Shown: in pieces, positions 1 through 64,000 of the stretch | How the letters are laid out: each line of letters opens with the position of its first letter | Numbering within the stretch: the stretch's first letter is position 1 | Source: Flavobacteriaceae bacterium | Lineage (GTDB): Bacteria > Bacteroidota > Bacteroidia > Flavobacteriales > Flavobacteriaceae | Length of the DNA: 64,000 nt | Assembly: GCA_013215105.1 (NCBI GenBank) | Contig: JABSPL010000199.1 | Location: forward strand, 1-64,000 | Direction: 5' to 3' | Notes under the pieces: model-generated | Databases searched by the model: none | What the model was told of the DNA's origin: nothing | Seen by the model: only the letters and a program-made list of their open reading frames with translations | Translations under genes and position numbers: made by a program

Positions 1-409
1 TTGAATGCTTTCTGAAGATTGAATTTACTCTTAATAATATTTTTAGAATAAAATATTACGTAAGGAGATATAATATTTGGAATTATGCCGAAATCTAAAA
101 TTTAGATAAGTTAATTCTGTTAGTTTCTCAGCAAACCCTAATTATAAGGAAGCAACTAATATTATTATTTTTACCTCTACTTATGGCCAAGGCGATGCCC
201 CAAGTAATGCTAACGGTTTTGAGAAATTATTAGATAAAACAATACAATCAAATACTATAAATTATTCGATTCTTGGTTTTGGTTCATTAGCATATACTGA
301 CTTTTGTAAGTTTGCGATAGATATAGATAGTACTTTAAACCAACAAGAAGCATTTAAACAACAATTACCATTATATAAAATAAATAATCAGTCTTATGAG
401 GAATTTATA

Positions 410-1174
410 TTGTGGGCTGAAAACTGGGGTAAAGCTAATAATTTAAGCTTAAAAATAGAAAAGCCAATAAATATAACTAAATCACAAGCCGATTTTATAG
501 TTATAAACAAGAGTGAACTTAATATTGATGACACTTACACTATACGTTTACGCTCTATAAATAACAAAAGATTCGAATCAGGCGATTTGTTATCTTATAT
601 GCCAGAAGATGGTATAGAGCGTTTGTATTCTATAGCCAAATATGAGGGAGATGTATTATTAAGCATCAAAAAACACTCTTTAGGAGTTGTATCACAATAT
701 TTTTACACCCAAAATATACATGAAAATATAAAAGTAGGTATATATAAAAACACCGATTTCTATTTCCCTAATAAAGTTAAACAAGTATTAATGATTAGTA
801 ATGGTACTGGTATAGCTCCTTTTTTGGGAATGATAAATCAAGCTTCCAAAAAACAAGAAATACATTTGTTTTGGGGAGGTAGAACCAAAACGTCTTTTGA
901 AATTTATAAAACCTATCTACAAACCAATAATATTGAAAGTGTATTTTTTGCTTATTCTCAAGAATCAGAAAAACAATATATTCAGAACGTTTTAGAGTTA
1001 CAGAAACAGTTACTAATAAATGTACTTAAAACTAGGGGAGTCATAATGATTTGCGGTTCGGTAAAAATGCAAAATCAAGTATTAGATATTATAGAGAAAA
1101 CAAGTAAATCGGAACTTAATATGACATTAACTGATCTGAAAAACAACAATCAATTAAAAATGGACTGTTATTGA
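410..1174 (+). CDS. FAD/NAD(P)-binding oxidoreductase (flavodoxin-reductase / sulfite-reductase-flavoprotein-like C-terminal domain); reading frame stays open upstream to nt 110 and encodes a partial flavodoxin motif
   Basis: GTGIAPF NAD(P)-binding motif; in-frame upstream 'IIIFTSTYGQGDAP' flavodoxin motif at 170-202 but stop codons at 71-73 and 107-109 and no first flavodoxin motif. Confidence 0.5.
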   Translation: MWAENWGKANNLSLKIEKPINITKSQADFIVINKSELNIDDTYTIRLRSINNKRFESGDLLSYMPEDGIERLYSIAKYEGDVLLSIKKHSLGVVSQYFYTQNIHENIKVGIYKNTDFYFPNKVKQVLMISNGTGIAPFLGMINQASKKQEIHLFWGGRTKTSFEIYKTYLQTNNIESVFFAYSQESEKQYIQNVLELQKQLLINVLKTRGVIMICGSVKMQNQVLDIIEKTSKSELNMTLTDLKNNNQLKMDCY

Positions 1175-1623
1175 ATTATACGAAAAGACTTGTTGATAAA
1201 CTCTAAATATAATTAATATATCTCTGGATGTTAATTGTTACCGTATATTATGTCATGTATCTACGTTTATACAAGTATTTACAAGTCGATGAGTAATCGG
1301 TTATTATTAAACACTATTGATGTCCTATAAAAATATAAAAACCTCTGTCAAGCTAGTAGAATGGGTTAATAAATGACTTTTCTAAAAGTAAGTCCCCTTT
1401 TTATTAGTTATTAAATTTTGAACAATTCATTGGGGTTCGAGCCTGTTTTTAGTAAATATTTTCTTAAAAGATTTGATTTATCTAAAAACATAATCATTCA
1501 AAAAAGTAACCAGCAACACTGATGCAGAATAAGAGTTCACGCTCAAGGGCGGGGATTTATACGCTATGATTATTTCTGAAAAAATAGAAGTTCGGATCAT
1601 AGTCTTTATTATATATTAAAACC

Positions 1624-1658
1624 AAAAAGCAGGCTATATTAACAGCCTGCTTTTTGTC
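1624..1658. terminator. bidirectional rho-independent terminator hairpin (aaaaagcaggct...agcctgcttttt)
   Basis: perfect 9-bp stem flanked by A-run/T-run, just downstream of minus-strand gene ending 1688. Confidence 0.6.
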
Positions 1659-1687
1659 TTCATAACAAATTATTACACAAACAACAA

Positions 1688-3067
1688 CTATTTCTTAATA
1701 TAAGTTCCCTTATAGTCACCTTGTCTTAATTCCATTTTGTTTTGCTCTGGGAAGAATTCATAGTACATAGATTCTGCATAAACTTGCTCAAACTCAAAGT
1801 AATTACCTCCTCTATAAACCAAATTTTCTTTAAGATCTTCTTTCATTACTAGTATTAAGAACTTCTCATCACTAGTAAAAGTAATATTCCAAGCTTCTTC
1901 TCCTTCTTTTACTTCTTCCTCAATATAAACGCCTACATATTTTTTTAAGTCAGCCTCCGATATTTCAATCAATTCGTCATTAAAATAATATTCTAATGCC
2001 GTAGTCATTATTTCATTTTGGTTATTATCCATTCCGTTAGATAGTAATGAAATACTCAATTTATCTTTAGGAAAATATATAACTACCGATTTGAAACCAT
2101 CTATAGACCCTCTATGACCAAAACCTTCTCTCCCACTTATAGAAAACCTAAAAATACCCATTCCATGATTGTCACTAATTACAGTCATCATATCTAGACT
2201 CTTCTTCGAAATTATTTTTTTGGTAAACAATAAATGCATAAATTTATTTATCTCGCTAGGAGTAGAAACTATAGCAGCAGCTCCCATACCGTTAGATAAG
2301 TCTGCCTCAGCTTCCTTTACCCATTTATCATCTTTGTATTTATAAGAATAACTTTCGTTGTTGCTTATATCTGTTTTACCTCCATAATAAGTGTTTTTAA
2401 GCCCAAACGGTATAGATATCTTTTCATGTATCAATTCCTTTAAACTCATATTATACACATTTTCTAGTATTACAGATAACAATACATAATTAGAATTACT
2501 ATAAGCACCCTTGCTATTTGGCTCAAAATCACTTTCGTAAGTCGATATCATATCTACCAACTTTTCGGACGGTGTATATTCTGTATAATAAATTCTAAAA
2601 GCCTTATCACTAGTATAATTATATATTCCACTACTGTGATTAAGCAAGTTCCCTATAGTTATTTTACTTGCATTTTTTACTTTAGGAAAATAGCCGTCTA
2701 TAGTCTGTTCTATTTCCAATTTACCTTCTTCTATAGCTTTTAGAACCAATACAGCCGTAAATGTTTTAGAAATAGAACCAGTTCTATATTTAGTATTTAT
2801 ATCAGAAGCTTCCTTAGTTTCTATATCGTCAAAACCTATAGAGTTAGTATATATAGATTTCCCATCATATGCCAAAGCTATGCCTCCCATATATTTTCTG
2901 TTATCGCTATACATCGCCATCAAACTATCTAGCTTAGGTTCATCTAAACTATACTTGTTTATAACCTGTTTTACTTCTTCTCGATTTGCTTGTTTTGTTT
3001 TTTCTCCCCACGAGCAAGACGATAACATCATAATAATGGATAGAGATAATAATAATTGTTTTTTCAT
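1688..3067 (-). CDS. serine hydrolase, beta-lactamase/PBP family (PF00144-like) lipoprotein, paralog 1
   Basis: SxxK motif (SISK), YSN motif, lipobox LSSCSW; 459 aa. Confidence 0.8.
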   Translation of the reverse strand: MKKQLLLSLSIIMMLSSCSWGEKTKQANREEVKQVINKYSLDEPKLDSLMAMYSDNRKYMGGIALAYDGKSIYTNSIGFDDIETKEASDINTKYRTGSISKTFTAVLVLKAIEEGKLEIEQTIDGYFPKVKNASKITIGNLLNHSSGIYNYTSDKAFRIYYTEYTPSEKLVDMISTYESDFEPNSKGAYSNSNYVLLSVILENVYNMSLKELIHEKISIPFGLKNTYYGGKTDISNNESYSYKYKDDKWVKEAEADLSNGMGAAAIVSTPSEINKFMHLLFTKKIISKKSLDMMTVISDNHGMGIFRFSISGREGFGHRGSIDGFKSVVIYFPKDKLSISLLSNGMDNNQNEIMTTALEYYFNDELIEISEADLKKYVGVYIEEEVKEGEEAWNITFTSDEKFLILVMKEDLKENLVYRGGNYFEFEQVYAESMYYEFFPEQNKMELRQGDYKGTYIKK

Positions 3068-3137
3068 TTTATTAGTTTTTAAATTATAAATATTTATTTC
3101 TTTAATATTCGGACTCTACAAACTTATGATGTTATAG

Positions 3138-4529
3138 TTATTCTCTAAAAAAAACACCTTTACTATTACCTTGCGTATACTCTACTTTATTTAGTTCTGG
3201 AAAAAACCTATAATGTATAGCCTCTGCATAAATCTGTTCAAATACAAAGTAATTACCTCCTTTATAAACCAAATTTTCTTTAAACTCATCTCCTATAGCC
3301 AGTATTAAGAACTTCTCATCACTAATAAAAGTAAAATCACCAGGCTCTTCTCCTTCTTTTACTTTTTCTTTTGGTTCAAGATAAACACCTACATATTTTT
3401 TTAAATCAGCCTCTGATATCTCTATTAACTCATCGTTAAAATAGTAACCTAACGCAGTAGTCATTATCTCATTTTGGTTATTATCCGTTCCGTTAGATAG
3501 TAATGAAATACTCAACTTATCTTTTGGAAAATATATAACTACCGATTTGAAACCACTTAAATCCCCTCTATGACCAAAACCTTCTCTTCCACTTATAGAA
3601 AACCTAAAAATACCCATTCCATGAGTACCGCTAATCACAGTCATCATGTCTATACTCTTCTTAGAAATTATTTTCTCGCTAAACAATAAATGCATAAACT
3701 TATTTAAGTCGCTAGTAGTAGAAACTATAGCACCTGCACCCATAGCGTTAGACAGATCTCCCTCAGGTTCCTTTACCCATTTATTACCTCTGTATTTGTA
3801 AGAATTAGTTTCGTTGTTACTTAAATCTGTTTTACCTCCATAATAAGTGTTTTTAAGTCCAAACGGTATAGATATCTTTGCCTGTATCAATTCTTTTAAA
3901 CTCATATTATATACCTTTTCTAGAATTACAGATAATAACACATAATTAGAATTACTATAAGCCCCTCTGCTGTTTGGTTCAAAGTCACTTTCGTAAGTCG
4001 ATATCATATCTACCAACTTTTCAGACGGTGTATATTCTGTGTAATATGTTCTAAATGCTTTGTCGCTAGTGTAATTATATATCCCACTCCTGTGGTTAAG
4101 CAAGTTGCCGATGGTTATTTTACTTGCATTTTTCACTTTAGGGAAATAACCTTCTATAGTCTGTTCTATTTTTAATTTACCCTCTTCTATTGCTTTAAAA
4201 ACCAATACAGCTGTAAATGTTTTAGAAATAGAACCTATTCTATATTTAGTATTTATATCAGAAGTCTCCTTAGTTTCTATATCGTTAAAACCTATAGAGT
4301 TAGTATATATAGACTTTCCGTCGTGTGCCAAAGCTATTCCTCCCATATATTTTCCGTTATCACTATACACAGCAAGCAGACTATCTAGCTTAGGCTCGTC
4401 TAAACTATACTTGCTTATAATCTGTTTTACTTCTTCTTCGCCTTGTTTTGCTTGTTTTGTTTTTTCGCCCCATGAGCAAGACGATAACATTATAATAATG
4501 GATAACGATAATAATAATTGTTTTTTCAT
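3138..4529 (-). CDS. serine hydrolase, beta-lactamase/PBP family lipoprotein, paralog 2 (tandem duplicate)
   Basis: roughly 85% aa identity to adjacent ORF (estimated by eye); same SISK/YSN motifs and identical signal peptide. Confidence 0.8.
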   Translation of the reverse strand: MKKQLLLSLSIIIMLSSCSWGEKTKQAKQGEEEVKQIISKYSLDEPKLDSLLAVYSDNGKYMGGIALAHDGKSIYTNSIGFNDIETKETSDINTKYRIGSISKTFTAVLVFKAIEEGKLKIEQTIEGYFPKVKNASKITIGNLLNHRSGIYNYTSDKAFRTYYTEYTPSEKLVDMISTYESDFEPNSRGAYSNSNYVLLSVILEKVYNMSLKELIQAKISIPFGLKNTYYGGKTDLSNNETNSYKYRGNKWVKEPEGDLSNAMGAGAIVSTTSDLNKFMHLLFSEKIISKKSIDMMTVISGTHGMGIFRFSISGREGFGHRGDLSGFKSVVIYFPKDKLSISLLSNGTDNNQNEIMTTALGYYFNDELIEISEADLKKYVGVYLEPKEKVKEGEEPGDFTFISDEKFLILAIGDEFKENLVYKGGNYFVFEQIYAEAIHYRFFPELNKVEYTQGNSKGVFFRE

Positions 4530-4897
4530 TTAATTAGTTTTTATGGTTTAATAATATCCTCTACATATATTCACGGAGCAAATATAACACATAGTATTAT
4601 GTTATGCAAGGTAATATTTAATAAAAGGAACATTCCTATCTAATATACTTGTGTAACAATAATATACACATCCAAAAAAACAGTAATATTGTATTGTTAT
4701 GAAAATAAAAAGCTATAATAACACCTATTAAAGCGTATGAAGTTAGAGAATAATAATATATTGTTATTTTATTCTCTAACTTTACAATATAGTTTAAGAT
4801 GTGATGCTTATACTTAATAAAACTTACAAACATTAGGATTAATCATGTAAATAAACTAAACTAGCAATATTATGTAGTTAATTTAAAAACAATCATT

Positions 4898-5308
4898 ATG
4901 AGAAAAATAATCACAAGCTTAATACTTATTGTAATTATAGCTTCATGCTCTAAAAATGAATCAGTCGATATACCTAAACCTGTCGAACCTGAATTAGTAG
5001 GAGAATGGAAATTAACCGAAATTTTGGCTGACGCAGGAGACGGAAACGGAGTGTTTCAGCCTACAGAAAGCAATAAAACTATAAGATTTAAGGCTGATGG
5101 AACTATAGTATCTGATATATCTTTATGTAATCCTTATTCTGAAGAAATTATATATCATGCAACTTATGACCTTAGCACTAACAGTATAACTACAGGTTGC
5201 GAGAATACAAATATATCTTCTATATGGTTCGAAATATCTGGTGAGAATCTGATATTAAACTTCTTGTCAATTGAAGGTTATTCTCAGAAATTTGAGAAAA
5301 TAGAATAA
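4898..5308 (+). CDS. hypothetical lipoprotein
   Basis: signal peptide + lipobox IIASCSK; 136 aa; followed by hairpin terminator. Confidence 0.6.
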   Translation: MRKIITSLILIVIIASCSKNESVDIPKPVEPELVGEWKLTEILADAGDGNGVFQPTESNKTIRFKADGTIVSDISLCNPYSEEIIYHATYDLSTNSITTGCENTNISSIWFEISGENLILNFLSIEGYSQKFEKIE

Positions 5309-5349
5309 CCTATTTAGGTTATAAAGATAATGAATACAATATGAACTAA

Positions 5350-5396
5350 AACTCATCTCAGGACTGATACTATATGTCCTAAGATGAATTTTTAGT
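5350..5396 (+). terminator. rho-independent terminator
   Basis: hairpin catctcaggac...gtcctaagatg followed by TTTTT. Confidence 0.5.
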
Positions 5397-5625
5397 TTGT
5401 AAAAATGGAGCTATTGTCTTTAAAAGTGCAACTAAACTTTATATTAGAATAAAAGCTACATAACCTTTTGATTATATAGTACATTAATATTCTCATCGAC
5501 AACCCTAAAAGATATAATTTGTAACATATAAGAATCATTCATGATAATATAAATATTTAACATCAGTAGATGCTCTAATTTCATAAATTTATATAACTTT
5601 GAATTTCTATTTTAAAACTTAAACT

Positions 5626-6204
5626 ATGAATGAATTTTTTGAAGGAATGACTAATATAGAACAAACTTATTGGATAATTGCTCTAATAGGTTCTACTATT
5701 TTTCTGTTTATTTTCGTCCTAACATTCGTAGGAGTTGGTGATACCGATATGGAAATAGACATAGAACAAGTAAGTGGCGATGATGGAGGGGTAGGTTTTC
5801 AATTCTTTACATTCAAAAACTTAGTAGCTTTCTTGACCATATTTGGCTGGACCGGTATTATATGTATTGGAAATAATCTATCAGGCACAATGACTATCGT
5901 AGTTTCGTCTATAGCAGGTTTATTGATGATGACCGCTACTTCTTTTCTGTTTTTATGGATAAGTAGACTGTCACATTCGGGAACATTAAGAATAAAAAAT
6001 GCTATAGGAGTCATCGGAGAAGTTTATTTGCCTATTGGAGCTAATCGCTCTAAAATGGGGAAAATTCAGATTACCGTGCAAGGTAGTTTACGAGAATTAG
6101 AAGCTATAACCGACAATAACGAAGAACTAAAAACAAATTCTATCATCAAAGTAACAGATGTCATTAGTGGCGAATTGCTTCTGGTAGAAAAATTTTCAAA
6201 ATAA
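5626..6204 (+). CDS. NfeD-like membrane protein (partner of SPFH/flotillin)
   Basis: N-terminal TM helices + C-terminal OB-fold-like beta segment; immediately upstream of flotillin gene (18-bp gap). Confidence 0.65.
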   Translation: MNEFFEGMTNIEQTYWIIALIGSTIFLFIFVLTFVGVGDTDMEIDIEQVSGDDGGVGFQFFTFKNLVAFLTIFGWTGIICIGNNLSGTMTIVVSSIAGLLMMTATSFLFLWISRLSHSGTLRIKNAIGVIGEVYLPIGANRSKMGKIQITVQGSLRELEAITDNNEELKTNSIIKVTDVISGELLLVEKFSK

Positions 6205-6221
6205 AACAAAAACAAAATTTT

Positions 6222-7664
6222 ATGAACACCATTTTATTACCATTACAGATAAGTTCTACAGGAGCTACAGGAGTCTACTTGATAGTAGCAATACTTCTAA
6301 TATTTTTTGTATTTATCTTCTCTATGCTTAGAAGGTACAAACGATGTCCTTCAGACAAAATACTAGTTATTTACGGTAAAACTAGCGGGGAAGGATCGTC
6401 TAAATGTATACATGGTGGAGCTGCTTTCATCTGGCCTATAATTCAAGATTATTCTTTCTTAGACTTAACTCCTATTTCTATAGAAGTAAACTTGATAAAC
6501 GCTTTGAGTAAGCAAAATATTAGAGTTAACGTACCTTCTCGTTTTACTATTGGAGTATCTACAGAACCTAGCATAATGCGAAATGCTGCCGAGAGATTAT
6601 TAGGCTTAAGTATGGATATGATAGAAGAATTGGCACAAGAAATAATCTTCGGTCAATTACGTTTGGTAGTTGCTTCTATGGATATTGAAGAAATAAATAC
6701 AGACAGAGATCAGTTTCTATCTCATATAACCAATAGTGTTGAGGCTGAGTTAAAAAAAGTAGGGCTGAAATTGATAAACGTAAACATTACCGATATACAT
6801 GACGAGTCTGGATATATTCAGGCTTTAGGTAAAGAAGCAGCTGCTAAGGCGATAAACGACGCTATTATTTCTGTAGCTCAAAAAGATAGAGATGGTGCTA
6901 TTGGAGAGGCACAAGCCGTACAAGACCGAAGAACACAAGTTGCTGCTGCAAATGCAAAAGCTATAGATGGAGAAAATACCGCTAAGATAAAAGTAGCACA
7001 GTCTGATGCCGAAAGAAGATCGAGAGAAGCTGAGTCTGAAAGAATAGCTAATGCAGCCGAGAAAGTACAAGCTGCAAAGGCACTAGAAGAGTCTTATGCT
7101 GCAGAAAAAATAGCCGAAGACGCTAGAGCTAAACGTAAAGAAGCAGAGCAAGGAGCCGATATAATTGTACCTGCACAGATAGATAAGCAAAAAATAGAGA
7201 TAGATGCCGAAGCTGCTGCCGAAAAAATAAGAAGAATCGCTAGAGGAGAAGCAGATGCAATTTTCTTGAAAAAGGAAGCCGAAGCAAAAGGTATTTACGA
7301 AATATTAACTAAGCAGGCTGCTGGTTTTGAAAGAATAGTAAAAGCCGCTGATGGTAGCTCTAAAGACGCTGTACTACTATTAATTGCCGACAAACTACCT
7401 GAGCTAGTTAAGACTCAGGCTGAAGCAATAAAAAACATAAAAATAGATAAAATAACAGTTTGGGAGAATGGAGGAGGAAAAGATGGAAAAACATCTACTT
7501 CTAACTTTATCTCGGGAATGTATAAAGCGGTACCTCCTTTGCAAGAAATGTTCAATATGGCTGGTATGGAATTACCTGAATATTTAAAGGGAAAAGATGT
7601 GAAAACACCATCTACAAAGGGAACTGATAAAACAGATACTGAAACAGGTGAAAACGATAACTAA
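6222..7664 (+). CDS. flotillin / SPFH (band 7) domain protein with long E/A/K-rich coiled coil
   Basis: N-terminal TM helix, SPFH core, extended EA-rich repeats (AEAAAEKIRR...) typical of YqiK/FloT. Confidence 0.85.
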   Translation: MNTILLPLQISSTGATGVYLIVAILLIFFVFIFSMLRRYKRCPSDKILVIYGKTSGEGSSKCIHGGAAFIWPIIQDYSFLDLTPISIEVNLINALSKQNIRVNVPSRFTIGVSTEPSIMRNAAERLLGLSMDMIEELAQEIIFGQLRLVVASMDIEEINTDRDQFLSHITNSVEAELKKVGLKLINVNITDIHDESGYIQALGKEAAAKAINDAIISVAQKDRDGAIGEAQAVQDRRTQVAAANAKAIDGENTAKIKVAQSDAERRSREAESERIANAAEKVQAAKALEESYAAEKIAEDARAKRKEAEQGADIIVPAQIDKQKIEIDAEAAAEKIRRIARGEADAIFLKKEAEAKGIYEILTKQAAGFERIVKAADGSSKDAVLLLIADKLPELVKTQAEAIKNIKIDKITVWENGGGKDGKTSTSNFISGMYKAVPPLQEMFNMAGMELPEYLKGKDVKTPSTKGTDKTDTETGENDN

Positions 7665-7700
7665 TATATAGATAAGTTAGTCTATTCAAATTATTTTAAA

Positions 7701-7748
7701 CATCTTAGTAAAACCTTCTATTATTGGTTTTACTAAGATGTTTTTTTG
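7701..7748 (+). terminator. rho-independent terminator
   Basis: 15-bp perfect stem catcttagtaaaacc/ggttttactaagatg + T7. Confidence 0.75.
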
Positions 7749-7897
7749 TGTTTAGATATGACTTTTGACCTATAGAAATGAAAAAACGTAATAATAACTG
7801 TATCACTTACAGTACCTGAAAAATCACATCACTAATCACACACATATCCCATAAAACAATATTTAAAACAGGTATTTCATTCTATCGAAACCTAAAT

Positions 7898-8791
7898 CTA
7901 ATTAGTTAAATTCAATTCAATAGCCAACAAATTATATTTATTTCTATACCTTCTTAAAGCTGATTCATTATTTTTATGAGTTTTTTTCCATTTCCCTTGA
8001 CTGTATCTCCAACTGTTTTCAGATGTATCAGCAGGTACTAGTCCTATAGCCGGCTCATAAGAGACTCTTATATGCTTTTTCTTTGAACCCTCTGTAGTAT
8101 AGGTGCTTTCATGCCTGTTGGCCTCTATTATTAACCATTCTACAGATACAAAAAAACCTTTTTTAGGAAATTTTATATTCAATTTGGATATATCTATTTC
8201 GGTAGTTCTTTTTCCTTTCCTAGCTACTCCTATTATATTCCCATCATAAATATAACCCTCAGGCTCATCCCTATCATTTACATCATATAATCTTATATTA
8301 AATTTAGAATTCTTAACATCACTATTAGTTAGTAGTGTTATATTATTTATGAAAGGTGTGTTTTTGTAATCTTTTTTATAATTGAAAAACCTTGCAGTCA
8401 TCCAAGGTTTTGTTCCACAGCCAAAATAACTATTGATTTTAGATTTTTTGAATTTCCCAATTGTAAATTCTCTAGTTAATTTTCGGACTTTAATAACGAC
8501 TTCTTTTAGATCGGTAAGTTGTGGATATAACTGTACCAAATCATTAATTTGATCTGATTTTATTATCCTAGTTTTAAATCCTATCGCAGAAAAAACAATA
8601 TTTTTAGGTGTATAAACTTTCAATTCAAATTTCCCTTCTTCATCAGAAGTAGCTCCTATATCTTCATTTTCTACCCATATATTTACATAAGGTATTTTTT
8701 CTTTCGTTATGCTATCTATCACTACCGATTTTAGCTGACTAAAACCGAAACTATATATCAAAATAATTATTATAAATATACGTTTTTCCAT
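7898..8791 (-). CDS. secreted carboxypeptidase-regulatory-like (CarbopepD_reg) domain protein, hypothetical
   Basis: signal peptide; 'VVIDSITKEKIPYVNIWVENEDIGATSDEEGKFEL' beta-sandwich motif. Confidence 0.6.
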   Translation of the reverse strand: MEKRIFIIIILIYSFGFSQLKSVVIDSITKEKIPYVNIWVENEDIGATSDEEGKFELKVYTPKNIVFSAIGFKTRIIKSDQINDLVQLYPQLTDLKEVVIKVRKLTREFTIGKFKKSKINSYFGCGTKPWMTARFFNYKKDYKNTPFINNITLLTNSDVKNSKFNIRLYDVNDRDEPEGYIYDGNIIGVARKGKRTTEIDISKLNIKFPKKGFFVSVEWLIIEANRHESTYTTEGSKKKHIRVSYEPAIGLVPADTSENSWRYSQGKWKKTHKNNESALRRYRNKYNLLAIELNLTN

Positions 8792-8937
8792 ACTTTCAAT
8801 TTTAAATATATTAAGGTGTTATATTGTGTTTTTAAGGATTGTAATTTACCTTTATTACAGAATTCAACCTTTAAATACACTACAAACATAAATTACACTA
8901 TTCTTCTAAAGCTTTGTTATATTCAAATAATCATAAA

Positions 8938-9588
8938 TCACCTCCCCTTCTCCCAAATACTCTTAGCCTCAAAGCAATATTCCCCATCCTTCAAGCTTCC
9001 AAAACAAGATATCATCGCCTTAGCCAGAACACTCGTAGGAAGTGGTTTATTAGATTTTAATAAACCAATTTTATTAAACAAACTTATTGTTTTAACAAAC
9101 AAAACTTCAGCGGTTCTATCTGTGTCTTTCCTTAATAAAACTGAAGGCTTTAATATTATCAATTTCTTAAAATTAAGAGCTTTTACATCTTCTTCTAACT
9201 GTCCTTTCATTCGAGAATAAAAAAACTTAGAATCGGTAGACCCGTAAGCTGCAGACACCAACACATAGCTTGATATATTGTTTTCTTTAGCTATTTGAGC
9301 AAACTTATATTGGTAATCATAATCTACTTTCCATTGTTTCTTTTTACTTCCTGCAACCTTCAAAGTAGTCCCCAAACAAGAAAACAAAACATCTCCCTTG
9401 ACCAAATGTTTCCACTGCTCAGGCTTTTCGAAATCTATAATATGTGTATTAAGTTTTTTGTGATTTAAGTTTATATCTCGTCTCACAAAAACATCTACTC
9501 TAGTAAACTCTTCGTCTTTTAACAGTAATTCTAGTAATTCTTTACCCGTAGAGCCTGTTGCTCCTATTAATGATGCGTGTTTGTTCAT
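8938..9588 (-). CDS. NAD(P)H-binding oxidoreductase (atypical SDR, NmrA/YwnB-like)
   Basis: N-terminal GATGSTG Rossmann motif; 216 aa. Confidence 0.7.
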   Translation of the reverse strand: MNKHASLIGATGSTGKELLELLLKDEEFTRVDVFVRRDINLNHKKLNTHIIDFEKPEQWKHLVKGDVLFSCLGTTLKVAGSKKKQWKVDYDYQYKFAQIAKENNISSYVLVSAAYGSTDSKFFYSRMKGQLEEDVKALNFKKLIILKPSVLLRKDTDRTAEVLFVKTISLFNKIGLLKSNKPLPTSVLAKAMISCFGSLKDGEYCFEAKSIWEKGR

Positions 9589-9735
9589 TTTATAGTTTTA
9601 TTGTGTTTGTTGCTTTTAGAGTCATTAATACAACAAATCTAACTTATTTTTTTTTATATTTAGAACTCTAATATTGTTTTTCTCAGTACATTTACTGAAG
9701 AAGAATTAAAAAACATTATTTTAATAAACAAAACC

Positions 9736-10269
9736 ATGAATTCCATACAGCTAAAAAAAACATCTGACAATTATTTTCAAGAAGCTTGGAGCTTATACGA
9801 AGATGCTTTTCCTGTAGAAGAAAGAAGATCTATAGAAGCACAAGAAATCATTATGAATAATTCTAACTATCATTTTGACATTCTGACTGAAAATGATAGT
9901 TTCATAGGTTTTATACTTTGGTGGGAATTTGAAAACCACCGATATATAGATCATTTTGCAACACTAAAACAGCTAAGAAACAAGGGTTATGGCAAGTTAA
10001 TACTTGAAGAATTTATGAATAAAAATAAAAAGCCTATAATTTTGGAAGTGGAACTTCCTGACTCAGAGATAAACAAACGTAGAGTTAAGTTTTATCAGAG
10101 AATAGGGCTTATTCTGAACAATCATCATTACGAAGTACCTTCTTCCGAAAAAGGAGAGCTGCCTTTGGAATTACTATTGATGTCTTACCCTAATTCACTT
10201 TCAGCAAAAGATGTAGAATTGTTTATTGCAGATTGTCATCCTGCTGTTTTTGGACATGCGAAAAAATGA
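9736..10269 (+). CDS. GNAT family N-acetyltransferase
   Basis: R-x-x-G-x-G/A motif (LRNKGYGK) and fold length. Confidence 0.7.
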   Translation: MNSIQLKKTSDNYFQEAWSLYEDAFPVEERRSIEAQEIIMNNSNYHFDILTENDSFIGFILWWEFENHRYIDHFATLKQLRNKGYGKLILEEFMNKNKKPIILEVELPDSEINKRRVKFYQRIGLILNNHHYEVPSSEKGELPLELLLMSYPNSLSAKDVELFIADCHPAVFGHAKK

Positions 10270-10377
10270 TTACCCTTAAAAAACAACAATTAAAACTGAA
10301 ACATAAGTAATAAAATAAGTCTTTTTTTTAGTTTCCCATACCAACACCTCGAATATTTATCTATACAAGTAGTAGAA

Positions 10378-11178
10378 CTACCTCTTCTGATAGGGGTACA
10401 TTTCATAATATTCATTATCCTCGTTTATACTATAACCTGCTTTTTTATCTTCTATATATTCATCGTAAATTTTACTCGACTGCACTTCCCTTCCTAGTTT
10501 CATAAGACAAACCGATTTATAAAACTTCACATCAGAGAAATTATTATACAATATTAATGCTCTATCAAACACAACTATCGCTTCTTCGTATTTTTCCAAT
10601 TCGTAAAGTGAGATACCAAGGTAAAAAAGCGATGTAGGGTTTATCCACTGCTCACCGTCTTCGGCAAATTGTTTATCTACATAGTTTGAAAACAACTCTT
10701 CTGCTTTATCGTATTGGGTAAGCCCCAGATAGCAAAGTCCTAAATAGAAATCATACGAATGATCCATAATATAGCCATCTTCTAATAATTCGGAAGCTTT
10801 ATTAAAATCTTCGATAGCCGATTTGTAGTTTTTAACAAAAATACATTTTATAAAAGCTCTATAATCTAACCATCTTTGCTTATCGTATTTCACAGCTTTG
10901 TTCAAATACTTCATACCTATTTCATATTTCCTTGCTTTAAAATAGGGCATAGCTTTTTCTTGCCACAACCTAGCTATAGTTTTATCTTGTTTTAAGCCTT
11001 TATCCAAGCATTGTTGCCAATCATTCATAGATATAGTATAGCTATGGGTTTTAGCACAATTAGTATAGTATTTGTCTATTATTTGGTTTTGAGATTTTAC
11101 TTTTTCTTCTAAACTTTTACAAGAGGAAAGTAACAGTAAAACTATTATGGCTCTGTTTCTATAAAGTATTGATAGCAT
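10378..11178 (-). CDS. tetratricopeptide-repeat lipoprotein
   Basis: lipobox LLSSCK; multiple TPR-like W-x-x-Y/A-x-x-L helices. Confidence 0.6.
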   Translation of the reverse strand: MLSILYRNRAIIVLLLLSSCKSLEEKVKSQNQIIDKYYTNCAKTHSYTISMNDWQQCLDKGLKQDKTIARLWQEKAMPYFKARKYEIGMKYLNKAVKYDKQRWLDYRAFIKCIFVKNYKSAIEDFNKASELLEDGYIMDHSYDFYLGLCYLGLTQYDKAEELFSNYVDKQFAEDGEQWINPTSLFYLGISLYELEKYEEAIVVFDRALILYNNFSDVKFYKSVCLMKLGREVQSSKIYDEYIEDKKAGYSINEDNEYYEMYPYQKR

Positions 11179-11263
11179 TTTTCTTAAATTCAGTATCCTA
11201 TTAATTGTAAATAAAAAAAGTCAATTCACCTAAGTAAATTGACTTTTTTAAGAATTATTTGTT

Positions 11264-11623
11264 TTATTCTACTATAATATTATCTCCTTTAGGATTCTCT
11301 CCGTATTCGTTACTTCCTATATCACTGTCTGTAACGAACAATACAAGTAGCCATATAGCCCCCACCAAAGGAATAAAAGCTATAAGATACATCCATCCAC
11401 TTTTCCCTATATCGTGAAGTCTTCTTACCGAAACAGCTAATTTAGGAATGAATAAAAGTACCGAATAAATAAATAAAAGATAATTATTTCCTGTTATATA
11501 TGACATCGCAGACAGTGATACTGTAAAAATAAAATTAAACAAAACGAACATCCAATATTCTTTTCGTCTAGCTCTCCCGTTAAAGTCTGCATATTGTTTT
11601 AAAACTTTTATATACCAATCCAT
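11264..11623 (-). CDS. DUF805 family inner-membrane protein
   Basis: 'GRARRKEYWMFVLFN' signature, 3 TM helices. Confidence 0.7.
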   Translation of the reverse strand: MDWYIKVLKQYADFNGRARRKEYWMFVLFNFIFTVSLSAMSYITGNNYLLFIYSVLLFIPKLAVSVRRLHDIGKSGWMYLIAFIPLVGAIWLLVLFVTDSDIGSNEYGENPKGDNIIVE

Positions 11624-11773
11624 TTTTATTCTTCCCTACTCATAGGCTTTTCGGTATCGCCTCGTTTTTTTAGTGATATCTGAACTTCACTTTCGATATA
11701 ACAAAAGCTAATATACATTATTTAAACAAATACTATTGAGTTTTATACATAAATATAATATGGTATAACACAA

Positions 11774-11810
11774 AAAAAAGGCAGACACTCGAAAGTATCT
11801 GCCTTTTTTA
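11774..11810. terminator. bidirectional terminator hairpin (ggcaga...tctgcc) flanked by A8/T6
   Basis: downstream of S8 peptidase gene stop (11847). Confidence 0.6.
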
Positions 11811-11846
11811 TATAATAGTAAAATCCTTAATAAAAAGGAATTTATA

Positions 11847-13523
11847 TTATTTTTTACCGTTAACTATTTTGTCTGCCATTACAACAGCGTTATATGCGTT
11901 AACAATTCTACCAGTAACTGAGATATCCGAAAGTAAAACTTTTTCAGTACTACCTGGTTTCAATATTTCTATATTCATTTTAGTCCCAGAGTTCATTATT
12001 ATATGTTTCACCTGACTAGCAGACAATTTAGGATAATAAGATCTTATAAGTGCTGCAACACCAGCTACCGAAGGAGCCGCCATAGAAGTACCACTCATTT
12101 GCTTATACTCATTATTAGGTATAGTAGAATATATCTGATGACCTGGAGCAAAAACATCGACATTATGTTTTCCATAATTAGAGAAACTAGCCAATAATTT
12201 ATCATCATTACTAAAACTTAAAGCTCCTATAGTAAGTACATTATCAGAGAATTCAATAAAGTCTTTACTAGCATCAGTAGGGAAAGAATTAGTGACATCG
12301 ATATCAGCAGCATCGTTACCTGCAGCGTTTACTAACAATACATCGTGAGCTGCAGCATACTTTATAGCTTCAGTTACCCATATTTGTTCAGGAGAATAAC
12401 CTTTACCGAAACTCATGTTTATAACTTTAGCCCCGTTGTTTACAGCATATCTTATTCCTAATGCAATATCTTTATCTCTTTCATCTCCATCAGGTACAGC
12501 CCTAAGTGCCATTATAGATACGTTGTCAGCAACACCATTCATACCTTTGTCATTACCTCTTACTGCTGCTATTATTCCTGCAACGTGAGTACCGTGACTT
12601 TCATCTTCTTTCGAACCTATTACAAATCTGTTTCCGTAGTCTTTATCGTCTATATTAGTAACATCATCGCTAGTCATTCTTCCTTTGAAGTTAACATCGT
12701 AATTAGGAGAATCTTTCTGATTAGTATAATGTTCTATAGCTCCATCCAATTGCTCTAACATAGCAGGTAAGCCTTCTGGATTACTAGCAACATACATCAT
12801 TTTACCTTTTGCTTCTTTCATAAAATCACTAAGAGTAGTGTCATCAATAGCATTAAGGTCTTCTACCGAATATTTATCTTTTCCTAAAAGCTTAACTATA
12901 CTATCGTTAGAGTTTATAAAAGTTTGTTTCATTTTAGTATAGAACTCACTCTGAAAACCAGCTTTTTCTACTCTTTCTTTTATTTTACCCGCTAATTCAG
13001 TATATAAATCGTAGTTTTCTTTGTCTTCTTCAGAAACCTCCTCTTTAGTTTTACCTTCGAACTGAGATTGATATTTAGCTACTATTCTAGTCATTTCTAA
13101 CTGTTCAGGAGCATCAACACCTTCACCTCCCAAAAAGTTCCAACCGTTTATATCGTCTATATATCCGTTTTTATCATCATCTATATTGTTACCTGCTATC
13201 TCATCTTCGTTTACCCAAGTAATAGACATTAAGTCTTCATGCTCTATATCTAACCCCGAGTCTAACACTGCAACTATAGTATTTATCGATTTTTTACCTT
13301 CCAAAAACTTATATGCTTTTTCAGTACTAAGCCCCGGGATAGTATCCTTTGCTAAGTCTAAATGCATCCAGTTGTTCATTTCATTTTCGCTAAGCACTGC
13401 TTTTTTAGCACCTATGTTCACTATATTATCTATCCCTACTGGCACCTCTCTGTTCTGAACCGACTTACATCCTACCAAAGAAAGTCCTGCTATTGCCAAA
13501 AGACCTATTTTCTTATTTATCAT
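11847..13523 (-). CDS. subtilisin-like serine peptidase (S8 family) lipoprotein
   Basis: D/H/S catalytic motifs (DSGLD, HGTHVAGIIAA, GTSMAAP); lipobox VGCKS. Confidence 0.85.
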   Translation of the reverse strand: MINKKIGLLAIAGLSLVGCKSVQNREVPVGIDNIVNIGAKKAVLSENEMNNWMHLDLAKDTIPGLSTEKAYKFLEGKKSINTIVAVLDSGLDIEHEDLMSITWVNEDEIAGNNIDDDKNGYIDDINGWNFLGGEGVDAPEQLEMTRIVAKYQSQFEGKTKEEVSEEDKENYDLYTELAGKIKERVEKAGFQSEFYTKMKQTFINSNDSIVKLLGKDKYSVEDLNAIDDTTLSDFMKEAKGKMMYVASNPEGLPAMLEQLDGAIEHYTNQKDSPNYDVNFKGRMTSDDVTNIDDKDYGNRFVIGSKEDESHGTHVAGIIAAVRGNDKGMNGVADNVSIMALRAVPDGDERDKDIALGIRYAVNNGAKVINMSFGKGYSPEQIWVTEAIKYAAAHDVLLVNAAGNDAADIDVTNSFPTDASKDFIEFSDNVLTIGALSFSNDDKLLASFSNYGKHNVDVFAPGHQIYSTIPNNEYKQMSGTSMAAPSVAGVAALIRSYYPKLSASQVKHIIMNSGTKMNIEILKPGSTEKVLLSDISVTGRIVNAYNAVVMADKIVNGKK

Positions 13524-13547
13524 TCTATTTATATTTATTGGTTTTTT

Positions 13548-14441
13548 TTAAAAAATTTCATTCCATTTAAAGGTTTCTGATAGCCTTATACCTCTTTCTG
13601 TTTTTTTCAATGTACACAATTCATTTACACTATCGTGCTCCATAAAGATATAGTAATCATTATCAACAACCATATTAAGAAAATCAGATTTTTCGCTCAT
13701 AGTAAGTAAAGGTCTAGTGTCGTAACCCATAACATAAGCCAGAGGAATATGTCCTACAGTAGGTAACATGTCAGCCGCAAAAACTATAGTCTTACCTTTG
13801 TATTTAATTATAGGTATCATTTGTTTTTCGGTATGCCCGTCAACGTATAGCACCGAAAAGTTCAGAGGTGATTCTTCTAAGATACTACCTTTACCTTTGT
13901 TTACAAATTTAAGTTGTCCGCTTTCTTGTATTGGAAATATATTTTCTTTAAGAAAGGAAGCTTTTTCTCTAGGATTTGGTTCTGTAGCCCAAAGCCAATG
14001 TTGCTCGTTAGACCAATATGTTGCATTTTTGAATGCGGGTCTATAACCCTGTTTGTTCTCTGTCCATTCTACAGAGCCTCCACAATGATCAAAATGTAAG
14101 TGAGTCAAAAATACATCGGTGATATCGTCTTTAGTAAAACCGTGCTTAGCCAAAGATTGTTCTAAACTAAAATCACCAAAAAGATGAAAATGCCCAAAAA
14201 ACTTTTCGGATTGTTTATTCCCTATACCTGTATCTATAAGTATAAGTCTATCTCCATCTTCTATAAGCATAGAACGCATGCTTAAAGTTATAAGATTATT
14301 AGAATCGGCAGGATTCGTTTTCTGCCAAATGGTTTTTGGCACTACTCCAAACATAGCTCCTCCGTCTAGTTTAAGATTTCCTGTCTCTATAGGGTATATT
14401 GTCATGAGTTCCTTTAATACTAAATTATATAATTGTCCCAA
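13548..14441 (-). CDS. MBL-fold metallo-hydrolase
   Basis: THLHFDHCGG zinc-binding motif. Confidence 0.8.
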   Translation of the reverse strand: MGQLYNLVLKELMTIYPIETGNLKLDGGAMFGVVPKTIWQKTNPADSNNLITLSMRSMLIEDGDRLILIDTGIGNKQSEKFFGHFHLFGDFSLEQSLAKHGFTKDDITDVFLTHLHFDHCGGSVEWTENKQGYRPAFKNATYWSNEQHWLWATEPNPREKASFLKENIFPIQESGQLKFVNKGKGSILEESPLNFSVLYVDGHTEKQMIPIIKYKGKTIVFAADMLPTVGHIPLAYVMGYDTRPLLTMSEKSDFLNMVVDNDYYIFMEHDSVNELCTLKKTERGIRLSETFKWNEIF

Positions 14442-15089
14442 AATTATATAATTTAGTTTAATAAACTATTATATAATTTTATAATTAATTGTTAAATACG
14501 ATATGCAAAACAAATACATTTCCACAAGAAAAAAGGCATCTATAAAAGATACCTTTTTTTCCCTTTTCGATTACACTTTAAATATTATTACATAAGTGCA
14601 CTTTATAGCAATCCCCCCGCCTTATAAGTCTATAAAATATTACATTTACCGACTTTCGAACACTACTTTTTTTAGTAGCGATTATCAAATGTAAACATTA
14701 TTATTCATATACACAAGTTTTTACGTAATTTCATATATTTACTTACACTGGTTCTCTATAAAAAAATTCCATTTATTGGAACTTTCTTATAGACCATCCA
14801 ATCTTTAGTCAGATAGTAAATTTACTAAAAAAAAAGTAAAACACATACTATCCTTTTCAAACACTGTATGGCAAATAACATATAAATCTGAAAGCTCAAC
14901 CAGAAGGGTGAAATATGATGTATAATATACCGTACCTACGGTATAAGCCTAAAACCAAAACAATAGTTACATTAATAAATATTGAATAGTCAAAACAAGG
15001 ATATTGAGGTTGGGCTGTACCACCCCTCTACGAGATATCCCAACGGTTAACCTCTTATATATTTTTATTTTAAACTAAAGCTAATACCA

Positions 15090-15245
15090 ATTAAATTTCT
15101 AAATGTCATAATAGAAATAGAATTATTTATTGCTTTAACAAGGCGAAAAATCTAAGTATAGCCTTAGCTATGGTTCTATTTTTTAACGCTGGTAAAGTGA
15201 AAAAGAAACTATATATATAGGACAGATGGATGTTTAACTGGTATA
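15090..15245. repeat. ~160-bp intergenic repeat element, copy A (two more copies at 50.3-50.7 kb)
   Basis: 'ttctaaatgtcataatagaaatagaattattta...aaaaagaaactatatatataggacagatggatgtttaa' matches 50535-50695 and partially 50335-50440. Confidence 0.6.
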
Positions 15246-15254
15246 AACCAAATA

Positions 15255-16418
15255 TTGAAATATTTTTCATACTTTAGTACAGTAATAAAAAAGAAAACTA
15301 TTATGAAGAAATTAATATCAGAAAACATATATATAACCACATTATATCGTCTAGTAATAATCATATTTTTAGCCTCAATAATATCTTGTAAAGGACAAAA
15401 CAACAACAAACAAGTACAAGTCAACCGGCCAGTAAAACCAGAGCTAACCAGAAGAAGTTTTCGTACCAAAACACCTGTTTTTGAACAATATCATTCTAAT
15501 TTAGACGGTATAGTTAGCGAGTTTGTAAGAAAAATGTATCAAGACACCAGTGGTAATATATGGTTTGGTACCAATGGAGACTATACCGTCGGCTATAACG
15601 GGACATCTATGCAATGGTTTACTGCCGACCAAGGTGCCTATGGTTCTGCCATAAGAGGTATTGCCGAAGATAAATACGGTAATATATGGTTTGGAACATC
15701 GTCAGGGCTTAACAAGTACGATGGTAAATCATTTACTAATTTCTCCGAAAAACACGGCTTACTAAATAACGAAATATGGGGGATAGAGATAGACAATAGC
15801 GGAAAAATATGGGTGGGTTCTGGAGGAGGACTTAGCGTTTTTGACGGTAAGAAATTCACGACTTTTAACTTCCCTAAAGCCGATATAGAAAACCCAAAAC
15901 CTATGCTTTCACTAGATAGAGTTTCAAGAATAATACAAGTAAAAAATGGTGATATATGGTTTATTAACGACGGACAAGGCATTTGTATATTCGACGGAAA
16001 GACTATAAAACACTTGACTGACAAAAACGGGCTTACCACCAATAATATTGCCGATCTTTTTGAAGATAGCAAGGGCAATATATGGATAGGGACCTATTTT
16101 GGAGGTGTTAGCAAATACGATGGAAAGAAGTTTATAAACTACACCAAAGATGGTATTATTAAAGGTATAGAAGCATATAATTTTTGTGAGGACAATAAAG
16201 GTAATATTTGGTTTTCGGTAGAAAATATTGGAGTCTACAGCTACGATGGTGAAAACTTCACTTTGTTCACCAGTAAAGACGGGTTAGCATCTAATACAAT
16301 ACAAAGCATAATGGCTGACAACAAGGGGCAGATATGGTTTGCTACTTGGTCAGGAATAAGTATCTATGACGGTAAAACCTTTACGGACGCCAGAGATAGA
16401 GAACCATGGCTTAAATAA
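15255..16418 (+). CDS. two-component-regulator-propeller (Reg_prop) repeat lipoprotein, orphan sensor-type beta-propeller
   Basis: about 8 repeats of GNIWFGT..GL..YDGK.F; lipobox IISCKG; likely true start Met at 15303. Confidence 0.7.
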   Translation: MKYFSYFSTVIKKKTIMKKLISENIYITTLYRLVIIIFLASIISCKGQNNNKQVQVNRPVKPELTRRSFRTKTPVFEQYHSNLDGIVSEFVRKMYQDTSGNIWFGTNGDYTVGYNGTSMQWFTADQGAYGSAIRGIAEDKYGNIWFGTSSGLNKYDGKSFTNFSEKHGLLNNEIWGIEIDNSGKIWVGSGGGLSVFDGKKFTTFNFPKADIENPKPMLSLDRVSRIIQVKNGDIWFINDGQGICIFDGKTIKHLTDKNGLTTNNIADLFEDSKGNIWIGTYFGGVSKYDGKKFINYTKDGIIKGIEAYNFCEDNKGNIWFSVENIGVYSYDGENFTLFTSKDGLASNTIQSIMADNKGQIWFATWSGISIYDGKTFTDARDREPWLK

Positions 16419-16520
16419 TTATGACAAACGGACTATAACAATATACACCACCTTTAATAAACTTCAATTACAACTATCAGAACAAGCTACATTTACCAAT
16501 TAAATAATACATCTGATTTT

Positions 16521-16892
16521 TTAGCTATTCATTATTTTTACAACTCCAGTTTTGTATAAATCTAATGCTTTTTTTAAAATACATTCAATCGTGTTAATAT
16601 CTATATCTTTATTAGGATTCACTCTTAAAATCTTCATTCGGGAACGACTTCCTTGTTCCAAAACAGGATGAGTAAGGTGCTTTCCTTCTACCATTAATAT
16701 ATACGGCTCATCTGTTTTCTTGTCAATCCACAGGTAGCAAAACATTTTTTTCTTATAACAAAAACAAGGCATTCCATATTTTTTGGTTTCGGATATATTT
16801 TCACCTACATTAAGGATAAGGCTACGCAAAGCCAATAAACAACTTTTGTTTGGCTCTTTTATATTAAAATAAAAATCATCTGTGTCTTTCAT
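16521..16892 (-). CDS. DUF1801 (YdhG-like) domain protein
   Basis: length and conserved 'KKYGMPCF...YL' core. Confidence 0.5.
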   Translation of the reverse strand: MKDTDDFYFNIKEPNKSCLLALRSLILNVGENISETKKYGMPCFCYKKKMFCYLWIDKKTDEPYILMVEGKHLTHPVLEQGSRSRMKILRVNPNKDIDINTIECILKKALDLYKTGVVKIMNS

Positions 16893-16932
16893 AATATTTA
16901 TATGTTAGTGAACATCCTAATATGTTTCAGAA

Positions 16933-17409
16933 TTATAAATTAATAATTGGTATCCATATTTCTTCTTCCGAATTAGGATCATTACTTTTGTATTTGTCGC
17001 CCAATACCTCAAAGTGAGGTCTATTGTCCAATTCATACTCCGAATTAGGTAGCCAAGACTCAAATATATACTGAAATATACTAATATCCGAACTAGAACC
17101 TTTATAATAGAAAACAGCATAAAGCCCCCCTGACAAAGTGAATGATTCCATCTGATTAGGAATATTATCGAAATTGGTTACTTCAACTGTTGCCCATTTT
17201 TCAAACTCATTGCTAGGTTCAAAATTTTCATAATATAAGGAATCATAAACTTGCATAGAAACCAGTTCTGTCGTTATATTGTTCTTTATTTCATTTATTC
17301 TAGGTGTGAACTCAGCCCAAAGCTTATGAGTCAAGTTATTTGTCAAACTCATTTTTATTCGTTTTCCAATTAATTTCTTACCTTTTATGTTTTTTATACT
17401 AGGTTTCAT
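16933..17409 (-). CDS. GyrI-like small-molecule-binding domain protein (AraC effector-binding fold)
   Basis: 'LWAEF...VYD...WATVEV...FTLSGGLYAVFYYKG' pattern. Confidence 0.6.
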   Translation of the reverse strand: MKPSIKNIKGKKLIGKRIKMSLTNNLTHKLWAEFTPRINEIKNNITTELVSMQVYDSLYYENFEPSNEFEKWATVEVTNFDNIPNQMESFTLSGGLYAVFYYKGSSSDISIFQYIFESWLPNSEYELDNRPHFEVLGDKYKSNDPNSEEEIWIPIINL

Positions 17410-17591
17410 TAGTTTTATATTCTTATGATTGAGGGTTTGATATGTGTTTTAATTATTTAAAGATATATTTAAATCTAGAGCCTTTGAATTATAGAGGTGT
17501 ATAAGGGTTTTGAATTGTAGAAAATCATAAATCCTTGGTTTAGAAATTTCAAAAAAATAAAACACAAAATATTCTTAATCACAAAAGGGTA

Positions 17592-19766
17592 TCAAAAACA
17601 CATAGAAAGCTGAATTCTTTTACGTTCCAAATCAACTTCCTCTACTCTAACTTCTACCTGTTGTTGTAGTTTGACTATATCGTTTATATCTTTCACAAAA
17701 TTATTAGACAACTTAGAAACATGAACCAAACCACTTTCTTTGATACCTATATCGACAAAACAGCCGAAATTGGTGATATTGTTAACTATACCAGGTAATA
17801 TATCTCCTGTTTTTAGGTCATTTATAGTTTTTATACTCTTGTCAAACTCAAAATTCTTAAGAGGTTCTCTAGGATCTAAACCTGGTTTTTTTAGCTCGTC
17901 TATTATATCTTTCAAGGTAGAGACACCTATGTTTTCATCTTTGTAAACCGAAACATCTATACTATCAAGCAAGTCTTTGTTCGAAATAAGACTTGCCAAG
18001 TCTATATTGTTGTCTTTAGCTATTTTATTTATAAGACTATATCTTTCAGGGTGAATTCTGGTATTATCCAGAGGGTTTTTAGCATTTTCTATTCTCAAAA
18101 AAGCTATACTTTGCTCATAAGCTTTATCTCCTAATCGCTTTACCTTTCTCAGTTGCTTCCGGTCAGTAAAAGCACCATTTTCGGTTCTGTAAACAACTAT
18201 ATTTTCGGCAAGTTTAGGGCCTATACCCGACACATAACTAAGTAAATATTTACTAGCAGTATTCAAATTAACCCCTACTTTATTCACACAATGCTCTACC
18301 GTATTGTCAAGTTCACTTTTAAGTTTAGTAGCGTCAACATCGTGTTGATATTGTCCTACTCCTATTGATTTAGCATCTATTTTGACAAGTTCCGCTAAGG
18401 GGTCGGCAAGCCTACGACCTATAGAAATAGCCCCTCTTTGAGTAAGGTCTATATCGGGGAACTCCTCTCTTGCCACTTCCGACGCCGAGTATATAGATGC
18501 ACCAGCCTCGCTAACTACAAAAACAGAAATATCACTATCTAGGTTTAGTTTGTTTATAAACTCTTCGGTCTCCCTCGAAGCCGTACCATTACCTATAGCG
18601 ATAGCTTCTATATTGTATTTTTTTATGTGATTAGCTACAGTATCGGCAGCCTCCAAGTATTTCATCTGTGGCTCGTGAGGATATATAGTGTTATATTTAA
18701 GAAAATCTCCTTGCTTGTTAAGGCTCACAACCTTACAACCCGACCTAAAACCAGGGTCTATTGCCAATATATTCTTACCCGACAAAGGTGATGAAAGTAA
18801 TAATTGCTCCAAATTGGTAGAAAACACTTTTATAGCTATATCTTCTGCTTTTGTTCGGTAAAGACTTAAAGTTTCGTTCGAAATAGCTGGTTCTAACAAT
18901 CTTTTATACGAATCGGCTATTGCAAGTTTTATTTGTTCGGTGCTCTGACTGTTTCCTTTTGCTAGTTTTCGTTCGATAAACGAGATAGACACCTCCTTGT
19001 CTATAGTTGTTTTTGTTTTTATAAAACCTTCATTTTCGGCTCTGAGTATAGCCAATAACCTATGCGAACTACATTTGCTGATATTGGTAGTCATATTAAA
19101 ATAGTCTCTATACTTCTGAGCTTTGGGGTCTTTTTCTTTAGATTTTACTACTTTACTAACAACAGTTGCTCCTTCCGAAAATCTTCGTCTAAGTCCGTTT
19201 CTGATAAGCATATTCTCACTAACCCACTCGGATATTATATGCCTAGCACCTTCCAAAACCTCATCTTTATTCTTTATATTTTCATTAGTAAAACTATCGG
19301 CATATTTGGAGATATTCATATTAGTATCTTCCATTATTTTCTGGGCAAGAGGTTCTAAACCGTTCTTGCGAGCTACTTCTGCTTTAGTTTTACGCTTTTT
19401 CTTATGCGGAAGATAATAATCTTCTAAGTCAGAAAGACTTTGAGTTTTGTTTATATTATCGAACAACGAACTATCCGAAACTCCTCTTTCGTTAAGAGTT
19501 TTTAGTATATATTCTTTTCTTTTGGAAAGTTCTTCGTAGTTCTTTTTACTCTTTTCTATTTCAAAAATATCAACTTCGTTTAAGCCTCCCGTTTTTTCTT
19601 TTCTGTAACGAGATATAAAAGGAATACTATAGTCTTGGTTAAGCATAGACACCGTGTTAGTTATCTTGGTAGTATCTAGTCTGGTGTTGTTTTTTATAAA
19701 CGAAATTAAGCTCATTGATATTGTTTTTTTTGAAAGTGTAAGATATAAAAAAACTAGATTTTTCAT
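17592..19766 (-). CDS. tex: Tex-like transcription accessory protein (YqgF/HhH/S1 domains)
   Basis: N-terminal 'ISRYRKEKTGGLNE', YqgF-like RNase H fold, HhH, C-terminal S1 domain; true start probably Met at 19715. Confidence 0.9.
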   Translation of the reverse strand: MKNLVFLYLTLSKKTISMSLISFIKNNTRLDTTKITNTVSMLNQDYSIPFISRYRKEKTGGLNEVDIFEIEKSKKNYEELSKRKEYILKTLNERGVSDSSLFDNINKTQSLSDLEDYYLPHKKKRKTKAEVARKNGLEPLAQKIMEDTNMNISKYADSFTNENIKNKDEVLEGARHIISEWVSENMLIRNGLRRRFSEGATVVSKVVKSKEKDPKAQKYRDYFNMTTNISKCSSHRLLAILRAENEGFIKTKTTIDKEVSISFIERKLAKGNSQSTEQIKLAIADSYKRLLEPAISNETLSLYRTKAEDIAIKVFSTNLEQLLLSSPLSGKNILAIDPGFRSGCKVVSLNKQGDFLKYNTIYPHEPQMKYLEAADTVANHIKKYNIEAIAIGNGTASRETEEFINKLNLDSDISVFVVSEAGASIYSASEVAREEFPDIDLTQRGAISIGRRLADPLAELVKIDAKSIGVGQYQHDVDATKLKSELDNTVEHCVNKVGVNLNTASKYLLSYVSGIGPKLAENIVVYRTENGAFTDRKQLRKVKRLGDKAYEQSIAFLRIENAKNPLDNTRIHPERYSLINKIAKDNNIDLASLISNKDLLDSIDVSVYKDENIGVSTLKDIIDELKKPGLDPREPLKNFEFDKSIKTINDLKTGDILPGIVNNITNFGCFVDIGIKESGLVHVSKLSNNFVKDINDIVKLQQQVEVRVEEVDLERKRIQLSMCF

Positions 19767-19788
19767 ATGATAAAATGCTGGTTTTTTT

Positions 19789-19829
19789 TGTGGGGTTTAG
19801 TATGTTCAAGAAGTGTCAACTATTATTCA
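19789..19829. repeat. 41-bp perfect direct repeat, left copy (tgtggggtttagtatgttcaagaagtgtcaactattattca)
   Basis: identical to 21742-21782. Confidence 0.9.
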
Positions 19830-19847
19830 GGACTATTGTTTTAGCTT

Positions 19848-20321
19848 CTAGTTTGTTTTGTTGGTCTCGGTTGAATCATATCTATAAATATCAACGTCTG
19901 TAGTTGTCTTAGTTTTATATATAAATTCTATCGTTCTTAGATCGTGTCCAAGTGTAGGAGTTGACTGCTCTTGATTAGTATCAATGTCCATAACAATTCC
20001 TAAAACCGAAGTCAAATCCAAGTCCCTTTTTAGTTTATTTATTATTTCGATTTTATCGTAAAGTAGGTCTACTATTTCTGTAACTATATTATCAAGAAAG
20101 ATTGATTCTTTCCCTTTCTCTGTCGATAATTCCCAGCATGAGTATTTCGTTCTTGGGTTATAAATTCCTTTATCACCTTTTCGCCAACTGACCGTAGGTT
20201 TTGTACCTAGCATATTAGTCACTATTTCTGGGTCAAAGTCGTCCCCTTGGAGAGCAAAGTATATGTAAGAGTTAGATTTTTCCATTTCTATTTTTTTTTG
20301 ATGTTCTACAACGACTAGCAT
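19848..20321 (-). CDS. DUF4279-like hypothetical protein
   Basis: 'YFALQGDDFDPEIVTNMLGTKPTVSWRKGDKG' resembles DUF4279 N-terminal signature. Confidence 0.5.
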   Translation of the reverse strand: MLVVVEHQKKIEMEKSNSYIYFALQGDDFDPEIVTNMLGTKPTVSWRKGDKGIYNPRTKYSCWELSTEKGKESIFLDNIVTEIVDLLYDKIEIINKLKRDLDLTSVLGIVMDIDTNQEQSTPTLGHDLRTIEFIYKTKTTTDVDIYRYDSTETNKTN

Positions 20322-20444
20322 ATGCGGTGTAGGAGTTTTCGAAGAGCTACTTTATATTCATAAACCGAACACCATTAGTATATACGAACTCCATTCCTAA
20401 GGTACTTTTCCTATGGATTATATGCAGAGTTAACAACAGTTTAA

Positions 20445-20891
20445 TTATTTGTGTTTGAGATTATATTCTTTTTCATATTCAGCGTCATCCACGTAATCCA
20501 ACATATTACCAAATTCTTTTATGAAGATGTCGGTAGCAATATTATCAGTTGAAAACTCATACATCAAATAATTCTCTTCATGTGTACCTCCGATCTGCCC
20601 TTTGATATGTACTAGACCATCTTTACTCATTGTAAACTCAACAAAGGCATTTGAATCATTATCCTCAATTTTAGTATGTCCTTGATTTGAACTAGTCATA
20701 TCGATTAAATCAGCACACAGTTTTTCAATTTGATCTTTTCGAATACAAAAGTGACTTGTTCCTGAAAATTTGCCACTTCTTACTGTTAGGTCAAATGTCA
20801 AATTAACCTGTACCATATATCTAGTAGCAAAGGAAATTTCATCTTTCGCGTCTGTAGATTTTAACTCTATTTTATCTGCTAATTCTAACAT
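20445..20891 (-). CDS. hypothetical protein (no recognisable domain)
   Basis: 148-aa ORF, coding-like composition, same strand as neighbours. Confidence 0.5.
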   Translation of the reverse strand: MLELADKIELKSTDAKDEISFATRYMVQVNLTFDLTVRSGKFSGTSHFCIRKDQIEKLCADLIDMTSSNQGHTKIEDNDSNAFVEFTMSKDGLVHIKGQIGGTHEENYLMYEFSTDNIATDIFIKEFGNMLDYVDDAEYEKEYNLKHK

Positions 20892-21010
20892 TTATTTATT
20901 GTTCAATTGCTACTAACGGCTAGAATATATGACGTAGGGGCTTCGAAGTTCTACATTCAATTTCTAAACTACTATCCCTATAGATTGTATGTCTTGTTGT
21001 GCAACGTATT

Positions 21011-21535
21011 TTATATTTTATTTAAAATCCAATTCGATATTTTTTCAATTCGGAATATTATTATTAGCGTCAAAATTGCTTTTAGAATATAGTTTGCAAC
21101 TGCAAAATCAGGCAATTCAATTTCTTTGTTTCCATTCAGCATTGAAATAAATTTTATGCAATATTCAATCAAGCCAGGAAGCAGATAAAACATTTTAGCT
21201 AACCAAATAATAGCAACTGTCAATAAAATCACTTTAGTCAGTGATTTTGGATTCAATTCGGTTTTGATTTCGCTTTTCGTTTTCACGAGCTTTTTAGAAA
21301 TCCAGTCCGCTTTTATGAAAAGAAATAAAGAAACAATGATATTCGCAACAGTCAGAAATGTTCCCGTAAAATAGAATTTATCTATCGGTTCACTAAGTAA
21401 TTCGTCAAATCTGGCCATTGTTGCGGTTCCGTAAATTGAAAAGAAATAAGCTCCGAAATGGTCAAAAATTTCAGTAAATAAATAAATTCCAGCTATTCTT
21501 AAAATTAAGGTTGTTAAGGTTTGGTTCGTCATCAA
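21011..21535 (-). CDS. hypothetical 4-TM membrane protein
   Basis: four hydrophobic helices; 174 aa. Confidence 0.5.
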   Translation of the reverse strand: MMTNQTLTTLILRIAGIYLFTEIFDHFGAYFFSIYGTATMARFDELLSEPIDKFYFTGTFLTVANIIVSLFLFIKADWISKKLVKTKSEIKTELNPKSLTKVILLTVAIIWLAKMFYLLPGLIEYCIKFISMLNGNKEIELPDFAVANYILKAILTLIIIFRIEKISNWILNKI

Positions 21536-21741
21536 TTTTTAGGTTGGTTTATATGTTGCACAATCCCCAAATATAAATAATTAATATCATCCATCTAAGT
21601 TAATATCTATGTTATTTGCCATTTTGATTTATATAACACTACAAGTGCTGAGATGTAACTAATTAAATTACGGATAAAACAGTAAGCCGTAGGGATTGCT
21701 TCGTGCCTCGCAATGACGTATTGTTAATTGTTCTTAATGAC

Positions 21742-21782
21742 TGTGGGGTTTAGTATGTTCAAGAAGTGTCAACTATTATTCA
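21742..21782. repeat. 41-bp perfect direct repeat, right copy
   Basis: identical to 19789-19829. Confidence 0.9.
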
Positions 21783-21861
21783 ATACAATTCAATTTAAAC
21801 AGACTACTTTGTCAACTTAAGGTGTTTGGGGAGGTTCTGTTTGTTTTTTTGTTTTGGTGTC

Positions 21862-22005
21862 TTTCGGTATGGGTTGTGTTACCTGTGCTTAGCATACCCA
21901 GAAGAGCGAGGGGAAAAGATTTTTAGAGTAGTAGTATATTTGATAGATTAGATTTTGAGAATGCTCCTCTATGGTTATGCCATGCTGTAGAGATCTATTT
22001 GTTTT
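21862..22005 (+). repeat. stop-codon-anchored 3' repeat element R1, including a 22-codon C-terminal gene remnant (…SVWVVLPVLSIPRRARGKDF*)
   Basis: about 90% identical by eye to 24164-24300; core 'tttttagagtagta..gatagattagattttgagaatgc.cctctatggtta' shared with 25338-25425. Confidence 0.7.
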
Positions 22006-22156
22006 AGTAAGTTTAATATATTATCTGCTTAGTGTTTTTTTAGTTTCAATTATCATTACACTTGAAAGTTAAAAATATTATGTATATTTAACCTTCTTTA
22101 GGTGAAAAGAGAGCATATTGCTTAATTCAACCTTTAGATAGAATAACCATTTTAAA

Positions 22157-23023
22157 ATGAAAAAAAATACAGTATTAAAATTTATTTTTTGTTTATTACT
22201 ATTAATAGCTTGTAACGAAAATAAAGATAATCTACACACTGATATAAATTCAGAATGGTTTGATATTGACGATATAGGTCATAAAACTTATAGTCTCGAA
22301 GAACCTAAAAGCGATCAACACAACGTGAGTTATTTGCTTTTAGGAGACTCTAAAGCTATTGTATTTGACACCGGATCGGGAGAAAACAAGGCTATAAACG
22401 GTTTTAAAATTAAACCAATTATAGATGAACTAACCAAACTACCTGTCACATTACTAATGTCTCATTTTCACTTTGACCACAATCAAAATATACATGAATT
22501 TAGTAATATAGGTTTTCCCGATTTGAGCTTTTTAAAAAATAATGTTAGCTCTAACGATATTTACACTTTTACTTCCGAAGATTTATTTTATGGTAATTAT
22601 CCTTCAGAAGTAAAAGTTAACAAATGGCTACCTATAAATACCGATATTGACTTAGGTAACAGAATTATTCAACTTGTAAATATACCTGGGCATACCGATG
22701 AGTCTATCGCTATTATTGATAAAACCAACAAAATGGCATTTCTAGGTGATTATCTTTATAATGGCACCTTGTTTTTATTTAACAATAATGATATCACTCT
22801 TTACAAAAAAAGCATAAAACACCTTGTTTCCATATTAGACAGCGATTACAAACTATTTGGGGCACATGGATCTCCAAAAATTGAATATAATAAGTTATCC
22901 AAATTGAATAACTTTCTTATTTGCATTGAAAATAATGAATGTCAATATATAGCCGAAAAATTATGGGGCGAAGATGTGTTTATCTACAAATATGAGGGTA
23001 TGGAAATTCTAATTTTTCAATAA
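22157..23023 (+). CDS. MBL-fold metallo-hydrolase lipoprotein
   Basis: HFHFDH motif, lipobox LIACNE. Confidence 0.75.
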   Translation: MKKNTVLKFIFCLLLLIACNENKDNLHTDINSEWFDIDDIGHKTYSLEEPKSDQHNVSYLLLGDSKAIVFDTGSGENKAINGFKIKPIIDELTKLPVTLLMSHFHFDHNQNIHEFSNIGFPDLSFLKNNVSSNDIYTFTSEDLFYGNYPSEVKVNKWLPINTDIDLGNRIIQLVNIPGHTDESIAIIDKTNKMAFLGDYLYNGTLFLFNNNDITLYKKSIKHLVSILDSDYKLFGAHGSPKIEYNKLSKLNNFLICIENNECQYIAEKLWGEDVFIYKYEGMEILIFQ

Positions 23024-23045
23024 ACCTGACCTCCTTTATTATTGC

Positions 23046-23834
23046 CTAATTTATACTTTTTATTTTTTTTATTGCTTTGTTTGGGTAATTAGTAATTAGC
23101 CCATCTAATTTCAAATCTATTAGATATTGCATTTTTTCTTCATCATCTACGGTATACTTCCATACCTCTATGCCATAACTATGCGCTAAGTCCATAAAGT
23201 CTTTTGTTATTGTAGTTTTAGACCCTACTCCTATAGCATTAGAATTTATCATTTTGGCATATTCTAAAGTGTTTTTGTCTGCATAACCTTTTAAATACAG
23301 TATTTGTATGTTTTTATCTAGTTCTCGTATTTTGGAAATTACAGGGTAAGAGAATGAAAATATAATAACTTCTTCATTCATTTCTAGGTCGTTTATTATT
23401 TTTAACACACCTTCCTCTATTCCATCCACTTTTATTTCTATACAAACCTTTATTTTGCCTTTAGCCAACATCAATGACTCTCTCAGAGTTGGTATTTTTT
23501 CATCTTTATACTTATCGCTAAACTTATCAGGGTAGCCAACTCTTACATCTACTAACTCCTGATATGTCATATTTGCAACATATCCTTTTTTCGAAAAACT
23601 AGTTTTATCTACAGATGAATCATGAATCACAACTATAGAATCGTTTTTAGTCTTATGTACGTCTAATTCGAAATAATCGGCTCCAGAGTCTATAGCTTTA
23701 CTAAAAGCAATTAAAGTATTTTCTGGAGCTATACTAGAAAAACCACGATGTGCTATTATCTTGGTTTGAGAGTTTATTGTCATTGATATTAATAATAACA
23801 ATGACAATATGTTTTGTTTTTTAATTATATTCAT
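23046..23834 (-). CDS. glycerophosphodiester phosphodiesterase (GDPD) family, secreted
   Basis: 'HRGFSSIAPENTLIAF...ADYFELDVHKTKD' GDPD catalytic motif. Confidence 0.85.
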   Translation of the reverse strand: MNIIKKQNILSLLLLISMTINSQTKIIAHRGFSSIAPENTLIAFSKAIDSGADYFELDVHKTKNDSIVVIHDSSVDKTSFSKKGYVANMTYQELVDVRVGYPDKFSDKYKDEKIPTLRESLMLAKGKIKVCIEIKVDGIEEGVLKIINDLEMNEEVIIFSFSYPVISKIRELDKNIQILYLKGYADKNTLEYAKMINSNAIGVGSKTTITKDFMDLAHSYGIEVWKYTVDDEEKMQYLIDLKLDGLITNYPNKAIKKIKSIN

Positions 23835-23893
23835 GAGTAGTTTGTTTGTGTTTAGTTATCCGTTTACGACTATACAAATATATACTTATTTAG

Positions 23894-24229
23894 GTGTCAA
23901 CTGTATTGTTAAGCGCCGTGAAGCCTATATTTAACCTAAACATAACGAGCTGTATACAATGGGGGTTTTTGCTTTCTTTAGTACTGTTACAAGAATATTA
24001 TTTAGGTGAATTCTCGCTAATAGTAACTATGTTTAACCCTATAGACCTTTCCAGAATATTGTTATTGTTACAACTTGACATAGCAGCATTACTAGGATAT
24101 ACTGGAGCAGTATTCCAAAAATTCTTTGGTACTAGTATGGGGATGATAACCTCTATAGCTATGCTTTCGGTATGGGTTGTGTTACCTGTGCTTAGTATAC
24201 CCGGAAGAGCGAGGAAGAAAGATTTTTAG
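23894..24229 (+). CDS. hypothetical membrane-protein fragment (probable gene remnant)
   Basis: no N-terminal context; C-terminal 22 aa and 3' flank repeated at 21862. Confidence 0.35.
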   Translation: MSTVLLSAVKPIFNLNITSCIQWGFLLSLVLLQEYYLGEFSLIVTMFNPIDLSRILLLLQLDIAALLGYTGAVFQKFFGTSMGMITSIAMLSVWVVLPVLSIPGRARKKDF

Positions 24230-24300
24230 AGTAGTAATAGTAGATTTGATAGATTAGATTTTGAAAATGCCCCTCTATGGTTAGCCATGCCTATAAATGT
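24164..24300 (+). repeat. 3' repeat element R2
   Basis: see R1. Confidence 0.7.
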
Positions 24301-24379
24301 GTGTTTTTTTAAATTAAATATCTAATTACAGAGATATATTATCTTTTTAAAGTATTTGTGCTGATTTGTAAATTGGAAG

Positions 24380-25345
24380 TTGTTTTTTAAACAATATATT
24401 TGTAACCACAATCATAAAACCTTTTTAATGAAAATTAAAACACAGTATATCCTAATTCTTGTATTAGTTATATTAATTTCTTGTAAAGAAAAAATTAAAA
24501 CAGAAAACAACAATACGACTATAAATATAAAATCATCAAAAAAAGAAGAGGTAAAACCTTATAAGATATATAATAGTGAAGTTTTTTCTATAAAATCGGA
24601 TATTATAGGGAAGGAGTATAAGATATATGTCAAATTACCTAAATCTTATAAAAAATCAGACAAGAGCTATCCTATATTGATGCTTACTGATGCTAATTAT
24701 TCATTCCCTTTAGTTTCGTCTATTTACCGAAGACTGAGTTCTAAGGTTGATCCGTTTATTATAATTGGTATTTCTTACGCAAAGGGAGAGCATTTCGGAA
24801 CAAGTAGGACAAGGGACTATACACCTACGTATTCTCCTAATGAACCAAATGGCTATACAAAAGAATCAAGACTTTCATCAGGGCAAGCAGATAAATTTAT
24901 AGATTTTATGACTAATCAGCTGATGGTTACTTTACAAAACAAATACAGAATAGACGCTAGTAAAAAAGTGTTTGCAGGGCATTCGTTAGGAGGTTTACTG
25001 GCAAACTATATGGTTGTGAGCAAGCCCGAAAGCTTTGATTATTATCTGTCAGGAAGTCCTTCACTCTGGTATCATGATAAATCTATATTAGAAATAGAAG
25101 AGAAATATAGTAAAACTGTAAGTGATATAAAAGCTAATTTGTTTATGTGTATAGGAGGTAAAGAAGAAACTCAAGGAGAGTATAAAATGATATCGGATAT
25201 GTACGAATTTCAGAAAAAACTACTGTCTAGAAACTACAAAAGCTTAAATATAAAAAGTGTAGTTGTAGACGATGAAGACCATGAAACGGTATACCCTAGT
25301 TTTATAACAAAAGGTATTATTATGGCTTTTGGCAAAGGTTTTTAG
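24380..25345 (+). CDS. alpha/beta-hydrolase esterase (putative esterase / enterochelin-esterase-like) lipoprotein
   Basis: GHSLGG nucleophile elbow; lipobox LISCKE. Confidence 0.75.
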   Translation: MFFKQYICNHNHKTFLMKIKTQYILILVLVILISCKEKIKTENNNTTINIKSSKKEEVKPYKIYNSEVFSIKSDIIGKEYKIYVKLPKSYKKSDKSYPILMLTDANYSFPLVSSIYRRLSSKVDPFIIIGISYAKGEHFGTSRTRDYTPTYSPNEPNGYTKESRLSSGQADKFIDFMTNQLMVTLQNKYRIDASKKVFAGHSLGGLLANYMVVSKPESFDYYLSGSPSLWYHDKSILEIEEKYSKTVSDIKANLFMCIGGKEETQGEYKMISDMYEFQKKLLSRNYKSLNIKSVVVDDEDHETVYPSFITKGIIMAFGKGF

Positions 25346-25425
25346 AGTAATAGTAGATATGATAGATTAGATTTTGAGAATACCCCTCTATGGTTACGTC
25401 ATGATGTAGAGAGGTGTTTTTTTCG
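25338..25425 (+). repeat. 3' repeat element R3 (starts at the stop codon of the esterase gene; contains hairpin + T7)
   Basis: see R1. Confidence 0.7.
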
Positions 25426-25443
25426 GTTTAGTATTTATAAAAG

Positions 25444-25929
25444 TTATCTGTTCATATAAAGCTGAGCACAAGCACGAGCATCAGAAAGAGCATCGTGATG
25501 TTGTAATTCTATATTGTCAACAGCGCAACATTCGTTAAGTTTTCCTGAAGGATATCTATCGTTTGCTCTGCACATTTTCATGGTGCATTCCCATTTTTCC
25601 TGTATGTTTAATTCAGAATAATCAAGGTTGTTTTCTGCCATTGTTTTTTGCAATACTCTACGGTCGAACGATTCGTTATGAGCAACTACGATTTTTCCTT
25701 GCATTCTTTTTCTTATTTCAGGGTAAATTTCAGAAAAATCATGAGCATTACGAGTGTCCTGAGCAGTAATACCGTGAACCTTGGTTGTAAACCAGCTATA
25801 CTCATTGTTAGGTGGTTTTATTAATGTGTGATATTCGTCTATTATTATACCGTCTTTGATAGTGACAATACCAACGGAACAAATATGATGTTGTATTGCT
25901 GTTTCAAAATCTATTGCTATAAAATTCAT
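25444..25929 (-). CDS. DEDDh 3'-5' exonuclease (DnaQ/epsilon-like domain)
   Basis: Exo I 'AIDFETA', Exo II 'VVAHNESFD', Exo III 'HHDALSDA'. Confidence 0.8.
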   Translation of the reverse strand: MNFIAIDFETAIQHHICSVGIVTIKDGIIIDEYHTLIKPPNNEYSWFTTKVHGITAQDTRNAHDFSEIYPEIRKRMQGKIVVAHNESFDRRVLQKTMAENNLDYSELNIQEKWECTMKMCRANDRYPSGKLNECCAVDNIELQHHDALSDARACAQLYMNR

Positions 25930-26149
25930 TATTTGATGTTTTATTTGAGTTTTTGTATTAGTTTTCGGACTTCTTGCAAAACTACAATATTAATAAATAT
26001 TTCTTGATTAATATTGTCTGTACCTGTGTGAGACGAAAAAGGAAAGTCTAATTCCCATGGTTTATTGGCTATTTTTATTTTATAGCTTTTATCTATTGTA
26101 ACAAAAAATATTTGATATCGTCTTGATAGAGTAATATAAATAAAAACAC

Positions 26150-26671
26150 ATGAATAAAATATTTAAAATAGCGTATAGATTAGTTCAAATAGTATCGGTA
26201 ACAGTATGGTCTTTTTCATCAATTATGTTTGTTGTCTCTATTCTGTCAATTGTAGAATATTCTTCTGGATATGATTTTTCGTTCATAGAAATATTATCAA
26301 ATGATACAAATGATTTAGCAAAAGCACATCTTTTTGGGTCTGTAGATATAAAAGTAAATACTATTTTGACTGTTGGAGGAGTTATTCTGTTATGGATGTT
26401 TATTTTCTATTATAGCTATTTTCTATATTTATTATTAAGAATTTTGAAAAATATAAAAGGGATTAAATTGCTAAAAACATTCTCTTTATACAATATAATC
26501 CCGTCAATAATAGGCTGTATAGTTATTGTTTATAATCTGATTGTTAATGGCGTTTATAAATCAAAATCGGATATCCTATCATTTTCGGCAATGCACTTGC
26601 TTATATTTGTTTTTAGTTTCGTGATTTATTACAAATTGAGTTTAAAACAGGAAGAGAAATTATCATATTGA
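26150..26671 (+). CDS. hypothetical membrane protein
   Basis: 4-5 hydrophobic helices, no recognisable domain. Confidence 0.45.
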   Translation: MNKIFKIAYRLVQIVSVTVWSFSSIMFVVSILSIVEYSSGYDFSFIEILSNDTNDLAKAHLFGSVDIKVNTILTVGGVILLWMFIFYYSYFLYLLLRILKNIKGIKLLKTFSLYNIIPSIIGCIVIVYNLIVNGVYKSKSDILSFSAMHLLIFVFSFVIYYKLSLKQEEKLSY

Positions 26672-26865
26672 TTATAAATTTAATGTATTCATAAAGCTAG
26701 ATGCTAATATTATCAAATATTGATATGCTATACATCTTGTTTTACTTAGTGGTACAAGTCTATTAAGGAGTAATCTGTCTTTTGTTTATAATTCCAAAAG
26801 ACAGCTCTCTTAGACTATAATGTTACAGTAAAACCGTATTTATATATTACTGTTTTATATTTGTT

Positions 26866-27324
26866 TTAGGTGTTATATATGATAGCCCCACTAACAATGG
26901 CTGTATATAATAATCCTGATGCTTTTGGCTTGAGAAAACCAATACCGTCGATTGCTAAGATGAAAATTGTAGGGAACATAATAGAGTTAAATAAGCCCAC
27001 TGCCAAAATACTCCACATACTTACCAAACCAGTAGTACTAATTGATATTAATATCAGAGTAGTAGTAAAGAAGGCAAAAATCCCGAGTGCTTTTCCTGGT
27101 TTTATTATCTTGATAAGACAATATCCTGCAAAACGACCTACCATAGCACCAGACCAATATACTGTTACAAACACACCTGCTATGGCTTTATTATCGTTTT
27201 GGGTAATCCCATAACTAAGTATAGTTTTGGTAATAATATAGTCATACCGCCTATTATAATAAAATACGCCAACATAAATACCCAAAATATACGATATGAT
27301 GCCGCAGTATAAAAAAGTAAGCAA
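26866..27324 (-). pseudogene. MFS transporter (FucP/GluP-like) C-terminal fragment
   Basis: C-terminal half only ('GAMVGRF...KPGK...MFPTIF..'), TTG-initiated ORF, stops immediately upstream. Confidence 0.5.
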
Positions 27325-27872
27325 CCCAATGCCATTGTCGTTAACCCCAAAATGATTCCTTTATCAGATATCGGAGGTGTTCTGTGACAATATAATCTAT
27401 AATTATTGCCAACCTCTATTTTATGAATTCCCCAACCTCCATATTATATATCAAAACTATTCAAATCGAATCGTGTTATCTTATCAGCCCATTTTTGGCA
27501 TAAGTACAAGTGTTTTCCGTCTGAACTTATGTCTAAATCATAAAAGCGAGTTTCTTTTAATAAAAGTGAATTAACTTCTGCTTTTTCAGAATTATTATCT
27601 AAAATTATCAATCCATAATCTGTAGAGTAATCATCTCCTAGTATGGATTATGTTTTGTTTGTATTTTGTTAGTTTTTAGAACTTATCATAATATTTATGT
27701 AGTTTGCTATTTACTTACGTATTTCTTCTTTTTATTAAACTAATCATTGTTTTTCATTTTTATTTAGGATATAAACGTGAATATACTAAAAAAAACAAAC
27801 ATTTATTAAGTTGTAGGTGGTTCTAATTTTATATATTTACACCCGTAATATTAACCAACAATAATCAATTAA

Positions 27873-29792
27873 ATGAATAGACTAAATAAATTTCTTTTAT
27901 TTTGCTTCATATGCTTGTCATCAAGTGTAGTTCTAGCGCAAAACAAAGACTTATCTTACAATTATATACCTGAAGATATGCTCAAAAACTGTGATGCAGT
28001 AATCAGAATAGATAATATGGATATAGAAATAATATCGCAAGACTTAATGAAAATAAAGACGAGTTTTGCTATTACTGTAATTAACGAATCGGGCGACCAT
28101 TATAGTAGAGTTGTAATTCCTTATGACAAACACACTACTATTAAAAAAGTGAAAACAACTATTTACAACGAAGCTGGAGAGAAAATAAAAACTATAAAAA
28201 AAAGTAAATTCAGAGACTATAGTGCTGTAAGTAGTGGTACATTATATTCTGACAGTAGAGTATTAGCTTACGTTTATAGTTCTCCCAAATACCCATATAC
28301 TATTTATAATGAGCAAGAAATAGTGACTTCTAACACTTTTAGTATTCCTAGATGGGTTTCGGTTTCTGGATACAATACCTCTGTAGAAGAAAGCTCTTAT
28401 AAGCTTAAGAGTCTTAAGAACAAGTTTATGGTGAAAACCGATAATTTTGAAGACCCGAATATAAACTACACAGCTACAGATACCGAAATAAATATAAAGC
28501 TAAAAAACATAAAACCGATGAAAGGTGAGAGTATGTCAGGTTCTTTTATGAGTAAAGTACCCAATATACAGGTTTCTTTGGAAAACTTCAACTTATGTGG
28601 AGTACAAGGAACGGCAAAAAACTGGAGTGAATACGGAAAATGGTTTAACGACAACCTATTAAATGACAGCTCTATTATCGATCAGAAAACCTTATCAGAA
28701 ATAGACGAATTAACTAAAGATATAAGTTCGGACAGAGAAAAAGCTAAGCTAGTGTACGAATATGTACAAACTAAAATGAGGTATATAAGCGTACAGGTTG
28801 GTATAGGAGGTTTTCAGCCTATAACTGCTGATATAGTAGACAAGGCAAGCTATGGAGACTGTAAGGGATTATCCAATTACACCAAAAGACTGTTAGAATA
28901 CGTAAAAGTTCCAGCATATTTTGCTTTCGTAAAAGCAGGAAGCACAGGTAAAGGCTGTGAAGAAACTTTTTCGTCTATGACTCAGTTTAACCACGTTGTA
29001 TTATATCTTCCTATGCAAGAAAATAATGAAATATGGTTAGAGTGTACAAGTAAAGACTCTCCGTTCGGATATGTAAGTAACTTTACCGACGACAGAAATG
29101 TATTTATCCCTATGGGTGAAGACGGAAAAGTAATGAAGACTCCTAGTTATGAAAGTTCTGAAAACAGCAGACTAACCAATGCTGATATCAATATAGATGA
29201 GTACGGAAATATAGAAGCTAAAGTAAGTATTAATACAAAAGGAATACTTTATGGTAATCATTATTTTCTGAAAGATAGAGATCCTGATTATTTGAATAAA
29301 TACTATAAAAAGAACTACTGGCACTATTTGAGTAATGCTGAAATAAAAAACATAAGCTTCGATAATGATAAAGATAATATAGAGTTTACCGAGAAATTAG
29401 ATGTAAACATCAGTAATTATATAGGTAAAGTAGGCGATGATAATATAATTTGCTTAAATATATTTGACAAAGATGTATATAACCCTAGTAAATACCGAAA
29501 CAGAAAATTTGGGCTAAAAATAAGAAGAGGTTATACAAAAGAGGCTTCTTATAATATAAAAACACCTGTAGGATACAAAATAAACATAGATGATAGTTCT
29601 CGTAATTTGGAAAGTGAATTCGGTAGTTATAGCTCCGAAATAACCGAAACCGAATCAGGTAAATACATCTATAAACGTAAGCTTGTTATAAACAAAGGTG
29701 ATTACCCTAAGGAAAAATACAAGGTTTATTCTAAGTTTCTGAAAACAATAAAAAAAATGGACAACACAAAACTATTACTTAGCAAAATATAA
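27873..29792 (+). CDS. DUF3857 / transglutaminase-like cysteine-protease-fold / DUF3858 protein (predicted active: Cys-His-Asp present)
   Basis: 'YGDCKGLSNYTKRLLEYVKVPAYFA' Cys motif and 'FNHVVLY' His motif. Confidence 0.75.
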   Translation: MNRLNKFLLFCFICLSSSVVLAQNKDLSYNYIPEDMLKNCDAVIRIDNMDIEIISQDLMKIKTSFAITVINESGDHYSRVVIPYDKHTTIKKVKTTIYNEAGEKIKTIKKSKFRDYSAVSSGTLYSDSRVLAYVYSSPKYPYTIYNEQEIVTSNTFSIPRWVSVSGYNTSVEESSYKLKSLKNKFMVKTDNFEDPNINYTATDTEINIKLKNIKPMKGESMSGSFMSKVPNIQVSLENFNLCGVQGTAKNWSEYGKWFNDNLLNDSSIIDQKTLSEIDELTKDISSDREKAKLVYEYVQTKMRYISVQVGIGGFQPITADIVDKASYGDCKGLSNYTKRLLEYVKVPAYFAFVKAGSTGKGCEETFSSMTQFNHVVLYLPMQENNEIWLECTSKDSPFGYVSNFTDDRNVFIPMGEDGKVMKTPSYESSENSRLTNADINIDEYGNIEAKVSINTKGILYGNHYFLKDRDPDYLNKYYKKNYWHYLSNAEIKNISFDNDKDNIEFTEKLDVNISNYIGKVGDDNIICLNIFDKDVYNPSKYRNRKFGLKIRRGYTKEASYNIKTPVGYKINIDDSSRNLESEFGSYSSEITETESGKYIYKRKLVINKGDYPKEKYKVYSKFLKTIKKMDNTKLLLSKI

Positions 29793-31724
29793 ATGGAAAA
29801 GATAAAAACACTAATATTCATCATATTCGCAACGACAATGATGAATGCACAGAACTATAAATTCGGTAAAATATCGAAAGAGGATTTATCCGAAACTCAG
29901 TATTCTATTGATTCTACAGCCAAATCGGTCGTTTTATATAAGAAAAGGAATACTTATTACAGGGAAACTACTAATGGACTCATGAAAACAGATGAGTTTC
30001 ATTATAGAATAAAAATATATAAATCGTCTGATTCTAGATGGGCTAGTAAAAAGATATATTTATACAAAAACGGTTCTGCTAGAGAAAGTTTATCGGGTTT
30101 GAAAGCTTATACTTACAATTTGGTTGATGGAGAAATAGTAAAGACTAAACTAAGTAAAAAGGAATTATTCAAAGATAAGGAATCTAAAAATCTAAATTAT
30201 ACAAGTTTCACTATGCCCAAAGTAGCTGACAACTGTATAATCGAATACAAATACAGTATAGTTTCTCCCTTTTATAGTTCTATGACCGATATGAAGATGC
30301 AGTATTCTATACCTGTCAAAAAATATGAAGGAGAGGTGAAGATGTATAAGTATTTGTATTATAATAAAACTCAAAAAGGATATATTACTCTTAAAATAGA
30401 ACAAACAGACAGTTACAATCCGTCTAGTTTCAAAGTTAATGCTGAGAATATACCAGCTATGAAAAGCGAAGGTTATGTTGATAATATAACAAACTACAGA
30501 ACAGGAATAGTTTTCGAGTTAGCTAGTATCACTATACCTGGGCAGGTTTACGAATCGTTTGCTAGTACTTGGAACGACGCTTGTAAGCGTATATATAAAA
30601 GCAATGCTTTTGGTGTTGAGCTAAAGAAAAGAAATCCGTTAAAAGACGAGACTTTAATTATAAAAAACAGCGAAAAAACTGATAAACAGAAAATACACGA
30701 TGCTCTAGAGCTAGTGAAAAGTAAAATAAAATGGAACGGATCGGGAGGGATATACGCTTATAAAGGCTCTAGGAAAGCTTTGAAAGAAAAAATAGCAGCC
30801 ACTGGAGATATGAATATTTTACTTATAAAAGTATTAAAAGATTTAGGCTACACAGCCTATCCTGTACTGGTGAGTACTAGGAGTAATGGTATAAAATTAT
30901 TTCCTACTATAGACGGGTTTAACTATATGATAGTTGCGGTGAAACTAGGTGACAAATACGAATATGTAGATGCTGCTAGCGAATATGGGTCTATGAATAT
31001 AATGGAGAACAAGGTGCTTAACTGGAAAGGTAGAATAATACTAGACAAAGACAAATCTGATTGGATAGACCTAAACCAGATAGCTGATATAGCCAAAAAG
31101 ACTCATAATATAATGGCTAGTATAGATGAGTTTGGCGCTACTATAGGTAAAATAAGAATAGTCCGAACCAAAGCGGAGGCTCTTTCGTTCAGGAATTATT
31201 ACAATAAGGATTCGGAAGATGAGTTAATAGAAAACATAGATAATAAATATAAAAGGATAGAGGTATCTGATTTGAAGCTTAAAAATAAAGAAGAAATACT
31301 AAAACCTATAAGTCAGTCTTTTGAATTCGAGTCAGAGGAATTAATGGATAGTAGTATACCTGGTAAGATATTTTTTAAACCTTTATTGTTTTTGAGCAGT
31401 GACATGAAGAATCCGTTCAAAATGAATAAGAGGCTTTATCCTGTAAACTATACCAATCCGTTTGAATATAACTACAATATAATGTTGACTATTCCTGAAG
31501 GTTACAAGGTGGCATCTATGCCCGATGCAGTTAATATGGCTTTGCCTAAGTCATATGGAGGCTTTAAGATAATAACAGCTAGCAACGGAAACAAGATAAC
31601 TATAAAATCAAGTTTCTCTATAAAAACATCTGTAATATCGGCGATGGATTATGAATCTTTGAAGCAGTTCTATACTCAGATGGAAGCTAAGCTTAATGAG
31701 AATATTGTTTTGGAGAAGAGTTAG
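29793..31724 (+). CDS. DUF3857/DUF3858 paralog with degenerate transglutaminase core (Cys->Met, His->Tyr)
   Basis: same architecture; 'TGDMNILLIKVLKDLGYTAYPV' and 'FNYMIVAV'; start codon abuts upstream stop. Confidence 0.7.
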   Translation: MEKIKTLIFIIFATTMMNAQNYKFGKISKEDLSETQYSIDSTAKSVVLYKKRNTYYRETTNGLMKTDEFHYRIKIYKSSDSRWASKKIYLYKNGSARESLSGLKAYTYNLVDGEIVKTKLSKKELFKDKESKNLNYTSFTMPKVADNCIIEYKYSIVSPFYSSMTDMKMQYSIPVKKYEGEVKMYKYLYYNKTQKGYITLKIEQTDSYNPSSFKVNAENIPAMKSEGYVDNITNYRTGIVFELASITIPGQVYESFASTWNDACKRIYKSNAFGVELKKRNPLKDETLIIKNSEKTDKQKIHDALELVKSKIKWNGSGGIYAYKGSRKALKEKIAATGDMNILLIKVLKDLGYTAYPVLVSTRSNGIKLFPTIDGFNYMIVAVKLGDKYEYVDAASEYGSMNIMENKVLNWKGRIILDKDKSDWIDLNQIADIAKKTHNIMASIDEFGATIGKIRIVRTKAEALSFRNYYNKDSEDELIENIDNKYKRIEVSDLKLKNKEEILKPISQSFEFESEELMDSSIPGKIFFKPLLFLSSDMKNPFKMNKRLYPVNYTNPFEYNYNIMLTIPEGYKVASMPDAVNMALPKSYGGFKIITASNGNKITIKSSFSIKTSVISAMDYESLKQFYTQMEAKLNENIVLEKS

Positions 31725-31750
31725 GGTTGTTAGTAAGATACTGTTGGTCT

Positions 31751-31793
31751 AAAAGCCTAAATTCCTTTTGTAGAGAGGGATTTAGGCTTTTAT
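31751..31793 (+). terminator. rho-independent terminator
   Basis: aagcctaaatcc/ggatttaggctt 12-bp stem + T-rich tail. Confidence 0.65.
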
Positions 31794-32185
31794 ACTTACC
31801 TACAGGTAATCAAATCTACTTTCATCTTTAAAGCAAATGTTAGCGGAAGTGTATTTATTCTTATTTATACTGGATATTATTGATTTTAGGGTTGATGGTA
31901 AGTTTTTTAAAAACCTCAATAGCTTCTTAATCTTTTTTGTAATGAGAATTTCTTGGAGTCTTTAGTTTAGTTCCAAAATTATGTTTCATATAAACCTTAA
32001 AGCATTATATTTTAGATCTATATCGTATTTCGACTCAGAAAACATCTACTGAACTGTGTGAGTTTAAAAAAGAATAGTTCATTTAAACCATAGTTGTTGA
32101 ACTATTTCTTACCAAGAAAATACAACCCCAACCCACCAGGGAAAAATAAATTATGCCACTATGTCATGGTTAAATTTTTGATTTG

Positions 32186-32193
32186 TATATTTG
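32186..32193 (+). promoter_or_regulatory. Bacteroidetes -7 promoter motif TAnnTTTG (tatatttg) upstream of miaB
   Basis: matches sigma-A(Bacteroidetes) -7 consensus 27 nt before ORF start; TTG about 20 nt upstream. Confidence 0.3.
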
Positions 32194-32219
32194 CACTGTT
32201 TTAAAATACCAAAAAACTA

Positions 32220-33659
32220 ATGAGTAAGGAGAAGGTTATAATAGAGAAGAATCAGGGGCAGGCTTTGATGACTAGTAGTAGCGTAAAAAAGGAGAAAAAA
32301 CTTTATATAGAAAGCTACGGTTGCCAGATGAATATGAACGATAGCGAGATAGTCGCTTCTATACTTGAAAAGGAAGGTTACGGTACTACCAATTTGCTTC
32401 ACGAAGCCGATTTGGTACTAGTTAATACTTGTTCTATTCGTGAAAAGGCAGAGCAAACAATACGTAAAAGACTTCAGAAATACAATGCAGTAAAGAAGAT
32501 AAACCCTAAAATGAAAGTTGGGGTTTTGGGCTGTATGGCCGAAAGACTTAAAGAAAAATTCTTAGAGGAAGAAAAAATAGTTGACTTAGTGGTAGGTCCC
32601 GATGCTTATAGAGACTTACCTAACTTGCTTAGAGAAATAAACGAGGGTAGAGATGCCGTAAACGTAATACTGTCTAAAGACGAGACTTATGGCGATGTAG
32701 CTCCTGTGAGGCTTAACAATAACGGAGTTTCGGCATTTGTGTCTATAACCCGTGGTTGCGATAATATGTGTACTTTCTGCGTCGTTCCATTTACCAGAGG
32801 TAGGGAGCGTAGTAGAGATCCGCAGAGCGTTATGCAAGAAATAGATGACTTATATAACAATAACTACAAAGAAATAACCCTTTTGGGGCAGAATGTAGAT
32901 AGTTATTTGTGGTACGGAGGAGGTCTTAAAAAAGACTATAAAAAAGCTTCGGATATTGCTAAAGCTACGGCTGTTAGTTTTTCGCAATTGTTAGACATGG
33001 TTGCTATCAAATATCCGACTCTTAGGATTCGTTTTTATACTTCGAACCCACAAGATATGGAAGAGGAGGTGTTGCATATAATGGCTAAGCACGATAATAT
33101 ATGTAAGTATTTACATTTGCCAGTTCAGTCAGGTAGTAGTAGTGTGTTGAAACGTATGAACAGACAACATACTCGTGAGGAATATATGGAGCTTATCGAT
33201 AAAGTTAAGAGAATAATCCCAGGCTGTGCATTGTCTCAAGACATGATAACAGGTTTCTGTGGAGAGACAGAAGAGGAGCATGAGGATACTTTGAGTCTGA
33301 TGAAATACGTGAGATATGACTATGGTTTTATGTTCGCTTATTCGGAAAGACCAGGTACTTTGGCAGCTAAAAAGATGCCTGATGATGTTCCTTTGGATAT
33401 AAAGAAGAGAAGACTTGCGGAGGTTATAAAACTGCAAAGAGAAATAAGTCTGGAAATAACTCAAAGTTATATAGGTAAGACTTTAGAGGTGTTGATAGAA
33501 AACGAATCTAAGAAGTCTAAGGACGAATGGATGGGGAGAAATCAACATAACTATGCTGTTGTTTTTCCTAAAGGAGACTTTAAGATAGGTGATTTTGCTA
33601 TGGTTAAAATAATAGATTGCACCTCAGCAACATTAAAGGGTATTGTGGTAGAGAAATAA
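32220..33659 (+). CDS. miaB: tRNA-2-methylthio-N6-dimethylallyladenosine synthase (radical-SAM methylthiotransferase)
   Basis: MTTase N-terminal Cys triad (CQMN, C in NTCS, C in GCM), radical SAM CxxxCxxC (CDNMCTFC), TRAM domain. Confidence 0.9.
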   Translation: MSKEKVIIEKNQGQALMTSSSVKKEKKLYIESYGCQMNMNDSEIVASILEKEGYGTTNLLHEADLVLVNTCSIREKAEQTIRKRLQKYNAVKKINPKMKVGVLGCMAERLKEKFLEEEKIVDLVVGPDAYRDLPNLLREINEGRDAVNVILSKDETYGDVAPVRLNNNGVSAFVSITRGCDNMCTFCVVPFTRGRERSRDPQSVMQEIDDLYNNNYKEITLLGQNVDSYLWYGGGLKKDYKKASDIAKATAVSFSQLLDMVAIKYPTLRIRFYTSNPQDMEEEVLHIMAKHDNICKYLHLPVQSGSSSVLKRMNRQHTREEYMELIDKVKRIIPGCALSQDMITGFCGETEEEHEDTLSLMKYVRYDYGFMFAYSERPGTLAAKKMPDDVPLDIKKRRLAEVIKLQREISLEITQSYIGKTLEVLIENESKKSKDEWMGRNQHNYAVVFPKGDFKIGDFAMVKIIDCTSATLKGIVVEK

Positions 33660-33668
33660 AAAAAAGCT

Positions 33669-34925
33669 ATGGAAGAATTACAAGATATAAAATCCCGATT
33701 TGAAATAATCGGGAATAACCAGCAACTCAACAGGGTGTTGCAAAAGGCTGTTAGGGTTTCCTCTAGTGATATAAGCGTGCTAGTTACTGGCGAAAGTGGA
33801 GTGGGTAAGGAGATTATTCCTAAGATAATACATCAATATTCTAAGCGTAAGCACTCTAAACTGATAGCTATAAACTGTGGAGCTATCCCTGAGGGAACTA
33901 TAGATAGTGAGCTTTTTGGTCATGAAAAGGGGTCTTTTACGGGAGCTCAATCCACAAGGAAAGGTTATTTTGAAGTGGCTGATGGTGGTACTATTTTTCT
34001 GGACGAAGTAGGGGAGTTACCCTTGACTACTCAGGTAAGGTTATTGAGAGTTTTGGAGAATGGCGAGTTTATGAAAGTAGGTTCTTCGGAGGTTCAGAAG
34101 ACAAACGTAAGGATAGTCGCGGCTACCAATCTTAATATGCAAACAGCTATTAAGAAGGGTAAGTTTAGAGAAGATCTGTATTATAGGCTGAGTACTGTGG
34201 AGCTTTTCTTGCCTGCTTTAAGAGAGAGAAAAGATGATATTTATTTGCTTTTTAGGAAGTTTGCAATAGACTTTGCCGATAAATACAAAATGCCAATAAT
34301 AAGACTTCAAGACGATGCTGTGGCTTTGTTAGAAGAATATCGTTTCCCAGGGAATATACGTCAGTTAAGAAATATAGTAGAACAGATTTCGGTAGTGGAA
34401 GAGTCTAGAAATATATCGGCATATCAGTTAAAGGAATATTTTCCTAACTGGAATTTAGGTATGTCACCTGCTGTTGTGAGTTCTTCTTCTTCTGAATCTG
34501 GTGATGATAGTTTTTCGAAGGAGAGAGATGTTATTTATAAGATGATATTTGAGCTCAAAAAAGAGTTAAATGACCTTAAAAAGATGACTTTCGAATTTAT
34601 GGGGCGAAAACCAGAAGACCAAGACGCATCTCAATATGTAGAGGAGCCTAAATATATAGAAGAGGAGACTAAACTGTTACCGGTAAGTGCCGATGGGGAC
34701 GATTTGGCTTATGCTCGCTTGACACCTAAAGACGAAGTTTATGACGAGTCAGAGTTTGTAGATGCGACCAATGTAGAGCCAGAATCGTTATCGCTTCATA
34801 AGAAAGAAATGGAGATGATAGTGAAGTCTTTAGAAAAGTATAAGGGCAAAAGGAAACTGGCTGCGGATGAGTTAGGGATATCAGAGAGGACATTATATAG
34901 GAAAATAAAGCAATTCGATTTATAA
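33669..34925 (+). CDS. sigma-54-dependent transcriptional activator (AAA+ sigma-54 interaction domain + Fis-type HTH; no receiver domain)
   Basis: Walker A GESGVGKE, GAFTGA-like 'GSFTGAQ', C-terminal 'ISERTLYRKIK' HTH. Confidence 0.85.
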   Translation: MEELQDIKSRFEIIGNNQQLNRVLQKAVRVSSSDISVLVTGESGVGKEIIPKIIHQYSKRKHSKLIAINCGAIPEGTIDSELFGHEKGSFTGAQSTRKGYFEVADGGTIFLDEVGELPLTTQVRLLRVLENGEFMKVGSSEVQKTNVRIVAATNLNMQTAIKKGKFREDLYYRLSTVELFLPALRERKDDIYLLFRKFAIDFADKYKMPIIRLQDDAVALLEEYRFPGNIRQLRNIVEQISVVEESRNISAYQLKEYFPNWNLGMSPAVVSSSSSESGDDSFSKERDVIYKMIFELKKELNDLKKMTFEFMGRKPEDQDASQYVEEPKYIEEETKLLPVSADGDDLAYARLTPKDEVYDESEFVDATNVEPESLSLHKKEMEMIVKSLEKYKGKRKLAADELGISERTLYRKIKQFDL

Positions 34926-34969
34926 TAATCGGATAATATATTTATATTTGATTTTAAAAAACACAATTA

Positions 34970-35470
34970 ATGAGATTATTTACAAAAGGGATTTTACTTA
35001 CAGTTAGTTTGGTATTTGTTTCTTGTAATATTTACACTTTTACTGGAGGAAACACGGGAGATGCTAAGACAATACAAGTAGATTATTTTTATAATAACGC
35101 GGCTATAGTTGAGCCATCGTTGAGTCAGCAATTCACTCAAGATTTGCAAGATTTGTTCATCAGGCAGACTAACCTTAGTTTGGTTAGCGATAGTGGTGAT
35201 TTGCAGTTCGAGGGGGAGGTTATTAAGTATTCTATAAGTCCTACGTCTTCTCAGGCTGATCAAACGGCAGCTCAAAGTAGGTTGACTATAAGTGTTAAAG
35301 TTAGGTTTTTTAACAATTTAGTCCCTGAGGATAATTTTGAGAAAAGTTTTTCTTTCTTTTTCGATTTCGATGCTCAAGACAATGTTTCAGATGTGCAAGA
35401 AGATGCTTATAAGACTATTTTTGAAAGAATAACACAAGATATTTTTAATGCTTCGGTAGCTAAATGGTAA
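34970..35470 (+). CDS. LptE-like outer-membrane lipoprotein (putative)
   Basis: lipobox FVSCNI, ~165 aa, conserved position between sigma-54 activator and secG in Flavobacteriia. Confidence 0.4.
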   Translation: MRLFTKGILLTVSLVFVSCNIYTFTGGNTGDAKTIQVDYFYNNAAIVEPSLSQQFTQDLQDLFIRQTNLSLVSDSGDLQFEGEVIKYSISPTSSQADQTAAQSRLTISVKVRFFNNLVPEDNFEKSFSFFFDFDAQDNVSDVQEDAYKTIFERITQDIFNASVAKW

Positions 35471-36507
35471 ATAATATGCAAAAAGAAGAGTTTTTTGATT
35501 TGGTAGACTGTAACTCGGTTGTAGGGTCAGATAGCTTGGATACTGTAATAAAAGATTACCCTTATTTTCAACTAGCAAAGGCTGTTAAGTTAAGATTGTT
35601 AAAGCAAGAAAATAGTACATCTTATAATAGTTTTCTTAAAGAAGTGTCAGCTGTAACTGTTGATAGGAGTGTTCTTTTTTATTATATTTCTGGTTTTGAG
35701 AATGTAGAGGTAGCCGAAAAGGAAACTGATATTCCGCAGGGAAGTGCAGTAGAGGATACTATTGTAGATGATAGTATTATAGAAACGAAAAAAGCTGTAG
35801 GTGCTTGGAGAGAAGTGAAGATAAAAAAAGCTAGTTTGCCAGAGGAGGTGGATGTAGAAAAAGTTAATTTAGTCGATGATACTACAGGTGTATTTTCCAA
35901 AGAGACGAAAATAGAGCTTGAAGAAATTCAAAGAGATATAAAAGGAAATATACAAGAAGAGATTGTAGTTGACGAATTGAAGAATGTTGTTTCTGAGGAG
36001 GTTTTTATAGAAGAAGATTTTAAAACAGATGCAATAAAAGAGTCTATTCGTATATCGAAATTGTTGACTGAGCAGGTAAGATCGGTTAGCGAAAACTTGA
36101 ATATAGGTAGTCCTATTAGTTTCAGTAAAGACGATGAGCATTCGTTTAACGAATGGTTGTCTGTATCAACTGAGGAGTTACAAACTAATGAAGAGGAGAG
36201 TGTGTTAGGAGGTGTAGAGGTTAAAAAAAGTAATATATCGAGCAGATTGATAGAAAATTTCATAAAAAATAAACCGAGAATAAAACCAGTTAAAAAAGAA
36301 GCAAAGCCTACTAAGGTTTTTAGGGTTCCAGAGTCTAATACTGAGGAGTTAATGACTGAAACTTTGGCGAAAGTTTATTTGGAACAGAAGAAATATGACA
36401 GTTCAATAAAGGCTTATGAGATATTAAGTTTGAAATATCCAAAAAAAAGTGTTTTCTTTGCTGATTGTATAGAGAAAATAAAACAATTAAAAATAGAAAA
36501 TAGATGA
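35464..36507 (+). CDS. hypothetical acidic protein
   Basis: E/D-rich; stop overlaps secG start (ATGA). Confidence 0.5.
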   Translation: MVNNMQKEEFFDLVDCNSVVGSDSLDTVIKDYPYFQLAKAVKLRLLKQENSTSYNSFLKEVSAVTVDRSVLFYYISGFENVEVAEKETDIPQGSAVEDTIVDDSIIETKKAVGAWREVKIKKASLPEEVDVEKVNLVDDTTGVFSKETKIELEEIQRDIKGNIQEEIVVDELKNVVSEEVFIEEDFKTDAIKESIRISKLLTEQVRSVSENLNIGSPISFSKDDEHSFNEWLSVSTEELQTNEEESVLGGVEVKKSNISSRLIENFIKNKPRIKPVKKEAKPTKVFRVPESNTEELMTETLAKVYLEQKKYDSSIKAYEILSLKYPKKSVFFADCIEKIKQLKIENR

Positions 36508-36872
36508 CTTATACCGTTTTTTTAGTATTAATATTGATAGTGGCTTTGCTACTAGTTTTGATTATAATGGTTCAAAATCCTAAAGGAGGAGGCTTGTCTT
36601 CTTCGTTTGGTCAATCAGGAGGGCAAAACATAGGAGGAGTACAAAATACTAATAAGTTTTTGGATAAAAGTACTTGGACTTTGGTTATAGCGTTGTTTAC
36701 TCTTATATTATTGTCTAACTATTCTATAGACAGAGGTAATACTTCTGGTAAATCTCAACTTGAAGACACTATAGAAAACAGAATAATAGAAGTGGAAAAT
36801 ACTGAAAGTGCTTCTGAAGAAAATATAGAAGCAGTTGAGTCAACAGAAGAAGTTGAAGCTGAATCTAAATAA
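36504..36872 (+). CDS. secG: preprotein translocase subunit SecG
   Basis: two TM helices with 'QNPKGGGLSSSFGQSGG' SecG loop. Confidence 0.8.
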   Translation: MTYTVFLVLILIVALLLVLIIMVQNPKGGGLSSSFGQSGGQNIGGVQNTNKFLDKSTWTLVIALFTLILLSNYSIDRGNTSGKSQLEDTIENRIIEVENTESASEENIEAVESTEEVEAESK

Positions 36873-36948
36873 AAAAAAGTAACAATTTATAAAAAATTCC
36901 TTTTTCATTATTGAATAAGGGATTTTTTGTGTTTAAATATATATTATA

Positions 36949-37113
36949 ATGAAAGAATATAAGTTTATAAAACAAAAGAGTACTCCAATCAAGAAAGATT
37001 CTGATTTCGAAGAATTATTGAACAGTTATGCCAAGACAGGTTGGGATGTTGTGAATGTATTTGTTCACAGAGGTATTGTAAAGGCAGTACTCGAAAGAGA
37101 AAAAGAGGATTAG
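36949..37113 (+). CDS. DUF4177-like small protein (54 aa)
   Basis: 'MKEYKFIKQ...EELLNSYAKTGWDVVNV' matches DUF4177 pattern; absent from the supplied ORF track (<60 aa). Confidence 0.45.
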   Translation: MKEYKFIKQKSTPIKKDSDFEELLNSYAKTGWDVVNVFVHRGIVKAVLEREKED

Positions 37114-37158
37114 GTTTATTCTAGTTTTTATTTTGGTTAATATTATATTAATCAGTAA

Positions 37159-37166
37159 ATTTGCAC
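37159..37166 (+). promoter_or_regulatory. Bacteroidetes -7 promoter motif (taaatttg) upstream of rpsA
   Basis: TAnnTTTG with TTG about 23 nt upstream. Confidence 0.3.
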
Positions 37167-37288
37167 AACTTTTGGAGGTTACAAGCTTGCCCGAAAGTTT
37201 TTAAAAAAGTTTTTATATAAATTCTCTCAGAGTTTAATATCTATAGCAAGTTTGGCTAAGTTTTGAGATACAAATAAATCAGCATAAG

Positions 37289-39076
37289 ATGTCTGAAGAA
37301 ACAACAAACCAAGAAGAGTCTGCAAAAGAAGTGCAGGCAGTTAATCCAGAGCAATTCCTTAAAGAATTTGATTGGGATAAGCACGTAGAGGGAATAGAGG
37401 CTATAAACGATGCAGAAACTGCAGAATTTGAAGCAGCATTAGAGCAAGTAGTAGGTTTTCTTAACGAAAGAGACGTAGTAGAAGGTACTATCGTTAAAAT
37501 ATTGGAAAGAGATGCTATTATTGACGTTAATTCTAAGTCGGAAGGAGTAATATCTCTTAACGAATTTAGATATAACCAAAACTTGGCAGTAGGAGACAAA
37601 GTAGAAGTATTAGTAGACCGTAGAGAAGATGCTTCTGGTCAATTAGTATTGTCTCACAAAAAAGCAAGAGTGATAAAAGCATGGGAACGTGTTAACGAAT
37701 CATTCGAGAAAGGAGAAGTAGTTTCTGGTCTTGTTAAGAGTAGAACTAAAGGAGGTATGATAGTTGATATTCACGCAATAGAAGCATTCTTACCAGGGTC
37801 TCAAATAGACGTTAAGCCTATTAGAGATTACGATCAGTATATTAACAAGCATATGGAATTTAAGATCGTGAAAATAAACCACGAATTTAAAAACATAGTT
37901 GTTTCTCATAAAGCTCTTATAGAGGCTGATATCGAAATTCAGAAGAAAGAAATAATAGGGAAACTAGAAAAAGGACAAGTATTAGAAGGTGTTGTTAAAA
38001 ACATTACTTCTTATGGTGTATTTGTTGATTTAGGAGGTGTTGACGGATTGGTACATATTACTGATTTATCTTGGAAGAGAATCAACCATCCATCAGAAAT
38101 ATTAGAGCTTGACCAAAAAATAAACGTTGTAATACTTGACTTCGATGACGAAAAATCAAGAATACAATTAGGTCTTAAACAATTACACCCTCACCCATGG
38201 GAAGCTTTTGACGAAAACATAAAAGTTGGAGACAAAGTAAAAGGTAAGGTAGTTGTACTTGCTGACTACGGTGCATTCATCGAGATAGAAACTGGTGTTG
38301 AAGGATTGATACACGTATCTGAAATGTCTTGGTCTACTCACTTACGTTCTGCACAAGATTTTGTAAAAGTAGGTGCTGAAATAGAAGCAGTGATCCTTAC
38401 TTTGGATAGAGAAGATAGAAAAATGTCTCTAGGTCTTAAGCAACTTCACCCAGATCCGTGGGTTGATATTGACAAGAGATACCCTGTAGGTACTAAGCTT
38501 ACTGGTTCTGTAAGAAACTACACTAACTTTGGTGTGTTTGTTGAGCTAGAAGAAGGTGTTGATGGTCTTGTTTATATATCTGACTTATCTTGGACTGAAA
38601 AAATCAAGCATCCATCTGACTTCGTAAAAGTTGGAGACAAGCTAGAGGTTGAAGTTTTAGAATTTGACTTAGATGCAAGAAGACTTAACTTAGGACATAA
38701 GCAAACTCAAGAAAATCCTTGGGATAAATATGAAACTGAATACGCTCTTAACTCAGTGCATACAGGAGTAATGAAAGAGAAAAATGACAAAGGTGCTATC
38801 ATTGTATTCGGTGAAAACTTAGAAGCTTTTGCTCCTAACAGACACTTAGAAAAAGAAGATGGAACTAAACTTGTTGTAGGTGATACTTCTGAGTTTAAAG
38901 TTATAGAATTTAAGAAAGAAAATCGTAAGATTGTTGTTTCTCATAGTGCTATACACAGACAAGAAGAGACTAAAGCAGTAAAAGCAGCAGCAGCTAAAGC
39001 TGATTCTGCTGACAAAACTACTCTTGGAGACATAGGTGGATTGGCTGACTTGAAAAAGAAAATGGAAGAGAAATAG
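37289..39076 (+). CDS. rpsA: 30S ribosomal protein S1
   Basis: six tandem S1 domains; 595 aa. Confidence 0.95.
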   Translation: MSEETTNQEESAKEVQAVNPEQFLKEFDWDKHVEGIEAINDAETAEFEAALEQVVGFLNERDVVEGTIVKILERDAIIDVNSKSEGVISLNEFRYNQNLAVGDKVEVLVDRREDASGQLVLSHKKARVIKAWERVNESFEKGEVVSGLVKSRTKGGMIVDIHAIEAFLPGSQIDVKPIRDYDQYINKHMEFKIVKINHEFKNIVVSHKALIEADIEIQKKEIIGKLEKGQVLEGVVKNITSYGVFVDLGGVDGLVHITDLSWKRINHPSEILELDQKINVVILDFDDEKSRIQLGLKQLHPHPWEAFDENIKVGDKVKGKVVVLADYGAFIEIETGVEGLIHVSEMSWSTHLRSAQDFVKVGAEIEAVILTLDREDRKMSLGLKQLHPDPWVDIDKRYPVGTKLTGSVRNYTNFGVFVELEEGVDGLVYISDLSWTEKIKHPSDFVKVGDKLEVEVLEFDLDARRLNLGHKQTQENPWDKYETEYALNSVHTGVMKEKNDKGAIIVFGENLEAFAPNRHLEKEDGTKLVVGDTSEFKVIEFKKENRKIVVSHSAIHRQEETKAVKAAAAKADSADKTTLGDIGGLADLKKKMEEK

Positions 39077-39094
39077 ATCTCTATTAATAAGTTA

Positions 39095-39128
39095 TAGAAA
39101 AGCACCGTTATTTTAATGGTGCTTTTCT
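39095..39128 (+). terminator. rho-independent terminator
   Basis: aaaagcaccgtta...taatggtgctttt + T-run. Confidence 0.7.
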
Positions 39129-39146
39129 TTATTAAAATATAAAAAG

Positions 39147-39566
39147 ATGACTACAAACAGAACATTTACAATGTTAAAGCCTGACTCGATAGAGAAAGGT
39201 AATATAGGAGCTATACTAGAAAAAATATCTGCTTCAGGATTTAAAATAGTAGCTTTGAAACTTACTCGTTTGAGTAAGGCAGAAGCGGAAAGCTTTTATG
39301 CTGTACACAACGAAAGACCTTTCTTTGGTGAATTAGTAGAATTCATGACAAGAGGAGCTATCGTAGCTGCGGTTTTAGAAAAAGAAAACGCTGTTGAAGA
39401 TTTTAGAACTTTGATAGGTGCTACTAACCCTGCTGATGCTGCTGAAGGAACTATCCGTAAAATGTTTGCTGACTCTATGGGTGAGAACGCAGTTCACGGT
39501 TCTGATAGCGATGAAAATGCTAAGTTAGAAGCTGAATTTCACTTTTCAGGAAGAGAAATGTTTTAA
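39147..39566 (+). CDS. ndk: nucleoside diphosphate kinase
   Basis: 'TFTMLKPD', active-site 'NAVHGSDS'. Confidence 0.95.
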
Positions 39567-39587
39567 GGTTTTAAATTAAAACTTATA

Positions 39588-39629
39588 AAAAATCAGTTTA
39601 GTATTTGTTTACTAAGCTGATTTTTTTGT
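39588..39629 (+). terminator. rho-independent terminator
   Basis: aatcagtttagta/tactaagctgatt stem + T7. Confidence 0.7.
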
Positions 39630-39806
39630 TTAATTTGTTTTTGATTGGCGGTCTACAGTTGTCTTAACGTAATATCGTTCCTATGGAGCTTTAACTCTAT
39701 GTATACATGATTTTTATTTATATTTCATCCCTCTGGGCTTAGATTGTTTAAGTGAAGTGGATGTGAGAGCTCAATCAAGTGTTTGTGAGATTAGGGGGGG
39801 CTTAGC

Positions 39807-40412
39807 TTAATGCTCTTTATTAAGTTTAATACCTGCATTTACTCTTAATTTTATATCGTTTTCTGTAGGGGGGACAGGGCAAGAATATTTATCTCTATAG
39901 GCACAGAACGGATTATATGCTTTATTGAAATCTATAACTATAGTATCTCCTGTGGGGATATTTAAGTCTATATATCTGCCGCCTCCGTAAGTACTTTCGT
40001 TGTTGGTTAGGTCGGTAAAAGGTAAGAATAAATGGTTTTTGTACTCATCCATAAGTCTTAATTGATGACTCTGATATATTGTTAGTCGGTATTGTTTGCC
40101 TTCGAAAGTAAAAACAGCTTCTGCATATTTGTCGTAAACAGGCATTCTGTTTGTAGATGTTTTCATTCTAAAAGAATTCCCCGTCTCTAGTCTTATGAAT
40201 TTGGCTTTTATCCTAAAAGATTCATCTATTTCGAAAAAGTCGTGAGCCTCAAATTTCTTAATAGCTTCTTTGGATAACGGAGATTTTTTTGGGTTAGAAT
40301 ATTCTTTATTTAATTCGTCTTGAAATTTTCTAATTTCTTCTGTATGTGACAAATCTTGTGCTTGTGTGGTGTATCCTAAAAGGATTAATATTAGTATTGT
40401 TGTTATTCTCAT
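39807..40412 (-). CDS. hypothetical secreted protein
   Basis: signal peptide; 201 aa; no confident family. Confidence 0.5.
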   Translation of the reverse strand: MRITTILILILLGYTTQAQDLSHTEEIRKFQDELNKEYSNPKKSPLSKEAIKKFEAHDFFEIDESFRIKAKFIRLETGNSFRMKTSTNRMPVYDKYAEAVFTFEGKQYRLTIYQSHQLRLMDEYKNHLFLPFTDLTNNESTYGGGRYIDLNIPTGDTIVIDFNKAYNPFCAYRDKYSCPVPPTENDIKLRVNAGIKLNKEH

Positions 40413-40421
40413 TTGTATATT

Positions 40422-40853
40422 TTAATTTTGGTTAATTTCAAAACTCATCATCCAGTTTATACCAAACTTATCTGTTAGCGTACCGAAATATGACCCCCAA
40501 AAAGTATCTTCCAAAGGCATAGTTATTTTGGCTTCTACCGACAAGGCTTTAAATAATTTATCGGCTTCCTCACGACTATCAGCGTTTATAGATGCCGAAA
40601 AATTATTTCCTTGTACAAATTCACCAGAAAACTCATTAGAAATATCGCTACCCATCAGAACACTTCCTCCTATAGGCAGGGATATGTGCATTATTTTATC
40701 TTTATCAGATTCTTTTATTTTGATATTTTCATTAGCGGGCATATCTACATATTTGCCTATATGTTGAAATTCGCCTCCAAACACTAATTGATAGAAATCA
40801 AAAGCTTCTTTGCAATTACCGTTAAAGGTTAAGTATATGTTTATTGTAGCCAT
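40422..40853 (-). CDS. VOC/glyoxalase-superfamily protein (PhnB-like)
   Basis: 'YLTFNGNCKEAFDFY' N-terminal signature. Confidence 0.6.
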   Translation of the reverse strand: MATINIYLTFNGNCKEAFDFYQLVFGGEFQHIGKYVDMPANENIKIKESDKDKIMHISLPIGGSVLMGSDISNEFSGEFVQGNNFSASINADSREEADKLFKALSVEAKITMPLEDTFWGSYFGTLTDKFGINWMMSFEINQN

Positions 40854-41089
40854 ATTTTTATTATTAAATTAGGTTTAAATATACAAAAATAGTTAGTATT
40901 CTTTTTAGGATAATTATTTATTTGGAGAGACACTCTTTTCGTACAGGCAGGATAACTAACCTGATAGTTTATGCTCGTGATTTATTTAGATATTAGAAAC
41001 AATAAATTTATTAATAGTATGTATTTTTTTTTACGTAACTTTGTGGTTCTAAGATATTTAAATTATATTTAGGTGTTGGTGATAAAAAA

Positions 41090-43459
41090 ATGCATATGAA
41101 AAACATACAATTATTAATTTTTATAATTTTCGTAAATACCATAAGTTCTCAACAGTTATATACTTTTAGTGGTATAGTCAAAGATAAAGATAGTGGTGAA
41201 ACATTGATAGATGCTACTATAATGATTTCGGATATTAACAGAGGTGTTACGACCAATGAATATGGTTATTTTTCTATAAACTTACCTAGCAGTACTTATA
41301 AAGTCATAATAAGCTATATAGGGTATGAATTTATAGAGGAAACTATAGAATTGAATAAGAATATAAGGGAAAACTACAGTCTAAGTATGCTTTCCTCAGA
41401 GTTGGAAGAAGTGAGCCTATCATATAATTACAAAAAGTTAAATTTAAGGAAGGCAGAGACTAGTGTTCATAAGCTTAATATTGAAGAGGTTAAATCAATA
41501 CCAATGGTTTTGGGCGAGATAGATCCTATCAAAAGTTTGTCGTCGCTTCCTGGAGTTAGTAATGCTGGAGAGAATACTATCGGTTTTAATGTAAGGGGTG
41601 GTGCTGCAGATCAGAATTTGATAACTATAGATGAAGCTGTTATATATAACCCTAATCACCTTATAGGTTTAGTCTCTTCTTTTAATGGAGATGCTATAAA
41701 AAGTATGAAACTATATAAAGGAGGTATACCTGCAAAGTATGGAGGTAGGATATCTTCTTATTTAGATATAAAATTAAAAGACGGTAATACTAAGCATATT
41801 AAAGTAGAAGGAGGTATAGGTGTAGTTTCGAGTAGACTTATGATAGAAGGACCTATCAATAATAAAGAAAATGGTTCTTTTCTTATATCAGGAAGAACAT
41901 CTTATGTCGAGAACGTAGCTAAGATTTTTACTGATATTAAAGGATTTAGATTAGGTTTTTATGATCTTAATGCTAAAGTAAACTATAATTTAAACGAAAA
42001 TAATAGACTGTTTATATCTAGCTATTTGGGTAAAGATGATATAAGGTGGAATGAGATACATAACGATTTTGGTAATTTTACATCGATAATAAGATGGAAC
42101 AATATAATAAATAATAAATTGTTTTCGAACTTATCTTTGATACATTCCAATTATGAATATAATCTTAAACTCGATTACAAAGCGATGTCTTGGGAGTCTG
42201 GAATAAAAAGTTATAATGTGAAATATGATTTATCTAACAATTATTCTGATGTTCTTAATATAGAATATGGTTTAGCATCTACATATTATGTGTTAAATCC
42301 TGGATATATAACGCCTTCAGAAGCAGGGTCGTTGATAGTTGTTAAAAAGCTACAAGACAAAAAGGCAATAGAATCAGCTTTGTATATATCGGCAGATTAT
42401 GAACTTAACGATAATATATCTATTAGGTTAGGTCTCAGGTACAGTATGTTTCACCGATTAGGTAATTATACACTAAAACTGTATCAAAACAATGCTCCCA
42501 TAATATATGATGATCAGTTAGGAGTCTACACTAAAGGAATTGTTACTTCCGAAAAAGATTACGGCTCAGAGTCTATAGCCGTATTTTCGGAGCCAGAACC
42601 TAGACTAGCTATTTCTTTTGTGCTAGACGATCACAATTCTCTGAAGTTTGGATATAATAGAACTATTCAATATATGCACCTTTTATCTAACACGATATCA
42701 CCAACTCCTTATGATAATTGGATACCTAGTGGTAAATATATAGAACCTAAAAAAGCTAATCAATATAATATAGGTTTGTATAATAATAGTGATGATTATA
42801 TTTATTCTACCCAAATAGAGGCTTATTATAAGGAGACCAAAAACATATTGGACTATATTGATGGAGTCGATTTTATAGCCATAGAAAATGTAGAGCAAAA
42901 TATATTGAGAGGAGAAGCAGTATCTTATGGTTTAGAATTAATGGTTAAAAAAAACAAAGGAAATTTCACTGGTTGGATTAGTTGTACGATATCTAAAGCT
43001 AAGCAGCGAGCTAAAGGAGATATTGAAGGAGGCCCTGGTGTTAATAATGGAGATTGGTACTATTCTAACCAAGACAGGTTAATTGATATATCGATTGTAG
43101 GAATGAACAAACTTACTAAAAGGTGGTCTACGGGATTTAATTTTACATATCAAACAGGTAGACCTAGTACTTTTCCCGAGTCAAGATATTCTTATGGCGA
43201 TTTTCTTCTTCCTAGTTATTCTGACAGGAACACTGACAGGTACACCCCTTATCATCATTTAGATATTTTTTTTACTCGTAAGAGAAAGGCTAACCAAAGA
43301 CGAAGGTGGAAGGGCGAATGGGTTTATAGTATATATAATGTATACAATAGGCAGAATATGGATTTAATCTATTTTGATAATGAAGAAGAGGGAGGCTCAG
43401 CTACAAAATTCTCTTATTTTGGTATAGTACCTTCGATTAGTTATAATTTTAAATTTTAG
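41090..43459 (+). CDS. TonB-dependent outer-membrane receptor (CarboxypepD_reg + plug + barrel)
   Basis: N-terminal 'FSGIVKDKDSGETLIDATI', plug motifs, C-terminal aromatic terminus F. Confidence 0.85.
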   Translation: MHMKNIQLLIFIIFVNTISSQQLYTFSGIVKDKDSGETLIDATIMISDINRGVTTNEYGYFSINLPSSTYKVIISYIGYEFIEETIELNKNIRENYSLSMLSSELEEVSLSYNYKKLNLRKAETSVHKLNIEEVKSIPMVLGEIDPIKSLSSLPGVSNAGENTIGFNVRGGAADQNLITIDEAVIYNPNHLIGLVSSFNGDAIKSMKLYKGGIPAKYGGRISSYLDIKLKDGNTKHIKVEGGIGVVSSRLMIEGPINNKENGSFLISGRTSYVENVAKIFTDIKGFRLGFYDLNAKVNYNLNENNRLFISSYLGKDDIRWNEIHNDFGNFTSIIRWNNIINNKLFSNLSLIHSNYEYNLKLDYKAMSWESGIKSYNVKYDLSNNYSDVLNIEYGLASTYYVLNPGYITPSEAGSLIVVKKLQDKKAIESALYISADYELNDNISIRLGLRYSMFHRLGNYTLKLYQNNAPIIYDDQLGVYTKGIVTSEKDYGSESIAVFSEPEPRLAISFVLDDHNSLKFGYNRTIQYMHLLSNTISPTPYDNWIPSGKYIEPKKANQYNIGLYNNSDDYIYSTQIEAYYKETKNILDYIDGVDFIAIENVEQNILRGEAVSYGLELMVKKNKGNFTGWISCTISKAKQRAKGDIEGGPGVNNGDWYYSNQDRLIDISIVGMNKLTKRWSTGFNFTYQTGRPSTFPESRYSYGDFLLPSYSDRNTDRYTPYHHLDIFFTRKRKANQRRRWKGEWVYSIYNVYNRQNMDLIYFDNEEEGGSATKFSYFGIVPSISYNFKF

Positions 43460-43463
43460 AAAC

Positions 43464-44273
43464 ATGAAAGCATTTTGTATTTTAATTATAGTATTCGTAT
43501 TATCCTCTTGTACCGAAATAATAGAGGTAGAAACTTCATCTGAAAAAGAACGTTTAGTTATAGAATCTTCCTTTGTTTTAGGAAAACCCATCACTAGAAT
43601 CTATTTATCAGTAAGTTACCCTTATTTTGAAGCATTAAACGATGGGATAAATCCTTCTGATGTTTCTGAGGTGTCTGTTACTACTAGTAAAGGTAATACT
43701 TGCCGTTATCATTTAATACAAGGGGATTATAACTATATGGGTAAATATACATATCAATCGGATGAATTATTGCTGAAATTAGACGAAACATACACTTTGA
43801 AAATAGTCTATAAAAACGAAATTTATATAGGGAAAGAGACATTATTAGAAACACCAGAAGTAAACAGGGGAAACTTCAATTACAATCAAGGTATTTATTC
43901 TGATACTACATATTTTACATTTTTTTTCGATGATTTATATGTTGAAGATAACTTTTACATAATACAAGACTACTCAGATAGGATATACTATTTTGTAGAT
44001 GACAATAACAAATCTGATGATGAGGTGTGGGTTAGAATTACCGAGTTTGATTATTCTAATGTAGTGCTTTTAAATACTTCTGAACATTATCAAAAGTATA
44101 TGAGTGTGTTGGTAAGTCAAAGGGATGTGCAGTATGACCCTTATGCTAACGCTACTTCAATAGCGAAAGGGAATTGTTATAATAAGACAAATCCTGATAA
44201 TTATCCCTTGGGGTACTTTAGTGTTTTAGATGAAAAAGTGATACATTTACCTGATTATATAGTTCCAAATTAA
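43464..44273 (+). CDS. DUF4249-like lipoprotein (TonB-receptor partner)
   Basis: lipobox LSSCTE; 4 nt after receptor stop. Confidence 0.55.
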   Translation: MKAFCILIIVFVLSSCTEIIEVETSSEKERLVIESSFVLGKPITRIYLSVSYPYFEALNDGINPSDVSEVSVTTSKGNTCRYHLIQGDYNYMGKYTYQSDELLLKLDETYTLKIVYKNEIYIGKETLLETPEVNRGNFNYNQGIYSDTTYFTFFFDDLYVEDNFYIIQDYSDRIYYFVDDNNKSDDEVWVRITEFDYSNVVLLNTSEHYQKYMSVLVSQRDVQYDPYANATSIAKGNCYNKTNPDNYPLGYFSVLDEKVIHLPDYIVPN

Positions 44274-44424
44274 ATAAGATGTTCTACTCTTGTTTGGCTT
44301 TATTATGTCATTTTAATATTCGTTTGTAATAAAAGAAATACACTTGGTTTTATACTTGTATTAGTTTCAATTATGATGTCTTATTGCATTTGCAAGCCTC
44401 AACATTAATACATACTTTTACCTA

Positions 44425-46407
44425 ATGGAATTTGAACTAGAATCAGAATTTAAACCAACAGGAGACCAGCCTCAGGCTATAGAACAACTTGTAAAAGGAA
44501 TTAACGATAACGAAAAATACCAGACCTTGCTAGGTGTAACTGGTTCGGGTAAAACATTTACTATTGCCAATACTATCACTCAGGTACAAAAACCAACATT
44601 GATACTTGCTCATAACAAAACCTTGGCAGCTCAGTTATATGGTGAATTCAAAGAGTTTTTCCCTAATAATGCTGTGGAATACTTCGTTTCTTATTACGAT
44701 TATTATCAACCTGAAGCTTTTATTCCATCTTCGGGAACTTATATAGAAAAAGACCTTAGTATAAACGAAGAAATAGAAAGGTTAAGAATCAAAACATCTG
44801 CCTCACTTATGTCGGGGCGTAGAGATATAATAGTTGTTTCGTCGGTTTCTTGTATTTATGGAATTGGAAACCCTATAGAATTTAAGAAAAGCGTAATAGC
44901 AATAGAAGTTGACCAGCAAATAAGTAGAACAGATTTCTTATACAAATTAGCAAGTAGTCTTTATAGTAGAACCGAAGTCGACATGAAGTCGGGCTCGTTT
45001 ATGGTCAAAGGCGACGTTATAACTATATTACCTCCATACAGCCAACATGCTTTTAAAGTTCATTTTTTTGGAGACGAAATAGAAATAATAGAAAGCTACG
45101 ATTTAGAAAATAACGTGATTTTAGAAAGTTACGACAACCTCGATATTTACCCTGCTAACTTGTTTGTGACCTCTAAAGATTTACTGCAAAAGGCTATAGG
45201 AATGATACAAGACGACTTACTGAAGCAGTTTAATTATTTCAACGATATAGGCAGGAAATCGGAAGCTAAGAGGATAAAAGAACGTACCGAGTTTGACTTA
45301 GAGATGATAAAAGAACTAGGTTATTGTAGTGGTATAGAAAACTATTCCAAATACTTAGACGGCAGAAATACGGGAGATAGACCTTTTTGTCTTTTAGATT
45401 ATTTTCCTGACGATTATTTGATGGTTGTTGATGAGTCTCACGTTACTGTATCGCAAGTAAGTGCCATGTATGGTGGAGATAGATCAAGGAAAGAAAACTT
45501 GGTGGAATATGGTTTTAGACTACCATCGGCTATGGATAATAGACCTTTGAAATTTGATGAATTCGAAGAAATACAAAATCAAGTAATATATGTAAGCGCT
45601 ACTCCTGCCGATTATGAATTGGAGAAAACGGATGGTGTTTTTGTAGAGCAAATAATAAGACCTACAGGTTTACTAGATCCATTAATAGAAGTTCGTCCTA
45701 GCGAAAACCAGATAGATGACCTTACCGAAGAAATACAAATAAGAGTAGAAAAGGACGAAAGAGTACTTATAACTACTTTGACCAAGCGTATGGCCGAGGA
45801 GTTGACTACTTTTTTGACTAAAGTACAGGTTAGATGTAGGTATATACATTCTGATGTAGCGACTATAGAAAGAGTCGAAATACTTGCCGACCTAAGAAGG
45901 GGGCTATTCGATGTGTTAATAGGTGTAAACTTACTAAGAGAAGGTTTAGACTTACCTGAAGTGTCGCTAGTAGCTATACTCGATGCTGACAAGGAAGGTT
46001 TCTTGAGGTCGCATCGCTCACTTACCCAAACCATAGGTCGAGCAGCCCGAAATGTAAATGGACTTGCTATACTCTATGCTGACAAAATTACCAAAAGCAT
46101 GCAGAAAACCATAGATGAGACTGCTAGACGTAGGGAGATACAAGAAAAATACAATAAAGATAATGGTTTGGTGCCTCAGCCCCTCAAGAAATCGTTAAAC
46201 TACGGTTTTGGAGATAATTTCACCAAAGAAGAAGATATAAAACTAAAAGTAGCAGAAGAATCAACTGCTTATATGAACGATATTCAGTTGAAAGATAAAA
46301 TAAAAGAAATGCAAAAAGCCATGGAGAAATCGGCTAAATCTTTAGATTTTATGGCGGCAGCTAAATATAGAGACGAGATAAAAAGACTCAAATCAATGAT
46401 TGAGTAG
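44425..46407 (+). CDS. uvrB: excinuclease ABC subunit B
   Basis: 'GVTGSGKTFT' Walker A, helicase motifs, C-terminal UVR domain. Confidence 0.95.
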   Translation: MEFELESEFKPTGDQPQAIEQLVKGINDNEKYQTLLGVTGSGKTFTIANTITQVQKPTLILAHNKTLAAQLYGEFKEFFPNNAVEYFVSYYDYYQPEAFIPSSGTYIEKDLSINEEIERLRIKTSASLMSGRRDIIVVSSVSCIYGIGNPIEFKKSVIAIEVDQQISRTDFLYKLASSLYSRTEVDMKSGSFMVKGDVITILPPYSQHAFKVHFFGDEIEIIESYDLENNVILESYDNLDIYPANLFVTSKDLLQKAIGMIQDDLLKQFNYFNDIGRKSEAKRIKERTEFDLEMIKELGYCSGIENYSKYLDGRNTGDRPFCLLDYFPDDYLMVVDESHVTVSQVSAMYGGDRSRKENLVEYGFRLPSAMDNRPLKFDEFEEIQNQVIYVSATPADYELEKTDGVFVEQIIRPTGLLDPLIEVRPSENQIDDLTEEIQIRVEKDERVLITTLTKRMAEELTTFLTKVQVRCRYIHSDVATIERVEILADLRRGLFDVLIGVNLLREGLDLPEVSLVAILDADKEGFLRSHRSLTQTIGRAARNVNGLAILYADKITKSMQKTIDETARRREIQEKYNKDNGLVPQPLKKSLNYGFGDNFTKEEDIKLKVAEESTAYMNDIQLKDKIKEMQKAMEKSAKSLDFMAAAKYRDEIKRLKSMIE

Positions 46408-46760
46408 CTCTATTTTTAATATTCATATCTATATGGTTCCTTACCTTGTTTTATTATCTCGACCACTTCATTAGGGGCTTTCTGTGCCGAGTAATAAAAG
46501 TGTAATTTGTTTTTTATTACATCAAAGATATACTTATGTTCAAGTAATAAATGCAATTTTTCTTTTAAAAAAGATACGGTACATATTCTAGTTTTATGAA
46601 TTCATAAATGTTTCAGGTCTATTATTTTCACTATAAATAGGACACTATCTTTAATGGAGTCTCCTTAATTTTACAATAGATATTTTATGTTCATATATCG
46701 GTAAATATAAATAAAACCCAACTAACCCTCTCTAAATAAAATAGTACTAATTAGAGTAAT

Positions 46761-49157
46761 TTACCACCGATCAGAGCAGTCTCCCCATTTAGGGGTTCCC
46801 GTATTTATAGCCCCATCATTAAAACCAGAAGGTTCTGCAGCTACTCCACATGCTTTCCAAGAACTTAAATTTTGATTAAAGTCAACTGCCTGATTAAACA
46901 TGTCTGTCATATCAGAAACACGGCTAACATCCCATTCTCCTATATCTTGATTGAAAGGAGTATTAGCAAACATTGATCTCATAGAATCCACATTACTAAC
47001 ATTCCATTCTCCTATATCTTGATTGAAAGGAGTATTAGCAAGCATTAGATTCATGTATATGACATTACTAACATTCCAAGTCTTTATGTTTTGATTAAAC
47101 ATTGATGCTCCCGCAAACATTTTACCCATATGCCAAACAGAGCTAACATTCCAACCTCCTATATATTTATCGAATTTTGTTGCACTCCTAAACATCCCTC
47201 TCATATTTTTAACAGAGCTAACATCCCATTCTTTCAGATCATGATTAATATTACTACCATAAAACAGATAGCTCATATCAGTAACAGAACTAACATCCCA
47301 AGTATTAATACCCAAATCAATCCATGATTGATCATCTAGGCTAACACTTTCGAACATCCATCTCATATTAGTCACTCCTTCCATATTCGGTTTGTTTATA
47401 GAGGACATAGTTTTTAATCTAGAACAGCTCTTAAAATACCCACCTTCGTTACCAAATCTAAAATCATCTCCCCATCTAAGAATTTTTATTATTTTATATT
47501 TAGATGTTGAATTTTTATCAAAACTAAAACCATGTAACTTACCTTTTATAATCACTGTCATATCTCCTGATCTATCAAATATATGAGAGGCTCCTGCATC
47601 ATTGTGACTAGTAACACTTTCACTATCATAATATCCTGATGAAGAATGCCAGTCAATTTTGAAATCATAATCTCCTCCATCATATATAGGTAATTCTATT
47701 TTATCTCCGGAGTTAACAGAAAAAACAATAACAAAATCGGCTTTACTTATAGTAATGCTATATTCTTTACTTGTACTTTTATCTTCCGATGTTACAATGA
47801 ACCTATTATTAACACCTTCCTGATCTAAATAGACCTTCCTTAAATTTGTAATTTCAATACCATTCACCTCTAAAGAAGCTCCTTCACTTATATTTAATCC
47901 TAATGATGAATCACCTATATTTTCACCAATATATAAGTTAAGTTCTATAATATCTGTTACGGGTATACTACTGCCATATCTATTTAAGGAAGTAATTAAT
48001 GCTTCGTTGTTTTTAGATATATTGACTACTATAGAGTACTCTTTACTAGTTTTCAGATCTTCTGAGGTAACTACAAAAGTCCTTTTAACTCCATCATCAA
48101 AAATGAGATTATTTAAATTTGTTATTTTAATACCATTCTCACTTATAGATGCTCCTGCACTTATAGTTAAATTTAGAGTCTGTATTTCTTCTTTATAAGG
48201 AGAAGAAACATCAATATCATCACTTATTTCTACATCCTGATTATTGTAGCTTATTGAAACTATTTTAGCTTCACTGCCTTTCTCCACACTAATGGTTATA
48301 GAGTACTCTTTACTAGTTTTCAGATCTTCTGAAGTAACTACAAAAGTCCTTTTAACTCCATCATCAAAAATGAGATTATTTAAATTTGTTATTTTAATAC
48401 CATTTTCACTTATAAATGCTCCTGTACTTATAGTTAAATTTAGAGTCTGTATTTCTTCTTTAGAAGGAGAAGAAACATCAATATCATCACTTATTTCTAT
48501 ATCCTGATTATTGTAGCTTATTGAAATTATTTTAGCAGAATTAGATTTCTCTATATTAATAGTTATACTATATTCTTTACTAGCAGATCTATCTTCTGAA
48601 ATTACTATAAAGACTCTCTTAATTCCATCGTTAAAAATAAGATCACTTAATATTGTTATTTCATTATTCCCTTCTTTTAATGTAGCACCCTCACTTATGT
48701 CCAGAGTTATTGTTTGTATTTCTTCGCCATAAGATAAATTAATATTAACATTACTTTTAACTTCTACAGGCTTATCATTATATATTATTGATATCATACT
48801 AGCCTTAGTACTTTTTGGGGAATTAATGGTTAAAGTATACTCGTTAGCTGTCCCATCTTGAGCCGTCACCAGTAAAACCTGAGGAACACCGTTTTCTAAT
48901 TTTAGATCACTAAGGCTAGGAGATATCGTTGCTCCATAACTTACAACTCCAGAGAGTTCAATATCTGATAGGTCTATGTTTTGACTAATAGTAATAGATA
49001 TAGAGTTATTTTCATCAATAATGGTCTCTACAGAATAAGACTTAGCCCCTATTGATAGCTCAACCAAATAAGCCTCGCTATTTAAGACTGGTGTATATTT
49101 ATAACAGCTAAACATCAAAAGTAGCATAGCCAATGAAATTAATGATTTATTCTTCAT
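46761..49157 (-). CDS. BspA-type leucine-rich-repeat (DUF285) surface protein with N-terminal tandem Ig-like repeats
   Basis: C-terminal 'W.VSNV..M..MF..A..FNQDI..W' DUF285 repeats; five ~89-aa N-terminal repeats, three nearly identical. Confidence 0.75.
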   Translation of the reverse strand: MKNKSLISLAMLLLMFSCYKYTPVLNSEAYLVELSIGAKSYSVETIIDENNSISITISQNIDLSDIELSGVVSYGATISPSLSDLKLENGVPQVLLVTAQDGTANEYTLTINSPKSTKASMISIIYNDKPVEVKSNVNINLSYGEEIQTITLDISEGATLKEGNNEITILSDLIFNDGIKRVFIVISEDRSASKEYSITINIEKSNSAKIISISYNNQDIEISDDIDVSSPSKEEIQTLNLTISTGAFISENGIKITNLNNLIFDDGVKRTFVVTSEDLKTSKEYSITISVEKGSEAKIVSISYNNQDVEISDDIDVSSPYKEEIQTLNLTISAGASISENGIKITNLNNLIFDDGVKRTFVVTSEDLKTSKEYSIVVNISKNNEALITSLNRYGSSIPVTDIIELNLYIGENIGDSSLGLNISEGASLEVNGIEITNLRKVYLDQEGVNNRFIVTSEDKSTSKEYSITISKADFVIVFSVNSGDKIELPIYDGGDYDFKIDWHSSSGYYDSESVTSHNDAGASHIFDRSGDMTVIIKGKLHGFSFDKNSTSKYKIIKILRWGDDFRFGNEGGYFKSCSRLKTMSSINKPNMEGVTNMRWMFESVSLDDQSWIDLGINTWDVSSVTDMSYLFYGSNINHDLKEWDVSSVKNMRGMFRSATKFDKYIGGWNVSSVWHMGKMFAGASMFNQNIKTWNVSNVIYMNLMLANTPFNQDIGEWNVSNVDSMRSMFANTPFNQDIGEWDVSRVSDMTDMFNQAVDFNQNLSSWKACGVAAEPSGFNDGAINTGTPKWGDCSDRW
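47780..48860 (-). repeat. intragenic tandem repeats (~267-bp period) within BspA-like gene
   Basis: 'SKEYSITI...FDDGVKRTFVVTSEDLKT' repeated; supplied ORFs 48007-48198 and 48292-48507 are near-identical artefacts of these repeats. Confidence 0.8.
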
Positions 49158-49301
49158 AACATTATAAGTTTACAGAGCAATGCAAAGATAAATAAAAAAA
49201 GGTAAAATACTAGTAATTAAAACATTAAGTGTTTAGTTGCATTTTAAAAATATAATTAATGAATTTATATATGCCTAAAATAGATATGTTTTTAATTGGA
49301 A

Positions 49302-49346
49302 AAACTCTGTAAAGATGATTTGCCTTACAGAGTTTTTTGTTTTTAT
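49302..49346. terminator. terminator hairpin (aaactctgtaaag...cttacagagttt)
   Basis: 13-bp stem flanked by A-run/T-run; downstream of minus-strand pseudogene. Confidence 0.55.
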
Positions 49347-49399
49347 TATGATATAGTACCTCTACTTTATTACAATAAAAAATAATCTAATACAATTAC

Positions 49400-50230
49400 A
49401 AAGAAATGCTAGCAGTCACAACGGTAGATTTATTGTCTTCTTTATTTATTTTATTCCAAGCAAAATATAGCTTACCATCGGCTAATTCCATCTGAGGAAA
49501 ACCATTTATTCTTGAATCAATTTCCAACTATACAGCTATAGATTCTCCTATTTTCCCCGATTTATTGACTTTAACAAATTTAAGAGCTCCACCCTCTTCT
49601 ATAGTCTCTACCCAGCTAACAACTATATTGTCTTTATCTATCATAGCTATACCTACTCTTCCTACAGGGTTAATATTAGATATAGTAATAGGCTTATCGA
49701 AGTTTTCACCACTATCGTCCGAAAACACTAGACTAACTCTAGCCTTTACAGAGGGAGCAGTAAACCAAGCGATAGCTAAACTATTGTATATAGCATCTGC
49801 TTTAGCTCCATTTACAGGACGTCCTTTAATAGTCCAATTGTCATCAAAAATAGTCTTAGGGTTTGTCCAATCACCATCAGCTAACCTAGTTATATAGAAA
49901 TCTCTAACTTCATCATCCCTTCAGTCTCTATAAATAACTACGGGTTCTTTACTGGTTATAGCAGCAGTAGTACCACAGCAATCACAAACTTTGGCATCTA
50001 GCTCTATTTAGTTTATAATAGTTCCATCAGCCGAAATTTCAACAGCCCTTATACTCAGAGCTCCTGTTTTACTAGTAGTATATCTCCAGTCTAACCAAGT
50101 AATAAAAAATGATTTTTCTCTGTAAGGCAGAATAGTAACAAAACCATGTTTGGCTGTAACTCTATCGGTATTCAAGGCTACGTTTGTATTCTATTTGGAG
50201 TTCTTAGAGTTATAAAAATCGTATTTGATA
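49400..50230 (-). pseudogene. BNR/Asp-box (sialidase-like) protein, disrupted
   Basis: Asp-box 'SDDSGENF'; at least three in-frame stops (TAG at 49525-49527, TGA near 49920, TAG near 50190) break a continuous homologous frame. Confidence 0.5.
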
Positions 50231-50334
50231 TCGTAAGTAAAACCATCTTAAGTTTATAAAGCAGTATGTTTAATAAAATAATTAAGCTATAAACAAAGGA
50301 TAATAAGACTGTTAATACCAATCGTATTTAAAAC

Positions 50335-50695
50335 TAATATTATTTAAATGTTCTACGTGAGCTATATTTAAAATAGAAAAGAACTCGTAAAAGTAAAAAA
50401 ATAGGCTATTTATATAGGGCAGATGGAAGTTTAAATAATATAAACTACTCTTTATACTTAGGATAAACTATTTTTTTTATGTTTACGAAAAGTAATTGTT
50501 ACATTTATACTCTTAAATCGTTATAATATATTAATGCTACTTGTATTTCTAAATATCATAATAGAGATGGAATTATTTAAGACTAATATTATTAAGATGT
50601 TCTATGATATCTATTTTTAAAATAAGATAAGAACCCGTAAAAGCAAAAAAGAAACTATTTATATAGTGAGCAGATAGAGATTCAAATGGCATAAC
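50335..50695. repeat. two tandem copies (B1 50335-50440, B2 50535-50695) of the ~160-bp intergenic element also found at 15090-15245
   Basis: direct sequence comparison. Confidence 0.6.
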
Positions 50696-50722
50696 AATAC
50701 AAACAATAAAAAAACAAGAATA

Positions 50723-51379
50723 ATGAAAAATACAAATAAGAATATTAGATTTGGAGAGAACGTAAAAGGCTACGACATACCTGTATTAAACGAAAGAGAA
50801 GTGAGAGCTGCATCGGGCATACTATTTTTGTTTATGTTTATAGCTATAACGGTAGCTATATCGTCTCAGAACTTCGTAATGCTAAAATATATGGTACCTA
50901 TATTTATGATCGATATGGCAATACGAGTAATTATAAGCCCTAGGTTTTCGCCTACGCTAGTTATTGGAAGATTAATAGTTCGTAAACAAGTTCCTTTGTA
51001 CGTAGGTGCTCCTCAAAAGAAATTTGCTTGGATCATAGGACTTGTTCTTTCAGGAACTATGTTTGCTCTGATAACCGTAATGAATACCTTCAGCGTAATA
51101 ACGGGACTAGTATGTTTTATTTGTCTTATATTTTTGTTTTTCGAAACTGCCTTTGGAATATGTATAGGCTGTAAATTATATAGAATATTTAACAAGAAAA
51201 AAGCTCAATATTGTCCTGGTGAGGTTTGTGAAGTTTCCCAGAGGCAAGAGATACAAAAAACTTCTGTATCACAGGTTATGATGATATTTGGGCTTGTAGT
51301 TTATATACTTATTATGGTGTATTTATTTAATGATTTTTTTGCTGAAAGCCCTAGAGATTTGTGGGAGGTGATTGGGTAA
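50723..51379 (+). CDS. DUF4395-like membrane protein
   Basis: 4 TM helices; 'VKGYDIPVLNEREVRAASGILF' N-terminal pattern. Confidence 0.5.
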   Translation: MKNTNKNIRFGENVKGYDIPVLNEREVRAASGILFLFMFIAITVAISSQNFVMLKYMVPIFMIDMAIRVIISPRFSPTLVIGRLIVRKQVPLYVGAPQKKFAWIIGLVLSGTMFALITVMNTFSVITGLVCFICLIFLFFETAFGICIGCKLYRIFNKKKAQYCPGEVCEVSQRQEIQKTSVSQVMMIFGLVVYILIMVYLFNDFFAESPRDLWEVIG

Positions 51380-51452
51380 ATAATAATACTAAGCGATGCT
51401 GATGGCGACGGTTTGTATATAGACTTTATAAATCAATAAAGTATTGCTATAT

Positions 51453-52250
51453 TTAATTCATGTTTTGTATTTTCTTTGTGGCTTTATCGGGGTAATTAGT
51501 GATTAGTCCATCTAATTTTAGGTCTATCAGATTCTGCATCTTTTCTTCATCATCTATAGTATATTTCCATACTTCTATGCCATGGCTATGTGCTAAGTCT
51601 ATAAAATCTTTGGTTATTACAGTCTTAGACCCTACCCCTATGGCCTTAGAATTTATCATTTTGGCGTAGTCTATAGTGTTTTTGTCAGCGTAACCTTTTA
51701 GGTATAGTATAGGTGTATTTTCGTCTAGTTTCCTTATTTTTGATATTACAGGATAATAAAAGGAGAATATAATCACTTGCTCATTCATCCCTAGGTCGTT
51801 GATTATTTTTAAGACATCTTCTTCTATTCCATATACTTTTATTTCTATACAAACCTTTATTTTACCTTTGGCTAGGCTCAATGATTCTCTCAGGGTTGGT
51901 ATTTTTTCATCCTTATATTTATCTCCAAATTAGTCAGGGGATCCAACTTTTATATTGATTAATTCCTGATATGTCATATCTGCAACCTCTCCTTTTTTAT
52001 AAAAACTGGTTTTGTCTACCGATGAATCGTGAATTACTACTATAGAGTCATTTTTGGTTTTATGAACATCTAATTCGAAATAATCGGCTCCAGAATCTAT
52101 TGCTTTACTAAATGCCGTTAGGGTATTTTCTGGTGCTATACTAGAAAAGCCACGATGTGCTATTATTTTGGTTTGAGAGTTTATTGTCATTGAAATCAAT
52201 AATAATAATAATAATAATAAGATTAGTTTTAAGTTTTTAATTGTGTTCAT
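51453..52250 (-). pseudogene. glycerophosphodiester phosphodiesterase paralog, frameshifted (two ORFs 51930-52250 and 51453-51881)
   Basis: both halves 80-90% identical by eye to 23046-23834 protein; frame breaks near 51900-51930. Confidence 0.7.
52198..52220. repeat. (AAT)7 microsatellite encoding poly-Leu in the GDPD paralog signal peptide
   Basis: aataataataataataataa. Confidence 0.8.
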
Positions 52251-52885
52251 GAGTCGTTTGTTTATAGTCCTTATAATAAATTTCGGGTCTTTAAAAATGG
52301 CTTTTTTTTAGAAATAAAAGCCAGACTTTTATCTGTATATGCTTGTGGCAAAACTGCTGACTTTAGTATATATCGTGGTGTTAGATAAAATATATATACA
52401 GGAAAAACAAATACCTTGACGGTCAAAAAAGATATTGTAGTTATATTAGTAATTAAGTTAAAAGGTTCTGTATTGTATTTATTCACAGCTATCACTTTTT
52501 GATTATACAGCTACAAATATATTTTTTTTTAGATATCTAATATGTTATTAAGTAGCACATAGTTGATATTTAACCTAAACATAACAACTATATAAATATT
52601 ACTTATTGTATCTGTAAGTAATACCAACCTAAGTTTGCATATATCTATTTCTACAAGGGCATTTTGAAATACCAATGCAAATGCAGAGTCGTTTAACTAT
52701 AAAATAAAACTATTCAGAGTAAACTTAAGAGGGGTTTCTGATACTAAGTTTTTTATGTTTAGGCTACATAAACTTTTTACCTAATCTCCCAGAAATATAT
52801 GTGAGCCATTTAAATGTATAAAAAAAGCCAACCAGATTAATGATTGACGGATTTTTATATTTAGCCTCTGTTTTGCATAAATCAC

Positions 52886-53659
52886 TTACTCTATCAGCCA
52901 TTCATTTATAAACTCCGAAACTTTTTTAAGAATCAATTCTGGCACTTCTTTATGAGGTGTATGTCTTACATTAGGTATTATTAATTGTTCAGAATATCCT
53001 TTAGTTCCATTAATTATTCCTTCAACTTGTTTTAAAGTTCCAAATTCATCATCTTCTCCTTGTATTACAAGAGAAGGACATTTTATATCTTGTAGAAATC
53101 CCTCTATATTCCAATATTCGAATTCTTTAGTAGTCCAAGTAGAAGCCCAAGCCCAAAACATATCATCGGTTTTTTCGCCATGATATTTTTCTAATTTAGA
53201 TTTTAAATTGGTTTCTTTATAATGGCCTATAACCGTATTTATCGCTTTTAGAGTAATCTCTTCGACAAATATATGTGCTCCTTCTGTTATAATACCCTTT
53301 ATCTTTTTAGGATATTTTGCTGCTGTTATCAAGGCAATTGATCCACCATCGCTATGACCAAAAAGAATAATATCATCGATATTCAAATAATTTAATAAAT
53401 CGTTGAGTATATCGGCTTCTTGTTCCAGATATTGATTATCTCGTTCTGAATAAGAAAACGAACAAGATTTACCATAGCCTTGACGATCGTATACCAGTAT
53501 GTTGCAACGAGACATTTCGCCTAGTTTTTCAGGGAAATCTCTCCATAGATCTATACAGCCCAAAGAATCATGAAGAAAAACTATAGTAGGCCTGTTTGGG
53601 TATTTGTCAATTCTCTTTATAGCTGTTTTATCGAAGTTTAATTGGGTTTTTATATTCAT
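52886..53659 (-). CDS. alpha/beta-fold hydrolase
   Basis: GHSDGG nucleophile motif, 'HDSLG' oxyanion region. Confidence 0.8.
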   Translation of the reverse strand: MNIKTQLNFDKTAIKRIDKYPNRPTIVFLHDSLGCIDLWRDFPEKLGEMSRCNILVYDRQGYGKSCSFSYSERDNQYLEQEADILNDLLNYLNIDDIILFGHSDGGSIALITAAKYPKKIKGIITEGAHIFVEEITLKAINTVIGHYKETNLKSKLEKYHGEKTDDMFWAWASTWTTKEFEYWNIEGFLQDIKCPSLVIQGEDDEFGTLKQVEGIINGTKGYSEQLIIPNVRHTPHKEVPELILKKVSEFINEWLIE

Positions 53660-53662
53660 TAT

Positions 53663-54643
53663 TTATATGTTTTTTATTTTCAAATAGATACTCTCGGTAT
53701 AATCTGTATTTATATTGTTTTGCTTTCCGTATTTGATGATAGCTCCGGCAAATAATTCTAACTCGTTATTTGTTTTTTTTGAATTTATGTCAAGTTGTAA
53801 TGAAGTAGGTGTTTCTGGAGGAAATGTAGCCGCTTTTATGAATGTTTGCCTAATTATATCTTTATCTAAAATAATTCCTTTAGCAATTGCAATTGACTTT
53901 ATCTCATTCATTATATTGGTAGCTTCTTTTTTCTGAGACTCCATATTGCAAACCTCTCCTATAGATGAATTATGCAAAGCTGTAACCATTCCAAAACTAG
54001 CTATAAATATAAATTTAGTCCAAATTTCTATCATAGAATTTTCTTTAAATTCAAAATTAATATTGCTATGACTCATTAAATCTATAATCCAATTAATATC
54101 TTCAGAAATATGCTCAGGATCTTTGCCGAATATAAGTTTTCCCGATTTCCCTTTGTGTTCTACGACTCCTTTTTCTTTTATATGTGAAGCAACATAAACG
54201 CAAGATGGCAGTATAGTGTTATTAGGTATTATTTTCCTGATTCTATCGTAAATATCAGCTCCATTCATCATGGGTAATATTACGGTATCACTTGTAATTA
54301 CTTTATTTAGTTTGTTGCAGATATTTTCCAAATCGTATTCTTTGACACAAACAATAACTAGGTCAGGTTTGCTTATTTCGGATGTGTCTTTGTAAATAAC
54401 ATCAGGTTTCGTCAGACTTACATTATGTTCTGTAGAAAGTAAAGTTAGACCCGTTTTCTCTATAATATCGTATGTTTCACCTCTTACTACAAAAGACACA
54501 TTATGCTGTTTGTTTTTTTGGTTAGACTGGTTTATCTTAAATCCAAAATAACCACCAACACCTCCAAGACCTATTATTGTAATATTCTTTTTATCCATCA
54601 TTTTATTTTTTACAAATATGTGAAATCCAAAATAAATAAACAC
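53663..54643 (-). CDS. ketopantoate reductase (ApbA/PanE) family oxidoreductase
   Basis: N-terminal 'ITIIGLGGVGGYFG' Rossmann motif, C-terminal helical domain. Confidence 0.7.
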   Translation of the reverse strand: MFIYFGFHIFVKNKMMDKKNITIIGLGGVGGYFGFKINQSNQKNKQHNVSFVVRGETYDIIEKTGLTLLSTEHNVSLTKPDVIYKDTSEISKPDLVIVCVKEYDLENICNKLNKVITSDTVILPMMNGADIYDRIRKIIPNNTILPSCVYVASHIKEKGVVEHKGKSGKLIFGKDPEHISEDINWIIDLMSHSNINFEFKENSMIEIWTKFIFIASFGMVTALHNSSIGEVCNMESQKKEATNIMNEIKSIAIAKGIILDKDIIRQTFIKAATFPPETPTSLQLDINSKKTNNELELFAGAIIKYGKQNNINTDYTESIYLKIKNI

Positions 54644-54661
54644 TTGACAAATGACAAGAAA

Positions 54662-55264
54662 TTATATTTTACTCAGTTCTTTCCTTATCCTACTCAGTGT
54701 ACTATCGGTAATCCCCAGATAAGAAGCAATGATTTTCAGAGAGATATGTTGAAATATATTAGGCTGTTGCTTTAATAAATTCAAATATCTTGTCTCTGCT
54801 TTTTCGCTTTTTACTTCTATCATTCTGTCGTTTAACTTATAATAGTTTATAACAAACAACAATCTGCTAAACTCTCTGAATTCGGGGATATTATGGAAAT
54901 TTGCTTGTACATTATCTAAACTAGTTTCCCAAAACGAACAATCTGTTAATGTTTGATATATTTCTTTGCTTGGTTGTTTTTTGAAAAAAGATAAAAAATC
55001 ATTCACAAAACAAGGAGCCGAATATATATTTGTAGTCACCTCTTCATTGTCTTGGTTCAAAATATACGAACGCATATATCCTTTCTCCAGAAAATACGTT
55101 TTTGTACTTATAGTGTCTTTATTGAGTAGAATAGTGTTTTTACTTAACGAAAAATCACAAAATGTTCCTGTTATTTCTTCTACAATTTTTTCTGGTATAG
55201 GGAATAATGATTGGAAATAATTATTAAGTATCGTTTTGCTCATTAATTTTATTTTAAATAACAA
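54662..55264 (-). CDS. Crp/Fnr family transcriptional regulator
   Basis: cNMP-binding fold + C-terminal HTH 'IASYLGITDSTLSRIRK'. Confidence 0.8.
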   Translation of the reverse strand: MLFKIKLMSKTILNNYFQSLFPIPEKIVEEITGTFCDFSLSKNTILLNKDTISTKTYFLEKGYMRSYILNQDNEEVTTNIYSAPCFVNDFLSFFKKQPSKEIYQTLTDCSFWETSLDNVQANFHNIPEFREFSRLLFVINYYKLNDRMIEVKSEKAETRYLNLLKQQPNIFQHISLKIIASYLGITDSTLSRIRKELSKI

Positions 55265-55429
55265 AAATACATCGACGTATGAGACTTACCTAATTGTTAG
55301 GTTTATATTTAAACACCATAAAATATGGTGAAATAAAATTAGATTTAACAATATATATTTATAAAGACAGTACAAATAGTTGTATTTTTATTCTATTTTT
55401 GAAATATAAAACACCATCAAACAGCTTAA

Positions 55430-55969
55430 ATGATAAAAGTATCCGATGACATAAAGTTAGTAGAAATAAAATCAGAAAATCAGGAGGAATTATATGATTT
55501 GATGAGTAAAATATATACACCAATATATGAGTATCTGTGGAAAGATGGTGGAGCTAGATATATTGATAGTTTATACAATAACGAAAACCTAAAAGAAGAA
55601 CTTGCAGAACCTAATTCTAGATATTATTTTGTAAAGTACAAGAATAATATATCGGGTATATTGAGGGTTTTGCTAAGTTGTAAACTAGATGACTACGAAA
55701 ATGTAAATTGTTTTAAGCTACAAAGGATATACTTGGATTCATCTACACGAGGTTATGGAGTAGGGAAAAAACTCATAAACTGGGTGGCTGACACTCATAA
55801 AACTACTGGCAAAAACGTGTTATGGCTAGAAACCATGCGTGAAAAAGCTAAAGCGGTAGATTTTTATATGAAAATGGGCTTCGAAATACACTCTGAATTC
55901 GATTTGGATATAAAAGGAATAGACGAAGATTATAAACAAATGTATAGGTTGTATAAAGTATTGAAGTGA
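55430..55969 (+). CDS. GNAT family N-acetyltransferase
   Basis: 'RGYGVGKKL' acetyl-CoA binding motif. Confidence 0.7.
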   Translation: MIKVSDDIKLVEIKSENQEELYDLMSKIYTPIYEYLWKDGGARYIDSLYNNENLKEELAEPNSRYYFVKYKNNISGILRVLLSCKLDDYENVNCFKLQRIYLDSSTRGYGVGKKLINWVADTHKTTGKNVLWLETMREKAKAVDFYMKMGFEIHSEFDLDIKGIDEDYKQMYRLYKVLK

Positions 55970-56174
55970 TTATTATGCTAGAACTTGTTACGGTCATCTG
56001 GCAGGGAAGTTAGGGATCAATACCGTTTTAACATCCAAATGTCGCATGCAGATAGTTTCTTTTTCACTTTTACTGCGTTAAAAAAGGTTAAGCATAGTGA
56101 TACTATGCTTAACCTTTTCACCTTGTTAAAGCAAAAAATAATTCTATTTCTAATGCAATATTTAGATATTACAT

Positions 56175-56645
56175 TTACAACCTTTCTGCCTTACAACTAT
56201 AACATCCAGGGCCCGAGTTGTGAATATGTATATAGTTAACATAATCGTTATCAAAAGCAGTCCCTATTTCATGATTTAGCTTCTTACTATCTATAGTACT
56301 GGTATATATCATAATTCCTTCTTTATCGTAAGCTCGTATCGATAAGAATTTATTTAATAATACCTCAGGGATTTCGTTAACAGCCAAGCCAACTTTTTTT
56401 GCATCTTTTTTTACAAAAATAGGGCCACTAGACCTATATGGAGAGTCAGTTTTATGATGTTCGAAAGGAAATAAAAGTATCTCTTCTCCTATTTTTGCGT
56501 ATTTGAGACCTACCCTACAAGGAAAAGAGGTCTCCTTATCGGCTATTATTTTTATATATCCTTTGGTTAATAATTCGTCTTGGCTTAAGGTAAACAAATG
56601 ATTGTAATCGTTGTCAATTGCTGATATCTTAAAATTTGTATTCAT
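56175..56645 (-). CDS. hypothetical protein (DUF1203-like)
   Basis: 156 aa, conserved-looking 'FPCRVGL' core. Confidence 0.45.
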   Translation of the reverse strand: MNTNFKISAIDNDYNHLFTLSQDELLTKGYIKIIADKETSFPCRVGLKYAKIGEEILLFPFEHHKTDSPYRSSGPIFVKKDAKKVGLAVNEIPEVLLNKFLSIRAYDKEGIMIYTSTIDSKKLNHEIGTAFDNDYVNYIHIHNSGPGCYSCKAERL

Positions 56646-56728
56646 ACATTATATATTTATTGATGAATTACAAATATTAGATATAAACACAAAACCGACA
56701 ATCCGATTCTTGCTGCTTAACTTTAGTA

Positions 56729-57568
56729 TCAGCTCAATTTCACAGCTTCATAACCATTAATGGCTATTTTCCTTTCGCTATTCCATCGGTAGCCTCCTGT
56801 ATTTCCGTCGTTTTTTATAACTCTATGGCAGGGAATAAGGTAAGTAATAGGGTTTTTACCTATAGCGGTACCAACCGCTCTTACCGCTTTGGGCTTGTTT
56901 ATAATATTAGCAATATTCTGATAAGCCAAAAGATTAGATGAAGGAATTTGAAGTAAGGCTTTCCATACCTGAACCTGAAAAGGTGTTCCTGCTAGGTCAA
57001 GACTGATGGGTGTTTTAGGAATCTCCCAATTTTCAAAATATTGTTGTACTAGTTTTCCGTTTTTTAATAGCCCGTTTACAAAGATGGCGTTAGTATATTC
57101 AGCTTTTATGTTTTCTACACCCAAATAGTCAAACGAAAGGTTACATATCCCTCTGTCTGTTTCTGCTATAGTTATATTGCCAAAAGGAGTATCTATTTCA
57201 CTTACTGAAATTGTCATATTATCACCTCTTTTTTTGAATTCGCCAGGCGTACAAGATTCTATTTTTACAAACAAATCGTGTAATCTACTGTTTCCCGACA
57301 GACCAACATCATAAGAAGCTTCTAAAGTAGACTGTCCTTTTCTTAGAGATTCTTTTGCCTTTTCTAAAGTTATAAATTGCAAATAATCTTTAGGGCTGAT
57401 GCCTACCCATTTCTTAAAAACTTTTTGGAAGTGGAATTTACTCAAGTTTATGTGGTTTGCTATTTCTTCTAGCGAAGGTTGTTGCAAATGATGGTTCTTG
57501 ATAAAATGTATAGCTTTGGCTATTGCATCGAAATGATGTTTGTTTTCCATAGTGTAAAAATAAATCAA
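56729..57568 (-). CDS. AraC-type HTH fused to methylated-DNA-protein-cysteine methyltransferase (Ada/Ogt-like, no N-Ada zinc domain)
   Basis: N-terminal AraC HTH; C-terminal 'IPCHRVI' MGMT active site. Confidence 0.85.
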   Translation of the reverse strand: MIYFYTMENKHHFDAIAKAIHFIKNHHLQQPSLEEIANHINLSKFHFQKVFKKWVGISPKDYLQFITLEKAKESLRKGQSTLEASYDVGLSGNSRLHDLFVKIESCTPGEFKKRGDNMTISVSEIDTPFGNITIAETDRGICNLSFDYLGVENIKAEYTNAIFVNGLLKNGKLVQQYFENWEIPKTPISLDLAGTPFQVQVWKALLQIPSSNLLAYQNIANIINKPKAVRAVGTAIGKNPITYLIPCHRVIKNDGNTGGYRWNSERKIAINGYEAVKLS

Positions 57569-58343
57569 ATTATATAGTAAAACAATACGATTGTTGCTGT
57601 TTTGATTTATGGCTGTGATATGAATATTTAATAACAGAACCTATCAAAGTAGTATCTCTAAGAGACATACTACTTTGATAGGTTGTGACACTTGTAAAAC
57701 TAAACAAATCCACAATAATATCAAGTAAAAAACTATTTCTACATCCCTCTCCACTTCCACATACCGTCCATCAACTCATAATCATGCCTCTTCGCTCTGT
57801 TTATCAGATCGGTGTCATTGGCATCATCATCCATTGTCCAATAATAATACTTAAAATGTTCAATAGGGTGTTATTAGTATGATACCTCTAAACTACTATC
57901 AAGATGTCTATAAGTGTAGTATAGTTGCTGTTTTGTAGTTTTATATAAGTGAAATTTAAAATAAGCTATTTAACTTAAATGACTTATAGGTAGTGATTTA
58001 AATATTTTACTATAGCTTTTCTTGTATGTAAGTCCTTGATCTTTAGTTGTTTATTTTTTTTATCCAAATAAGTCTTGTGTCTTTGGGGTTTTAAAAGCTT
58101 GATTAACAGTTAAGTATGAGTATTGTCTGAATAAAGAAGGAATATGAAGCGTTTAAATTTAGTAGTTATATTATAAATGTTTTTTTTTACTGTGATAGAG
58201 AGAGCTATGGATGAAAAACTAAGTTAGAATTAATTAAATTGGATGAATCATTACAGTCTGATAAGTATAAGAGATAGATGATATAGAAGTAATTTAAAAA
58301 TAGATAAAACTTTGTTGTAAATGTAATATGCTTTTGTTTACGT

Positions 58344-59570
58344 GTGTTTATTAAAGAAATAAAGATAAACTCATTTTATAAAACCTGGCAGGTAGATGCA
58401 TATAGCTGTTTGTCAAATGACCTTAAAATTATGAAACGATTAAATGTAGTAGTACTAGTAGTGTCAATGTTGTTAATGTTTTCCTATTGTGATCAAAATG
58501 ATGATACCTCAAACTCAGAAGTTGCTGATGAAAAAATAAGATCAGAATTAATTAAATTAAATGACGCTCTCCAATCTGATGAATATAAGGAACAAAAAGA
58601 TGGTAATGAAAGAACAAATAACACAAAAAACGAAAATGCTAGACAAATGATAAAGAGTAAAGTGTTAAATAGATTGTCTAAAAGAAATACAGATTGTATA
58701 TTGATCTCAAGTTATACTGAAATTATAGAAGGAGGTATTTATAAGTTTACAAGGACAGAAACTGATGAAAATTGGGTTCCACTTAAAGACTGTGAGTCTA
58801 TTATTAATGATAAAGAAGAATATGATGAAAGGTTAGGTAAAGTATCTGTAACTAGAGGATACGATACTTGGGTAGGAGAATATATTGAAAAAGGAGGGGT
58901 GTCAAGAGAATCATATAAAGATAAAGGTTCTTATGAGCATAAATATGAAATAGAAGAATATGAAGATGAAATAGATTCGGCGTATGGTTATTGGGTGGAT
59001 GGTTATTTGGTGGATGGTTATTTGGAGGATGGTTATTTGGAGGATGGTTATTGGGTGGATGATTATTGGGTGGATGATTATTGGGTGGATAGTTATTGGG
59101 TAGATGATTATTGGGTGGATGGTTATTGGGTGGAGTATGATGTAAGTTCAACTGAATATGTCGATGAATATTCCCTTAATTATTCTTCTTATTATGATTA
59201 CAAAGGAGAGTCTAATATTTCTTTTAGAGATAGAAATATGGAATTAAAAATAATCTTTGAAGACACATATTATCATGAATATGTAGATGGAAAAGAAGAT
59301 GATACGTCTATATCTAATTTAACTTTCTCTTTTGATCTAGAAGATATTAAATATAGTTTCAGAATATCTGAAGAAGATTTTGCCGCAGTAGAATATGATG
59401 AATATGAAGAATATGAAGAATATGAAGAATATGATGAAGAAATGAATTCTTATATTATTGCTACGGTAAAACTATATAGATCGGAAGTGCATGTGGGTTA
59501 TGCTTCTTTATATAGTGATCTTGGTATTAAAATATTAGATATGGATAAAAATGAATTGGATTCAAATTAG
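58344..59570 (+). CDS. acidic repeat lipoprotein with (D/E)GYW(V/L) pentapeptide tandem repeats and EYEEY tail
   Basis: probable start Met 58431 with lipobox FSYCDQ; 10 x 15-bp in-frame tandem repeats. Confidence 0.6.
   Translation: MFIKEIKINSFYKTWQVDAYSCLSNDLKIMKRLNVVVLVVSMLLMFSYCDQNDDTSNSEVADEKIRSELIKLNDALQSDEYKEQKDGNERTNNTKNENARQMIKSKVLNRLSKRNTDCILISSYTEIIEGGIYKFTRTETDENWVPLKDCESIINDKEEYDERLGKVSVTRGYDTWVGEYIEKGGVSRESYKDKGSYEHKYEIEEYEDEIDSAYGYWVDGYLVDGYLEDGYLEDGYWVDDYWVDDYWVDSYWVDDYWVDGYWVEYDVSSTEYVDEYSLNYSSYYDYKGESNISFRDRNMELKIIFEDTYYHEYVDGKEDDTSISNLTFSFDLEDIKYSFRISEEDFAAVEYDEYEEYEEYEEYDEEMNSYIIATVKLYRSEVHVGYASLYSDLGIKILDMDKNELDSN
58984..59135 (+). repeat. 10 tandem copies of 15-bp unit gatggttattgggtg (in-frame, inside CDS)
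   Basis: direct reading; complementary-strand ORF 58852-59151 (PPNNH repeats) is an artefact. Confidence 0.9.
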
Positions 59571-59592
59571 AATAGTCTCATAAATATTAAAT

Positions 59593-59634
59593 AAAGAAGC
59601 AACTATGACTGGTCATAGTTGCTTCTTTATTTTA
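59593..59634. terminator. bidirectional terminator between convergent genes
   Basis: 17-bp stem aaagaagcaactatgac/gtcatagttgcttcttt + T-run. Confidence 0.75.
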
Positions 59635-59652
59635 GGTCTATAAAAATTATAC

Positions 59653-62100
59653 TTAATACAATTCAGGATATTTACTAGGATTTACCTCGTTCATTATTCC
59701 ATATATTTTCTCAAATATATCCTCAGCCGATGGCTTAGAGAAATAATCACCATCACTACCATAAGCCGCTCTATGTGCTTTAGCTGTCAAGGTTTCGGGC
59801 TTACTGTCAAGGTGTATATATGCGTTTTGGTTTTCTAGTATGTTTTGCATCAAATATGCAGAAGCACCTCCAGGGACATCCTCGTCTATTACCAATAATC
59901 TGTTGGTTTTCTTTACACTTTCTACCGTATCGTTGTTTATGTCAAATGGCAACAAACACTGTGCATCTATTATCTCTATGTCGATACCTACTTTTAATAG
60001 ATCTATAGAAACCTGCTCAACTATCCTCAAAGTAGAACCGTAAGAAACCACAGTCATGTCTTTACCTTCTTTTACAGTTTCCACAACACCTATAGCTTCT
60101 CTGAATTCTCCTAAGTTAGTAGGAAGATTCTCTTTAAGTCTATAGCCATTTAAATTTTCTATTATAAGTGCTGGCTCGTCACCTAGCATAAGAGTATTAT
60201 AAAACCCTGCTGCTTTAGTCATATTTCTAGGTACAAGTACGTAAATACCTTTCAGAGCATTTATTATCATCCCCATAGGCGAACCCGAATGCCATATACC
60301 TTCTAATCTATGCCCTCTGGTACGTATTATTAGTGGTGCTTTTTGAGTTCCCGCAGTACGATATCTCAATGTAGCTAAGTCGTCACTCATTATTTGTAAA
60401 GCATACAAAAGATAATCCAAATACTGTATTTCAGCAATAGGTCTTAGCCCTCTCATTGCCATTCCTATTCCCTGACCTAATATTGTAGCTTCTCTTATCC
60501 CTGTATCTCCTATTCTCAAAGCTCCAAACTTGTCTTGTAAACCATCCAAACCTTGGTTTACATCTCCTATTTTACCTGCATCCTCACCAAATATCAATGC
60601 TTCTGGGTATTTGGTAAACAATGAGTCAAAATTATCTCTCAATACCAAACGAGCATCAACCATATTAGCCTCTCTAGAGTAAACAGGTGCTACAGCTTGT
60701 ATTTTGGTTACTTTACTTGACGATTCGTTATATAAATTGTCAGAATATAATGGCTGAGTCTGTTTGAATATTTTCTTTACCCAAGCTTGTAATATAGTTT
60801 TACTTGGGAAGTTTTCTCCTGCTATTATAGGTAAAACTTTCCTAGCTACCGAAATCAAATCTTTTCTTAAAGGTTCTTTTTCTCCTTTTATCTTAGTAAA
60901 ATAACTGTTGATGTCTATCTTATTGTCTGACTCTGAAATTACTTGCTCTAATATTTCAATTAATTCAGACTGTTCTTTCTTTAGAGGAGTCAAAAACGAT
61001 TTCCAAGCTTCTCTTTTAGCTTCAGAAACCTCTTTTTTGATAGATTTCTCCATATCTATAAGAGACTGCTCGTCTTCGACTAATTTTAGTTTTTTATTAG
61101 TAGGAACACTAAAGTTAATCATCCAATCACGCATTTTAACCAAACAGTCATGCTCTTTTTCCCAAGTAAGTCTTTCTGGTCCTTTGTATCTTTCGTGCGA
61201 CCCCGAAGTAGAATGCCCCTGAGGCTGAGTAAGCTCGTTTACGTGTATAAGTACAGGAACATGTTCCTCTCTAGCTATCTTACCTGCTTTTTCGTAGGTT
61301 TTTATAAGTTCAGTATAATCCCAACCTTTTACTCTTAATATTTCGTATCCTTTTTCTTTATTATTTCTTTGGAAACCTTTTAATATTTCCGATATGTTTT
61401 GCTTAGTAGTATGGTCTTTGGCATGTACCGAAATACCATATTCATCGTCCCAAACACTTATAACCATAGGCACTTGCATAACTCCTGCAGCGTTTATGGT
61501 TTCAAAAAACAAACCTTCACTAGTACTTGCATTACCTATAGTTCCCCAAGCAACTTCGTTTCCTTTGTCCGAAAATATATTCTCGTTTTGTAAATATTTT
61601 TCATCTCTATACATTTTAGATGCTTGTGCAAGACCTAATAATCTCGGCATCTGACCTGCTGTAGGAGAAATGTCTGAACTAGAGTTTTTTTGGTTTTTTA
61701 ACTCTTTCCAGCTTCCATCAGCATTAAGACTGTGAGTAGAAAAGTGACCTCCCATCTGTCTACCTCCCGACATTGGCTCTGCCTCTAAGCTAGTATGTGC
61801 ATAAAGTCCTGCGAAAAACTGTGCAGGAGTCAACTTACCTATAGCCATCATAAATGTTTGATCTCTATAATAACCCGACCTAAAATCACCGTTTTTGAAT
61901 GCCCTTGCCATTGCTAACTGAGGAACTTCTTTACCGTCTCCGAAAATACCAAATTTGGCTTTTCCTGTCAATACTTCTCTTCGACCTAGTAAACTACATT
62001 CCCTACTTAAAACTGCTGTTCTGTAGTCTTTTAAAATTTCTTCCTTGAATTTTAAAAATGATAATTCTTCTTTGGATATAAGATTCTTTTTAGCTATCAT
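59653..62100 (-). CDS. fused alpha-keto-acid dehydrogenase E1 component, alpha+beta subunits (TPP-dependent)
   Basis: 815 aa; N-terminal TPP-binding alpha-like region and C-terminal transketolase-like beta domains. Confidence 0.9.
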   Translation of the reverse strand: MIAKKNLISKEELSFLKFKEEILKDYRTAVLSRECSLLGRREVLTGKAKFGIFGDGKEVPQLAMARAFKNGDFRSGYYRDQTFMMAIGKLTPAQFFAGLYAHTSLEAEPMSGGRQMGGHFSTHSLNADGSWKELKNQKNSSSDISPTAGQMPRLLGLAQASKMYRDEKYLQNENIFSDKGNEVAWGTIGNASTSEGLFFETINAAGVMQVPMVISVWDDEYGISVHAKDHTTKQNISEILKGFQRNNKEKGYEILRVKGWDYTELIKTYEKAGKIAREEHVPVLIHVNELTQPQGHSTSGSHERYKGPERLTWEKEHDCLVKMRDWMINFSVPTNKKLKLVEDEQSLIDMEKSIKKEVSEAKREAWKSFLTPLKKEQSELIEILEQVISESDNKIDINSYFTKIKGEKEPLRKDLISVARKVLPIIAGENFPSKTILQAWVKKIFKQTQPLYSDNLYNESSSKVTKIQAVAPVYSREANMVDARLVLRDNFDSLFTKYPEALIFGEDAGKIGDVNQGLDGLQDKFGALRIGDTGIREATILGQGIGMAMRGLRPIAEIQYLDYLLYALQIMSDDLATLRYRTAGTQKAPLIIRTRGHRLEGIWHSGSPMGMIINALKGIYVLVPRNMTKAAGFYNTLMLGDEPALIIENLNGYRLKENLPTNLGEFREAIGVVETVKEGKDMTVVSYGSTLRIVEQVSIDLLKVGIDIEIIDAQCLLPFDINNDTVESVKKTNRLLVIDEDVPGGASAYLMQNILENQNAYIHLDSKPETLTAKAHRAAYGSDGDYFSKPSAEDIFEKIYGIMNEVNPSKYPELY

Positions 62101-62312
62101 ACGTATATATTTTCTGATAACAAATATAACGATTTTATATTATTATTATCTAACAGGTCTGTATAATAAACAAATATCAAAATAATGTTATTTTTATACT
62201 AAAAAAATGAAATTATGACAAGAAAAATAAACTACTTTTGCTTTAATTATTCTTTTTTACACCTTTTTTTAAATATGTGTATTTTAGAATAGTAAACAAT
62301 ATCTAAATATTA

Positions 62313-63218
62313 ATGGTAATCATGACTTGGAAAACACTTTTAAATGATTATTTGGACTATCTAAAAATAGAAAGAGGTCTGAGTGAAAATACTATCATTA
62401 ACTATAGGTTAGATGTGGAGAAACTCATGGCTTTTTTGGATGAAAACAATTATAATATCACAGCTATAACTATTGATAGATACACTGTACTTGAATTCGT
62501 TTATCAGGTTTCCAAGCTAAGCGAATCCAGTAGTCAAGCCCGAATAATATCGGGGCTTAGAGGTTTTTTCGATTACCTTATTTTTGAAAAATATAGAGAA
62601 GACAGCCCTATGTCGCTCATAGAATCGCCTAAAAGCGGAACTAAAATACCCGATATTCTTACTTTAGAAGAAGTGGATAATATAATAGATAGTTTCGATA
62701 GCGAAGATGCATTAGGTTATAGGAATAAAAATATAATAGAGTGCTTGTATAGTTGTGGGCTTAGAGTTAGTGAGCTTGTTGAACTTAAAATATCTAATAT
62801 TTACTATAAAGAGAGTGTAATACTTGTACATGGTAAGGGAAACAAAGAAAGATTTGTACCTATAGATGAACTTACTTTAACTAATATTAAGACTTATATA
62901 GAAGATTATCGTATAAAACACTCTAAAGAAGGTAAGTCCGAAGATGTATTGTTTCTTAACCGAAGAGGGAACAAACTTACAAGAATAATGATATACACTA
63001 TAGTCAAAGATATAGTTGCTAAACTAAGGCTTGCCAAAAACATCAGTCCTCATACTTTTAGGCATTCTTTTGCTACCCATCTGCTCGAAAACGGAGCTGA
63101 CTTAAGGTCTATACAGCAGTTACTTGGACACGAAAACATAGTGACTACCGAAAGATATATGCATATAGATAATAGCTTTTTGAAGGATATTGTAAATAAA
63201 TATCACCCTAGAGCTTAA
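62313..63218 (+). CDS. xerD: site-specific tyrosine recombinase XerD
   Basis: R..HxxR..Y catalytic residues ('HTFRHSFATHLLENGADLRSIQQLLGHENIVTTERY'). Confidence 0.85.
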   Translation: MVIMTWKTLLNDYLDYLKIERGLSENTIINYRLDVEKLMAFLDENNYNITAITIDRYTVLEFVYQVSKLSESSSQARIISGLRGFFDYLIFEKYREDSPMSLIESPKSGTKIPDILTLEEVDNIIDSFDSEDALGYRNKNIIECLYSCGLRVSELVELKISNIYYKESVILVHGKGNKERFVPIDELTLTNIKTYIEDYRIKHSKEGKSEDVLFLNRRGNKLTRIMIYTIVKDIVAKLRLAKNISPHTFRHSFATHLLENGADLRSIQQLLGHENIVTTERYMHIDNSFLKDIVNKYHPRA

Positions 63219-63468
63219 ATTTTATTTTTATTAATATTTGTTTTGTTGATAACTGTAATATTCATGTTTTGATTATTAACTAACTAACCGTTCTAATTGT
63301 TGAAAAGATACACTTCTATCAAAAACACAAACCACAAACCCTTATATATATTGTTGTTTTTACTTGTTAACAACTTATAGTTATTAACAAGTTTTTAACA
63401 ATAACTATGTCGATAAGTTTTGATTTTTTTATGACTAACCAATGTTATAATCTCCTATCTTTGTCTGC

Positions 63469-64000
63469 ATGGAAAAACCCTTTAATAACCCAAGTCAACC
63501 AGCATACGGTACTGATATAATACAAATGAGTCAAGGCAAGCTTCCCCCCCAAGCCTTAGATTTTGAAGAATCAGTACTATGTGCATTGATGATTGACAAA
63601 AAAGGAATAGATGAAGTAATTGATATACTACGCCCTGACGCTTTCTACAAAAAAGCTCATCAGGAAATATACAAAGCGATATATACTCTTTTTCAGAATT
63701 CTGAAAATATAGATATACTTACGGTTTGTAACCAGTTAAGGAAAGATCTGAAATTAAAAAGTGTAGGAGGAGAAACCTATATAGTTACTTTGAGCCAGAA
63801 AGTTGCCTCTTCGTCACATATAGAAGTTCATGCTCGTATAATAATACAGAAATATATACAGAGAAGTATCATAACTATCTCTAACGAAATAATAGAAGAT
63901 TCTTACAAAGAAAATACAGACGTATTCGAATTGCTAGACAGTGCCGAGGCTAAATTCTTTGAGATAACTCAAGGAAACCTTAAGAAAAGTTACGAATCAG
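63469..64000 (+). CDS. dnaB: replicative DNA helicase DnaB, N-terminal part (continues beyond window)
   Basis: DnaB N-terminal domain 'LPPQALDFEESVLCALMIDKKGIDEV...AFYKKAHQEIYKAI'. Confidence 0.85.
   Translation, partial: MEKPFNNPSQPAYGTDIIQMSQGKLPPQALDFEESVLCALMIDKKGIDEVIDILRPDAFYKKAHQEIYKAIYTLFQNSENIDILTVCNQLRKDLKLKSVGGETYIVTLSQKVASSSHIEVHARIIIQKYIQRSIITISNEIIEDSYKENTDVFELLDSAEAKFFEITQGNLKKSYES

Follow-up and report, generated by a model that had tools for sequence, protein, structure and literature searches.

A dispersed repeat of marine Flavobacteriaceae is very probably a small mobile element (MITE) with TAA/TTA target duplications

Introduction

Several groups of small dispersed repeats are close enough to the element described here to be compared with it. 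Tourist-type MITEs such as mPing are small and non-coding, are mobilised by PIF/Harbinger enzymes, carry terminal inverted repeats and are flanked by a 3-bp duplication that is usually TAA or TTA (PMC2836001, PMC2213677). The ERIC sequences of Enterobacteriaceae (~127 bp) and the Correia elements (CREE) of Neisseria (~104-157 bp) form palindromes, though imperfect ones, along their entire length, occur between genes and at gene 3' ends, are flanked by TA, and are co-transcribed with effects at the RNA level; Correia elements also carry functional promoters and an IHF site (PMC3184786). SPRITE of S. pneumoniae is a small dispersed repeat with a core resembling an intrinsic terminator (PMC3184786, PMC10969869). 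A census of 183,232 genomes revealed hundreds to thousands of MITE candidates in Flavobacterium and other Bacteroidota (PMC11602168), and a MITE in Flavobacteriaceae was therefore to be expected.

The repeat reported here was found in a 64-kb stretch of AT-rich DNA (~31% GC), which in its whole length is referred to as the window. Its copies are flanked by the same TAA and TTA triplets as Tourist-type MITEs, although the latter are eukaryotic and unrelated in sequence, and no IS5- or Harbinger-like transposase was found beside the flavobacterial element. In size, whole-length palindromy and location it resembles ERIC and Correia elements, but it has 3-bp TWA flanks, lacks a promoter consensus and resides in another host phylum; inspection by eye revealed no IHF-like motif. 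Its apex, a stem between an A-run and a U-run that is strong in one copy (copy C), recalls SPRITE, whereas in most copies this stem has little stability (-7 to -16 kcal/mol) and belongs to a far longer hairpin. We found no description of this MITE family among the papers searched. It appears to be a new family, though one of an ordinary and well-known type.

The repeat is small and non-coding, has terminal inverted repeats and a target duplication, and occurs in multiple, mostly intergenic copies, the features by which MITEs are usually recognised (PMC11602168, PMC10969869). We conclude, with a probability of roughly 0.88, that it is a small non-coding mobile element (MITE) that duplicates a TWA target and would be moved by a transposase acting in trans, and not a regulatory switch. 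A small non-autonomous mobile element was one of the explanations offered by the original prediction, which was made from the letters of the window alone; inverted repeats, 3-bp TAA/TTA duplications, dispersed copies in several Flavobacteriaceae genomes and a filled and an empty orthologous site now support it.

Copies in the window

The similarity first noticed between a stretch at 15.1 kb and another at 50.3-50.7 kb is real and, according to blastn, far beyond chance. Copy A matches copy B2 in two blocks (83% over 48 nt, E = 5e-9; 80% over 55 nt, E = 2e-6) and copy B1 at 82% over 49 nt (E = 6e-8), and B1 matches B2 at 80% over 115 nt (E = 4e-22). All three of the copies originally predicted are present, but a repeat search of the whole window revealed a fourth full copy, C, that had been overlooked. 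In blastn, no other copy matches A as well as C does (77.6% over 152 nt, E = 5e-28). The positions of the first three copies were corrected with the help of their terminal repeats, giving the following features.

15085-15243, plus strand: copy A, full-length, 159 bp, TAA at 15082-15084 and 15244-15246 (nhmmer E = 2e-41)
50316-50440, plus strand: copy B1, B-subtype, 125 bp, TAA at 50313-50315 and 50441-50443
50535-50691, plus strand: copy B2, B-subtype, 157 bp, TAA at 50532-50534 and 50692-50694 (nhmmer E = 3e-5)
56021-56179, minus strand: copy C, full-length, 159 aligned nt (nhmmer E = 3e-31)
52618-52680 (approximate), minus strand: possible fifth copy, internally deleted and decayed (weak, nhmmer E = 0.19), left out of the analyses

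The possible fifth copy reads ATTTCAAAATGCCCTTGTAGAAATAGA ... TTGGTA/TTA, and besides this weak candidate a profile search with a very relaxed threshold found no further clear copies in the 64-kb window. B1 and B2 had been described as tandem copies; they have TAA flanks of their own, however, and represent two insertions at a distance of 94 bp, not a strict tandem. Of the two blocks reported as conserved, left and right are the two arms of one hairpin, and B1 lacks the first, having lost ~27 nt of the left arm through an internal deletion. B1 and B2 both have the termini of the family, but share a central ~60 nt unlike that of the other copies and so form a sub-type. Divergence among the four window copies is ~20%, and we therefore regard them as old insertions that are probably immobile.

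Copy A is situated between a divergent metallo-beta-lactamase-fold gene (13548-14405, minus strand) and a Reg_prop lipoprotein gene (ATG at 15303), its end being 59 nt from the start codon of the latter. B1 and B2 are located upstream of a DUF4395 gene (ATG at 50723), which B2 precedes by ~30 nt. The predicted location upstream of unrelated genes thus holds for A and B, but not for C, which lies between convergent genes: it comes directly after a DUF1203 gene, at the stop codon, and on its other side a convergent gene for a GNAT acetyltransferase ends at 55969. The degenerate 5' end of copy C abuts or overlaps the TAA stop of the DUF1203 gene (56175-56177), which is the natural one since the DUF1203 C-terminus is conserved among homologues. 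No target duplication is recognisable around copy C, and no empty site was found for it; the closest DUF1203 homologues are 60% identical, with no near relative among them.

Other features of the window

The window belongs to a Flavobacteriaceae MAG; proteins encoded in it also occur on ENA 'BOEU19-1' metagenome scaffolds, and one is labelled by NCBI as 'MAG: ... [Flavobacteriaceae bacterium]'. A hairpin (GAGGTTGGGCTGTACC...CCCAACGGTTAACCTC) followed by a T-rich run is found at 15007-15055 (plus strand), ~30 nt 5' of copy A; terminator-like hairpins also adjoin several family members elsewhere (loci L028, L043 and L017). The 1.5-kb gene-less stretch upstream of B1 and B2 does not look by eye like a transposase gene but, at ~49400-50250 on the minus strand, like the frameshifted remains of a beta-propeller-like (sialidase/BNR-like) gene. 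A GDPD (glycerophosphodiester phosphodiesterase) gene, split into two ORFs (51453-51881 and 51930-52250, minus strand) and 82% identical in DNA sequence to an intact paralogue 28 kb away (23046-23834, minus strand), is probably a pseudogene. Together with the beta-propeller-like remains, it may indicate that genes in the neighbourhood of the B copies are decaying.

A second, unrelated intergenic repeat family has three copies on the plus strand (21861-22004, 24164-24310 and 25331-25423) that are 70-92% identical. They have a conserved core, AAAGATTTTTAGAGTARTAGTAGATTTGATAGATTAGATTTTGAGAATGCCCCTCTATGGTTA, and a terminal hairpin (CCTCTATGG...CTGTAGAGG) with a T-run, and a further hairpin, GGTATGGGTTGTGTTACCTGTGCTTAGCATACCC, precedes two of the three. 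Rfam yielded no match to this family, which could be a further repeat element, a module of 3'-UTRs or an sRNA. A DUF805 RNA motif (Rfam RF03081; 67.9 bits, gathering score 51.1) was detected at 11629-11695 on the minus strand, just upstream of a 119-aa ORF (11264-11623, minus strand). ORF 58344-59570 encodes a 408-aa protein without Pfam match, in which ~15 tandem repeats of a 15-nt unit (GGTTATTGGGTGGAT and variants; 58945-59169, plus strand) specify a pentapeptide repeat. The adjacent paralogous genes at 1688-3067 and 3138-4529 (minus strand) have 76-89% DNA identity over the repeat blocks found, and a 267-nt unit occurs three times (48030-48830, minus strand) inside a 798-aa DUF285/cadherin-like gene.

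Family beyond the window

One genome per GTDB species was scanned with a two-block pattern, and the 31 stretches obtained were sorted by blastn and nhmmer. The true relatives among them all belong to Flavobacteriaceae; the remaining stretches (Clostridia, cyanobacteria and others) were rejected by blastn and nhmmer as chance pattern matches. The complete MAG chromosome OZ245049.1 (locus L022) contains seven matches in the 24 kb examined, including one neighbouring pair, and further carriers are MAGs NORP150 and NORP129, a Nonlabens MAG and Aquimarina gracilis. A scan of marine metagenomes, anchored independently on the apex pattern to avoid circularity, yielded copies from five more contigs, one of them a TARA Oceans scaffold. 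In addition to the 4 copies in the 64-kb window, other Flavobacteriaceae genomes and metagenomes contain more than 17. A chance local duplication without further copies, considered in the original prediction, is not the case, the family being present in several Flavobacteriaceae genomes. A distant blastn search of PLSDB plasmids gave no match, and two pattern scans of IMG/VR viral contigs gave only two chance matches, which nhmmer rejected. Among the material scanned, family members appear to occur only in Flavobacteriaceae genomes and marine metagenomes.

At locus L022 of OZ245049.1, the copy L022d (7887-8000 of the locus) begins 30 nt before the end of an Hcp/TssD-like ORF (7611-7916), the Pfam match of which covers positions 2-91 of 128 only. 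This copy may have landed in the 3' end of the Hcp/TssD-like gene or have taken its place.

Description of the element

The element is ~159 bp long and has terminal inverted repeats of ~23 nt (TACCAAATACATTTCC... / ...GGATTGTAATTGGTA), with the consensus TACCAAATACATTTCCAAATGAC ... GTCATTTGGATTGTAATTGGTA. The ends are TACCAATTAAATTTC... / ...TTTAACTGGTA in copy A and TGCTACTTGTATTTC... / ...TCAAATGGCA in copy B2; between 13 and 20 positions of the terminal 24 nt are complementary between the two ends in all 16 copies. Full-length copies (16) measure 153-161 nt and all copies 125-161 bp. Pairwise identity among copies is 52-96%, with a median of 65%. There is no coding capacity, the longest stop-free stretch being at most 53 codons in any frame. 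The consensus of the 16 full-length copies is TACCAAATnnATTTCnAAATGACnGTTTAGAAATGGAATTATTTTTTGTTTTAnCnAGGCnAAAAATCTAAGGATAGCCTTAGCTATCGTTCTATTTTTnAACnAnGnTAAAACGnAAAAGAAACTATTTATATCGGTCATTTnGnATTnTAATTGGTA.

Target duplication and empty site

The 3-nt flanks are identical in 8 of the 17 copies for which both are available, and are then only TAA/TAA (A, B1, B2, L021, L022a and L022b) or TTA/TTA (L040b and L041). By our own estimate from base composition, identical 3-nt flanks would arise by chance in ~3% of cases per copy. A perfect duplication is absent from the other 9 copies, several of which differ at one base, and this is compatible with decay, not proof of it. Within each of the neighbouring pairs L022a/b and L040a/b, the two elements have one triplet in common where they meet, as expected of a second insertion into the duplicated target of the first element. 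Read from the flanks, the duplication is of 3 bp and belongs to class TWA. A 2-bp TA duplication was rejected, as it fails for the TAA-flanked copies, the 5' flank of which ends in AA, and for L040b, whereas the 3-bp reading is symmetric. A MITE derived from IS630/Tc1-mariner elements (ERIC, Correia or RUP type) was rejected as well, since the TA dinucleotide duplication is lacking.

An orthologous site with and without the element was identified in different species, not in two strains of one species. In the TARA contig L041, the element lies in antisense orientation between a gene for a 237-aa 3'-5' exonuclease and a gene for a 559-aa ABC ATPase. The filled site reads, on the gene strand, ...CATATA TAA-element-TAA ATGGCAGAA, and the codons after the element are TAA ATG GCA GAA. 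The same exonuclease/ABC-ATPase junction in Hyunsoonleella aestuarii, the exonuclease of which is 91% identical at the protein level, reads ...CATATT TAA ATGAAAGAC and contains no element. A second contig is also empty; in it and in H. aestuarii, the exonuclease and ABC ATPase genes abut as ...CAT ATT TAA ATG AAA GAC...

Hairpin structure and strand bias

Applied to an alignment of 15 copies, RNAalifold predicted four helices that jointly extend over the whole element and comprise 41 base pairs, of which 24 show compensatory double changes. Structure analysis had been proposed as a way to find an RNA motif; it established a conserved hairpin, but no Rfam family. In the alignment, 88.0% of the paired cells can pair, compared to 78.1 +/- 0.9% with shuffled partners (none of 500 shuffles reached 88.0%) and 45-55% when partners were slid by 1-3 columns. 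The family apex consists of a 6-bp stem (GATAGC/GCTATC) inside an imperfect A-run/U-run helix. Folded over the whole element, copy C reaches -50.6 kcal/mol (z = -8.6); copy A has the same architecture in a decayed state, and its fold (-28.4 kcal/mol, z = -1.6) is weakly better than those of shuffled sequences.

The sense strand, in which the sequences of the element are written here, folds more stably than its complement in all 16 of 16 copies, by 5-23 kcal/mol, and no consensus structure resulted from the reverse-complemented alignment. Among the predicted pairs, the ratio of G.U to A.C cells is 78:13, a count that is biased by the folding rules. A strand-symmetric alignment of the left arm with the reverse-complemented right arm gave 100:39, with more G.U than A.C in 14 of 15 copies; G.U cells are not independent and part of their excess is inherited from the family consensus, and the excess is suggestive of a one-strand bias, not proof of it. 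Where both neighbouring genes are on one strand, six copies are co-oriented with transcription and two opposed, which is not significant (p ~0.14).

A structured non-coding RNA, namely a repeated sRNA gene, a cis-regulatory leader or a 3'-UTR element with a copy number that stems from function, could account for a long conserved hairpin with 24 of 41 pairs compensated, for the better sense fold in 16 of 16 copies and the lack of a consensus structure on the reverse complement, for the 100:39 preference for G.U and for the 6:2 co-orientation in same-direction gene pairs. We nevertheless consider it improbable as the explanation of the repeat, because the TAA/TTA duplications, the pairs with one common triplet and the filled and empty site show insertion, because the copies have no promoter consensus, no Rfam match and no consistent neighbour gene, and because the orientation bias is not significant and the G.U excess is partly inherited, from cells that are not independent. 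Selection at the RNA level could hold alongside the MITE reading rather than replace it.

Promoter and leader readings

The original prediction had also proposed that the repeat is a promoter/operator module shared by genes under a common regulator, a cis-regulatory RNA leader, or a mobile element carrying a promoter. Across loci, some copies precede genes and others follow them, and copies also occur between convergent genes and within an operon junction; their neighbour genes have nothing in common (HAD hydrolase, RNase T, Hcp/TssD, ABC ATPase, exonuclease, DUF4395, Reg_prop and others). Counting copies in other genomes and inspecting the genes behind them, as had been suggested, added further Flavobacteriaceae copies, but no consistent downstream gene. 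These varied settings and unrelated neighbours lend no support to the shared module or the leader, and neither does Rfam 15, which, over the whole window, had no match on any copy at gathering thresholds; three relaxed Rfam sub-searches returned generic hairpin matches only, far below threshold. Copy C is upstream of nothing, which argues against a promoter or a leader.

A promoter was sought on both strands as TTG, 15-23 nt, then TAnnTTTG, with at most one mismatch. This Bacteroidetes -33/-7 arrangement (-33 TTG, -7 TAnnTTTG) is absent from A, B2 and C, and the element has no conserved site for it, so that a promoter carried by the window copies is not borne out; a sigma-70 style scan is uninformative for Bacteroidetes. 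In two other genomes, at L017 (~5170-5190) and L040 (~5575-5585, copy L040b), the TTG of the 3' terminal repeat is followed after 20 nt by a perfect Bacteroidetes -7 box, which lies in the flanking DNA (TATCTTTG and TATATTTG, respectively). These insertions may have created or preserved hybrid promoters, and the element may occasionally donate half a promoter while carrying none itself. A module that places the Reg_prop lipoprotein and DUF4395 genes under a common regulator would agree with the ends of A and B2, 59 and ~30 nt before start codons, and with the possible half promoters at L017 and L040b. It is very unlikely all the same, as the -33/-7 pair is absent from the window copies on either strand, C lies between convergent genes, the L041 copy is antisense inside an operon junction, and the downstream genes are unrelated.

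Apex of copy C

The apex of copy C differs from that of its relatives and is listed here as a separate feature.

56081-56119, unstranded: stem-loop at the centre of copy C, the perfect stem of which (17-18 bp) encloses a 3-nt loop and is bordered by A- and T-runs

The stem-loop, AAAAGGTTAAGCATAGT-ATC-ACTATGCTTAACCTTTT, is flanked by A4/T6 runs and has a folding energy of -23.1 kcal/mol, compared to a range of -7.4 to -16.5 among the corresponding segments of 14 further copies. Relative to the apex of copy A, three mismatches are repaired, one U.G has become C-G, two A-U have become G-C by double changes, and one C-G has become U-A. Because of the strong stem, the A- and T-runs and the place between convergent genes, the apex of copy C is predicted to be, and probably is, a recruited bidirectional intrinsic terminator; the prediction applies to copy C alone. 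The apex stems of most other copies are weak. The strengthened apex would terminate both convergent flanking genes. A simple terminator scan (part of the sigma-70 style promoter/terminator scan) did not pick up the copy C hairpin, probably since its T-run pairs with the A-run.

Mode of movement

REPs are GC-rich palindromes of 20-40 nt. The flavobacterial element, an AT-rich hairpin of ~159 nt with a 3-bp duplication and no RAYT gene in sight, was rejected as a REP/REPIN. An IS200/IS605-type element, with no inverted repeats, no duplication and a 5'-only target, is likewise contradicted by the terminal repeats and the two-sided TAA/TTA triplets. Mobilisation as single-stranded DNA, by way of a REPIN/RAYT or an IS200/IS605-type palindrome-associated system, would suit a strand-asymmetric hairpin, the tolerance of single-stranded DNA for G.T pairs and the TAA that stands before very many of the copies. 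It is hardly credible in place of a cut-and-paste MITE, since the triplet is found on both sides, as TAA and as TTA, and so indicates a double-stranded TWA target instead of a strand-specific 5' target; moreover, the inverted repeats extend to the very termini, and neither RAYT nor TnpA genes came to light in the window or in the loci, of which L022 was the one scanned with Pfam.

For a cut-and-paste MITE, a transposase supplied in trans would recognise both element ends, and insertion at TWA (TAA or TTA) with a 3-nt staggered cut would duplicate the triplet. Since TAA abounds in AT-rich DNA between genes and also serves as the usual stop codon, copies would land in spacers and at the ends of genes. 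Upon transcription, the sense strand could fold into a hairpin of the whole element, with an apex stem between an A-run and a U-run.

The bacterial relatives of PIF/Harbinger enzymes are the IS5-family transposases, and some IS5 subgroups make 3-bp TNA/TWA duplications. By analogy with these, the 3-bp TWA duplication leads us to guess at an IS5-family or PIF/Harbinger-type DDE transposase as the parent enzyme. A search for a second pair of ends found no autonomous IS with matching ends in the window or in ~150 kb of loci, and Pfam revealed no transposase genes in the window or among the L022 neighbours. One extra end match, at L017 968-990, was discarded, as it lies inside the coding region of ribosomal protein S18 when read by eye.

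Discussion

These results remove a false lead: the shared sequence marks neither a regulon nor a riboswitch, and annotation of the genes downstream of its copies as co-regulated is unwarranted. A MITE family of marine Flavobacteriaceae is now defined by its ends, its target and its consensus, and can be used in annotation, as a strain marker and to account for breaks in MAG assemblies. Its target, TAA or TTA as in Tourist-type MITEs, places copies exactly on stop codons and operon junctions and is worth following up.

Two observations go slightly beyond the ordinary and merit attention as well, namely the one-strand bias of a full-length conserved hairpin and a copy that was apparently recruited as a terminator. 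Pairing is conserved and covarying in the interior too, beyond the terminal inverted repeats, and favours one strand, which a purely DNA-level parasite does not obviously predict. As a tentative and rather doubtful extension of the MITE reading, the element could be a mobile RNA structure under one-strand selection, beyond a decaying DNA parasite, because pairing is kept along its whole length, transitions preserving a G.U pair on the sense strand are in 2.6-6-fold excess over their counterparts for the other strand, and one copy is terminator-like. If this were true, Flavobacteriaceae would spread and maintain a ready-made hairpin by transposition into stop codons, and such a hairpin would act there as a terminator, an mRNA-stability element or a processing site.

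Follow-up and report, generated by a model that had tools for sequence, protein, structure and literature searches.

A probable integrase-less array of three single-gene integron-type cassettes, bracketed by perfect 41-bp repeats, beside tex in a marine Flavobacteriaceae bacterium

CIMEs are integrative elements that are flanked by att sites and carry no integrase of their own, and they are known as ICE-derived elements of Streptococcus thermophilus. A second kind of integrase-less element is the CALIN, a cluster of attC sites without an integron integrase (Cury et al. 2016, PMC4889954), called where at least two attC sites lie in one orientation within 4 kb. In Bacteroidetes, IntegronFinder 2.0 yielded only In0 elements and, in Salinibacter, a single complete integron (PMC9024848). 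The rAID-1 clusters of Bacteroidales (short for recombinase-associated acquired interbacterial defence) are defined by their 5′ gene, which encodes a XerD-like recombinase >44% identical to BF9343_RS08045, and close homologues of this recombinase have been reported only in Bacteroidales (Ross et al., bioRxiv 10.1101/471110). Islands of orphan immunity genes have been described for polymorphic toxin systems (Zhang et al. 2012, PMC3482391).

Here, we compare these systems with a locus, flanked by tex and a truncated gene, from an uncultured marine Flavobacteriaceae bacterium. We find that the locus is probably a CALIN- and rAID-like array of three integron-type cassettes, each with one gene and none with an integrase, and that the perfect 41-bp repeats around it are probably not the sites at which cassettes recombine.

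The bracketed genes

Throughout, the window is the whole 64-kb stretch of DNA that we analysed. Its features at the locus are as follows.

17592–19715, minus strand: tex, with Pfam Tex domains, the housekeeping gene directly downstream of the array
19789–19829, no strand assigned: left copy of the 41-bp direct repeat, 18 nt after the g1 stop codon
19848–20285, minus strand: g1, DUF4279 (FdL-Imm5) immunity-family protein, 145 aa
20303–20438, minus strand: IG1, attC-like site between g2 and g1, top match of covariance model R1
20445–20891, minus strand: g2, WapI-like immunity-family protein, 148 aa
20892–21010, minus strand: IG2, spacer between g3 and g2 that is homologous to IG1 and seems to be a degenerate attC-like site
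20984–21563, minus strand: g3 cassette, with the coding sequence at 21011–21532 plus conserved ends
21536–21741, minus strand: IG3, 206 nt of non-coding DNA between the right repeat and g3
21742–21782, no strand assigned: right copy of the 41-bp direct repeat, a perfect copy of the left one
21783–21860, minus strand: spacer of 78 nt, from the right repeat to the truncated gene fragment
21861–22004, plus strand: truncated gene copy and terminator-like repeat (repeat families D7 and D11, by alignment)

The 41-bp repeat occurs in exactly two copies in the window, which agree at 41/41 positions with 0 mismatches, as the earlier note on this DNA had reported, and dinucleotide-preserving shuffles give a chance expectation of 0.00 for such a match. 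Beyond the 41 bp, the likeness of the two copies carries on to a total of 49 nt (94% identity) on one side, whereas on the tex-proximal side it breaks off abruptly. Independently assembled contigs from several ENA samples (L001/L005, L002, L021) carry both copies and an identical gene order; the bracket is therefore not an assembly artefact. The source metagenomes are ENA assemblies labelled BOEU19-1, from samples SAMN09765674-709. The left copy ends 73 nt before the start of tex at 19715, which places it in the upstream region of that gene, also as the note had it. We chose this start, which gives a protein of 707 aa, by full-length alignment with homologues of 707–709 aa.

Three co-oriented minus-strand ORFs lie between the copies and correspond to the three genes of the earlier description, and scans with Pfam and NCBIfam return no integrase or transposase inside the bracket. 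The genes have no recombinase of their own, in agreement with the proposal that they are mobilised in trans, and any mobility therefore needs an enzyme encoded elsewhere. The first gene, called by NCBI as NQX82743.1 (145 aa, or 157 aa if translation began at the upstream ATG at 20321), matches DUF4279 (PF14106) with E = 1.1e-20 and 74.5 bits against a cut-off of 25. DUF4279 is an immunity family, classed as FdL-Imm5 (PMC9424270), and is also described as one in PMC13304343; judged by its sequence, g1 is a member of a polymorphic-toxin immunity family. The second gene product, once taken for a 148-aa protein with no recognisable domain, can be placed in a family in which 26/29 aligned members match PF24716, the WapI-like immunity profile, at E < 0.001; g2 itself stays below the Pfam threshold (22 bits, cut-off 27). 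Its AF2 model has a pLDDT of 83 and a Whirly/MRP/PUR-like fold. From family membership, we infer an immunity function for g1 and g2, and the accessory, immunity-type content that had been suggested for the locus fits both genes. There is no toxin gene among the genes adjacent to g1, g2 or g3, and we therefore refer to orphan genes. PADLOC returns no match for any of the three proteins.

The product of g3 is a membrane protein of 173 aa. Three strong hydrophobic segments and a weaker N-terminal one are consistent with about four transmembrane helices, the number first assigned to it. Searches of Pfam, NCBIfam and PADLOC return no known family, the AF2 model is poor (pLDDT 68.5), and the family is rare, with 19 representatives among 1.84 billion proteins.

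A mobile g3 cassette and attC-like spacers

To quantify vertical divergence, we use Tex as the yardstick. For the Tex of the window, the protein search gives a 100% match in an NCBI ‘Flavobacteriaceae bacterium’ MAG and a next-best match at 62%; searching genome contigs with Tex returns distant relatives alone, at most 50% identical. Against the genera that bear g3, Tex identity is 58–62%, compared with 81–88% for the g3 protein in Tenacibaculum, Hyunsoonleella and Olleya. Homologues in Winogradskyella, Aquimarina and Polaribacter are 61–79% identical, and the length of g3 homologues is 173 aa. Over the whole cassette, DNA identity is 81–85% to Tenacibaculum (L104), Hyunsoonleella (L106) and Olleya (L107).

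The shared DNA begins 31 nt before the ATG and ends about 27 nt past the stop codon; it starts at (G)TTGTGCAAC, includes GTTGCACAAC and extends about 12 nt past the latter, and at the 5′ end the window has A-TTGTGCAAC and its relatives carry GTTGTGCAAC. From genome to genome these homology borders shift by as much as about 20 nt; in Tenacibaculum and Olleya they lie at most a few bases from the two 10-mers. The neighbours of g3 are different in each of L104, L106 and L107, and neither g1 nor g2 accompanies it in these three or in Winogradskyella (L108), where the homologue sits between core genes and has no cassette ends. The comparison shows g3 to be a single-gene cassette that, by its identities and borders, has moved between genera. 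It supports the first view of the genes as accessory and horizontally mobile. Two further parts of the original proposal find no support: the three genes do not form one cassette, with g3 found alone beside other neighbours in Tenacibaculum, Hyunsoonleella and Olleya, and the 41-mers are not the att sites of a cassette, with g3 homology stopping at short inverted cores that precede the ATG by about 30 nt and follow the stop by about 27 nt.

Homologues of g2 likewise occur apart from the other two genes, at about 80 loci without g1 or g3, and are found both in attC arrays and within lengthy arrays of small unknown genes (L015, L016). Across 31 loci that carry them, a 127-nt attC-like palindrome is present in 116 copies. 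At one metagenome locus, L046, a co-oriented Xer/IntI-like tyrosine recombinase gene lies directly 5′ of the array with the g2 homologue; at the locus L024, an attC-like site precedes the homologue and ends in AGCCGTTAGG about 27 nt before the ATG, and g2 of the window has AGCCGTTAGT at the matching position.

We scored the window's spacers with a covariance model, R1, that was built solely from 15 attC-like sites of Olleya, Hyunsoonleella and Tenacibaculum, with the window sites absent. The 15 sites of the three genera have a common 13-pair stem with compensatory changes in 7/13 pairs, covariation that supports the L-box stem of these Flavobacteriaceae sites. In Olleya (L107), such structured sites separate at least 11 consecutive cassettes with perfect inverted 10-mers (GTTG+6 / 6+CAAC; 10/10 match). 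The best R1 match in the whole 64-kb window is IG1, at 24.7 bits and E = 0.0049 over the full model length, or E = 1.7e-4 when the search is confined to 19700–21900. Read from the sequence, its layout is R″ TGTTGTTAAC, L″ GCATAT, L′ ATATGC and R′ CGTTGTAG, the last about 27 nt before the g1 ATG. The comparison shows IG1 to be, by model score and layout, a member of the attC-like family of the Olleya, Hyunsoonleella and Tenacibaculum arrays.

IG2 scores 11.1 bits (E = 0.11 within the region); it has the R″ GTTGCACAAC at 21005–20996, after the g3 stop codon, and an R′-like CCGTTAG about 26 nt before the g2 ATG. Its local alignment with IG1 scores 41.5, a value reached by 0/2000 dinucleotide shuffles, and the homology of the two spacers continues right to the start codons. 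By an R″-L″ weight matrix, the 5′ ends of IG2 and IG1 rank 4 and 5 of 127,958 positions, and these ranks hold when sites linked to g3 homologues are omitted from training; neither 3′ end stands out by the L′-R′ weight matrix. IG3 has no match to R1, and its last ~90 nt contain a candidate degenerate attC-like site, found by eye as a ATATAAAT / ATTTATAT stem; between the window and contig L005, 4/12 differences cluster at 21563–21630. Downstream of g1, no attC-like site is detectable. When the 5′ end of each cassette (after G|TT) is scored by eye for complementarity to its own R″, g3 gives 9/10 (TTGTGCAAC / GTTGCACAAC, with ATT replacing GTT), g2 7/10 and g1 6/10, and neither of the latter two is significant.

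Only the covariance model, which takes structure into account, and the weight matrices for the site ends detect the spacers. A profile of L046-type attC sites reaches IG1 and IG2 at E = 7 and 18, a profile of Olleya-type sites has no match in the window, and Rfam, which has no attC family, returns nothing in the region at E ≤ 10. As single-stranded DNA, IG1 reaches −10.3 kcal/mol (z = −0.25), and the value for IG2 is −4.8 kcal/mol (z = +0.66), no better than shuffled sequence (z = −0.25 to +0.7), compared with −20 to −24 kcal/mol (z = −2 to −4) for the attC-like sites of L046; neither forms the stable hairpin typical of attC sites. It is these intergenic spacers, and not the 41-mer, that are the recombination-site-like elements of the locus, to judge from their layout and scores.

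An ordinary, vertically inherited g1-g2-g3 operon, in which the repeat and the spacer similarity are incidental, would agree with the GC content of the bracketed region, which is that of its flanks, and with the one structure found in all contigs of the population. Against it, conservation across genera is far higher for g3 than for Tex, each genome gives g3 other neighbours, IG1 is the top match of a model made from foreign sites, the 41-mer has no chance expectation to speak of (0.00), and one contig, L004, carries a recombinant IG1, the sole variant found in the population. The cross-genus comparison of g3 and the R1 match of IG1 contradict this reading, to which we give hardly any credence. 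An array of separately acquired cassettes remains our preferred account.

The 41-bp repeat and the edges of the array

If the 41-mer marked further cassettes, a possibility that the note raised, additional copies should be found; there is no third copy in the 64-kb window at ≤3 mismatches or by short-word BLAST, and there are 0 exact matches in JGI metagenome contigs and 0 in IMG/VR. Similarly, a single-copy empty-site allele, the comparison proposed to reveal integration, was not found among the contigs of this population: the array is occupied wherever it is reached. Only three contigs reach a copy of the 41-mer (L001/L005/L021, L002, L003), and when population variants were sought by way of Tex, g1, g2 and the metallo-beta-lactamase-fold neighbour, only occupied sites came back. 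Outside this population, the closest Tex is at most 62% identical, too distant to supply an orthologous locus from a close relative. The 41-mer has marginal similarity to IG1 (p about 0.02–0.05). Its predicted fold is not significant and has no inverted-repeat core structure. It contains a TTGACA hexamer.

Two kinds of recombination site were considered for the 41-mer and rejected. It is missed as an attC site by R1 and by both weight matrices, and its best 11-6-11 palindrome, at 6–7/11, equals the background median for a dif site. Alignments by eye to R″/L″ or L′/R′ halves were mutually contradictory and were dropped.

The flanks carry marks of rearrangement. Upstream of g3 there is non-coding DNA, then a gene fragment, then a divergent metallo-beta-lactamase-fold gene. 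The region called degraded in the earlier note is indeed so: at 21861–21935 the 3′ end of the ORF at 23894–24229 recurs in truncated form, followed by a terminator-like repeat that is present in three copies in the window, with a terminator-like hairpin at 21967–21992. Homology to the paralogous region ends at 21860/21861, and in our reading of the alignment 21861–22004 marks a rearrangement breakpoint beside the array. Within the adjoining spacer, an L′-R′-like match at 21843–21818 ranks 5 of 127,950 positions by the L′-R′ weight matrix.

Consider, then, a single element of the CIME or IME type, a 1953-bp unit of one 41-mer and g3-g2-g1 that a tyrosine integrase from elsewhere inserted in a 41-bp attB just upstream of the tex promoter, so that the two 41-mers are attL and attR. 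A core identity of 41 bp is within the usual range for integrase-mediated att sites. Consistent with such an element, the copies are identical and of that length, their identity stops abruptly on the tex-proximal side, the unit has no recombinase, and the array abuts a truncated gene, which indicates that the region has been rearranged. However, g3 occurs alone, bounded by its own short cores, in at least three other genera, where g1, g2 and g3 are never together; the right breakpoint lies at 21860/61, 78 nt past the repeat and not at it; the 41-mer has no inverted-repeat or dif-like core; and this explanation also has to meet the empty result for other exact copies (JGI metagenome contigs, IMG/VR; in the window, ≤3 mismatches) and for empty sites among the population contigs. 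We consider a single element unlikely. An attL/attR origin of the 41-mers is possible but unsupported, because the sequence is neither attC- nor dif-like and neither a further copy (JGI metagenome contigs, IMG/VR, the window) nor an empty site (population contigs) was found.

Alternatively, the 41-mer may be unrelated to mobility and be a duplicated promoter or operator that places the array and tex under common control, kept by selection or gene conversion. Its two copies are in the same orientation and each precedes a transcription unit, at a distance of 206 nt for g3 and 73 nt for tex, and the TTGACA hexamer would suit a promoter. In a promoter consensus scan, however, sites are no commoner than in shuffled sequence and none is inside the 41-mer; no Bacteroidetes-type pair of −33 TTG and −7 TAnnTTTG is visible in it, and a TAnnTTTG-like box (TACACTTTC) sits instead between the repeat and the tex ATG. 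Moreover, 41/41 identity is more than regulatory sites need. These observations make a regulatory duplicate quite improbable.

Perfect flanking repeats of 20–77 nt, around one or many cassettes, are common in the Tenacibaculum (L104) and Olleya (L107) arrays. In our analysis, the 41-mers most likely represent either a repeat associated with the array, present in two copies, or a scar left when recombination placed or rearranged the array beside tex. As a sequence pair, they would also be a valid substrate for RecA-mediated deletion of the whole array.

A probable cassette array and its relation to known systems

In the mechanism that we propose, each cassette would have one small gene with a CGTTG/CGTTAG-type core (R′) about 26–31 nt before its ATG and, after its stop codon, an attC-like site arranged as R″ (..AAC), 3 nt, L″ ... 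L′, 5–7 nt, R′. Cassettes would be gained singly by site-specific recombination at these sites, and the enzyme may be a tyrosine recombinase encoded elsewhere in the genome. This recombinase is hypothetical because no integrase lies beside the array of the window or beside the g3 homologues of L104, L106 and L107 (none within roughly 8 kb on each side). Pfam and NCBIfam scans of neighbouring genes find no integron integrase within 4 kb of the array, and the sole recombinase gene in the window, XerD-like, is at 62313–63218, 40 kb away. The sites of the array are perhaps partly decayed, given their weak folds and the ATT in place of GTT in the g3 core, and the array may therefore be largely fixed in place now. 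Once acquired, g1–g3 could serve as orphan immunity genes that protect the cell from toxins which competitors deliver. Of the original interpretation, the accessory, mobile, immunity-type locus without a recombinase of its own stands, and the one cassette with 41-mers as its att sites does not.

More broadly, and tentatively, Olleya, Tenacibaculum, Hyunsoonleella and the lineage of the window might share a widespread, largely unrecognised attC-type cassette system in which small arrays can be moved or deleted as blocks by way of long perfect flanking repeats; we hold this to be possible rather than probable. If it is true, arrays without a neighbouring integrase would swap small accessory genes, orphan immunity genes included, across the genera of marine Flavobacteriaceae. 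Integrons are reported to be rare in Bacteroidetes, and Bacteroidales have recombinase-linked immunity arrays of their own in rAID-1; this locus and the Olleya, Tenacibaculum and Hyunsoonleella arrays indicate that marine Flavobacteriaceae also keep attC-type arrays with no adjacent integrase, in which toxin-immunity genes are placed and whose cassettes pass from genus to genus. Such arrays offer a handle on the spread of orphan immunity genes among particle-associated marine bacteria and on the enzyme that moves cassettes where no integrase adjoins, and the 41-bp bracket is a candidate route by which an entire array is gained or lost in one step.

Among described systems, the locus resembles a CIME in having identical direct repeats around a short gene set without a recombinase. 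It differs in that its repeat has no further occurrence (JGI, IMG/VR) and no empty site in the population contigs, and in that its genes behave as independent cassettes; we know of no cognate integrase-bearing element for the unit. With the orphan immunity islands it shares small soluble DUF4279/FdL-Imm5 and WapI-like proteins that have no neighbouring toxin, and homologues within long arrays of small unknown genes (L015, L016). In contrast to those islands, its genes are linked by attC-like sites and not by fragments of toxin genes, and its third gene, g3, encodes a membrane protein of a family with no known role.

The rAID-1 clusters belong to Bacteroidales, an order of the same phylum as the host of the window, and consist of co-oriented orphan polymorphic-toxin immunity genes with repetitive intergenic sequences ‘reminiscent of integrons’. 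The locus has this content, with three co-directional genes, homologous IG1 and IG2, and DUF4279 and WapI-like families. Yet it has three genes only and lacks the adjacent 5′ XerD-like recombinase that defines rAID-1; the metagenome array L046 pairs a co-oriented recombinase with a g2 homologue, and the window does not.

Compared with CALIN elements, the locus is found in a Flavobacteriaceae bacterium, its sites fold weakly and appear partly decayed, they were scored by R1 and the weight matrices or by eye (IG1 at E = 0.0049, IG2 at 11 bits with an R″-L″ rank of 4–5, IG3 by eye), and it is bracketed by a perfect 41-bp repeat that is not attC-like. It shares with them co-oriented, promoter-poor, single-gene cassettes, mostly of unknown function and with no integrase nearby, candidate sites in the form of imperfect palindromes with ..AAC / GTT.. 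cores, and the occurrence of one cassette, g3, in different genomes and contexts (L104, L106, L107).

The repeat bracket and its three genes

The window contains the 41-bp direct repeat (the 41-mer) in two exact copies, 19789-19829 and 21742-21782, against a chance expectation of 0.00 matches in dinucleotide-preserving shuffles. On one side the copies stay 94% identical out to 49 nt; on the other the identity stops sharply. Both copies, with the same gene structure, recur in separately assembled contigs from several ENA metagenome samples, at about 99.9% identity to the window. The repeat is hence genuine rather than a product of assembly, and perfect 41-bp repeats do surround three co-oriented genes, as an earlier note had observed. 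The three open reading frames between the copies all lie on the minus strand:

19848-20285, minus strand: g1, a DUF4279 protein (E = 1e-20; 145 aa in the NCBI annotation)
20445-20891, minus strand: g2, a sub-threshold match to the WapI-like immunity family PF24716
21011-21532, minus strand: g3, 173 aa with three to four hydrophobic helices

Among polymorphic toxin systems, DUF4279 is classed as the immunity family FdL-Imm5 (PMC9424270), and in Salmonella a DUF4279 protein is paired with an Rhs-Ntox33 toxin (PMC13304343). The earlier note saw no recognisable domain in g2; this is corrected by its sub-threshold match and by 26 of 29 aligned members of its family, which match PF24716 at E < 0.001. 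Together, g1 and the g2 family bear out an immunity-type reading of the genes. The AlphaFold model of g2 (pLDDT 83, pTM 0.78) has a two-fold beta4-alpha architecture resembling the Whirly/MRP1-MRP2/PUR fold (Foldseek E = 1e-3, TM 0.5-0.6). Proteins of this fold bind single-stranded nucleic acids, and the predicted likeness would be surprising for a WapI-like immunity protein. No family assignment was found for g3, and the PADLOC defence models matched none of the three genes.

No toxin, integrase or transposase was found within or beside the bracket, in agreement with the claim that none of the latter two lies inside, and the sole tyrosine recombinase in the window is an XerD-like gene 40 kb off. 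The proposal that the genes are mobilised in trans fits a locus that has no recombinase of its own and would depend on one encoded elsewhere.

Transfer of g3 and cassette arrays in related genera

The g3 proteins of Tenacibaculum, Hyunsoonleella and Olleya are 81-88% identical and all 173 aa long, and further homologues (52-79% identity) occur in Winogradskyella, Aquimarina, Polaribacter and Nonlabens. The product of the adjacent housekeeping gene tex is about 60% identical to its counterparts in the same genera; it is 100% identical to the Tex of an NCBI MAG ('Flavobacteriaceae bacterium'), and its next-best match reaches 62%. g3 has therefore been horizontally transferred. Its neighbour genes differ in each of the first three genomes. 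The three genes of the bracket are rightly called accessory. DNA homology (81-85%) extends from window position 21563 to about 20984. The 5′ border lies 31 nt ahead of the ATG, where the relatives read GTTGTGCAAC, and the 3′ border about 27 nt beyond the stop codon, just after GTTGCACAAC; these two 10-mers are mutual reverse complements. The 10-mers lie no more than a few bases from the borders in Tenacibaculum and Olleya; the Hyunsoonleella homology is about 20 nt shorter at either end. By this evidence g3 moves on its own. Of the 12 differences that separate the window from a 13.5-kb contig of the same population (L005), four cluster in 68 nt (21563-21630), just upstream of the g3 cassette border; this stretch is either a local hot spot or a short tract of recombination.

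In Olleya, Hyunsoonleella and Tenacibaculum the g3 homologues lie in arrays:

Olleya sp. Hel_I_94, VISI01000002.1:1555144-1571665 (L107), about 800-13,600: large array, 11 cassettes or more, lacking an integrase
Hyunsoonleella ulvae (L106), 4349-9460: smaller array of the same kind
Tenacibaculum ascidiaceicola (L104), 7969-10100: smaller array of the same kind

The Olleya homologue belongs to a series of about 15 small genes in one orientation. Here perfect inverted 10-mers (GTTG+6 ... 6+CAAC), whose sequence differs from cassette to cassette, flank at least 11 genes or gene pairs in succession. The sites between cassettes are about 125 nt long and near-identical, reading ..CAAC-ACC-GTATATAAT ... 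CCATATAC-AACAAC-GTTG.... A 13-pair stem is common to 15 sites from Olleya, Hyunsoonleella and Tenacibaculum, with compensatory changes in 7 of the 13 pairs. This is the anatomy of integron cassettes, with the attC boxes R''/L''/L'/R' and a cassette 5′ end complementary to its own R''. At all three loci the sequence covered to either side of the g3 homologue, roughly 8 kb each way, contains no integrase, and the arrays are CALIN-like (attC clusters without an integron integrase) in the terms of Cury et al. (PMC4889954).

Spacers, repeats and surroundings in the window

The g2-g1 spacer (IG1) and the g3-g2 spacer (IG2) are homologous all the way to the start codons (score 41.5, reached by 0 of 2000 shuffles). 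A covariance model trained on the 15 foreign sites alone has IG1 (20303-20438, minus strand) as its top match in the 64-kb window, at full model length (24.7 bits, E = 0.0049; E = 1.7e-4 within the finding region). The boxes align as expected (TGTTGTTAAC / GCATAT ... ATATGC / CGTTGTAG), and Olleya GTATAT/ATATAC corresponds to GCATAT/ATATGC in IG1, a two-sided change that keeps the pairing. By the R''-L'' weight matrix, the 5′ ends of IG2 and IG1 rank 4 and 5 of 127,958 positions, also when sites linked to g3 homologues are excluded from training. All three window cassettes carry a (C)GTT(G/A) core (ATT in g3) 26-31 nt ahead of the ATG, and a metagenomic g2 homologue (L024) carries AGCCGTTAGG at the position matching AGCCGTTAGT in the window. 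By these matches IG1 belongs to the same family as the Olleya, Hyunsoonleella and Tenacibaculum sites, and IG2, its homologue, apparently does too. The earlier note took the mobile unit to be a three-gene cassette with the 41-mers as its likely sites; instead, each mobile unit is a cassette of one gene, and it is the spacers that form the recombination-type sites.

IG1 and IG2 fold no better than shuffled sequence, IG2 scores only 11 bits with the covariance model, complementarity between cassette end and own R'' is imperfect (g2 7/10, g1 6/10), no attC-like site was detected after g1, and ATT replaces GTT in the g3 core. The array's recombination sites thus appear to be decaying. Nucleotides 621-776 of a 776-nt ENA contig (L004), set against window 20444-20300, are a population variant of IG1: the first 42 nt past the g2 stop are identical, followed by six clustered substitutions and an unrelated stretch with a hairpin, terminating in TAGCTCTTCGCCCCCCCTA. 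The variant points to recombination within the spacer, or to another downstream cassette in some cells.

The 41-mer lies 18 nt past the g1 stop and 206 nt ahead of the g3 start. In the window it is unmatched by the attC-like covariance model and both weight matrices; it has no significant fold or dif-like palindrome, its similarity to IG1 is marginal, and JGI metagenome contigs and IMG/VR hold no exact copy. Perfect direct repeats (20-77 nt) around one or many cassettes are a common feature of related arrays (64 nt, copies 1245 nt apart, in Tenacibaculum; 57 nt, 11.9 kb apart and covering nearly the whole array, in Olleya), and these are the conserved middles of adjacent attC-like sites. By analogy, the window 41-mers may be what two array-associated repeats have in common, or else a scar left when recombination put the array at its present site. 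To the right of the repeat come 78 nt of no known origin and then a truncated copy of the 3′ end of ORF 23894-24229; since that copy begins 78 nt beyond the repeat, the rearrangement breakpoint is not at the repeat. Under either origin, homologous recombination between the two identical direct copies could plausibly delete the array.

Other features of the window are:

21861-22004, 24164-24310, 25331-25423: three-copy repeat with a terminator-like hairpin end; the first copy also bears the truncated duplicate of ORF 23894-24229, itself of gene-fragment appearance
beyond 22056, just right of the three-copy repeat: divergence of ENA contig L002 (1-111), caused by structural variation or by an assembly join made at that repeat
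11629-11695, minus strand: DUF805 RNA motif (Rfam RF03081, 67.9 bits), immediately upstream of DUF805 gene 11264-11623
15089-15244 and 56020-56175: two adjacent inverted-repeat arms (73 and 66 nt, about 80% complementary), 41 kb apart and enclosing most of the window centre
23047-23346 and 51454-51753: GDPD-family gene duplicated 28 kb away (82% identity)
1688-3067 and 3138-4529: tandem beta-lactamase-family genes (76-89% identity)
58945-59169, in ORF 58344-59570: in-frame 15-nt tandem unit, about 15 copies
48030-48830, in ORF 46761-49157: in-frame 267-nt tandem unit, 3 copies
16521-17409, minus strand, immediately downstream of tex: Cass2 protein ('integron-associated effector binding protein', GyrI-like) and DUF1801 protein

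Cass2 and DUF1801 genes are small-gene types frequent among cassettes; no attC-like sites were detected around this pair.

Recombinase-led relatives and known systems

A 127-nt attC-like palindrome occurs in 116 copies at 31 of about 80 metagenome loci with g2 homologues, where the sites fold at -20 to -24 kcal/mol. At one such locus (L046, 3703-8465), a co-oriented Xer/IntI-like tyrosine recombinase of 348 aa lies immediately 5′ of the array, and recombinase-led arrays also occur at L044, L047, L056 and about 27 other metagenome loci. Their cassettes (AbiC-like, WapI-like, SnoaL, TfoX_N, FMN reductase) are separated by palindromes of about 127 nt, mutually 86-95% identical. This layout is like that of rAID-1, the recombinase-associated immunity-gene clusters of Bacteroidales (bioRxiv 10.1101/471110), but lies outside gut Bacteroidales. 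Other g2 homologues lie within long arrays of small genes without known function. Downstream of the single g2 homologue of L024 is a 24-nt tandem repeat (AATGACCCTTAATGACACGAAGCA..., 3776-3880), which has the motif CACGAAGCAAT in common with a small hairpin (21700-21720) between the right 41-mer and g3.

Integron-type arrays are rarely reported in Bacteroidetes, where integrons are almost unreported according to IntegronFinder 2.0 (PMC9024848), and the comparison reveals large integrase-less arrays in cultured marine Flavobacteriaceae, open to direct testing. The adjacent XerD-like recombinase that defines rAID-1 is absent at this locus, and CALIN features are present in part only; among known kinds, it comes closest to CALIN-type integron arrays and rAID-1.

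Follow-up and report, generated by a model that had tools for sequence, protein, structure and literature searches.

The three short repeats at this locus, each lying at the 3′ end of a reading frame, raise the question of whether they are recombination sites, a mobile element or pieces of a gene end that were copied from elsewhere. The window (the whole stretch of 64,000 nucleotides that was analysed) had been described in the initial annotation as holding a three-copy family at 21862, 24164 and 25338, and this family, called R here, is real. The degenerate core of 36 nt has exactly three matches in the 64 kb, always on the + strand (R1, 21942-21977; R2, 24248-24283; R3, 25361-25396), and none in 100 shuffles. 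The repeat search delimited a 93-nt family of three copies (21912-22004, 24218-24310 and 25331-25423) and an R1/R2 pair of 76 nt with 92% identity (21861-21936 and 24164-24239), with both of which BLAST of the window against itself agreed. The similarity of R1 and R2 reaches about 15 nt beyond the T-run (21861-22019 against 24164-24321), and the copies are spaced by 2.3 kb (R1-R2) and 1.1 kb (R2-R3). The idea that each copy begins exactly at a TAG stop codon had to be abandoned, since the homology starts 5′ of TAG in all three and extends over 264 nt in R2 (23966-24229), 66 nt in R1 (21861-21926) and about 9-12 nt in R3 (25334-25345). The coding sequence of about 60 bp that R1 and R2 were said to share was found to measure 66 bp, and R1 indeed has no intact gene in front of it, only a nosY stub lacking the gene body. 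The ORF preceding R2 (23894-24229) is likewise not an intact gene; it is a C-terminal fragment of NosY. Independent contigs of other samples cover R1 (L093, L094) and R3 (L001, L003-L006) at a level of at least 99.9%, and R2 is bridged by the overlap of contigs L094 and L001; independent assemblies confirm every junction. The only scaffold that spans R2 (L002) appeared to confirm this copy and was dropped, as it contains an N-gap inside R2 with R1-type SNPs adjoining.

The source of the repeat was found on contig L007 from the same metagenome samples, which carries intact nosL-nosD-nosF-nosY. Its nosY, which encodes the permease of the nitrous-oxide reductase operon, is an intact ORF of 260 aa (L007 3183-3965) with the terminus ...GRARKKDF-TAG, directly followed by a fourth copy (R4). 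The BLAST identity to L007 is 91% over 347 nt for R2 (L007 3702-4044), 85.6% for R1 (3900-4045) and 85.7% for R3. The nos contig is present in four of the samples that also hold the contigs of the window, and it comes from the same population as the window or from a very close one; none of its proteins is in the NCBI MAG, and it may belong to a different chromosome. Every one of the 79 NosY relatives whose end is readable terminates in (K/R)(K/R/Q)DF-stop, mostly KKDF or RKDF, their terminal codons being encoded AARGAYTTTTAR. Therefore, the TTTTTAG anchor noted earlier is nosY coding sequence. In none of these 79 relatives is the 3′ flank R-like, the flanks being unrelated to R. Many short NosY proteins in the databases, which at first seemed to reflect widespread truncations, turned out to be gene-calling artefacts, given that nosY on L007 is an intact ORF. 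A profile built from the four copies recovered, with nhmmer, only those copies in 539 kb and none at 80 other nosY loci; the exact or degenerate motif gave 0 matches in GTDB representative genomes, JGI metagenomes and viral contigs, and R2 had no blastn match among plasmids. The similarity is thus essentially confined to these copies through local duplication, the sole addition being the source copy behind intact nosY; further copies may lie in the rest of the genome, outside the window scanned.

The extent of 5′ truncation differs from copy to copy, with 87 nosY codons left in R2, 22 in R1 and about 3 in R3. The nosY 3′ fragment at R2 (23966-24229, + strand; 87 codons plus stop, equivalent to NosY residues about 174-260 of 260) sits within a 111-aa ORF annotated at NCBI as a hypothetical protein. 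It is 91% identical to intact L007 NosY at both the nucleotide and the protein level, and a protein search with it returned 147 NosY matches, named 'Cu-processing system permease'. The R1 coding remnant (21861-21926, + strand) consists of the last 21 nosY codons and TAG, ending in LSVWVVLPVLSIPRRARGKDF-stop. The dN/dS of 0.93 between R1 and R2 points to neutral decay. The R2 fragment gives a dN/dS of 0.25 on 19 differences from L007 nosY, by which it may stem from a different nosY, functional until recently, and not from the L007 gene; such a gene may have belonged to a nos operon that this genome has lost, or may have arrived with imported DNA.

The third copy is attached to a complete gene. 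The esterase gene (PF00756; 24428-25345, + strand) has its last codons fused to the nosY tail, and at the R3 junction (25334-25345, + strand; AAAGGTTTTTAG) nosY-type last codons and stop are read as the esterase C-terminus, ..AFGK-GF-stop. Thirteen esterase homologues end in ..AF(G/K)KE-stop or close to it, as compared with AFGKGF-stop in the window. The esterase gene would have met the last codons of nosY at an AAAG microhomology and would draw its final two residues, stop codon and terminator from the nosY tail, of which the hairpin and U-run look working. The R3 3′ flank (25346-25423, + strand; nhmmer E = 7e-23), a nosY 3′UTR copy with preserved hairpin and T7, is probably the terminator of the esterase gene. 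In relatives the esterase has different neighbours and synteny is not conserved, and therefore provides no information on the ancestral locus.

A hairpin followed by a T-run had been ascribed to every copy, which holds well for R3, partly for R1 and not for R2. The R4 copy behind L007 nosY forms a perfect 19-bp hairpin (-25.7 kcal/mol, z -6.35) followed by U9, and the R3 hairpin (-13.4 kcal/mol, z -2.6) is followed by T7. The R1 3′ flank (21927-22005, + strand; nhmmer E = 2e-22), also a nosY 3′UTR copy, has a weakened hairpin (stem 21967-21992; -10.6 kcal/mol, z -1.7) and an interrupted T-run. In the corresponding 3′UTR copy at R2 (24230-24310, + strand; nhmmer E = 2.5e-21) the hairpin has decayed to the level of shuffled sequences (-4.1 kcal/mol, z +0.3), and T7 is kept at 24304-24310. 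A stable stem-loop with a U/T-run 3′ of the stop is thus found in the L007 copy and R3, is weak in R1 and is lacking in R2; a terminator consensus scan flagged R1 only. Terminator activity of the R copies is predicted from the sequence, and the quality of the hairpin tracks the presence of a live gene upstream.

The initial annotation had also regarded the segment from 21.5 to 25.5 kb as a mosaic, and the neighbourhood of the repeats bears this out, with an 83% GDPD paralogue, a nosY/GDPD junction and a recA-tail fragment 70 nt upstream of R1. The GDPD gene with its upstream region (23047-23956, - strand), supported by Pfam matches, has a segmental paralogue at 51454-52594, in which the gene survives as a split pseudogene; BLAST gave 82.8% identity over 810 nt between 23047-23847 and the pseudogene (51454-52263), and a further 72.6% over 84 nt. 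Its boundary abuts the nosY fragment, and a short TATA(C)A microhomology marks the point where this fragment meets the sequence upstream of GDPD. The S element (21742-21790, - strand), part of the recA 3′UTR in copy, lies back to back with R1 and is 94% identical to 19789-19837 and 90% identical to L007 7034-7075. The 70-nt spacer between S and R1 (21791-21860) was considered as a recA-tail remnant and rejected, its alignment to L007 recA not being significant (1891 of 2000 shuffles reached the score); its resemblance to the 3′ end of the window's DUF4279 gene is marginal (75 of 2000). That 3′ end is now formed by a remnant of the recA coding tail with 3′UTR and decayed terminator (19734-19900, - strand), an alignment whose score was reached by none of 2000 shuffles and whose homology clearly runs on past the terminator. 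The recA tail behind DUF4279 is a second case of gene-tail capture. The accessory genes of the region are DUF4279, a WapI-like immunity gene, a metallo-beta-lactamase-fold (MBL) hydrolase, GDPD and the esterase, and only MBL, GDPD, the nosY fragment and the esterase lie between R1 and R3. The MBL gene (22157-23023, + strand) is cargo between R1 and R2 with no paralogue in the window, its candidate paralogue, the MBL gene at 13548-14441, having been rejected. The composition profile showed no GC anomaly across the segment, and a 174-aa neighbour protein had no database record.

It is quite probable, in our judgement, that the R sequences are partial copies of the last nosY codons, 3′UTR and terminator, left amid a patchwork of accessory genes, and do not constitute an autonomous element. 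This agrees with the earlier suggestion of shared 3′UTR/terminator modules copied along with gene ends, the module being the nosY tail with its native terminator. The homology, boundaries, source gene, hairpin energies and absence elsewhere in the collections searched are observed, whereas the way in which the copies recombined, and in what order, is inferred. R consists of the last nosY codons (..KKDF-TAG), a lineage-specific 3′UTR and a predicted Rho-independent terminator, and the three copies of the window are old and diverged (about 85-91% identity) within a 3.6-kb accessory-gene patchwork. They most likely originated by illegitimate recombination at the level of microhomology together with local segmental duplication; against this, the microhomologies at the junctions span no more than 4-7 nt of AT-rich DNA. 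R2 behind a dead nosY fragment and R1 behind a 22-codon stub would be relics with decaying hairpins. What also counts against debris is that three copies in the same orientation with a common terminator end are somewhat more regular than random illegitimate events predict.

A different history, which we regard as unlikely, is that the locus is the relic of an integration into the nosY 3′ end, with attL/attR-type repeats and a lost integrase, or that a nos operon was deleted here down to its tail. R1 and R2 repeat a gene 3′ end in direct orientation around 2.3 kb of cargo, the low dN/dS suggests that the nosY behind the R2 fragment lost its function only recently, the region is accessory, and both the nosY and recA tails are present, these genes lying next to each other in L007, convergent and just 3 kb apart. 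However, the segment and its surroundings contain no integrase, excisionase or tRNA gene, and no recombinase lies inside a flanked segment with an intact target gene at its border, as neither end has an intact nosY body. Moreover, the longest fragment (R2) is central and not at an edge, its 5′ junction adjoins the paralogous GDPD segment and not nosF, and the 5′ ends differ among the three copies, unlike a fixed att core. In 80 other lineages, neither recA nor the island genes of the window were found within 2.5 kb of nosY.

It is less likely still that the lineage repeatedly grafts accessory genes onto the last codons, 3′UTR and terminator of core genes, whose tails would serve as portable 3′ landing pads. 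Within 6 kb, tails have been captured twice and independently, that of nosY by the esterase and that of recA by DUF4279, and the recA-3′UTR fragment and nosY tail stand back to back at 21742-21926, an arrangement that would result if a nosY-recA inter-tail segment had been circularised or duplicated in tandem. If such grafting were true, it would point to islands being assembled, or transferred from a variable hotspot, by a specific mechanism and not to random debris.

It is very unlikely that R is a small element, either mobile and non-autonomous or REP-like, which inserts at stop codons or directly behind them and brings a terminator along. The lineage has dispersed intergenic repeats, such as a family of about 170 nt at 15.1, 50.3-50.7 and 56.1 kb and in L007, and metagenome contigs break at R. 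On the other hand, no terminal inverted repeats (at best 9-10 of 25 matches between the element ends) and no target-site duplication were found at R, the flanks being unrelated; the copies number just three, clustered in 64 kb, plus the one in L007. Each carries nosY-derived codons of differing length, and no transposase or RAYT gene was detected by the Pfam scans, which covered window ORFs of at least 100 aa judged likely genes.

The initial annotation had likened the repeats to cassette-associated recombination sites, and a site of this kind, attC-like or of another site-specific recombinase, is highly improbable. The placement at ORF 3′ ends, uniform orientation, internal hairpin and cassette-sized units of 1.1 and 2.3 kb would suit it. 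However, the 130 nt around each copy contain no RYYYAAC or GTTRRRY core on either strand, and whole-element folds do not exceed shuffles on either strand (z -2.05 to +0.38), only the short terminator stem being formed. The same Pfam scans revealed no IntI-type gene, the only tyrosine recombinase being an XerC/D-like Phage_integrase protein with a SAM-like N-domain (62313-63218), 37 kb away. Furthermore, one of the supposed cassettes comprises two opposed genes and a pseudogene fragment, the 5′ part of R is demonstrably nosY coding sequence, and no more copies exist in the genomes, metagenomes, viral contigs and plasmids searched.

There is only a slim chance that R is a functional RNA, either a 3′UTR-derived sRNA or a regulatory 3′UTR, whose similarity is kept by selection. 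The 45 nt from stop to hairpin are about 92% identical among copies, slightly above the descending arm of the hairpin, but the dead coding sequence beside them is just as well conserved (92%), which fits common descent alone. Rfam gave nothing at gathering score and nothing even at E <= 1 in 21500-25500, with sub-threshold chance matches only on L007; beyond the terminator hairpin there is no significant structure, R does not follow nosY in the 79 related lineages, and the differences include 3-nt microsatellite indels. Reverse transcription of 5′-truncated nos mRNA 3′ ends, to which variable 5′ ends and a common 3′ end near the terminator U-tract would correspond, has a negligible likelihood, given the R1-R2 similarity past the T-run, the analogous recA-tail homology beyond its terminator, the clustered rather than dispersed copies and the absence of a reverse transcriptase from the Pfam-scanned ORFs of the window.

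Summarizing, the R repeats are ordinary genome debris and no new recombination system, with little consequence beyond annotation. The hypothetical protein at 23894-24229 should be read as a C-terminal NosY pseudogene fragment, the esterase has a chimeric C-terminus and a borrowed, predicted terminator, and 19.7-25.4 kb is a recombination patchwork whose repeats break metagenome assemblies. The locus would be a small, clean example of an acquired gene capturing a terminator and of a terminator decaying once its upstream gene is dead, and it would become more interesting only if tail capture were systematic genome-wide.

A full-text literature search returned nothing on R-type elements; comparison was made with known systems. 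Integron attC sites are likewise short structured elements at ORF 3′ ends in a cassette-like array, whereas R has no core sites, bottom-strand fold or IntI and is partly nosY coding sequence. REP/BIME and MITE-type repeats are also short, hairpin-bearing and placed just 3′ of genes; R differs in having only four known copies, which are clustered, in lacking inverted repeats and target-site duplications, and in a coding-derived 5′ part of varying length. Gene 3′-end remnants in the form of attL/attR-type direct repeats mark the borders of integrated genomic islands, and R shares with them the direct repetition of a protein-coding gene 3′ end, in one orientation, around accessory genes; here, in contrast, an integrase is missing, as is an intact target gene at the edge of the array, the repeats start at variable points on their 5′ side, and only short microhomology is seen where the pieces join. 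With Rho-independent terminators R shares a G+C-containing hairpin directly followed by a U-run, 35-45 nt after the stop, the nosY copy being canonical. Unlike these, R was copied together with the preceding codons and 3′UTR to two or three other places, where an unrelated gene has taken one copy into use and two others are decaying. Finally, chimeric gene ends arise by illegitimate, microhomology-mediated recombination or segmental duplication, and this locus has the same AAAG and TATA(C)A junctions and the same patchwork of paralogous fragments (nosY tail, GDPD, recA tail) at 8-17% divergence. It differs from them in nothing in principle; the one unusual point is the acquisition of a core gene's tail and terminator by each of two accessory genes within 6 kb.

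The three copies of the repeat element (R1, R2 and R3, in window order) are present as the initial annotation had described them. Its 36-nt degenerate core matched the whole window at 21942-21977, 24248-24283 and 25361-25396, all on the + strand, and gave 0 matches in 100 shuffles. The repeat search of the window returned one 93-nt family with three copies, and the R1/R2 pair over 76 nt at 92%. In the three-way alignment the copies are near-identical from about 10 nt 5' of the stop codon through CCTCTATGGTTA, past which follow a less constant hairpin arm and then a T-run. R1, R3 and all flanking junctions were recovered at 99.9% or more in assemblies made independently from further samples of the study, and R2 was bridged by overlapping contigs. 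The sole scaffold spanning R2, L002, has an N-gap within it (L002 1317-1340, window ~24215-24240) with R1-type variants in the bases immediately before the gap, and several contigs stop at R2 or in the part of nosY that R2 shares. These assembly breaks and the chimeric join in L002 are caused by the repeats.

The ORF located 5' of R2 (23894-24229), which has no match in Pfam and is entered as hypothetical in a Flavobacteriaceae MAG, is homologous to C-terminal parts of NosY, which is the permease of the ABC system for nitrous-oxide-reductase maturation. Its closest homologue (91%) is encoded on L007, a contig from the same metagenome, in the gene order nosL-nosD-nosF and then nosY; this nosY (3183-3965) is split in the database and is an intact 260-aa ORF on direct reading. 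Most protein-database entries for NosY from these AT-rich Flavobacteriia are pieces of 80-150 aa (L007 3183-3965, and also the fetched loci L008 and L010), as gene callers either split the gene or take an ORF in the wrong frame as its first half. The L007 gene ends with ...LSILGRARKKDF-TAG. A fourth R copy, TAGAGTAGTAATAGATTTGATAGATTAGATTTTAGGAAATGCCCCTCTATGG...GTAGAGGGGTG-T9, comes next. Its 19-bp hairpin (-25.7 kcal/mol, z -6.35, 0/200 shuffles) precedes U9, which together form a predicted textbook intrinsic terminator. In the BLAST comparison with the window, L007 3702-4044 matched R2 (23966-24310) at 91%, 3900-4045 matched R1 (21861-22005) at 85.6%, and 3954-4044 matched R3 (25334-25423) at 85.7%. 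The nos contig is present in four of the samples also holding window contigs; as it is absent from the NCBI MAG, an origin of both in the same genome is only likely.

Every copy had been said to start exactly at a TAG stop codon. In a set of 80 metagenomic nosY loci (protein identity 70-77%), the 79 NosY whose end is readable all terminate with (K/R)(K/R/Q)DF-stop, encoded by AARGAYTTTTAR, and the downstream flanks of the fetched loci are unrelated to one another and to R, with two further examples in agreement. Because the ending is shared and the flanks are not, the first 9-12 nt of the annotated element are the native nosY end, and what remains is a 3' flank specific to this lineage rather than a conserved RNA. 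A profile HMM of the four copies (the L007 copy and the three in the window) matched only these in 539 kb (window and all fetched loci), and the motif was found neither in GTDB representative genomes, JGI metagenomes, viral contigs and plasmids nor, as an RNA family, in Rfam. A hairpin-like motif, GGGATTGCTTCGTGCCTCGCAATGACG, is present as a single copy in the window (21683-21716) and resembles a repeat often seen between genes in Bacteroidota; similar CATTGCGAGG...GCAATC sequences lie 3' of nosY in the unrelated metagenome loci L028 and L044.

R1-R3 are all 5'-truncated nosY tails, with 87 nosY codons kept in R2, 22 in R1 and about 3 in R3. Hairpin quality tracks use: it is best in R3, 3' of the live esterase gene (-13.4 kcal/mol, z -2.6), and lost in R2, 3' of a dead fragment (-4.1 kcal/mol, not better than shuffles), while R1 has -10.6 kcal/mol and an interrupted T-run. 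The coding parts of R1 and R2 diverge neutrally (dN/dS 0.93). Since the R2 fragment and L007 nosY give a dN/dS of 0.25, much of their divergence possibly arose while both were functional genes, which on 19 differences is only a hint. Thirteen esterase homologues end in ..WAF(G/K)KE-stop, and the window esterase in ..MAFGKGF-stop. Because its end (GGC AAA GGT TTT TAG) and the nosY tail codons (AAG AAA GAT TTT TAG) share AAAG, the join lies at this microhomology, almost exactly at the natural end of the esterase; nosY supplies the esterase with the final two residues, the stop codon and the predicted terminator.

The surroundings are a mosaic, as proposed initially. The GDPD gene and its upstream region (23047-23956, -) are an 83% / 73% paralogue of 51454-52594 (-). 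The GDPD copy in the mosaic (23046-23834, -) is intact; the other (51453-52250, -) is a pseudogene split into two ORFs, and its upstream region carries an additional ~250 nt (52264-52511). From the end of the GDPD-upstream homology it is 10 nt to the start of the nosY fragment, at a TATA(C)A microhomology. Moreover, the last ~45 nt, 3'UTR and predicted terminator (hairpin -20 kcal/mol, z -7.1) of the intact recA on L007 (6974-7111, -) recur 3' of the DUF4279 gene at 19734-19900 (-), with an alignment score reached in 0/2000 shuffles. The stop of the DUF4279 ORF falls inside recA-derived sequence in another reading frame, and the whole is a second tail capture near R. A 49-nt piece of the recA 3'UTR (21742-21790, -) is placed back to back with R1, on its upstream side and at a distance of 70 nt. 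Adjoining the mosaic, a run of small genes (19848-21535, -; DUF4279, one with a weak match to WapI-like immunity proteins, and one for an unknown protein of 174 aa) looks like an accessory islet of immunity-gene type. At 19700-19766 (-), the longest Tex ORF starts (19766) inside the decayed recA-type terminator hairpin; since Tex_N of Pfam matches only from residue 19 onwards, the true start is probably the ATG near 19715.

The window and L007 also share a family of dispersed repeats of ~170 nt that lie between genes, in at least five copies of 78-84% identity (window 15075-15246 (-), 50325-50436, 50532-50694 and 56020-56170; L007 4279-4447). The family contains a palindrome (56082-56118) and conserves the core TTCTTTTTCACTTT..GCGTTAAAAAA..CCTTGTTAAAGCAA; Rfam gave nothing for it at gathering score, and a MITE or a small RNA is a possible identity. 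A DUF805 RNA motif (RF03081, 67.9 bits; 11629-11695, -) lies immediately 5' of the DUF805 gene (11264-11623), an association already known. Tandem paralogous serine beta-lactamase-family genes (1688-3067 and 3138-4529, both -) share 86.6% identity over 1376 nt, and a large DUF285 / cadherin-like protein gene (46761-49157, -) has internal tandem repeats of ~270 nt (for example, 48030-48394 vs 48297-48661, 87.5%).

Of the readings proposed at the outset, a shared terminator module copied with gene ends is supported, with R consisting of the nosY tail and its native predicted terminator, and a copy standing behind the intact L007 nosY. Copying through a transcript would account for units ending in a terminator and is unlikely, as the R1-R2 similarity runs ~15 nt beyond the T-run and the homology of the recA-tail copy also clearly extends past its terminator. 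The tails of two core genes, convergent neighbours 3 kb apart on L007 (an adjacency not seen among 80 other lineages), were both captured within 6 kb; that a systematic mechanism lies behind this is very improbable. Neither a cassette recombination site nor a mobile element is supported: the R copies have no attC cores, terminal inverted repeats or target-site duplication, the whole element has no significant fold on either strand, no tRNA genes or compositional anomaly were found, and the window ORFs scanned hold no integrase, transposase or reverse transcriptase save one XerC/D-like protein, their sole tyrosine recombinase (62313-63218).

Summarizing, copies of the nosY tail with its native predicted terminator, cut back at the 5' side to three different extents, have probably come to lie among a patchwork of accessory genes, in which R3 has been co-opted as the 3' end of the esterase gene and R1 and R2 are relics. 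Events of this kind (gene remnants, segmental duplication and illegitimate recombination) are already well known, and what is new here is this particular repeat alone, which had not been described previously.
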